Source: Pedobacter chitinilyticus
Lineage (GTDB): Bacteria > Bacteroidota > Bacteroidia > Sphingobacteriales > Sphingobacteriaceae
Reading direction: 5' to 3'
DNA: 24,000 bases
Assembly: GCF_003313385.1 (NCBI RefSeq)
Contig: NZ_QMHN01000002.1
Location: 110,603 to 134,602, forward strand
The translations under genes and the position numbers were made by a program. This document shows positions 1 through 24,000 of the stretch, piece by piece; within the stretch, counting starts at the first letter, position 1, and the number at the start of each line of letters is the position of its first letter. The notes below the pieces were generated by a model. It was not told the origin of the DNA. It made no database searches and saw nothing but the letters and a program-made list of their open reading frames with translations.

Positions 1-420
1 GATACCTCTGATAAATATGGAGATGTCGTAGGAGATATCATAGAAGTATGCTCAGAGGAGCCCTATGAGCATTACCGTCAACTCGATGAAGTTGTGATCG
101 ATCCAAATCTCAATCGTATGGCCGAAGAATTTGTGGAGTTCAGCAGGGAGCTTTATGACCAATACCAGGATGAACAACTGACTAAAGAAGATATCGATGA
201 ACGGATAGCCTATCACATGGACCGTAGGTTTGTCAAGTATTCCAATACCCACGTCGTAAATATCGCTCCAGGCATCACACTACATGGATGGGGCATGATA
301 AGGCAGTATCCCCTGTTACATAAACATGACGATCCGGAAAATTACGTCAAAATCTATTGGAAGGATAGGTTTGTCTCTGATCAAATCCTTGATGAATATG
401 AAGACACCTTCTCTCTTTGA
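1..420 (+). CDS. Hypothetical protein, 5'-truncated by the window edge
   Basis: Frame 1 is open from nt 1 (DTSDKYGDVVGDIIEV...) through the listed Met at 94 to the TGA at 418-420. No motif recognised. Convergent with the SIR2 gene across a 27-nt gap. Confidence 0.4.
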   Translation, partial: DTSDKYGDVVGDIIEVCSEEPYEHYRQLDEVVIDPNLNRMAEEFVEFSRELYDQYQDEQLTKEDIDERIAYHMDRRFVKYSNTHVVNIAPGITLHGWGMIRQYPLLHKHDDPENYVKIYWKDRFVSDQILDEYEDTFSL

Positions 421-447
421 GGACGTAAGGTCAATCTGATAACCATT

Positions 448-3400
448 CTAATGAAAGTCATCTCTATCGCGCCCATCATTTAAGAATTTCTGGGATAAGC
501 CATATCTGATGTTATTGAATTTGCTTTCCTGCTTCATCGAAAGGAAATAGTTGATGTTTTCATCCGTTTCTCCCCAACGTTCCAGAACGAATGAGATCAT
601 GATAAGGTGCTCATAGACAAATGGAAGTTCCACTTCCGCCGGCATTGTCACACGATAGCGCTTTATTATCTCCAAGAGGTAAGGCGTAAACCTTCTCAGA
701 TATTTTTCGTTGAACTTGTTATAGAAAAAATAGGCAATATATTTCAGACAGGATTCCAGACATGGCTCAGATTGCAACAATAGTTTATTCAGAAGTGCAA
801 TAATATGCATTTCATAGGCCGTGCGCTCATTGCGATAGTACAATAGACTCATCAACTCATTTACAGCGCCCAATACGTTATTATGCTCCCTGCTGGTTAG
901 TCCTTCCAAAAGGTCATTATAGCTCCTCTGTTGGATATGGTGACGATCTATAAGATCAACAGTTTCATCATAACCAGGAAGTGTGTGCAACACCTGCTTC
1001 TCGTCTCTGAGAAAATCACGCATCTCTTCCAGAATGAAGGCGAACAGGTTTTCAATCATCGAAGCGCCCTGACGGACTTGCATCCACTCATTGATCTTTG
1101 CGGTGGTCTCCCGCAATTTTTGATAGATGACCGCAATTTCGGCGGGACTCCATTGAAGCCCTGTTACGGTATGGTTTTCTTCGCGGAGAGCCGTTAAGGA
1201 AATAAATTCCGAATTACCGGAAACCCCAGTGCTGTCTGGCCTGAATCCCGCATTCCAGAGGTCGCTGCTCTTAAGAATGGCATCCTTGATTTGTTGCAAA
1301 GCTCTCTCCCGTTTAAACGCACCGTCGGGTATCTTTTGGATCAGCTCATCCGTACCGATGAAGTGCAAAAATATTCGCCAGGATCTCGGATTGCTTACCT
1401 TTGAATAGTCCATATCCATCACCACGTTGCTGATTGCCAGATTCTCACCTTCAGTAAGAAGCTCCGACATGTTGCCTAACGCAAAGATCAGATTGGGTTG
1501 TTCATTTAACCTGTCGATAATAGGGAAAAAGCCCTTTACAAGTAACTTCCTAATTTCGGCTGATTTATGTTTAAGGGCATGGTTATTGGCCAATGCGTAA
1601 AGATAGTCACTCACAAGATCAGAAGGCACTTCCGATTTTTCAATGGCGTTCAAGCACGTATCGACCACTATGGCCAAAATTTTGGGAGCCTGAACATATC
1701 TGAGCGCTTTTTCCAGGAAATCGTCGCTTCTGTCGAATCTTGGTACAAATAATTTTCCATTTTTCTCCGCGTCTTTCCAATACTGTTTAAAAAATGGTTC
1801 CCAGAGCGATGGACTAACGGCAAGTACCAGCTCCGAAAGAAAAATCGGAATGCTTTTGAGATATTTTCTGGGAACATGTTTATCTGAATAGGCATGGGTC
1901 GTACTGCTTGCTATCCTTTCCAGCTCTTCGTTGGTAATATGTTCATTGTAGATATAGTCCTGGGCCAATCTTTTTAACATTTTCTCATCGCTATACTGTA
2001 GTGCATAAAAAAGCGTAGGAAAAGGATAATAAGAAAAAGATCTGCTTGCGACCAGATAAAAATCATCGCTACTAAGCCAAGCGGTGTAATTACCAACAGC
2101 AGGAAAACCGCTCTGCATAAGGAGACCTAATACCTGAAAGCTAAGTCCGTGGTCAGAATTATTGGTAAGGGTGATAGAACGGTTGAAACTTGCTTTACCA
2201 CTACCATATGGAACAATTTTTTTCCTTGCCCTTTTCAGCTGATCAATCAGAAGCGTTACATGTTGGTTTAACTCATGTAATCCCTTGGCCTTTAACTGAC
2301 GCCTTTCTTCTAGCTGCGCTCGGTCATCTCCATACCGTTCCCGAAGTCCCGAAAGGAGTTCAAGTTTATAAAGATGTTCCTGAAGATTTCTTTGAGTCTC
2401 TTCTTTTAGCACTCCCCTGGCCCGCTGCTGATCAATCAAGCTTAAAAGCCCGGCTTTATTGATTAGCCAATGACCATTGGCGCGCCAAATGGCCAACGAC
2501 CTGTTCATGCTGCTAAAATTCAGATTTATGGCATCCTTAAGCGCTACGAGATACGACAGTTCTTGCTGGATTTTTCCATTTTTGGCCACCTCCAAAACTT
2601 TGATAATACTAACAGCCCGGTCATTTTCCAGCTTCCAGATTGAATCTCGGAGATCTTCCAAAAGAAATCCAAAGTGAGCATCTCTTCCAGCTTTCTCCCC
2701 CATCCCCATTAGAAATGCAAATTCGTTCGTAGTTTTATCAAAGATCGAGGAATGCGGATAATACTGTGATCTGATCAGCTGCAATATGCCAAATAGTTCA
2801 GCTGAAGGTATCTTGGTTTTCCGGTCCCGAACATAACGAACATAGTTTTGCAGAAAATCCGCACGCACAGCATCATAGTTAAAGTGTGGTGAGGGGAGTC
2901 TGTTAAATTCTGCCAGTTCTCCGATATCAATTAGTCTTCGGCTAAAACTTTTTTCATTCGGTATTTTACGATCCATGCTTCGAATTGGCAGCTCTTTACA
3001 CAGGTTTTCATATTGGCTCCTTTTGTAAAGTTCCACAGCCGCCACTGCTCTGGCCTGCGACGCGGTTTTCCTCAAATAATCAAAAAATAGAGAAAACACC
3101 GCCTTAATGTGTAGTGCCTTCTGCGCTTTGCTCATCGTATCAAAATCCGCCGACGGATCGATATCTCCCCCGACTTCCCTTTTTAAAAAAGCAACACAAT
3201 CAGGATGGAGAATCGGGATGAAGGCAATTTGATGGTTCTCATGGAAGATTGCAGTAGCGGCATCTGCCGGCTTGTTTGATGTGCCGATCAGATAAATCTT
3301 TTTCATGCCGCCCTTATCATCGTGCTCAAGTGGTTTTTTGAAAATAATATCACGCACCCATCCAATCCACGCCAGAAAGTTCGGATCGGTACCTGAAAAA

Positions 3401-4470
3401 CCGACCAGGCAAAAAGCTTCACGAAGCAGAGAAATCCTCATAAGCTGGGTGAAAGCCTCGTGTTTAGTCGGATAGGTATCATAGTCCTCCTGACAGATAA
3501 CATAATGTTTTCTTGGATCAGTATCGAACCCAAACTTATCTTCAGGGCTTAGCCTTAAAGATCCATGTAATTTAATAATGTTTCCATTACGTTTAAGGGC
3601 CAGCTCCGCCGAATGCCGTACGAGATTTGCGCAGTCCCGTAACTGCTCTTCCACCTTGTTAAGAAGCTCCTTATGTCGATCTAATTCTGACTTCTTCCAA
3701 TATAACTCCCCATTTACCTGTCCCTGTGGAGCACGCTGCTCCGCCAAGCTCCTTTCATGCTGATCCCACTCCTCTTTTTCAGCATCACTTAGCACATATG
3801 AAAGATTTCGGATCTTATACCCCTCAACCTTCTTTTCCAGATCGGTGATCAGGTCATCTATATCCTTCTTTTTTTGGCCGAGCTCCTCAAGTTCCTTCTC
3901 GAGTGCATCCATGATCTCCCTTGTCATTTTTTTTTGTTCCGTCAGAGATCTTTCCAAGTCTTGATCGGTACAGGATTCCAAAAGATTGTCATAATTGGTC
4001 GTGAAGATGTTGTTCCATGGCAACCTGACCAACTTTTTATGCAGCTCCAGATCTTTATCAGTGAGGACTCGCTTTTTAGGTACACCGTCAAGATCATAAC
4101 AGAGATTATGCTCCTTATCAACAAACGGTGTTACCTGCTCGATGTAGTGTTCCAGTGCTTCCCTGTAGCCCATACGGTCTCTGTACAGGCTGGGCACCTT
4201 AAGGTAGCCTACTTCATCAATAAATTCATTGTACCTGTTTTCGAGGTAAGCTTTCTTTTTGCTTGCGGGTAGCTTGGTCTTTTTGAAATCCTCCTCAAAT
4301 TGTTTGCCTTTGATCTTGTCTACCATCCGATAGAGCAATTGTCCCCAACTGGGAAAGGCCGGATCAACATTCTTACTAAAGCCTGCCCCTACCAATATGG
4401 AAAGGTCTTGGCCGCTGAGATTTTTCTGAAGCTTTTCCAGATGGTGAACATAAGGTGTGTTAGAGCTCAT
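448..4470 (-). CDS. Giant SIR2-domain protein (SIR2_2 / defence-associated sirtuin-like) with a ~960-aa helical C-terminal region of unknown function
   Basis: A 1340-aa ORF. The N-terminus carries the SIR2_2 hallmark motifs in order: ILVGAGFS (aa 25-32), FPSWGQLL, IFTTNYDNLLE (aa 155-165), IIKLHGSL (aa 298-305) and CLVGFSGTDPNF (aa 354-365). The same motif set is seen in ThsA and DSR-type NADases. The C-terminal part has no motif I recognise. Confidence 0.8.
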   Translation of the reverse strand: MSSNTPYVHHLEKLQKNLSGQDLSILVGAGFSKNVDPAFPSWGQLLYRMVDKIKGKQFEEDFKKTKLPASKKKAYLENRYNEFIDEVGYLKVPSLYRDRMGYREALEHYIEQVTPFVDKEHNLCYDLDGVPKKRVLTDKDLELHKKLVRLPWNNIFTTNYDNLLESCTDQDLERSLTEQKKMTREIMDALEKELEELGQKKKDIDDLITDLEKKVEGYKIRNLSYVLSDAEKEEWDQHERSLAEQRAPQGQVNGELYWKKSELDRHKELLNKVEEQLRDCANLVRHSAELALKRNGNIIKLHGSLRLSPEDKFGFDTDPRKHYVICQEDYDTYPTKHEAFTQLMRISLLREAFCLVGFSGTDPNFLAWIGWVRDIIFKKPLEHDDKGGMKKIYLIGTSNKPADAATAIFHENHQIAFIPILHPDCVAFLKREVGGDIDPSADFDTMSKAQKALHIKAVFSLFFDYLRKTASQARAVAAVELYKRSQYENLCKELPIRSMDRKIPNEKSFSRRLIDIGELAEFNRLPSPHFNYDAVRADFLQNYVRYVRDRKTKIPSAELFGILQLIRSQYYPHSSIFDKTTNEFAFLMGMGEKAGRDAHFGFLLEDLRDSIWKLENDRAVSIIKVLEVAKNGKIQQELSYLVALKDAINLNFSSMNRSLAIWRANGHWLINKAGLLSLIDQQRARGVLKEETQRNLQEHLYKLELLSGLRERYGDDRAQLEERRQLKAKGLHELNQHVTLLIDQLKRARKKIVPYGSGKASFNRSITLTNNSDHGLSFQVLGLLMQSGFPAVGNYTAWLSSDDFYLVASRSFSYYPFPTLFYALQYSDEKMLKRLAQDYIYNEHITNEELERIASSTTHAYSDKHVPRKYLKSIPIFLSELVLAVSPSLWEPFFKQYWKDAEKNGKLFVPRFDRSDDFLEKALRYVQAPKILAIVVDTCLNAIEKSEVPSDLVSDYLYALANNHALKHKSAEIRKLLVKGFFPIIDRLNEQPNLIFALGNMSELLTEGENLAISNVVMDMDYSKVSNPRSWRIFLHFIGTDELIQKIPDGAFKRERALQQIKDAILKSSDLWNAGFRPDSTGVSGNSEFISLTALREENHTVTGLQWSPAEIAVIYQKLRETTAKINEWMQVRQGASMIENLFAFILEEMRDFLRDEKQVLHTLPGYDETVDLIDRHHIQQRSYNDLLEGLTSREHNNVLGAVNELMSLLYYRNERTAYEMHIIALLNKLLLQSEPCLESCLKYIAYFFYNKFNEKYLRRFTPYLLEIIKRYRVTMPAEVELPFVYEHLIMISFVLERWGETDENINYFLSMKQESKFNNIRYGLSQKFLNDGRDRDDFH

Positions 4471-4602
4471 TTAGTGTGGGCGTAAAAGGTTATTTGGCCT
4501 TTAAAATTATCCATTTACTTTTTGCAATCCAAATTACATTCCCTATAGGGTAACGAGACTTTGATACCCTTCGGTTTCATTTAATAAAAGTATCTTTACT
4601 TC

Positions 4603-4848
4603 ATGAAGTCAAACTTTACATTAACTGTAGCGGAACATCAGCTCGACCTTATTTCAATGAATGCAGGATGTCCTAAACTATTCCAGATTTTTGTCAATGT
4701 CGAAGGACAAAGGAAACGCTTCCATTTACAAGGTGATGGAGCAACCTATCTTTCATTTGCCAATCCAGAGGATTGTCCCCCATTTCTTTTGGCTCTCGAA
4801 AAGGACATTGCCAACATGATATTCGACCAATACAGAAAAATTAGTTAA
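4603..4848 (+). CDS. Small hypothetical protein (81 aa), first gene of the KAP NTPase operon
   Basis: The ORF has balanced, protein-like composition. It ends 19 nt before the KAP NTPase start on the same strand. No recognisable motif. Confidence 0.45.
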   Translation: MKSNFTLTVAEHQLDLISMNAGCPKLFQIFVNVEGQRKRFHLQGDGATYLSFANPEDCPPFLLALEKDIANMIFDQYRKIS

Positions 4849-4867
4849 CTCCATACAACAGCTGAGC

Positions 4868-7027
4868 ATGCAGACAGATAAAGCAATCACAAACCACACG
4901 GAGGACAAACTGAATAGAGAGATGTTTGTCAACGCATTGGCCCAGGAAATCCTCGCAATCCAGAATCGAGATTGTACAGTGATCGGTCTATATGGTAAAT
5001 GGGGGGCGGGAAAGACCAGCATTATCGGATTATTGGAACAGCTTCTGCATGAGAAGTATTATTTCACTGCCTATTTTAATCCTTGGAGATACAAATCCGA
5101 GGATATTATCCTTAGGGAACTGTTCATGAAGATAATAGAAGGCGCACGCAGCGATCGCAAGCTAGAAAGCAAATGGGAGAAACTGGGCGTGCTATTCTCA
5201 GAGTACGGTCAGTTTATTTCTCTGCCTTCTGCAAATATCAAAGGTATAAAAGTAGATTTTTCCAAGCCATTGCAAGGGCTGGTTACAGGCTTAGGAAGAT
5301 TATTTAAGGGAAAATCAACAATAGATGATAAGAAGGCCGCCATCAACGAGATTCTTGACCAACTTGCGGTGCCTCTGGTGATCTTCATCGATGATGTCGA
5401 CAGGCTTGATGTAGCTGAAATCCGTTCGCTATTTAAGCTGGTCAAACTGACCGCAGACTTTAATAAGCTAATCTATATCATTGCCTTTGATGAGGATATA
5501 GTAGCAAAAGCCTTGGCACAGAACTATGGCACCGGTGAACCTGGCGACGGCAAGGCCTTCCTGGAAAAGATAGTCCAACTGCCATTGAGGATTCCAACTG
5601 TACCCAATAAGGAACGATTTACATACACCATAAATCTTCTTAACGAATGGGCCCAATCACAAGCTTTCGAGTTTCCCGAAAAATATCAAGCGTTATTCGT
5701 CAAACATTTCAAAGATCTTCATGACAACTTTATCAAGACACCCAGGGATTCCAAACGCCTATTGAATGCCGTCTCCTTTTCCTATCAATGTCTAAGGGAT
5801 GAAGTAAATGTTTACGATATCGTTCTGCTAGAAACAATACGCATATTTCTTCCCGCGGTTTTTGACGAGCTTTTAGCGGTACAAAGCGAGCTTTTCAAGT
5901 TGCAAACGGGGGAGAACGGCTACACGATAAACAATAAAAAAAGCGATGCAGGCGTTGCTTTTGAAAAGCGTATAAACATGTATGCGCACACCCTTCCACT
6001 TATAGCTGATGTAACGGATTATCTCTTTCCCTTCAACAATCTCTTTAATCTCGGCTTTAATAGTAACAGAAGCGAAAAGATTGCAGATCTTTTCGCCCAC
6101 CAACGGGTCGCCATCCGAAGGTATTTTGACCGTTTTACCGAGTTTAAGATTGCAGGGGAAGACATTTCTGACCTAGAGTTCAAAGGTATTCTTTCCAGGT
6201 TCAACACTTTACCCTATTCGGAACTTACTGATGAAATACAACGGCTTTGCATGTTCCCTAAAAATGACATCTACCGACTGTTCCATTATTTCAGAAGTCA
6301 ATTGGAAGAGACAGGTAAGATAAACGTTGCAACCATGCTGTGTACGAAAGAACATTTCTACTTCGACAACTCATTTGAATCAAGATTTTTCAGGATGATA
6401 GACTTATCGCTAGAGCTTTTAGCCGGAGTTGGCCAAATGAAACGTATCGAGAGCCTAAGACAGATTATATTCACCTGTCCAAGCATCCATCATTCACTGT
6501 CCATCATCTATGACGCACAATATGTAAGTGATAGGCAAAGAGATGCTAAATTTCATCCAATTGAAGCACTAAAGGATATCACAAAAGAGTACATTTTCAA
6601 GATACAACGGTTGCCCTTAGCTGATTATTTTAAAAATGTCGATGATGAAAAATGTGATATCCTCTGCCATCTGATTGACCAGTACGGTGACGCAGAAAAA
6701 TTCAGGACGGAACTGATCAACTTTTTAGATCAAAAACCTGAAAACGTCATGCTGTTCATAAAATCGATGTTGCCCATGAGCTATATCAATATGTCTCCGA
6801 TTGGCCAGTATAGCAACCGCATAGATTATGACAAGTTCCGCACCATTGAACAATATGTCCGAAGGGAGGTACTTATTGAAAAATGTCTAATTGTGTACCC
6901 CGATGCATACCAAAAAATAGATATTAACCCAGATGAACGCCAAAGCATGGAAATTGATCATAAGATCATTATTCAATACCTGCTGTTTGCACGGTCTGAA
7001 CAGGCGACAGAGATGTCGGATGGTTGA
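4868..7027 (+). CDS. KAP-family P-loop NTPase
   Basis: Walker A GLYGKWGAGKTS (aa 40-51, nt 4985-5020), the KAP-typical FNPWRY just after it, and Walker B VIFIDDVDRL (aa 171-180, nt 5378-5407). A long helical C-terminal region follows. No obvious transmembrane insert lies between Walker A and B. Confidence 0.8.
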   Translation: MQTDKAITNHTEDKLNREMFVNALAQEILAIQNRDCTVIGLYGKWGAGKTSIIGLLEQLLHEKYYFTAYFNPWRYKSEDIILRELFMKIIEGARSDRKLESKWEKLGVLFSEYGQFISLPSANIKGIKVDFSKPLQGLVTGLGRLFKGKSTIDDKKAAINEILDQLAVPLVIFIDDVDRLDVAEIRSLFKLVKLTADFNKLIYIIAFDEDIVAKALAQNYGTGEPGDGKAFLEKIVQLPLRIPTVPNKERFTYTINLLNEWAQSQAFEFPEKYQALFVKHFKDLHDNFIKTPRDSKRLLNAVSFSYQCLRDEVNVYDIVLLETIRIFLPAVFDELLAVQSELFKLQTGENGYTINNKKSDAGVAFEKRINMYAHTLPLIADVTDYLFPFNNLFNLGFNSNRSEKIADLFAHQRVAIRRYFDRFTEFKIAGEDISDLEFKGILSRFNTLPYSELTDEIQRLCMFPKNDIYRLFHYFRSQLEETGKINVATMLCTKEHFYFDNSFESRFFRMIDLSLELLAGVGQMKRIESLRQIIFTCPSIHHSLSIIYDAQYVSDRQRDAKFHPIEALKDITKEYIFKIQRLPLADYFKNVDDEKCDILCHLIDQYGDAEKFRTELINFLDQKPENVMLFIKSMLPMSYINMSPIGQYSNRIDYDKFRTIEQYVRREVLIEKCLIVYPDAYQKIDINPDERQSMEIDHKIIIQYLLFARSEQATEMSDG

Positions 7028-7121
7028 AATGATGCACTCAATTTTCTATCTGTTTGAAATTACAATTATCACCTATCACACCTGAATAGTCTATCATTTT
7101 AATCCCTCACAAAAGACTTAC

Positions 7122-8558
7122 ATGGCCCTTCTAAAGACAAATCTTACACTAGGAAATCGATTTGTTATACTTGATGGCAACTACGATAAAGCGCAGCTAT
7201 CTTTTATAGCACCAGACCCTAAAGATCGCAGTAAACTTACTGTGGTTACTTATGACCACCCTGGAGAACCGATCATTACGCCTTTGGACAACTTCAGTTC
7301 GGATTACTTTCCAGACCTATTACACCCTAGAATAATCCTGACCAGAAGACAATCAGAATTACGTTCGATATTTATCAAGATCCAGCATGAACTTGCGCAA
7401 ACCCTATATGGTTCCAGTAACCGTCGGCTTACACTTAACCAAACCCTGAAGAAACTGGTTAGCCTGGGCTGCGCGGACAATTCCGAAGCCGAGGCCATGC
7501 TAATGCTCTATCTGGCAAGGGGGCTTTTCACATTTACCAAACTAAAGAAAGAGGGCTACATTTCGTTAAACAAGAACCTGCAAGGCATGGAGGACATGAA
7601 GCGGTTCCTGCATAGCATTACCGACGAGCTTATTTCAAAAAGCGACCGTATCGAGCTATTGGTCAAGCACAACGTTTCAAAGGGCAATTACAGGGAAATG
7701 CTCCTGCGCTCTGTTCTGCAGAAATATGTTCCTAAAAAATATGAAGTAGTTACCGGTTTCATCGAAGGCTGCCATCGCCAGTGTGATATCATCATCTACG
7801 ATTCGCACAATTTCTCCCCCTATTTCCGTGAAGGCGATCTTGTTGTAGTTCCACATCAATCAGTGCGTGCGGTCATCGAAGTGAAGACGACCTTGGATGC
7901 CGGTGCGCTTGAGGAGGCGCTAGACCTATTATCGGACATCTCAAGGAATTATAATGATCCTGCTCCTTTCTTTAGGGCAGTCTTTGCCTTCAAAAAGGGT
8001 AATTATAAAACAGACGAAGCCTTGGCAACGGCGGTCAAGAAGTTCTACCACCGTAAGGATGCCAAAAGCGGAAAAGACAATACGATCCATGCTCTTTTCG
8101 AAACGATCAATACCTTCTGCGTGATGGATGAACAATGCCTGGTAACCGATGTGGTCGATTATACTTTCAATGACCATTCGATAAGGCCCAGGATATATTC
8201 GGTGAGATCTTCGACGACCGATCTGAGAGTTTATTCGGCTGCATTCTTCAGGGAACTGTTTTCCTATCTGGATGTCGAAAAACGTGCTAAAAGAGTTACC
8301 AAGGATTATTTCTGGTGGCTCAACGGGGAAATGCTTTATTACCATATACTCGATCTTTACGACAGGAGTTGGAAACCCCTTACGCAATTCAAGAACGAGC
8401 ACGACTGGACCGAAGACGGCTTATGGCAACGGGTGTCCGATCTGTACAACTGGAAAGCTGGATTGGTCAGTGCACAGGATATGGAAGAAAAATATTTTGC
8501 TGAAATACTCCATCCCAGGGACCTGCAAAAGATTGCCAAAGGAGGATATCCATTTTAA
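7122..8558 (+). CDS. PD-(D/E)xK nuclease-like protein (DUF6602-like core) with N- and C-terminal extensions
   Basis: Core aa 186-262 reads SKGNYREMLLRSVLQKYVPKKYEVVTGFIEG..CDIIIYDSHNFSPYF..VVVPHQSVRAVIEVKTTLD. This gives a D...(D/E)xK arrangement (D222/D227, E253, K255) and matches my recollection of the DUF6602 pattern. Same strand as the KAP gene, 94 nt downstream. Confidence 0.6.
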   Translation: MALLKTNLTLGNRFVILDGNYDKAQLSFIAPDPKDRSKLTVVTYDHPGEPIITPLDNFSSDYFPDLLHPRIILTRRQSELRSIFIKIQHELAQTLYGSSNRRLTLNQTLKKLVSLGCADNSEAEAMLMLYLARGLFTFTKLKKEGYISLNKNLQGMEDMKRFLHSITDELISKSDRIELLVKHNVSKGNYREMLLRSVLQKYVPKKYEVVTGFIEGCHRQCDIIIYDSHNFSPYFREGDLVVVPHQSVRAVIEVKTTLDAGALEEALDLLSDISRNYNDPAPFFRAVFAFKKGNYKTDEALATAVKKFYHRKDAKSGKDNTIHALFETINTFCVMDEQCLVTDVVDYTFNDHSIRPRIYSVRSSTTDLRVYSAAFFRELFSYLDVEKRAKRVTKDYFWWLNGEMLYYHILDLYDRSWKPLTQFKNEHDWTEDGLWQRVSDLYNWKAGLVSAQDMEEKYFAEILHPRDLQKIAKGGYPF

Positions 8559-8559
8559 C

Positions 8560-9111
8560 AGTCCTCTGGCTGGAAAATACGCTATAAGCACCTTCCCTTT
8601 ACCCTATAGCGGACCTCCGATCCCCTTTCTCAGAGGTACCGTTACCAACTATTTGCGTTGACCTATGCCCGCTGCCACGCACGGGCCTGCCCCAGGCTAA
8701 GGCCATTGCGGCCAGCGGCTGATCTGCCCTTCCAAACAGACTATGCAAAGCTACGGACGGCCATTGTCCTCCGAAACTCTTCGGCGCAGTGCCTGCGCCT
8801 TGCCTTGCGGTTTCCCAAAAAAAATCTCCACCGACCGGTTCCGCCCTTTCCCGAAAGTTAGGGCGGCGGTCGGTCGTATTTTTTTCCGGAAAACTTTCTC
8901 CGGAAAATGACAGTCCGTTCCCGGGCAACGGTTTGAAAGGCCAGGCTAACGCCGCTTTTGAGCCCCACAATGACCGGGAGCCTAGTGGCCGAGTTCCCGC
9001 AGTGGTCCAAAGCGGGCAAATTGGCCACCTGAACAGCAAATAGCCTAGTAAGGGCCCGGCATCGGAGAAAGCGGGTTGGAAACCAACTGTCCGGCTACCT
9101 GAGTAAAAAGA
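8560..9111 (+). other. ORF-free, GC-rich, hairpin-dense non-coding region (3' UTR, terminator, then leader of the downstream operon)
   Basis: No protein-like ORF on either strand; the listed ORFs here are rich in G, R, P and W. Local hairpins: 8667-8686 (GCCCG/CGGGC), 8771-8784 (CCGAA/TTCGG), 8783-8799 (GGCGCAG/CTGCGCC), 8831-8873, 8886-8903 (CCGGA/TCCGG), 8915-8931 (CCGTT/AACGG), 8975-8999 (CGGGA/TCCCG), 9002-9028 (GTGG(T)CC/GGCCAC) and 9075-9087 (GTTGG/CCAAC). CCAGGCTAA occurs twice (8692-8700, 8941-8949) and TCCGGAAAA twice (8885-8893, 8899-8907). Confidence 0.4.
8817..8885. terminator. Putative bidirectional intrinsic terminator
   Basis: An A8 run (8817-8824) precedes a long GC-rich hairpin. 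CCGACC 8831-8836 pairs with GGTCGG 8868-8873, G8837 can pair with C8867, and CCGCCCT 8841-8847 pairs with AGGGCGG 8860-8866. A T7 run follows at 8879-8885. Confidence 0.55.
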
Positions 9112-9164
9112 ACGTCTGCTGGTACACCTCCAGCACTGATGAGACCTCAGGTAGGTCGAAACGT
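9112..9164 (+). ncRNA. Type III hammerhead self-cleaving ribozyme; predicted cleavage after C9116
   Basis: Stem III: ACGU 9112-9115 pairs with ACGU 9161-9164. The GUC cleavage triplet ends at C9116. Stem I: UGCUGG 9117-9122 pairs with CCAGCA 9130-9135, with loop UACACCU. Core CUGAUGA lies at 9136-9142. Stem II: GACC 9143-9146 pairs with GGUC 9154-9157, with loop UCAGGUA. Core GAA lies at 9158-9160 and A9161 pairs with U9115. Loop I ACCU (9126-9129) is complementary to loop II AGGU (9149-9152), which could form a tertiary contact. Confidence 0.8.
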
Positions 9165-9179
9165 AAACAAAAATGGCTT

Positions 9180-9617
9180 ATGCACTATTATGAACATGCG
9201 CTGCTAAGTGCACACAAATTTGGCTGCGCAATCGAAGACACCTTGCAGCTCCACAAACTGATGGATAGCTCCAAGTTCTTCTTTCCCGCCAGCCAGCACA
9301 GGTTGTTCTCGCACAACACATGGTTTGTCCATGTCCTTACCGAACTGATCGGTGACACCATTCCAAACTCCGTTAACGGCCAAAGACTATCTACGCGGGA
9401 CGTGCTGTACGAGCACCTGCGCGAAGACCATAACGGAAAGACCCCATCGCTGCAGGACTGGCTCGGCTGCCTGCACTTTGAGCTGGACGAACAGACAAGG
9501 ACCTGGTTCAACCACCCGCGGGGCAGCGACAAGAACCTGCTCAAAGAAATCAAATCACTGATCCTAAACCCCATTGACAATGAACAACCTACCCCTATCG
9601 ATGCAACAGCGATGTGA
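9180..9617 (+). CDS. Hypothetical protein (145 aa), first gene after the ribozyme
   Basis: The ORF MHYYEHALLSAHKFGCAIEDTLQLHKLMDSSKFF... has protein-like composition. Its ATG lies 15 nt after the ribozyme 3' end. No family assigned with confidence. Confidence 0.55.
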   Translation: MHYYEHALLSAHKFGCAIEDTLQLHKLMDSSKFFFPASQHRLFSHNTWFVHVLTELIGDTIPNSVNGQRLSTRDVLYEHLREDHNGKTPSLQDWLGCLHFELDEQTRTWFNHPRGSDKNLLKEIKSLILNPIDNEQPTPIDATAM

Positions 9618-10278
9618 CGAGCTCACCGCTTCTGGCGCAGAACTGTCCCTTACCTGGCAAGGTGGCGGCGACGAGGGCTGCTTTGATCTGCTACTGGACG
9701 AAAAACCTTTGGAAGAGCAGAGTGAGCTGGAACAGGAGATCATACATTTCATGGAAGAGGCCATTGGCTATGGCTCATTTGCCGGAGAATTCTACACCGA
9801 AGGCAAGCTGGTGTATAACCATATCACGAAATGTTTTGGTGGAACCGATAACTACTCCGACAGTGAAGGGGCCACCAGGGAGTGCCAGATCGCCATCCAC
9901 GTGCCCGAGCACATTTGGTTCGAGCACCTGGTTATCAACATAAGGGTCGAGTACGAAGACGCCAATCCAGAGGTCAGCATCGAGCCACGCCTGAGAAATG
10001 GCCCCCTGCCACCTGAACTTGATAGGCTGATCGCCAAATGGGAACGGTACCTTCGTGCAAAGTTCGCAACCGAGATCGACCAGTTGGAAGATTTCGAGTT
10101 TATGGCCATCGAACTCATCGCCGAGCGCTCCCAATTCACGGTGATCGGAGATATACTTCGCTTTGAGATCGATGCATTTGACTATAGCAAGTCTGTATCG
10201 AGCGAAAAGGAACTCTCTATCTACTTCACTGAAGAAGCCAAGAACCTGGCAGACCAGCAATATACCCTGCCGCTCTGA
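9574..10278 (+). CDS. Strongly acidic hypothetical protein
   Basis: A 234-aa ORF overlapping the previous gene; alternative in-frame start at 9601 (MQQRCDEL). Hand count over the ~225 aa from Met 9601 gives roughly 47 D/E against 18 K/R. Confidence 0.55.
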   Translation: MTMNNLPLSMQQRCDELTASGAELSLTWQGGGDEGCFDLLLDEKPLEEQSELEQEIIHFMEEAIGYGSFAGEFYTEGKLVYNHITKCFGGTDNYSDSEGATRECQIAIHVPEHIWFEHLVINIRVEYEDANPEVSIEPRLRNGPLPPELDRLIAKWERYLRAKFATEIDQLEDFEFMAIELIAERSQFTVIGDILRFEIDAFDYSKSVSSEKELSIYFTEEAKNLADQQYTLPL

Positions 10279-10311
10279 GCAGGTCATTATTAAACTTTCA
10301 ATTTTAAGATC

Positions 10312-11040
10312 ATGGATTTAAAACAGATTCAGCAGGCAAGCTACTATGTCAGCGGCCTGCAGGGCTTTGTACTCTCCGAGGCCATGCGCCTATGGAAAAC
10401 CAAGTTCGAAACACTCCAGGATTTCCAAAGGGAGGTGATCATCCATCACAGCCTGAACGAACTCGGAAATTTTGTTTCAGAGATGTGGGAAACGATAGCG
10501 CCCATCACCATTGCACAGGCGCTGTCAGAACAGAACCTGGAAAAGCGAAGGGTCATGTTCGACTGCATCGGCGTTGCCAAACTCTTCGCCGGCCTGGAAG
10601 CGAAACTGCTCGATAAGACAACGCTCCAGAAAGTGCGCACACGCTGGGACGAGGAAAACAAACCCTATCGGCACACCTTCGAGGACACCTATGAGCTCTA
10701 TCAGATCGATAGCGAGAAGCTCTTCGGCGTACAGCCCACCTTGCGCCAACTGACACCGGTATTTGCGGTGCGCTGCTGGTGCACGACAACCTCCAGGGAA
10801 TATTGGATCTACGTGCCCGAACTGGCAGCACTTGGTGTTCAGCGCTGGCAGCTTAAGGATGCCAAACCAGACGCGATCAGGGCCATCGCATGGACGATAA
10901 GGATCGATATCACCGAGCCCAAAAGGATCTACCGACAGGGCGATATCATCGTCGTGGAGGAATCGGAAAATTCGAGGGAAGTAGCGCCCTATCACCTAAA
11001 CAGGGAACAGTACCTGGAACTGATGTATTCGGAAACCTAA
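10312..11040 (+). CDS. Hypothetical protein (242 aa)
   Basis: A long ORF in the co-directional operon with protein-like composition. The overlapping ORFs in other frames and on the other strand are shorter and of odd composition. Confidence 0.55.
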   Translation: MDLKQIQQASYYVSGLQGFVLSEAMRLWKTKFETLQDFQREVIIHHSLNELGNFVSEMWETIAPITIAQALSEQNLEKRRVMFDCIGVAKLFAGLEAKLLDKTTLQKVRTRWDEENKPYRHTFEDTYELYQIDSEKLFGVQPTLRQLTPVFAVRCWCTTTSREYWIYVPELAALGVQRWQLKDAKPDAIRAIAWTIRIDITEPKRIYRQGDIIVVEESENSREVAPYHLNREQYLELMYSET

Positions 11041-11051
11041 AAACAATAGTT

Positions 11052-11303
11052 ATGTACACAAACAAAGCAAAAAGGCTTGTCCTTGGAGAGGGCGAGACTA
11101 TCGGGCACAAACATGTGCTGGAGTCAAGTAAAGAGATCAGCTACCGAAGGGTGGACAATTGCATCCACCTTTTCCTACAGGGCACCGGGGTGCTGACGCA
11201 CGACGAACACGACAGGATCGTGCTCAGCAAGCAGAAGTACCGAAGCTATCATCAGGTCGAATTCAATCCGATGGATGGCAGCATCAGCGAGATCTTCGAC
11301 TGA
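11052..11303 (+). CDS. Small hypothetical protein (83 aa)
   Basis: Internal ATG at 11052 (MYTNKAKRLVLGEGETIGHKH...) of the listed ORF 10890..11303. It was chosen because the upstream extension overlaps the preceding gene. A hairpin plus T-run follows. Confidence 0.45.
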   Translation: MYTNKAKRLVLGEGETIGHKHVLESSKEISYRRVDNCIHLFLQGTGVLTHDEHDRIVLSKQKYRSYHQVEFNPMDGSISEIFD

Positions 11304-11317
11304 TCGATCAATTCACA

Positions 11318-11340
11318 GGGGGCCACGGCCCCCTTTTTTA
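11318..11340 (+). terminator. Putative intrinsic terminator or attenuator inside the operon
   Basis: GGGGGCC 11318-11324 and GGCCCCC 11327-11333 form a GC stem (effectively 6 bp with a 4-nt loop), followed by TTTTTT at 11334-11339. Confidence 0.5.
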
Positions 11341-11360
11341 TTCACCTAAACTTTCAAGAA

Positions 11361-11957
11361 ATGGGACAATACTATAAGGCCGTCAACCTGGACAGGCAAG
11401 AATTCGTATCACCATATACCTACCATAGCGGCGCAAAACTGATGGAGCATTCGTGGCTGTACAGTCCGATGGTCAATGCGGTAGTAACGGCAATAGCGCC
11501 TGCCGGAACCTGGCATGGGTGCAGGCTGGTCTGGGCTGGCGACTACATGGACGAACAGCTTTTTCTAAAGGGACTGGGCAAAAGGGCCAGATCGTTCAAA
11601 ACACTTTATGACTGCTGCCAGTCCCCCGATGAAACCGATACGCCCTGTATCGCACCTGCCCAGCTAAAGATCACCGATGGCCCCGCAGGAGCTTACCTGG
11701 CCAACCATGATAAAAAACAACAGGTTGCCCTTAGCGATCTGCCCGAAGAGGACCCCAATGAAAAGGGCTGGCACATCCATCCCCTGCCACTGCTATGCTG
11801 CTCGGGCAATGGCCGTGGCGGCGGAGACTTCAGGGGCGAAAATCCATACACGGGGAGCTGGGCCGGGGACAGGATCTCGGCCGAGTACGGCCCTTTGGAA
11901 GGCTACCAGTTAATCGTCCCGGCATTCACCGAGCAGCAGGACAATCATGAACGTTAA
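11361..11957 (+). CDS. Hypothetical protein (198 aa)
   Basis: ORF MGQYYKAVNLDRQEFVSPYTYHSGAKLMEHSW... in the co-directional operon. No recognised motif. Confidence 0.5.
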   Translation: MGQYYKAVNLDRQEFVSPYTYHSGAKLMEHSWLYSPMVNAVVTAIAPAGTWHGCRLVWAGDYMDEQLFLKGLGKRARSFKTLYDCCQSPDETDTPCIAPAQLKITDGPAGAYLANHDKKQQVALSDLPEEDPNEKGWHIHPLPLLCCSGNGRGGGDFRGENPYTGSWAGDRISAEYGPLEGYQLIVPAFTEQQDNHER

Positions 11958-11968
11958 AAATTACTGCG

Positions 11969-12505
11969 ATGGATACCAACATCAAAATTGCCCAGGCAAG
12001 TATCTACGTGGGCACCTACTTCAAATACAACTCTGGTTCGCTCCAAGGTAAATGGATGGACCTTTCGGAATTTTCTACTAAGGAAGAGTTCTACAGGGCG
12101 GCCTACGAACTGCACAAGGATGAGCAGGACCCCGAACTGATGTTCCAGGATATGGAGCACATTCCCGATAGCCTGGCCAGCGAAAGCTGGCTGTCGGCAA
12201 AATTCTTTACCGTTCGCGATGCATTGGAGGGCCTGGAAGAAAAGCTGCACGAGCCCTTTTTCATGTGGTGCAACAACGACCACTATGATCTTTCCAAGGA
12301 GGACATCGATGAGCTGATCTCTTCCTTTGCCGACTGCTATCAGGGGCTATACGATAGCCAGGAGGATTTCGCGCGCCAGTACGTGGCGGAACATCATCAG
12401 CTAAGCGAATTTTCGCTCAACTACTTCGATTATGAAAGCTATGCCCGCGACCTTTTCTGCGAGAGCTTCTGGTACGATGGCGGCCATGTATTCACCAACA
12501 GTTAA
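11969..12505 (+). CDS. ardA: Antirestriction protein ArdA
   Basis: The N-terminus IYVGTYFKYNSGSLQGKWMDLSEF..EEF and the ELMFQDMEHIP segment match the ArdA family pattern as I recall it (iYv..l..YN.G.l.G.W.dl ... EE..i.D.E..p). The protein is acidic, of the expected size (178 aa), and sits in a conjugative leading-region context. Confidence 0.75.
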   Translation: MDTNIKIAQASIYVGTYFKYNSGSLQGKWMDLSEFSTKEEFYRAAYELHKDEQDPELMFQDMEHIPDSLASESWLSAKFFTVRDALEGLEEKLHEPFFMWCNNDHYDLSKEDIDELISSFADCYQGLYDSQEDFARQYVAEHHQLSEFSLNYFDYESYARDLFCESFWYDGGHVFTNS

Positions 12506-12515
12506 GCTTCTACAT

Positions 12516-12995
12516 ATGCATCGCGAACGATTTTCTCCTGAACGGCTGAGGCTGATCCGGAGGCTAAGGAGGGCACGCAGGCTCTACCGGAAGATGCCAC
12601 TGTTTGCCTTTGACCTCATGCGTGCCGAAGACCCTAGCTACACCTATGAAGAATTCGTGGATGACCTCCGTCTTCGAAACAAACCGAAGGTGCGCAAAGC
12701 CAAAGATCAGGCGGTCAGCTTTGGCAGGTATTACCGCATTAGAAAGCTTTTGGCGGGCTATCATGCCAGTGGCGATACAGAATTACTGCTTGCAGCTTCA
12801 AAGCTCTGGCAGCGCCTTAGAAAGCCCTATGTGGTGGTAGCCAAGCTGAAGGACGAACGATTCGAATTTCATTTTCCACCAAAGGTTCCCATCGAGCGCA
12901 TCGAAACATTCACCCTTGACCTGCGGCATTGCAAAACCATAGCGCAGGTTCAGGAATGCTACAGGCGTTTCAGCTCAACGATCAACCTTTACTAA
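12516..12995 (+). CDS. Hypothetical basic protein (159 aa)
   Basis: Internal ATG at 12516 (MHRERFSPERLRLIRRLRRARRLY...) of the listed ORF 12432..12995. It lies just after the ArdA stop, so the gene does not overlap ArdA. Confidence 0.45.
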   Translation: MHRERFSPERLRLIRRLRRARRLYRKMPLFAFDLMRAEDPSYTYEEFVDDLRLRNKPKVRKAKDQAVSFGRYYRIRKLLAGYHASGDTELLLAASKLWQRLRKPYVVVAKLKDERFEFHFPPKVPIERIETFTLDLRHCKTIAQVQECYRRFSSTINLY

Positions 12996-13006
12996 TCAAC
13001 AATATC

Positions 13007-13393
13007 ATGGAAACAAAACCATTAGCACTCATGAAGGCCACCGAACGGGGTGCCCTTTTGGCTGATCTTTTTCCCGAGGAGATCGACAGCCTGATCAATT
13101 TCATCGATGGCATGTGCCTGACCATGCTCGAAGAGAAAGCGCATGCCATCAGCCTTGCAAAGAAAATGGATATCCCCTATGGCAGGTGGATCAGGGCGGT
13201 GAAGAAGAGCAAGAAGATGATCGACACCTACAGGCCCAAACAGGAGCTCAGGTTCCTGATGATCCTTTTGATGGGCGGGGATGACCTGGAGTACTTCAAC
13301 ATGTACTGCGCCAATTTGATGGTCACCACCCGTAGTTCCGAAAGCCATTCGGAGCAGTGCTTCCACCACGCCATTCACATGCTCTTTGACTAA
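13007..13393 (+). CDS. Hypothetical protein (128 aa)
   Basis: Internal ATG at 13007 (METKPLALMKATERGALLADLF...) of the listed ORF 12929..13393, starting after the previous stop. Confidence 0.45.
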   Translation: METKPLALMKATERGALLADLFPEEIDSLINFIDGMCLTMLEEKAHAISLAKKMDIPYGRWIRAVKKSKKMIDTYRPKQELRFLMILLMGGDDLEYFNMYCANLMVTTRSSESHSEQCFHHAIHMLFD

Positions 13394-13404
13394 CGGTCCT
13401 GGCC

Positions 13405-14349
13405 ATGGAAGCGCTGACCATACTTTCCTTCGGTGCGGGCCAGGACAGTACCTGTATCCTGTACAAGATCATCTATGATGCGGCTTTCAGGGAGCGTTAT
13501 GTAAACGGAAAATTGCTGGTGGTCATGTCGGACACCGGCAACGAGCATCCGCACACCTACAGGCATGTGCGTTATATCGGGGACCTGTGCAGGGAGCACG
13601 GCATCCCCTTCCATTTCCTGCGCAGCTCAATGGGATACCATCCCCGAACCTGGCCATCGCTCCAGGGGCAGTTCATTGCCAATTCGACCATCATGTCGAT
13701 GATGTTTCCAAGGACCTGCACCGACAACCTGAAGATCAAACCTATCTATGCCTTCATCGACGACTACCTCGGACGGACCTATTACGGTTACACAGATCCG
13801 CAGATCGCAAAGGGCAAGCAGTTCATCAAGCGTTTTGCGGCCCAGCACGGCAAGATCAAAATGATCCTGGGCATAGCCGCCGGTGAAGAGGGCCGGATCA
13901 AAAGTTCGGCAAGAAAGCAGCTCAGGGCCTCACAGCTCAAACTCTTCACCAGAGCCAGGCGACAGATCCCCCAATGGATGGAACTTGCCATCGAGAAAAG
14001 CTACCCGTTGGTCGAACTGGGCATGGACAGAAGGGCATGCCAGCAGTATATCACCTCTACGGGCCACGCCGTCCCCTATCCTTCCAACTGTATGATGTGC
14101 CCTTTTCTGAGCAAGCCCGAAATGTTGTGGCTCTACAGGAACCTTCCCGATGAGTTCGGCCGATGGGTGCAGCATGAACGGCGCAAGATCAGCCGAAGTG
14201 CAGGCCGGCGCATCAACCACGGGGTGAAGGGAGAAAAAACACTACCGGAAATTTTACGGGAAGCCATCGAGCAATTCGGCCACCTGACCAACACTGAACT
14301 GGACGAGCACAAAATGAGCCATGGCCACTGCGTGCGCTCCAGTTTCTAA
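13405..14349 (+). CDS. PAPS-reductase-like PP-loop ATPase family protein
   Basis: N-terminal PP-loop variant SFGAGQDS (aa 8-15, nt 13426-13449) followed by VVMSDTGNEHPHT, typical of the PAPS reductase / DndC / IbrA-like superfamily. C-terminal Cys residues include CMMCPF. Confidence 0.7.
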   Translation: MEALTILSFGAGQDSTCILYKIIYDAAFRERYVNGKLLVVMSDTGNEHPHTYRHVRYIGDLCREHGIPFHFLRSSMGYHPRTWPSLQGQFIANSTIMSMMFPRTCTDNLKIKPIYAFIDDYLGRTYYGYTDPQIAKGKQFIKRFAAQHGKIKMILGIAAGEEGRIKSSARKQLRASQLKLFTRARRQIPQWMELAIEKSYPLVELGMDRRACQQYITSTGHAVPYPSNCMMCPFLSKPEMLWLYRNLPDEFGRWVQHERRKISRSAGRRINHGVKGEKTLPEILREAIEQFGHLTNTELDEHKMSHGHCVRSSF

Positions 14350-14371
14350 AACACCATAAAAATCCAACATC

Positions 14372-16222
14372 ATGACAACAAAAACCAAAACAAGAAGGCA
14401 GAAAGTGCTGTCTAGGACAGCTGTGCCTCCAGGTAGGAAAACCGATCAGCCACAGACGGCCGACAACTACCTCAACATCGCCACCAACCTGATCGACATC
14501 AGTCCCCTCAACCACAGGAAGTACTATGACGAGGATGCGCTCAAATCATTCGGTACCGAACTAAAGCAACATGGCATCATTTCACCGATCATGGTCCGTA
14601 TCGTCAAACCGGGCAGATATGAGCTCGTTGCAGGAGAAAGAAGGTTCAGGGCTTCCAAACTTGCAGACCTGCAGACCATGCCCGCAGTGGTCAGGGAGCT
14701 GACCGACGAACAGGTCATCGAAATACAGCTGGCCGAAAACATCCAGCGGGAAGATCCCCATCCACTTCACGAGGCACAGGGCATCGCACAGCTCCAGACC
14801 CTTGGCCTGTCCATCGAGGAGATCTCTGCCCGGTTGGGACGTAGCAGGAAGTATATCTTCGGGCGTATCCGCCTGGCCTCGCTGATCGAACCCTTGCAGC
14901 TCATTTTCCTAGCAGGAAAGTTCAGCCTTGCCGATGCCAATGCCATCGCCGCAATATCGGCCGACGGACAGCAGGAATTCTTCAAGCAGGAATGTAGGAA
15001 CTGGCAGAAAAAGGAGTTCCGCATCTACAACCTGAGCGGCATACTGAACCAGTATCGGTACGATCTTAAAAGAGCGCCGTTCGATACCAAGAACAAAATG
15101 CTGGTGCCAGAGGCCGGGGCCTGTACCAAATGTCAGTTCAATACCGCAGTGCTCAAAGAGCTCTTTCCCGAGGAAGCCAAATCGGCCACCTGTACCAACA
15201 AGACCTGTTACCAGTCCAAATGCAGCGCGCACTTCAACCTGATGATCGCCTCTGCCGTTTCCGAACATCAACCAATTGCACTGATCACGGGCTACAATGT
15301 GTCGGAACGTACCCTTGCAGCGCTAAAGGCAAGTCCGCTGACCAGGGACCTGCCTATCCACCAGGCCGATGAGATCACCATCTTCGAAGAACCTGTGATG
15401 CCGACAAAGGAGGATTTTACCGATCCATGGGCACAGGATGACGATGAAGATGCCGAGTTCGACCAGGAGGGATTTGAGGTGGCACTACAGGAACACCAGG
15501 CCGAGCTATTGGAATTCCAGCAGATCAGGGAACGTGAGAGTACAAAGATCGGGCTAAGGGTTTGGGACTCCAGTGTGAAAGCGGTGCTTTTCAATACCGA
15601 AAGGCCACGCTCTGCCCGCTACGGTTCGGCGGCATCGGTCACTTCAAAACAGGTCCAGGAAGCGATCAAGAATGGTACGGCTACAGTCGAGCTCCTTATC
15701 GGAGAAGTGGCAAGGCTAAAGGGACGCGAAGAGCGGGCAAAGCAGATCGATCGCGATAAGGTACAGGCGGCCGTGCACCACCAGTTCGCCGAACATTACC
15801 AGCAGCTTGAGCACAACCTGGAGCAGACCGATGCAGATACCTGCGCCCTGCGTCTTCTGATCTTCGAGGGACTGGACTACCACAGCAGGAACAAGGTGAA
15901 AGCGACCATTTTTGACCAGCAGCCCGATGAAGCAATGGACGAACAGGAAGCGACCTACCAGGCACTGTGCAACCTTACCCTGCAACAGCACCTTCTTTTG
16001 GTGCGCATGGCCCTTGCGGCCAAACCGGAAAGCAAACTTCCTCGAAGCCAGGCCGCCTATACCCTGTACAAGGTCGCGGAGCAATCGGGACTGGATGTAG
16101 TGGCCATCGAAAATGCCCAACAGGAAATTGCCGAGGCAAGAAAGGCGCGGATGGAAACAAAGGTGGCCCTATTGGACAAGAAAGTGGAAAGGTTGCAGCA
16201 GGTCACCCTGGAGGCGGAATGA
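14372..16222 (+). CDS. ParB/Srx-like N-terminal domain protein with a Cys cluster and a long helical C-terminus
   Basis: ParB box ISPIMVR...YELVAGERRFRA (GERRxRA at nt 14633-14653) and ...QLAENIQREDPHPLHEAQG. Cys cluster C251-x2-C254 ... C274-x4-C279-x4-C284 at nt 15122-15223. The C-terminal part is charged and coiled-coil-like. Confidence 0.8.
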   Translation: MTTKTKTRRQKVLSRTAVPPGRKTDQPQTADNYLNIATNLIDISPLNHRKYYDEDALKSFGTELKQHGIISPIMVRIVKPGRYELVAGERRFRASKLADLQTMPAVVRELTDEQVIEIQLAENIQREDPHPLHEAQGIAQLQTLGLSIEEISARLGRSRKYIFGRIRLASLIEPLQLIFLAGKFSLADANAIAAISADGQQEFFKQECRNWQKKEFRIYNLSGILNQYRYDLKRAPFDTKNKMLVPEAGACTKCQFNTAVLKELFPEEAKSATCTNKTCYQSKCSAHFNLMIASAVSEHQPIALITGYNVSERTLAALKASPLTRDLPIHQADEITIFEEPVMPTKEDFTDPWAQDDDEDAEFDQEGFEVALQEHQAELLEFQQIRERESTKIGLRVWDSSVKAVLFNTERPRSARYGSAASVTSKQVQEAIKNGTATVELLIGEVARLKGREERAKQIDRDKVQAAVHHQFAEHYQQLEHNLEQTDADTCALRLLIFEGLDYHSRNKVKATIFDQQPDEAMDEQEATYQALCNLTLQQHLLLVRMALAAKPESKLPRSQAAYTLYKVAEQSGLDVVAIENAQQEIAEARKARMETKVALLDKKVERLQQVTLEAE

Positions 16223-16242
16223 AGGGACCCGAAGGTCCCTTC
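16221..16242. terminator. Perfect 9-bp hairpin between convergent stop codons
   Basis: GAAGGGACC 16221-16229 pairs with GGTCCCTTC 16234-16242 around a CGAA loop. It lies between the ParB stop (16220-16222) and the minus-strand stop (16245-16247). There is no clear U-tract, so termination is inferred from position only. Confidence 0.45.
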
Positions 16243-16244
16243 CA

Positions 16245-16526
16245 TTAGCCCTTAAGCTGTTGGATGGCATTGAGCTTCCTTGCCAGCTCGGTAAGGCCCG
16301 ATTTTTCCATAAACCCGTCCACGAGCTCCCGCAGTTCTTGGAGCGATTCGGCGGGCATGGCCTCCATCATACCGGTGCCATCTTTTGCATCCAGGCCGCG
16401 CTCGACCACCTGCGAAAGCAACAGGACCATTTTGCGCGAAACCTTTACATCGATGCGCACGCTTTCGTTCATGCCCGGGATACACAACAGTGTATCATAG
16501 AGCAGCTGTTCATTCTTGTTAGCCAT
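16245..16526 (-). CDS. Small hypothetical protein (93 aa), the only minus-strand gene in the backbone block
   Basis: ORF MANKNEQLLYDTLLCIPGMNESVRIDVKVSRKMVLLLSQVVERG... has protein-like composition. It is divergent from the primase gene across 16527-16664. Confidence 0.5.
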   Translation of the reverse strand: MANKNEQLLYDTLLCIPGMNESVRIDVKVSRKMVLLLSQVVERGLDAKDGTGMMEAMPAESLQELRELVDGFMEKSGLTELARKLNAIQQLKG

Positions 16527-16664
16527 AATCTCAATCTTAAATCAACTTCACCATGCAAAGCTATCAAAATGCCCGAGCACCCACCCGTACCATTTTGGTA
16601 CAGGTTGCCCAAATACCGGTTATGCTGGATAATTTCGTATCACTAGAACAGAGGGGAGGAAAAA

Positions 16665-17546
16665 ATGTGCAGCGCAAAAAATAACAGGATCACCTGTAAA
16701 CAGGCAAGGGAAATCGATCTGGTAGATTTCCTTTCCAACATCGGGATCGAACCGGCCAGTGTAAAGGGCCACCAGTTCTGGTACCACTCCCCTTTCAGGG
16801 ACGAACAGACCCCCTCGTTCAAGGTCAACGGCGCCATCAACAGGTGGTACGATTTCGGGGATGGCACCAATGGTAGCCTGATCGACCTTGGCATCAGGCT
16901 AAAAAACTGTAGCGTCAGGGAATTCCTGCAAATGCTCGAAAGCGGAACATTCACCCACTGTCCCCATCGGCCCGGTGAGACGAATGTTGATGGACCAGCC
17001 ATTGCTGTCCTCAGCAATACTGCGCTAAGCTCGCCCGAGCTGGTCTCCTACCTTAGCTCGAGAAAGATCACATTGCAAGTGGCCAACCGATACTGTAAGG
17101 AGATCCATTACAGCTGTAATGGCCGAAACTATTGCGCCGTAGGTTTTGCCAACCGTTCCGGCGGATTTGAGCTGCGCAGCAAAAACTTCAAGGGGACAGT
17201 TTCTCCGAAGGACTACACACTGCTTTGCCAGGGCCGAGCCGAGCTTGCCGTATTCGAGGGTTTCATCGACTTTATGAGCTACCTGCTGATCATGGGGAAA
17301 GATCCCCAACAGGATTACCTTATCCTCAATTCGCTTGCTTTCTTCCAAAGGGCAATGGAATGCATGATGGGCTATAGCCGCGTGCAGCTTTGGACCAATA
17401 ACGACGATCGCAGCAATGAGGTCGTGAGCATGGCCCTGGGGCATTCCGACATCTTTGTTGACCAGCGGAACTTCTTCTTTGGGTACAACGATCTCAACGA
17501 CATGCTCAACAATAAACCAATTGTTCAACGCATAAAAAAAAGCTAA
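16665..17546 (+). CDS. Toprim-domain primase-like protein with a degenerate CHC2-like N-terminus
   Basis: The N-terminus HSPFRDEQTPSFKVNGAINRWYDFGDGTNGSLIDLG parallels the zf-CHC2 primase motif but lacks the Cys ligands. Toprim-like segments are LAVFEGFIDFMSYL and LWTNNDDRSNE. It lies next to the mob genes. Confidence 0.7.
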   Translation: MCSAKNNRITCKQAREIDLVDFLSNIGIEPASVKGHQFWYHSPFRDEQTPSFKVNGAINRWYDFGDGTNGSLIDLGIRLKNCSVREFLQMLESGTFTHCPHRPGETNVDGPAIAVLSNTALSSPELVSYLSSRKITLQVANRYCKEIHYSCNGRNYCAVGFANRSGGFELRSKNFKGTVSPKDYTLLCQGRAELAVFEGFIDFMSYLLIMGKDPQQDYLILNSLAFFQRAMECMMGYSRVQLWTNNDDRSNEVVSMALGHSDIFVDQRNFFFGYNDLNDMLNNKPIVQRIKKS

Positions 17547-17703
17547 AGCTTCGATCGGGTTTCAGCTACCAGGGGTTCCTGTTGGCACGCGAACCCGGCA
17601 AGATGTTCCGAAGTATCACACTTCGGTTTTTTGGGCCTTCCTCGGAACTCGGCGGCCCTGAAATAAATGGATAGACTGACGCATTTGGTGAAGGAGAAAA
17701 GTG
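17547..17703 (+). promoter_or_regulatory. Candidate oriT / mob promoter region
   Basis: This is the intergenic region immediately upstream of the relaxosome genes. It contains the inverted repeat CGGGTT 17556-17561 / AACCCG 17592-17597. It also contains the hairpin CCGAAG 17608-17613 / CTTCGG 17621-17626 followed by T6 (17627-17632), which may also terminate the primase gene. No nick site identified. Confidence 0.35.
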
Positions 17704-18096
17704 ATGGAGAAAAAGACAAAAACGATCAGAAAAAAATGGCTGCATGTAAGGCTCGATGACCAGGAGCACGCACAGATGATGCAAGCAATGGCAAGGTCGA
17801 CCGAGAAGAAACTGAGTTCCTACGCACGCAAACTATTACTTTCAAAACCTATTACGATCGTGCACCGTGACGGCTCGGTGGATGCCCTGGTTGCCGTTCT
17901 GGTGAAGGTACAGAACGACCTGAACGGCATCGCAAACAACTACAACCAGATGGTGCATAAACTGCACATGAGCGATACCTCCGGGCAGGTCAAGGCCTGG
18001 ATTTCCCTGTACGAAAAGGAAAAGCGCGAGCTCTTTGAGAGCATCGCCCAGATGAAGGAACTGATTGGTGAGGGGGCAAAAAAATGGTTGCGATAA
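17704..18096 (+). CDS. MobC-family relaxosome accessory protein (ribbon-helix-helix type)
   Basis: The segment KKWLHVRLDDQEHAQMMQAMA is RHH-like and LNGIANNYNQMVHKLH matches the G.N.NQ motif of mobilisation MobC-family proteins. ATG at 17704 was chosen over the GTG at 17701. The gene overlaps the relaxase start by 13 nt. Confidence 0.7.
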   Translation: MEKKTKTIRKKWLHVRLDDQEHAQMMQAMARSTEKKLSSYARKLLLSKPITIVHRDGSVDALVAVLVKVQNDLNGIANNYNQMVHKLHMSDTSGQVKAWISLYEKEKRELFESIAQMKELIGEGAKKWLR

Positions 18097-19352
18097 TCGG
18101 TTCGGGAGTCTCCATCAGGCGTGCTTTTCTGTACAACGAGCACAAGGTCGAAACAGGTGCGGCCAGGTGCATCATGGCGGCAAACTATCCACTTGAAATC
18201 GACCAGATGCAGCAGGTGCACCGGCTTAAAATGCTGACCAAAACAGCGTCACTCAATCCCGATGTGAAGCGCAACTGCATCCACATCAGCCTGAATTTTG
18301 CACCGACCGAAAGTCCCTCGGACCAACTTCTCTCAGAGATCGCCACCGAATATATGGACCTGATCGGGTTCGGGGGACAGCCCTTTTTGGCCTACCGCCA
18401 CCATGATGCGGGCCACCCGCACATCCATATCGTATCGACCAATATCAGGCCCGACGGCAGTCGTATCGACACCTTTCAGATCGGCAAAAAAAAGTCCGAA
18501 CCTGCTCGGAAACTGCTGGAGAAAAAGCATGGCCTGGTAGCTGCAGAGCAGCAGAAAAAACACCTCTACACTCCCGTTGCGATCGATCCGGCAAAGGTGA
18601 TCTACGGCAAACAGGACACCGTAAAGGCCATCTCGGCTGTACTGCAAAATGTACTTTCCGACTATAGATATACATCGCTTTCCGAGCTGAATGCCGTACT
18701 GGGCCTCTACCATATCCAGGCCAGCCGCGGAGCCGAAAATTCGAGGACATACAAACATCGCGGGCTGCTCTACAGGGTGCTAGATGGCCAGGGGCAACCT
18801 GTAGGCGTACCCTTAAAGGCAAGCGCTATCCATAACAATCCAGGGCTAAAATTCCTTGAAAAGAAATACCTGGCCAATGATGTGCAGCGTGCAGATTTTA
18901 GGGCCAGGACCTGTTCGAAGATCGATCTGGTGCTGCTCAGGAATGCCAACCTTGACCTTGGCCAGTTCATCCAAAAGCTGAAAGAAGCGGCGATCGATGT
19001 AGTGCCAAGGATCAATGAAAAGGGACAGCTGTACGGCCTGACCTATGTCGACCACCAGCACCGATGTGTGTTCAACGGCAGTGCCCTTGGAAAGAAATAT
19101 ACCGCAAGCGCAATCTTAAAACAGCTCCGGGCCAAGCCTCCGCAGCCTATCCCGTCTGCCGTCAAACAGGCCGGAACAAGCGCTATCCCATCTTTGGAAA
19201 CCACCGCTTCCCAGCCACCGCAACAGCCAAACAGTGCTGAAAAAAGCAATCATGAAAACACCCTGCTAGATGAGCTGATGGGCTACCAGTACGCCGACCA
19301 GCATGTCCCTCTTGCCTGGAGGAAGAAGAAAAAGAGAAAGAAAAAAAGATAA
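18084..19352 (+). CDS. Relaxase / mobilisation nuclease
   Basis: The N-terminus has the Tyr-containing FLYNEHKV segment. The His motif is HHDAGHPHIHIV (aa 106-117; the His-to-His core H106-H115 is nt 18399-18428), characteristic of the Relaxase/Mob nuclease domain. A Lys/Arg-rich C-terminal tail reads WRKKKKRKKKR. Confidence 0.85.
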   Translation: MVAIIGSGVSIRRAFLYNEHKVETGAARCIMAANYPLEIDQMQQVHRLKMLTKTASLNPDVKRNCIHISLNFAPTESPSDQLLSEIATEYMDLIGFGGQPFLAYRHHDAGHPHIHIVSTNIRPDGSRIDTFQIGKKKSEPARKLLEKKHGLVAAEQQKKHLYTPVAIDPAKVIYGKQDTVKAISAVLQNVLSDYRYTSLSELNAVLGLYHIQASRGAENSRTYKHRGLLYRVLDGQGQPVGVPLKASAIHNNPGLKFLEKKYLANDVQRADFRARTCSKIDLVLLRNANLDLGQFIQKLKEAAIDVVPRINEKGQLYGLTYVDHQHRCVFNGSALGKKYTASAILKQLRAKPPQPIPSAVKQAGTSAIPSLETTASQPPQQPNSAEKSNHENTLLDELMGYQYADQHVPLAWRKKKKRKKKR

Positions 19353-19378
19353 CACCAACATTTAAGGGAGGAAAAATC

Positions 19379-21367
19379 ATGGCACTTCAAACAGGCGAGA
19401 ACGAACAGGCACTGCGCAAGATCACCGACTTCACCAGGTTGATCAGCGTAACGATCCTACTGCTCCATTTTTATTACGAATGCTACCAGGTCTTTGCTGG
19501 CATGGGCATTTCTACCAAGCTTACCGACCAGTTGCTCGGCAACATCGCCCGAACGGGACTGTTCTCATTTTTTGTAAAGCCCAAGCTCATTGCCCTTGGC
19601 CTTTTGGCGATCTCACTGCTTGGCGCAAAGGGAAAAAAGGATGAAAAGCTTGGCTACAGAACGGCTTTGGGCTACATCGTTACCGGGCTCTGCTGCTATT
19701 TTATTTCGTGGCTCGCCCTACATGCTCCGCTTGAAATCGCAGCACGGACGACCCTTTATATCGCTATCACCTCCCTTGGCTTCCTGCTTGTACTCAGTGG
19801 CGGCACCATGCTGACCAGGGTGATCCGCGATGCACTGAACAACGATATCTTCAACTCGGAAAACGAGACATTTCCACAGGAGGAAAGGCTCCTTGAGAAC
19901 GAATATTCCATCAACCTGCCTGCCCGCTACCAGCTCAAAAGCCGTATCCGTAACAGCTGGATCAACATCATCAATCCCTTTCGCGGACTGCTCGTACTGG
20001 GTACGCCAGGGGCCGGTAAAAGCTATTTCGTCATCCGCCATATCATTACCCAACACATCAAAAAGGGCTTCACCATCTTCGCCTACGATTTCAAGTTCCC
20101 CGACCTTTCGGTAATCGTCTATAATACCTGGCTGGCCAACAGGCACCTGTATAAAGAAAACTGTGCCTGTTATTTCATCAACTTCGATGACCTTTCCCGC
20201 AGCAACAGATGCAATCCACTAGACCCTTTATCGATGACCGACATCACCGATGCGGCCGAAAGTGCGCGCACGATCATGATGGGACTTAACCGCGAATGGA
20301 TCAAAAAGCAGGGTGATTTTTTTGTTGAGAGCCCGATCAATTTCCTGACGGCCATCATCTGGTTCCTTCGAAAATACCAGGGCGGAGAGTACTGCACCCT
20401 TCCCCACGTCATCGAATTTATGCAGCTCCCCTACGATGATCTTTTCACGGTACTACGCTTGGAAAAGGAGATCGAGGTCTTGGTCAATCCTTTTATCAAT
20501 GCCTATATAAACGATGTCATGGAACAGCTCGAGGGCCAGATCGCCTCTGGAAAGGTTGCCATTGCAAGGCTCTCCTCCCCGCAGCTATACTATGTCCTTT
20601 CTGGCAATGATTTTACGCTCGACATCAATAATCCCCGAGAACCCAAGCTGGTCTGTTGCGGCAACAATCCGCAAAAGATACAGATCTACGGGGCGGTGCT
20701 CTCGCTCTATGTCAACCGCCTGGTAAAGCTCGTCAACCAAAAGGGGAAGCTCAAATCGAGCCTGATTTTTGATGAATTCCCTACCATCTACCTCAACGGG
20801 ATCGACAGTCTGATTGCTACCGCCCGTAGTAATAAGGTTGCCACAACTTTGGGCATACAGGACCTCTCACAGCTGCGAAAGGACTACGGAAAGGAACAGG
20901 CAGATGTGATCATGGGCATCGTCGGAAACATCGTTTCCGGCCAGGTGACAGGCGATACGGCCAAGCAGCTTTCCGACCGAATCGGAAAGATCATGCAGGA
21001 CCGCCAGAGCCTTTCGATCAATTCCGGCGATACCTCCATCAGCAAGAGCAAACAGCTTGAGGCTGCCGTTCCACCCTCTAAGATCGCTGCCCTAAGCAGT
21101 GGAGATTTTGTAGGAATGGTCGCCGACAATCCCGAAGAGAAAATCTCGCTAAAAGCCTTCCATTGCCAGATCATCAATGATCACAAGGCACTGAGTGAAG
21201 AGGAAAAGGCCTACAAACCCATACCCATCATACGCAAGGTCGACAATGATATGGTGCAGCGCAACTACCAGCAGATACGCCAGGAGGTGCAGGATATCGT
21301 CTATGCCGAGATACAGCGAATGATCCAGGACCCGAAACTCGAGCATCTGATCATCCGAAAAAACTAG
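19379..21367 (+). CDS. Type IV coupling protein (TraG/TraD/VirD4 family)
   Basis: The N-terminus has hydrophobic helices (aa ~20-145). Walker A LGTPGAGKS lies at nt 20000-20023 and the Walker B-like segment is SSLIFDEFP. It is positioned directly after the relaxase. Confidence 0.85.
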   Translation: MALQTGENEQALRKITDFTRLISVTILLLHFYYECYQVFAGMGISTKLTDQLLGNIARTGLFSFFVKPKLIALGLLAISLLGAKGKKDEKLGYRTALGYIVTGLCCYFISWLALHAPLEIAARTTLYIAITSLGFLLVLSGGTMLTRVIRDALNNDIFNSENETFPQEERLLENEYSINLPARYQLKSRIRNSWINIINPFRGLLVLGTPGAGKSYFVIRHIITQHIKKGFTIFAYDFKFPDLSVIVYNTWLANRHLYKENCACYFINFDDLSRSNRCNPLDPLSMTDITDAAESARTIMMGLNREWIKKQGDFFVESPINFLTAIIWFLRKYQGGEYCTLPHVIEFMQLPYDDLFTVLRLEKEIEVLVNPFINAYINDVMEQLEGQIASGKVAIARLSSPQLYYVLSGNDFTLDINNPREPKLVCCGNNPQKIQIYGAVLSLYVNRLVKLVNQKGKLKSSLIFDEFPTIYLNGIDSLIATARSNKVATTLGIQDLSQLRKDYGKEQADVIMGIVGNIVSGQVTGDTAKQLSDRIGKIMQDRQSLSINSGDTSISKSKQLEAAVPPSKIAALSSGDFVGMVADNPEEKISLKAFHCQIINDHKALSEEEKAYKPIPIIRKVDNDMVQRNYQQIRQEVQDIVYAEIQRMIQDPKLEHLIIRKN

Positions 21368-21410
21368 CTGGCCGCGGTCAACTTTTAACCATGATTAATC
21401 AATATACAGT

Positions 21411-22157
21411 ATGCTTATTCCAACATTTTTTGCCAAGCTGATCAGGGATTTCGATGAGCTTGGGTTTACGCTCTCGCTGATGGAAAAGATCAACCTCAAG
21501 CAGGAGCTTGCGTACTTTGATAACCGCAGGACCTTCTTTGCACTTCAGGGGAAGATCGATGGGACCGATTTTGAGGCTACCTTTTTTATCGTCAGGCCGA
21601 AGCACGAAAACTTTTTCGCTATCCGTCACTACCAGTTCAAGCTCAAAAGTGAAGGGACGCAAAAGTGCCAGGTCTTCAAGGTAAACTATCTTGAAAATGA
21701 TTGGTTCCCCGTCAAACTAAAAGGGCCTATCTCAAAGATCATGGCCTACAACCTGCTATCGGGAAGGGCCGTCTTTAACGATGAAAGCAAGGCATGGTTA
21801 CAGATCGATTTCTCTAAAAGGTGTTCCGAACTTTCACCGGCCGAACTTAACAGCGGTGATTACCTCATTAACGCCGACAGGTTCGATCAGCTCCACGATA
21901 ATTTTGTAATGAGGAAATATGCCGATTTCGATCTGAAAAAGGAGCTTACGGCACTTGGAATTGATAACGTAGACGACGTTGAGAAAAGACTCCGCAACGG
22001 TGATGTTGTAAAGATCCAGGACGACAGGCAGAAGCTTTCCATGATGGTAAGTCCCAAGTTCCGCTACATCAGGAAAACAGTTGTCCAGCCGCACCGAATA
22101 TCGCTTGGAGATGGAGCGTCGTTCAAAAACAGGATACGCAAAAGAAGAAAAAAATAA
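21411..22157 (+). CDS. Hypothetical protein (248 aa) with a basic C-terminal tail
   Basis: This is the longest ORF in the interval and ends KNRIRKRRKK. No recognised motif. The competing minus-strand ORF 21399..21662 is much shorter. Confidence 0.45.
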   Translation: MLIPTFFAKLIRDFDELGFTLSLMEKINLKQELAYFDNRRTFFALQGKIDGTDFEATFFIVRPKHENFFAIRHYQFKLKSEGTQKCQVFKVNYLENDWFPVKLKGPISKIMAYNLLSGRAVFNDESKAWLQIDFSKRCSELSPAELNSGDYLINADRFDQLHDNFVMRKYADFDLKKELTALGIDNVDDVEKRLRNGDVVKIQDDRQKLSMMVSPKFRYIRKTVVQPHRISLGDGASFKNRIRKRRKK

Positions 22158-22435
22158 TAAAGTCAGAAGTATTCTATCATTTGAAAAGCTTTTGATTTAA
22201 ACCAACTATTAAATCGAAACGAAATGAAAAATCCGATCAAGTTCATGGGCTGCCGCGCCCGACCGTTCTGCAATCAAGCCGTACGTACCCTTTAATGCTG
22301 GCCAGTTTTTTCGCCAAACCGCTGCCCTTTCTTTTCAACCCCGACATTTCTATAGCTAATCCACTTACACCCAGCACATCTATATAAAATTATTTTTATC
22401 TTAGAGCACTTTAAACTCTCAACCCAAGCAGTACA

Positions 22436-23365
22436 ATGATAGAACCCTCTATTAAGGATGAATTTCTGGACCTCTTCTATGCTGATATCGTTGATTTGGA
22501 ACTTGAAAACTCCAATAGGCTCAATGTATTCACGCTGAGGATCAGCAATAACAGTTTTGCCTATAGTGATCTGGTAGAACATTTGGGAAACAAACTATAT
22601 CATTTTGCCTTATCTAGGAACGAAATAAAAGTATTAAAGGAATCCGATCAGCTAAATACCTTAATTAGAAAATCGAAAGAAAAGCTCGTCGATTATATTG
22701 AAAGGGAAAAGGAGGAAAAAAAACTGACCGGAACAGAAGGTGGTGAATTAGGTGAACTCCTACTGTACTGTCTGCTCGAATGCCATTTAAAGGCGCCCAA
22801 GATCCTAACAAAACTGGAAATAAAAACGTCCCAACAGAAGTATGTCAATGGTGCCGATGGTGTCCACCTATTAAAGGTAAATGAGAAGGATTACCAATTG
22901 ATCTTTGGGGAATCAAAACTGCACGCTGATCTTACCCAGGGCATCTATAAGGCATTCGAATCCATAGGTACACTCCTGGAAAACAGAAGCAAGAAACTCA
23001 ATTTTGAAATTGATCTGGTGAACAGCCAGCTTTTAAAGGATACCTTTGACGATCAAACCTATAATACTATTAAAAAAATCCTCCTACCGAGTGCCAGGGA
23101 AGATGCTACCAATATGGATTATTCCTTCGGAATATTTCTCGGGTTTGACCTTGCCATCACTGAAGAGGAATTGAAGAAGAAAAATAGTGATTTTAGGGAC
23201 GCGGTCCGAGCAAGGATTAAAAAGGAAATAGAGGAAAAAGTTGAATCGATCAACTTTCAGATAAGAAAGGAGCACTTCACCGGGTATAATTTCTATCTAT
23301 ATATCATCCCGTTCAGCGACCTGGCTAAAAATAGGCTGGAAATCATCAAAAGCATAAGCGAATGA
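22436..23365 (+). CDS. hamA: Hachiman HamA (DUF1837-type)
   Basis: GGELGELLLYCLLECHLKAPKILTKLEIKTS...VNGADGVHLL...LIFGESKLH matches the DUF1837/HamA core pattern. The ATGA start/stop overlap couples it to a downstream helicase gene. Confidence 0.8.
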   Translation: MIEPSIKDEFLDLFYADIVDLELENSNRLNVFTLRISNNSFAYSDLVEHLGNKLYHFALSRNEIKVLKESDQLNTLIRKSKEKLVDYIEREKEEKKLTGTEGGELGELLLYCLLECHLKAPKILTKLEIKTSQQKYVNGADGVHLLKVNEKDYQLIFGESKLHADLTQGIYKAFESIGTLLENRSKKLNFEIDLVNSQLLKDTFDDQTYNTIKKILLPSAREDATNMDYSFGIFLGFDLAITEEELKKKNSDFRDAVRARIKKEIEEKVESINFQIRKEHFTGYNFYLYIIPFSDLAKNRLEIIKSISE

Positions 23366-24000
23366 GCGAAATATTAATTGATAAGCTGACTGAAGAGATT
23401 CTCAAAAATGAATACTTCCACAACCTATTGGATCGCTGTTCCACCTCGAATGCACTTCAAAATTTTCCTGGGCTCAGTGCAACTTCATGGTCGGAGTTGA
23501 CTGACAAGGAGCTGAAGGACGCCTTGAGGTTTGCTGATCTTCTTTCAAACTCATCAGACAGCGACGCGCGCAGCTATGCCTACCAGATTGTCACTGATCT
23601 CAATCCTTCATTTGCGGAAAATCCATTCTATAAAACGGTGGCCAAAGCCGTGTATTCAAAGCTTGGTAATTATCCTGCAATAAATTTTCTTTCACTACGA
23701 AACGGCAATGAAGCAGAGATACCGTTTGACAGACTATTGCAGTCTGAGACAAAAAAACTTCTACAGGCAGTTCCGTTCCAAGAGGGACTCTACTTCACCG
23801 ATACGCAGTTCAAGCTATACTCCCGGTTGATCGCCAGTTCGGAATTCAGTTTTTCCGGACCAACTTCGATGGGAAAATCTTTTATCATCAAGACGTTTAT
23901 TAAAAATATCATAAGAAATAGTCCGCGTGAGAACTTAGTCATATTGGTACCAACCAGGGCACTTATCAACCAATTCACGATTGATCTAAAAAAGGACCTC
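23362..24000 (+). CDS. hamB: Hachiman HamB helicase, 3'-truncated by the window edge
   Basis: This ORF is not in the supplied track because it has no stop in the window. I translated frame 1 from the ATG at 23362 and it stays open to nt 24000: MSEILIDKLTEEILKNEYFHNLL...FSFSGPTSMGKSFIIKTF...LVILVPTRALINQFTIDLKKDL. It carries a Walker A (GPTSMGKS) and a motif Ia-like PTRALINQ of SF2 helicases. Confidence 0.8.
   Translation, partial: MSEILIDKLTEEILKNEYFHNLLDRCSTSNALQNFPGLSATSWSELTDKELKDALRFADLLSNSSDSDARSYAYQIVTDLNPSFAENPFYKTVAKAVYSKLGNYPAINFLSLRNGNEAEIPFDRLLQSETKKLLQAVPFQEGLYFTDTQFKLYSRLIASSEFSFSGPTSMGKSFIIKTFIKNIIRNSPRENLVILVPTRALINQFTIDLKKDL

Follow-up and report, generated by a model that had tools for sequence, protein, structure and literature searches.

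A family of distant Dsr2-like SIR2 proteins of Bacteroidota carries a coiled-coil hairpin at the position of the DSR2 relay loop

The Dsr2 gene family, which reportedly goes back to Gao et al. in 2020, is defined here by the NCBIfam model NF041819 and the PADLOC model PDLC02184. The catalytic Asn and His of the SIR2 domain are N133 and H171 in Bacillus subtilis DSR2, a spacing of 38 residues (Garb et al. preprint) that also appears in our PDB alignment, and N113 and H153 in ThsA, a spacing of ~40 (PMC11087589) again seen in PDB alignments. In B. subtilis DSR2, a relay loop inserts into a pocket in the MID of the partner protomer, and activation is lost when a GS linker takes the place of this loop (PMC10981675; PMC11087589). 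The signal by which the sensor fires the SIR2 domain has so far been traced to this short loop, and in one model protein only. A literature search returned no relevant report of a coiled-coil insert in SIR2 or of a DSR system in Bacteroidota.

The protein described here is encoded in a 24,000-nucleotide stretch of the Pedobacter chitinilyticus genome (contig NZ_QMHN01000002.1), termed the window below. The ORF list gives a complete frame of 1340 codons with an ATG start and a stop codon, and an identical protein is present on NCBI assembly GCA_004025525.1 (contig SAYW01000002.1). The gene and its parts are as follows.

448..4470, minus strand: Dsr2-like SIR2 protein (ORF list; homologues align over 98-100% of the length)
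3964..4470, minus strand: N-terminal half of the SIR2 domain, aa 1-169, with GAGFS and TTNYD (Rossmann-fold strands and helices in the AF2 model)
3799..3963, minus strand: ascending helix of the hairpin, aa 170-224 (AF2, pLDDT 94-98)
3787..3798, minus strand: turn of the hairpin, aa 225-228 (AF2)
3637..3786, minus strand: descending helix of the hairpin, aa 229-278 (AF2)
3151..3636, minus strand: C-terminal half of the SIR2 domain, aa 279-440, with KLHGS and GFSGxDPNF (Pfam SIR2_2 match at aa 292-376)
451..3150, minus strand: C-terminal all-alpha solenoid, aa 441-1340 (AF2; hhalign against C. tyrobutyricum Dsr2)

The glycine-rich NAD loop GAGFS occupies aa 28-32, TTNYD aa 157-161 (Asn159, nt 3994-3996; Asp161, nt 3988-3990) and KLHGS aa 300-304 (His302, nt 3565-3567), and a GFSG motif follows at aa 357. 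Among 55 homologues, N159, D161 and H302 are invariant and the GAGFS glycines invariant or nearly so; the catalytic residues are kept even in TFNYD variants, and conservation within the protein is highest in the C-terminal half of the SIR2 domain. The Pfam SIR2_2 profile (PF13289) scores 46.3 bits, above its gathering threshold of 24.5; as the domain is interrupted by the insert, the match is confined to positions 37-109 of the 141 in the profile. A preliminary description of this DNA had listed all SIR2_2 motifs and a distance of 143 residues between Asn159 and His302. Both observations hold: the catalytic residues are intact, and the spacing of 143 compares with 38-40 in ThsA, B. subtilis DSR2 and the PGAP-annotated Dsr2 of C. 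tyrobutyricum (Asn/His 129/167, spacing 38); a Bacillus Dsr2-like protein likewise has a spacing of 38. The intervening segment had also been located correctly, nt 3586-3978 corresponding to aa 165-295, and both peptide strings quoted for it occur in the translation.

The checks proposed in that description, PADLOC and structure prediction, place the protein near Dsr2. The PADLOC Dsr2 model matches with E = 5e-40, and the NCBIfam Dsr2 model, the sole NCBIfam match, gives 133.2 bits against a curated cut-off of 1400, which is below equivalog level; other members of the clade score 113-135 bits, and a relative from Bdellovibrionota (L048) 1190 bits. Profile-profile alignment with the C. tyrobutyricum Dsr2 extends over 859 columns (hhalign, 99.9%, E = 3.9e-33; query 299-1236 against 159-1170). 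In Foldseek searches of the PDB, B. subtilis DSR2 accounts for every one of the top 50 matches of the N-terminal model, the best with E = 4e-10 and a probability of 1.00, and TM scores are 0.72-0.76 on SIR2-only chains; the same model has no match at E <= 0.001 among viral structures. Among PDB sequences, B. subtilis DSR2 is reached neither by phmmer with the query nor by the profile of the insert-bearing family; only a profile built from insert-less SIR2 domains finds it, as its top match (E = 1.3e-27). Judged by its sequence, the protein is thus a distant Dsr2 relative and not an orphan. Of the DSR1/DSR2-type domain logic suggested earlier, only the Dsr2 side stands, as no DSR1 model is among the PADLOC matches at E <= 0.1. 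The protein has no SLOG domain match, and ThsA models match the SIR2 part only. Searches with tblastn gave one short SIR2 match in phage records and SIR2-core matches only in plasmids; the latter served only to retrieve an annotated Dsr2.

The segment between the two halves of the SIR2 domain is predicted by AF2 to form an antiparallel two-helix hairpin (aa 170-278, pLDDT 90-98) in a model with an overall pLDDT of 92.3; the models are monomer halves built separately. The split of the SIR2 core by a coiled-coil insert is thereby confirmed, but the insert is ~105-110 aa long (aa 170-278 in AF2, aa 174-277 when delimited as the clade-specific block of the alignment) rather than the ~130 aa first proposed. 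It is charged, as had been noted, with 44% D/E/K/R compared with means of 37% for the same segment across the family and 28% for whole proteins. Conserved hydrophobic columns recur with 3-4 heptad spacing along the ascending helix (172, 176, 180, 183, 187, 190, 194, 197, 201, 204, 208 and 211) and are found along the descending helix at 242, 245, 249, 252, 256, 263, 270, 273, 277 and 280. The a/d positions are conserved across the hairpin family, and the other hairpin columns are charged and variable. As estimated from helix length, the hairpin would extend on the order of 8 nm. Its turn lies inside a hypervariable tip (aa ~215-240) with gapped columns and high entropy, which varies more than any other region, in sequence as well as in length, and has 34% identity in pairs of proteins that share at least 50% overall. 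No part of the protein evolves faster than the hairpin as a whole, which has an identity of 13-22% where the C-terminal region has 24-35%. PDB matches of the insert profile (prefoldin beta, Rad50, GCN4 and others; E 0.09-1) were set aside as generic coiled coil and were not used for function.

In the alignment, the hairpin is inserted at residues 143-148 (WKRGKY) of B. subtilis DSR2, a short loop leading from the TTNYD helix to the next beta-strand. Since B. subtilis DSR2 uses this loop as its trans-protomer relay, the earlier idea of an oligomerisation or autoinhibition arm gains a concrete basis.

Each of the 120 nearest homologues has the hairpin, retained there at ~100-150 residues, and it occurs in ~180 of 224 sampled relatives; together with the pLDDT of 90-98, the former count shows that it is not a chance feature. 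Several hundred uncharacterised proteins of Bacteroidota, to which the query's family is almost confined, carry the arm, and it is kept within one clade across several Bacteroidota classes. Relatives without it are from sister Bacteroidales, Cloacimonadota, Spirochaetes and Firmicutes, and in the wider family Asn-His spacings of 68, 94 and 178-221 occur at the same loop. The insert is thus shared only within an uncharacterised Bacteroidota clade and is common to no characterised SIR2 family; ThsA, B. subtilis DSR2 and Dsr2 lack it. Insert-less proteins of Bacteroidales, Cloacimonadota and Spirochaetes (e.g., L025 from Bacteroides sp., L040 from Segatella salivae, and L029) align with aa 7-1321 of the query at 22-26% identity, have Asn-His spacings of 38-42, with an 8-residue loop where the query has the hairpin, are ~120 aa shorter and give similarly weak scores with the Dsr2 model. 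In a neighbour-joining tree built with the insert masked, these relatives are nearest to the insert-bearing clade. When insert-bearing and insert-less proteins were compared for blocks of at least 8 residues, the hairpin was the only clade-specific indel, and no second segment co-acquired with it as a docking site was found. On this alignment evidence, the hairpin is a clade marker.

The C-terminal region (aa 441-1340), presumed to comprise the adaptor and the sensor, consists of helices only in its AF2 model (pLDDT 87.9, pTM 0.88). The top 50 Foldseek matches of this model are generic HEAT/karyopherin solenoids with TM scores of ~0.2 and include no DSR2 chain; therefore no specific sensor homologue can be named. 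The ~960 residues first described as uncharacterised and helical are indeed all-helical, but they are not wholly unplaced, as hhalign reveals homology to the C-terminal region of Dsr2. This homology and the generic alpha-solenoid fold speak against the proposal of a novel sensor. Because the model has no specific match to the MID and CTD of B. subtilis DSR2, the X-shaped geometry of the DSR2 dimer may not carry over.

The gene lies within a defence-gene block of a Bacteroidota conjugative element, in a neighbourhood that includes a PifA-like KAP NTPase, a DUF6602 nuclease, HamA, a relaxase, a coupling protein and ArdA. Across 45 loci, no neighbour family recurs except among a few near-identical loci of the Prevotella group, and no TIR gene is present among the neighbours in the window. 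The system consists of one gene and has no obligatory partner. A functional connection with the neighbouring KAP NTPase or with the DUF6602 nuclease was considered and rejected, because neither recurs beside homologues. Scans for sigma-70 promoters, with a model unsuited to Bacteroidota, and for terminators gave background levels, and no tRNA genes were found.

The reading that we prefer, with a probability of roughly 45%, is that the gene encodes a Dsr2-type defence NADase in which the arm has a coupling role. The first part, a defence NADase of the Dsr2 type, is likely in its own right; the coupling role of the arm is held more tentatively, somewhat short of even odds. The protein would be a stand-alone abortive-infection enzyme in which an N-terminal SIR2 NAD+ hydrolase is held inactive and is followed by a ~900-aa alpha-solenoid. 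The solenoid would most likely bind a phage protein made during infection, thereby switching on NAD+ depletion. The arm would be an enlarged trans-protomer contact that extends along, or clasps, the neighbouring protomer; it may help oligomer assembly and may couple the movement of the neighbouring protomer's sensor to the catalytic pocket. Against coupling, the charged and variable surface of the hairpin looks more like that of a solvent-exposed rod than a docked surface, and the arm evolves fastest, with no co-gained docking segment of at least 8 residues.

The location of the insert within the catalytic domain, with one catalytic residue on either side, would also suit an autoinhibitory brake, either covering the NAD+ pocket or blocking SIR2-SIR2 stacking or filaments until trigger binding displaces it. 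A rod with a conserved length but a variable surface suits such a steric role. According to two reports, filament formation activates the SIR2 effectors of Thoeris (ThsA) and Avs5 (10.64898/2026.03.01.708072; PMC11897194), which lends the brake a precedent, although these filament examples include no Dsr2-type protein. However, insert-less sisters of the same architecture presumably stay off without an arm, and the arm lies near the pocket in none of the predicted models; a brake is thus considered unlikely. It is similarly doubtful that the hairpin is an undescribed regulatory module of bacterial immune sirtuins, either a lever arm grown from the allosteric relay loop that would pass the motion of the sensor mechanically from one protomer to another or an independent tentacle that senses phage or traps inhibitors through its hypervariable tip. 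If this were so, the short, medium and long versions at this loop would mark an evolvable 'antenna' site in Dsr2-type enzymes.

Less probable still is a second recognition element, the tip of which would bind a phage component or act as a decoy for phage inhibitors, thereby broadening or changing what is sensed. The tip is most variable in sequence and length, and the range of Asn-His spacings in the wider family is the pattern expected of an arms-race surface, but such variability is equally compatible with relaxed constraint. The insert profile weakly resembles the arms of prefoldin and Rad50; these PDB similarities are at E ~0.1 and of the generic coiled-coil kind, and the large solenoid already supplies a sensor. 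Mere decoration of a tolerant surface loop, with no regulatory role, would fit the rapid evolution of the hairpin, the varying loop length among related proteins and the existence of insert-less relatives. This explanation is quite improbable, as ~100-150 residues with conserved heptads are kept in every one of the nearest homologues, across several classes, at a loop without which B. subtilis DSR2 does not function. Least probable is a SIR2-fold enzyme with another activity (ADP-ribosylation or deacylation) or another cellular role than NAD-depleting defence, which draws on the NCBIfam score far under the Dsr2 equivalog cut-off and is opposed by the SIR2_2-type catalytic residues, by best structural and profile matches to the NADases DSR2 and ThsA, and by the defence-island and conjugative-element context.

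A large Bacteroidota-specific Dsr2-like family is hereby defined. Its members are currently annotated only as 'SIR2 family protein' and fall far below the Dsr2 equivalog threshold, which affects the cataloguing of defence systems in gut and environmental Bacteroidota. The clade is also a natural experiment in which several hundred proteins have the relay-loop position expanded and can be compared with insert-less sisters and with loops of intermediate length; it bears on the generality of the trans-protomer relay in Dsr2-type enzymes and on how far this relay can be re-engineered.

The middle domain of ClpB/Hsp104 is a long coiled coil that is inserted in an enzymatic domain and acts as a regulatory toggle. 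It is unrelated in fold and function, with no evidence of kinship, and is a precedent for arm-based regulation only. ThsA, the effector of type I Thoeris, has a SIR2 domain of the same subfamily, and its direct phmmer matches flank the insert of the query; ThsA ends in a SLOG domain and acts together with ThsB, whereas the query has at its C-terminus an alpha-solenoid and no ThsB-type partner. Dsr2, exemplified by the C. tyrobutyricum plasmid protein WP_017895821.1, shares with the query, at ~20% identity, the catalytic motifs of an N-terminal SIR2_2 domain and a long helical C-terminal region that is homologous over ~860 columns. It is likewise a single gene without a fixed partner, on mobile elements or in defence islands. 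Its SIR2 core is contiguous, however, and its HMM has no positions for the insert, at which the match breaks. The closest structure to the SIR2 domain of the query is DSR2 of B. subtilis 29R (WP_029317421; PDB 8WY8, 8K98, 8WKS and others), the trigger of which is a tail tube protein. In this protein, SIR2 with the equivalent catalytic Asn and His is followed by an alpha-helical adaptor and a solenoid sensor, as is presumed for the query. The C-terminal region is ~900 aa in the query and ~700 aa in B. subtilis DSR2, with no specific sequence or Foldseek match between them, and where DSR2 has the six-residue relay loop W143-Y148, the query has a hairpin of ~105 aa.

The SIR2 protein (1340 aa; 448-4470 on the minus strand in the ORF list of the window) contains the four SIR2_2 landmarks: GAGFS at aa 28-32, TTNYD at 157-161, KLHGS at 300-304 and GFSG at 357 of the translated ORF. 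The catalytic residues Asn159 (TTNYD) and His302 (KLHGS) lie 143 residues apart, as stated in the preliminary description, and the two peptide strings quoted there both occur in the protein. N159, D161 and H302 are invariant among the family, and their equivalents are retained also in relatives with a TFNYD motif. In keeping with a split SIR2 core, the Pfam match is confined to the latter half of the domain and covers aa 292-376, corresponding to positions 37-109 of the 141 in the profile. The short reference spacing given there is right: it is 38 residues in Bacillus subtilis DSR2, whose catalytic residues are N133 and H171 (Garb et al., preprint; also PDB alignment), and in the PGAP-annotated Dsr2 of a Clostridium tyrobutyricum plasmid (Asn/His at 129/167), and about 40 in ThsA. 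A Bacillus Dsr2-like protein likewise has a spacing of 38. The insert, previously put at about 130 aa, measures about 105-110 residues.

Homology indicates that the protein is most likely a Dsr2-type NAD+ hydrolase, which would be triggered by phage and cause abortive infection. The PADLOC Dsr2 model matches it at E = 5e-40, and its sole NCBIfam match is the Dsr2 equivalog, at 133 bits, below the cut-off of 1400. The profile built from 55 homologues and C. tyrobutyricum Dsr2 align over 859 columns at 99.9% probability (aa 299-1236 with Dsr2 159-1170). The long C-terminal region thus shares its ancestry with the one in Dsr2 and is not the new sensor suggested earlier. This region (aa 441-1340) is predicted by AlphaFold2 as an all-helical solenoid (pLDDT 87.9, pTM 0.88), for which Foldseek returns only generic HEAT and karyopherin solenoids. 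The best 50 PDB matches of the N-terminal model are all B. subtilis DSR2 chains. With a sequence profile of insert-less relatives, B. subtilis DSR2 is again the top PDB match (E = 1.3e-27) and ThsA ranks lower.

The insert is predicted to be a two-stranded antiparallel coiled-coil arm. In an AlphaFold2 model of aa 1-470, built with a 55-sequence alignment (mean pLDDT 92.3, pTM 0.85), two long helices (170-224 and 229-278) project out of a Rossmann-type SIR2 fold and back. In the family alignment, hydrophobic columns recur at intervals of 3-4, that is, at a/d heptad positions, in both the outbound helix (172, 176, 180, 183, 187, 190, 194, 197, 201, 204, 208, 211) and the return helix (242, 245, 249, 252, 256, 263, 270, 273, 277, 280). 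The other hairpin columns are charged and variable; those of the tip (aa ~215-240) vary strongly and contain gaps. Over the insert, PDB matches of the family profile are limited to generic coiled coils with insignificant E-values, in line with this prediction. The helix lengths give an estimated arm length of the order of 8 nm.

The insertion point is defined by a joint alignment of the protein with three insert-bearing homologues, two intermediate forms, three insert-less relatives, C. tyrobutyricum Dsr2 and a B. subtilis DSR2 fragment. The entire hairpin falls between the conserved Cys closing the post-TTNYD helix and the next beta-strand. According to the PDB alignment, the corresponding stretch of B. 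subtilis DSR2 reads TTN133YDNLIDTAC-W143KRGKY148-FSVI...KVH171G, and the hairpin occupies exactly the WKRGKY position. In an insert-less relative such as L025, the loop at this point has 8 residues. Two independent structural studies have dealt with this DSR2 loop. One places it at the interface between SIR2 and MID and reports that tail-tube-dependent toxicity and NADase activity are lost when a GS linker takes its place (PMC10981675). The other reports that in the X-shaped dimer it projects into a pocket of the partner protomer's middle domain, and that mutation of loop or pocket strongly impairs activation (PMC11087589). Taken with the alignment, these studies indicate that the arm arises from the sole SIR2-domain element known to relay activation between protomers.

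A protein search yielded 857 relatives; the best 120 of these are all about 1150-1340 aa long, align with the protein over nearly its full length and have spacings of 90-158 (median 139). Scanning a single genome of each species turned up 44 loci, nearly all from Bacteroidota, across which the spacing is bimodal. Spacings of 113-144 occur in Chitinophagia, Sphingobacteriia, Flavobacteriia, Cytophagia and some Bacteroidales (at least 28% identity to the protein), whereas those of 37-42 occur in Bacteroides, Prevotella and Segatella, Paraprevotella, Rikenellaceae, Cloacimonadota, one Spirochaete and one Bdellovibrionota genome (22-26% identity). The sole block of at least 8 residues separating the insert-bearing from the insert-less group in a column comparison is the hairpin (174-277); the former group has a median length of 1289 aa and the latter of 1166.5 aa. 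In an approximate neighbour-joining tree with the insert masked and Firmicute Dsr2 as outgroup, the insert-bearing proteins form one clade, with another insert-bearing sequence (locus L019) near its base, and the clade next to it is that of the insert-less Bacteroidales. This topology implies one gain of the hairpin, possibly followed by one loss.

An exhaustive search with aa 1-470 against 50%-identity representatives found 1683 proteins at E <= 0.001, 232 of them at E <= 1e-30. In a sample of 224 sequences, the spacing is 30-49 in 45, 68 in one, 90-169 in 177 (100-160 in 173 of these) and 178-221 in three. Relatives P0209 and P0217, both of intermediate length, and P0165, P0158 and P0162 carry differently sized hairpins on the same loop; TFNYD-type relatives have spacings of 68 and 94 (the latter is P0217, counted in the 90-169 class), and three other relatives those of 178-221. 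This range of sizes at one loop suggests a hot spot of helical expansion and not a single event.

No other part of the protein evolves as fast as the hairpin. When pairs with an overall identity of at least 50% are compared region by region, the two SIR2 halves are 71% and 80% identical and the C-terminal region 59%, compared with 45% and 54% for the hairpin arms and 34% for the tip. Hairpin length and heptads are conserved and the surface is not, a pattern that fits a rod whose geometry matters and speaks against a conserved interface with tight docking. Because of its insertion position, the arm is favoured to be an enlarged element for trans-protomer coupling and oligomerisation. It might instead act as a steric or autoinhibitory brake, or as a second recognition tentacle, for which the variable tip would be the relevant part. 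Neutral decoration is the remaining alternative, to be set beside the conserved length and heptads. The coupling and oligomerisation reading and its rivals all draw on monomer models and sequence data.

The genes surrounding the SIR2 gene are as follows.

Features of the window
94-420, plus strand: PLDc_2 (phospholipase D/Nuc-like), C-terminal part of a 311-aa gene running off the window start
448-4470, minus strand: SIR2 gene
4603-4848, plus strand: small called gene (81-aa ORF, no family match), preceding the KAP NTPase
4868-7027, plus strand: KAP-family P-loop NTPase, 719 aa; best PADLOC match PifA (E = 4e-65)
7122-8558, plus strand: DUF6602/PD-(D/E)xK protein, 478 aa, domain at aa 158-273
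9180-21367, plus strand: co-directional run of conjugative-element genes
22436-23365, plus strand: HamA (Hachiman) homologue (Pfam E = 2e-57)

The SIR2 gene lies within a low-GC block (about 0.40-0.45; 1-8600) of defence-type genes, namely the PLDc_2 gene, the PifA-like KAP NTPase and the DUF6602 nuclease. The adjoining conjugative-element genes (8600-21000) have a GC content of 0.50-0.55, and beyond 21500, in the HamA region, GC returns to about 0.40. These steps suggest that an ICE has received cargo of different origin. The HamB helicase expected with HamA would lie at or past the window end. The conjugative run holds DUF6915, ArdA (11969-12505), a ParB-like 616-aa protein, a MobA/VirD2 relaxase and a YWFCY-type coupling protein, and Pfam gives no match for several of its ORFs, which are 200-314 aa long. 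The DUF6602 domain, flanked by about 150 and 200 residues without assignment, resembles NucC-type and CRISPR-associated nucleases, and the protein may be a separate stand-alone defence nuclease. The PLDc_2 gene is convergent with the SIR2 gene, and DnaE2-like and ImuB-like genes lie beyond PLDc_2 (locus L006).

No gene family recurs beside the homologues across 45 loci, indicating that the SIR2 protein acts alone. The divergently transcribed KAP NTPase is not conserved beside SIR2-family genes. A Bacillus paramycoides plasmid (L002) has a similar adjacency, with an insert-less 1286-aa Dsr2-like SIR2 gene (34-3894) followed by a 'P-loop NTPase fold protein' (4677 onward); the pairing is judged coincidental because it does not recur in the 45 loci. 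In locus L003 (10155-11588, minus strand, which fits the length of the TIR_2 gene), homologue P0005 adjoins a 477-aa TIR_2 protein and a Tox-HNH-HHH protein, another defence- or toxin-type neighbourhood not shared with the other loci.

In public records, the relatives are named only 'SIR2 family protein' or 'hypothetical', and literature searches found neither a SIR2 effector with a coiled-coil insert nor a description of this Bacteroidota family. Compared with ThsA, the Asn-His spacing is 143 rather than about 40 residues. The enzyme type and architecture are already known; what is new is the arm and its position at the relay loop.

What the first reader, a model, noticed from the sequence alone, without database searches (positions are those of the whole stretch)
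9112..9164. Canonical type III hammerhead ribozyme 15 nt upstream of the first leading-region gene
Every element of the hammerhead consensus is present and in register. There is a GUC cleavage triplet ending at C9116 and a 6-bp stem I hairpin (9117-9135). The CUGAUGA core (9136-9142) is followed by a G-C-closed 4-bp stem II hairpin (9143-9157). The GAA core plus A15.1 (9158-9161) closes a 4-bp stem III with 9112-9115. Loop I (ACCU) and loop II (AGGU) are complementary, the kind of loop-loop tertiary contact that makes natural hammerheads fast at physiological Mg. It is the only CUGAUGA in the window with this architecture. Self-cleavage would detach the ~230-550 nt structured upstream leader. 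The downstream polycistronic mRNA (unknown ORFs, ArdA, PAPS-reductase-like and ParB-like genes) would keep a folded 5'-OH ribozyme cap, a natural analogue of the engineered RiboJ insulator. I do not know of a ribozyme-processed anti-defence or leading-region operon in a conjugative element, and I cannot check the literature here.
Basis: partly seen in the sequence, partly recalled or inferred. Interest (0 to 1): 0.85.

Follow-up and report, generated by a model that had tools for sequence, protein, structure and literature searches.

The report
Hammerhead ribozyme ending a conserved ICE leader
The site is a genuine, conserved self-cleaving hammerhead ribozyme, ordinary in itself, but it ends a larger undescribed folded RNA cassette that sits in front of anti-restriction and establishment genes in conjugative elements of soil Bacteroidota.

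Summary
Window 9112-9164 has every element of a type III hammerhead, with cleavage after C9116. Rfam's type III model scores it 31 bits (E 6.7e-5), below its curated cut-off of 48.5, so routine annotation misses it.

Comparative evidence settles the identification. Sixteen homologous copies from Pedobacter, Sphingobacterium, Pseudosphingobacterium, Chitinophaga and metagenomes keep the core. They show compensatory changes in all three stems and in a loop I-loop II pseudoknot.

The hammerhead is the 3' module of a roughly 350-nt cassette. The cassette has three parts:
- a long hairpin with an internal A:T tract (about 8809-8894);
- a pseudoknotted RNA domain of about 175 nt (8931-9104), with 41 pairs, 96% paired, 23 covarying, and G.U over A.C by 82 to 6, so it folds in the mRNA sense;
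- the ribozyme, always 11-28 nt before a start codon.

Some elements carry two copies. No Rfam family matches the upstream domain.

The novelty claim is overstated. Hammerheads next to ardA in bacterial mobile elements were reported in 2011.

Most likely function: host-independent co-transcriptional cleavage separates the folded leader from the mRNA. What the leader itself does is unknown.

The parts
9112..9164 (+). Type III hammerhead ribozyme. Stem III is 9112-9115/9161-9164. The cleavage site lies between C9116 and U9117. Stem I is 9117-9122/9130-9135. The CUGAUGA core is 9136-9142. Stem II is 9143-9147/9153-9157. GAA is 9158-9160. The loop I-loop II pseudoknot is 9126-9129 with 9149-9152.
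   Evidence: Sequence read. Rfam RF00008 gives 31 bits, E 6.7e-5. The descriptor gave 0 hits in 200 shuffles. In 16 homologous copies 87% of cells are paired, 11 pairs carry double changes, and 0 of 500 shuffles reach this; slid controls give 22-40%.
9105..9111 (+). A-rich single-stranded linker (AAAAGAA) between the leader domain and stem III.
   Evidence: Conserved as GUAAAAAGA or CUAAAAUA in alignment A5.
8965..9104 (+). Pseudoknotted leader RNA domain. P2 is 8965-8968/9002-9005. P3 is 8975-8981/8993-8999. The pseudoknot joins the P3 loop 8985-8990 to 9023-9028. P4 is 9013-9017/9054-9058. P5 is 9035-9037/9043-9045. P6 is 9059-9067/9095-9104. P7 is 9071-9079/9083-9090. The unpaired stretch CUGAACAGCAAAUAGC.UAGUAAG is nearly invariant.
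   Evidence: 41 pairs, 96.3% paired, 23 pairs with double changes, 0 of 500 shuffles, slid controls 27-45%. The pseudoknot is 100% paired, with 5 of 6 pairs covarying. G.U cells outnumber A.C cells 82 to 6, and alifold gives -25.4 kcal/mol on the + strand against -14.3 on the - strand. No Rfam match.
8931..8964 (+). P1 hairpin of the leader RNA.
   Evidence: A hairpin closed by GG..CC forms in all 14 copies, with different internal sequences.
8890..8901 (+). Nearly invariant box AAAACTTTCTCC directly after the T tract. Its role is unknown; it may be the transcription-start region.
   Evidence: Alignments A5 and A6. It is unique in the window. A proposed pairing with GGAGAAAG is not supported by the variants (my reading of A5).
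8809..8894 (.). Long GC-rich hairpin with an A8:T7-8 tract inside the stem, a conserved internal bubble (TCTCCA / GTCGTA) and a covarying foot. In double-stranded form it looks like a terminator.
   Evidence: Fold energy -32.6 kcal/mol, z -4.0. The terminator scan finds it. The foot covaries across copies (TTTTTG/CAAAAA, TTTTAG/CTAAAA, TTTGGAC/GTCCAAA, TTCC/GGAA). It shows no strand preference. It is retained in L007, which lacks P1-P7.
8746..8753 (-). Conserved Bacteroidetes-type -7 promoter box (TAGCTTTG on the - strand) pointing away from the cassette. A TTTCG lies 19 nt upstream of it on that strand.
   Evidence: CAAAnnTA sits at the same relative position in 9 of 14 copies and in L007, with the two n positions varying. 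The motif's count in the window equals the chance expectation, so only its conservation counts as evidence.
9180..9617 (+). First gene after the ribozyme, a DUF6915 protein, starting 15 nt after stem III.
   Evidence: Pfam PF21866, E 6e-23. It is 100% identical to a Pedobacter chitinilyticus protein. The start residues MHY are invariant in homologues.

Best explanation
Window 9112-9164 is a functional type III hammerhead. It forms the last module of a conserved non-coding cassette (long hairpin, roughly 235 nt of folded RNA including the ribozyme, then a start codon within 11-28 nt). The cassette heads operons of establishment and anti-restriction genes in integrative conjugative elements of Sphingobacteriales and Chitinophagales.

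Proposed mechanism:
1. The cassette is transcribed in the sense of the genes.
2. Stem I, stem II and their kissing loops fold.
3. Stem III closes as soon as GAAACGU emerges.
4. The RNA cuts itself between C9116 and U9117 without any host factor.
5. The folded leader leaves with a 2',3'-cyclic phosphate end.
6. The mRNA starts with a 5'-OH and the compact ribozyme body, followed by a short, A-rich, Shine-Dalgarno-free stretch before the start codon.

The effect is to insulate translation and stability of the first gene from the large leader and from upstream context, in whatever host the element has just entered.

Shown here: the motif, its conservation, the covariation, the strand of folding, and the fixed position relative to start codons. 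Inferred: cleavage activity, the transcription start, and the consequences for the mRNA.
For: - The core is complete and in register, and Rfam aligns it end to end.
- Sixteen copies at 57-80% identity of the neighbouring protein keep the core. Stems I and II are 100% paired, with compensatory changes in 6 of those 10 pairs. Stem III position 16.4/15.4 swaps G-C, A-U and G-U. The loop I-II pseudoknot is 90.6% paired with double changes. No shuffle out of 500 reaches the observed values.
- The L008 copy differs in all three stems and uses GUA instead of GUC, yet still fits.
- Stem I has 6 bp and stem II 4 bp. Perreault 2011 links this two-pair difference to pseudoknot-stabilised type III hammerheads.
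- The upstream domain folds in the same sense as the ribozyme (G.U 82 against A.C 6), so both lie on one transcript.
- The ribozyme ends 11-28 nt before a start codon in every copy.
- The cassette recurs before different first genes and twice per element in L129, L152 and L002. That pattern fits a cis-acting expression module.
- Precedent exists: hammerheads flanking gene blocks and ardA were shown to cleave in vitro and in E. coli.
Against: - No cleavage data exist for any copy.
- The Rfam score is below the gathering cut-off in the window and in all 16 homologous loci scanned.
- Four of 16 copies have C instead of U at core position 4 (CCGAUGA). Deep mutagenesis found that single mutants of the CUGA turn have low activity (PMC9901934), so fast cleavage may not be required everywhere.
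- Stem III is only 3-7 bp, and the energy model prefers a competing fold by 1.9 kcal/mol.
- The promoter and transcription start were not found.
- A pure insulator role does not explain why a 175-nt pseudoknotted domain with invariant unpaired bases is conserved upstream.
Confidence: 0.62

Rival explanations
1. The ribozyme's main job is 3'-end maturation of the upstream RNA. On this view the pseudoknotted domain (8931-9104) is the functional product. It would be a stand-alone non-coding RNA released with a protective cyclic-phosphate end, acting for example on a host or element protein during establishment. The effect on the mRNA would be secondary.
For: The domain has 23 covarying pairs, a 100%-paired pseudoknot and long invariant unpaired stretches, which is typical of RNAs that bind a specific partner. 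The three modules always co-occur in 14 full copies. Host-independent release would suit an element that changes hosts.
Against: The cassette sits directly before a start codon every time, and it is repeated in front of separate operons. A trans-acting RNA would not need that. L007 keeps the hairpin and the ribozyme but lacks the domain, so the ribozyme has a role without it. No complementary target was found in the window.
Confidence: 0.22
2. The cassette is a Bacteroidota counterpart of the Frpo/ssi single-stranded-DNA promoters of enterobacterial plasmids. The long hairpin would form on the incoming transferred strand and recruit RNA polymerase. The fast-folding leader and the ribozyme would then free a translatable mRNA. 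In double-stranded form the same hairpin would act as a terminator and keep the genes silent.
For: - The position, orientation and copy number mirror Frpo upstream of ssb, psiB and ardA (PMC11541004).
- The genes run toward the mob genes, as in F, so the template strand would be the transferred one (inference).
- The hairpin has features a plain terminator does not need: the A:T tract lies inside the stem, the foot covaries, and the bubble is conserved even in L007.
- No canonical + strand promoter box lies within -330 to +300 of any copy.
Against: No promoter boxes could be assigned in the hairpin. The strand test on the hairpin is inconclusive (4 A.C, 0 G.U and 22 other single mismatches). 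There is no sequence similarity to any plasmid in PLSDB, which includes F-like plasmids. oriT was not located. TAnnTTTG is not predictive of gene starts in this window, so its absence says little.
Confidence: 0.1
3. The upstream domain is a sensor for a ligand or protein that switches the hammerhead on or off. That would make it a natural allosteric ribozyme.
For: A conserved aptamer-sized pseudoknotted fold lies directly 5' of the ribozyme. The 5' strand of P4 is complementary to hammerhead loop I in most copies and varies with it (my reading of A5). It could therefore compete with the loop-loop contact.
Against: The domain is joined through a 7-10 nt unpaired linker rather than through a ribozyme stem. 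The P4/loop I correlation follows the two sequence lineages and can be explained by shared descent. L129b breaks it. L007 works without the domain.
Confidence: 0.05
4. The motif is a chance match or a decayed, inactive relic.
For: The score is below Rfam's cut-off. U4C variants exist. The energy model favours a competing fold.
Against: There were no hits in shuffled windows. The core is kept and the stems are compensated across 16 diverged copies. The U4C lineage still keeps perfect stems I and II across roughly 70% diverged leaders.
Confidence: 0.02

Closest known systems
Bacterial hammerheads flanking gene blocks in prophages and other mobile elements, including ardA (Perreault et al. 2011, PMC3088659)
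   Same: Both have a canonical core, a pseudoknot between loops I and II, a location between or in front of genes of a mobile element, and an association with anti-restriction genes. Several copies can occur per element. Processing of long transcripts into defined mRNAs was the function proposed there.
   Different: This case is in Bacteroidota conjugative elements, not prophages of Proteobacteria or Firmicutes. It has type III topology. It is always fused to a conserved long hairpin and usually to a 175-nt pseudoknotted domain. It sits at a fixed short distance from a start codon. No activity data exist.
RiboJ, the engineered sTRSV hammerhead insulator (from my own knowledge)
   Same: A self-cleaving hammerhead placed between a variable 5' leader and the translation start. 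The mRNA always begins with the same 5'-OH ribozyme body.
   Different: RiboJ is synthetic, has an added hairpin to expose a Shine-Dalgarno site, and removes a few promoter-derived bases. Here about 230 nt or more of conserved folded RNA is removed, and the host phylum does not rely on Shine-Dalgarno pairing.
Frpo/ssi single-stranded-DNA promoters of F-like and IncI plasmid leading regions (Samuel et al. 2024, PMC11541004; Masai and Arai 1997 from memory)
   Same: Non-coding elements a few hundred bases long (about 350 nt for this cassette), structured, repeated, and in the same orientation upstream of ssb, ardA and methylase-type establishment genes.
   Different: There is no sequence similarity. 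The best-supported structure here folds in the RNA sense, not on the template strand. A ribozyme is present. No promoter boxes were identified.
Tandem riboswitch-ribozyme arrangements (glmS; c-di-GMP-II with a group I intron; from my own knowledge)
   Same: A conserved folded RNA domain lies next to a catalytic RNA in a 5' leader.
   Different: No ligand, no communication helix, and no evidence of allostery. The domain matches no known aptamer family in Rfam.

Membership tests
Hammerhead ribozyme, type III | Core C3-U4-G5-A6-N7-G8-A9 | tested here: met
   CUGAUGA at 9136-9142. It is kept in 12 of 16 copies. Four copies have C4, and three use A at the free position 7.
Hammerhead ribozyme, type III | G12-A13-A14 followed by the A15.1-U16.1 pair | tested here: met
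   GAAA at 9158-9161. A9161 pairs with U9115. The pair is invariant in 16 of 16 copies (pair 7/54).
Hammerhead ribozyme, type III | Cleavage triplet NUH with position 17 not G | tested here: met
   GUC ends at C9116. One homologue has GUA.
Hammerhead ribozyme, type III | Three helices around the core, with stems I and II capped by loops and stem III open, supported by covariation | tested here: met
   Stems I and II are 100% paired, and 6 of their 10 pairs carry double changes. Stem III is 3-7 bp with G-C, A-U and G-U at 16.4/15.4. No shuffle out of 500 matches.
Hammerhead ribozyme, type III | Tertiary contact between stems I and II (here a loop-loop pseudoknot) | tested here: met
   Alignment A8 columns 17-20 with 43-46 are 90.6% paired, with A-U replacing G-C and C-G replacing U-A. 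The window pairing is ACCU with AGGU.
Hammerhead ribozyme, type III | Score at or above the Rfam RF00008 gathering cut-off | tested here: not met
   31 bits against 48.5. None of 16 homologous loci reaches it. This is a curated reporting threshold, not a structural feature.
Hammerhead ribozyme, type III | Mg-dependent site-specific self-cleavage giving 2',3'-cyclic phosphate and 5'-OH ends | not testable with these tools
   Needs in vitro transcription or end-specific RNA-seq.
Ribozyme insulator of the RiboJ type (works like, not a member) | Ribozyme between the leader and the translation start, at a fixed short distance | tested here: met
   11-28 nt to the start codon in all copies.
Ribozyme insulator of the RiboJ type (works like, not a member) | Expression of the downstream gene becomes independent of upstream sequence | not testable with these tools
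   Needs reporter assays.
Frpo/ssi single-stranded-DNA promoter | Sequence homology to known Frpo/ssi elements | tested here: not met
   blastn of 8800-9180 against 72,556 plasmids found no match.
Frpo/ssi single-stranded-DNA promoter | Hairpin on the transferred (template) strand carrying promoter boxes | tested here: inconclusive
   A long conserved hairpin is present. No strand bias was found and no boxes were assigned. The transferred strand is inferred only from gene order.
Frpo/ssi single-stranded-DNA promoter | Repeated, co-oriented copies upstream of establishment genes | tested here: met
   Two copies each in L129, L152 and L002, all on the gene strand. The neighbours include ArdA, SSB, N6 methylase, ParB-like and RadC genes.
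Any Rfam 15 family, for the upstream domain | Covariance-model match | tested here: not met
   No hit at gathering level. Only noise appears at E up to 10.

The most novel reading that the evidence does not exclude
The cassette is an RNA-level establishment device of Bacteroidota conjugative elements, with three working parts. The long hairpin would act as a promoter on the incoming single strand and as a terminator once the DNA is double-stranded. The 175-nt pseudoknotted RNA would be a new functional RNA class with its own activity, such as a decoy, sensor or polymerase modifier. The hammerhead would release that RNA and uncap the mRNA without host enzymes. This would be a ribozyme-containing functional analogue of Frpo.
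Probability: 0.1. Interest if true: 0.9.

Novelty: new variant of a known kind. Interest (0 to 1): 0.6.

Why it matters
Hammerheads in bacterial mobile elements have been catalogued since 2011, but their purpose is still unclear. Here the ribozyme is locked into a fixed architecture: hairpin, folded leader, ribozyme, start codon. It sits in front of genes an element needs immediately after entering a new cell. That makes its role testable by asking three questions. Does cleavage set mRNA stability and translation? Does it release a functional RNA? Is it linked to expression from single-stranded DNA?

The work also yields a well-supported candidate for a new structured RNA class that no Rfam model covers. 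In addition, it shows that a whole hammerhead lineage falls below Rfam's reporting threshold.

Tried and rejected
- **Metagenome pattern scan** for the stem II/core subfamily. It returned 120 loci with many unrelated type III hammerheads. None had DUF6915 or other genes of this operon, so they were useless for context.
- **Viral-contig scans**. The three hits were protein-coding chance matches.
- **Plasmid database blastn** of the cassette: no match.
- **RNAalifold on the whole cassette.** It mis-folds the ribozyme into the CGUC:GAUG alternative, so I imposed the hammerhead structure by hand for the counts.
- **Pairing of the invariant 5' box CUUUCUCC with GGAGAAAG (9064-9071).** Rejected, because variants in 8 or more copies are not compensated and the 3' partner is already used in P6 (my reading of A5).
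- **Antisense targets** of the invariant loop GAACAGCAAAUAGC in the window: none beyond chance.
- **A + strand Bacteroidetes promoter (TAnnTTTG) for the cassette.** None was found in any copy. The motif is at chance frequency and not linked to gene starts in this window, so this absence is not informative.
- **Strand test on the long hairpin.** Inconclusive.
- **Flavo-1 or any other Rfam family left of the cassette in the window:** none.
- **oriT search between the primase and mobC genes.** Only a terminator-like hairpin was found, with no convincing inverted repeat.
- **Protein-coding explanation of the leader.** Rejected because of frame-breaking indels in conserved blocks and paired covariation. 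The ORFs that gene callers placed there in other contigs are likely spurious.

Full report
**1. The observation**

The sequence at 9112-9164 reads ACGUC|UGCUGG-UACACCU-CCAGCA-CUGAUGA-GACCU-CAGGU-AGGUC-GAA-ACGU.
- A descriptor demanding the full type III architecture found this one site in the window and none in 200 shuffled windows.
- Rfam's type III model (RF00008) aligns it from the first to the last model position at 31 bits, E 6.7e-5 for the stretch searched.
- That score is below the curated cut-off of 48.5, so the default scan of the window is empty.
- The energy model alone prefers an alternative in which CGUC pairs with GAUG (-17.3 against -15.4 kcal/mol). This ignores the tertiary contacts.

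**2. Context**

The DUF6915 protein that starts 15 nt after the motif is 100% identical to one from Pedobacter chitinilyticus. The window is part of a Bacteroidota conjugative element.
- Left of a 620-nt gap lie SIR2-like, KAP NTPase and DUF6602 genes.
- After the gap comes a + strand array: DUF6915, several unknown genes, ArdA, a ParB-like protein and a primase.
- These are followed by MobC, a relaxase, a YWFCY-type coupling protein and HamA.
- The gene order resembles the F plasmid, with establishment genes running toward the mobilisation genes. oriT itself was not found, so 'leading region' remains an inference.

**3. Homologous copies**

Loci encoding DUF6915 relatives were fetched from genomes and assemblies. 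A profile search found the same non-coding element in 13 of 18 distinct loci. Two copies occur in each of L129, L152 and L002, the second in L002 being partial. The host taxa are Pedobacter, Sphingobacterium, Pseudosphingobacterium, an unclassified Bacteroidetes bacterium and metagenomes. A Chitinophaga locus (L007) has the ribozyme with a shorter leader. Four loci, mostly from Chitinophagales, showed nothing in the fetched flank.

**4. The hammerhead is real**

Sixteen copies were aligned and the hammerhead structure was counted on the alignment.
- 87% of cells are paired, against 22-40% when the partners are slid.
- 11 pairs carry changes on both sides.
- None of 500 shuffles reaches the observed values.
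- Stems I and II are paired in every sequence.
- The L008 copy changes all three stems and uses GUA.
- Stem III is short (3-7 bp), and its fourth pair swaps G-C, A-U and G-U.
The window has A-U where others have G-C, and C-G alternates with U-A or U-G.
- Stem I is two pairs longer than stem II. Perreault et al. link that geometry to pseudoknotted type III hammerheads.

Two core variants occur. C replaces U4 in four copies, and an extra U follows A9 in the two L002 copies. Single mutants of the CUGA turn are poorly active in a deep-mutagenesis study. Even so, the C4 lineage keeps perfect stems across diverged leaders. Either slow cleavage suffices there or the change is tolerated in this scaffold.

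**5. The larger element**

Conservation does not stop at the ribozyme.
- Directly upstream lies an RNA domain with seven helices and a pseudoknot between the P3 loop (8985-8990) and 9023-9028.
- Counted on 14 copies, its 41 pairs are 96.3% paired and 23 carry double changes. No shuffle out of 500 matches, and slid controls give 27-45%.
- A P1 hairpin (8931-8964) forms in all copies with different sequences.
- Long unpaired stretches are nearly invariant, for example CUGAACAGCAAAUAGC.
- In the covarying helices G.U cells outnumber A.C cells 82 to 6. The + strand alignment folds at -25.4 against -14.3 kcal/mol for the - strand. The domain therefore folds in the sense of the ribozyme and the genes, and is RNA.
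- Frame-breaking indels exclude a coding explanation.
- No Rfam family matches, and the literature searches found no description.

**6. The hairpin and what lies upstream**

Each copy begins with a long GC-rich hairpin (window about 8809-8894; -32.6 kcal/mol, z -4).
- At first sight it is a terminator. However, the A8:T8 tract lies inside the stem, the foot beyond it covaries, and an internal bubble (TCTCCA/GTCGTA) is conserved even in L007.
- Unlike the RNA domain, it shows no strand preference.
- About 130 nt upstream a perfect Bacteroidetes -7 box sits on the opposite strand in 9 of 14 copies and in L007, pointing away from the cassette. In L145 a Flavo-1 RNA lies downstream of it.
- No promoter for the cassette itself could be assigned. 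The TAnnTTTG motif is not informative in this window.

**7. How it most likely works**

The ribozyme always ends 11-28 nt before a start codon, whatever the first gene is. The cassette is repeated before separate gene blocks. The simplest reading is a cis-acting expression module: the transcript cuts itself as soon as stem III is made. The folded leader leaves, and the mRNA begins with a 5'-OH ribozyme body and a short A-rich leader, in a phylum that does not depend on Shine-Dalgarno pairing (established knowledge). This is the natural counterpart of the engineered RiboJ insulator. It extends the proposal of Perreault et al. that bacterial hammerheads cut long mobile-element transcripts into defined mRNAs, including next to ardA.

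This reading does not explain why the leader is so elaborately conserved. The rivals are therefore kept:
- the leader is the product and the ribozyme matures its 3' end;
- the hairpin is a single-strand promoter in the manner of Frpo;
- the domain controls the ribozyme.

**8. Novelty and verdict**

The hammerhead itself is a new member of a very large known class. Its association with anti-restriction genes in mobile elements is not new. Three things are new:
- the lineage in Bacteroidota conjugative elements, invisible at Rfam's threshold;
- its fixed fusion to a long hairpin and a pseudoknotted RNA domain that matches nothing catalogued;
- the recurrent placement before establishment genes.

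I rate the whole as a new variant of a known kind, of moderate to good interest. The upstream domain is the part most worth following.

Noticed in passing
window 8931-9104 (also L129 3780-3931, L008 2787-2931 and others): A conserved pseudoknotted RNA domain lies directly upstream of the hammerhead. It has 41 pairs, 23 of them covarying, and invariant unpaired stretches. It matches no Rfam family and is a candidate for a new structured RNA class.
   Followed up: yes
window 8809-8894: A long hairpin with an A8:T8 tract inside the stem, a covarying foot and a conserved bubble (TCTCCA/GTCGTA). It is more elaborate than a terminator and has no strand bias, unlike the RNA domain next to it.
   Followed up: partly
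window 8746-8753, - strand: A Bacteroidetes -7 promoter box (TAnnTTTG) lies on the opposite strand, with a TTTCG 19 nt upstream of it. It is conserved in position in 9 of 14 copies and in L007, and it points away from the cassette. No gene lies downstream of it in the window.
   Followed up: partly
L145 3937-4010, - strand: A Flavo-1 RNA (RF01705, 61 bits, above the cut-off) lies about 210 nt downstream of the conserved opposite-strand promoter box in a Sphingobacterium element. No equivalent was detected in the window.
   Followed up: partly
L001 2584-2641, L145 4585-4642, L152 8725-8782, L139 2587-2644: A natural hammerhead lineage has C instead of U at core position 4 (CCGAUGA). It also has a loop II of AGGCA that extends the loop-loop pairing to 5 bp. 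The stems are fully kept despite diverged leaders.
   Followed up: partly
L002 450-508 and 1935-1993: Both hammerheads of this Pedobacter africanus element carry an extra U between A9 and G10.1, and their stem II is GGCC/GGCC. The second copy is preceded by only the 3' half of the leader domain.
   Followed up: no
L007 198-455: A Chitinophaga element keeps the upstream conserved block, the long hairpin and the hammerhead. Only about 70 nt of unrelated sequence replaces the pseudoknotted domain, so that domain is a separable module.
   Followed up: partly
window 448-8558 and 22436-23365: Defence-type genes flank the transfer region: a 1340-aa SIR2-like protein, a KAP-family NTPase, a DUF6602 protein and a HamA-domain protein.
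   Followed up: no
L017, L026, L036, L040, L050, L072, L075, L077, L085 (metagenome contigs): Many unrelated type III hammerheads with GACC/GGUC or GAUC/GAUC stem II occur in environmental DNA contigs. Often two or three sit on one short contig, sometimes on both strands. None is linked to DUF6915.
   Followed up: no
L135 2513-2866, L129 2166-2477 (-), L149 4398-4712 (-): Gene callers placed open reading frames of 100-117 aa over the non-coding cassette in public assemblies. These are probably false genes.
   Followed up: no
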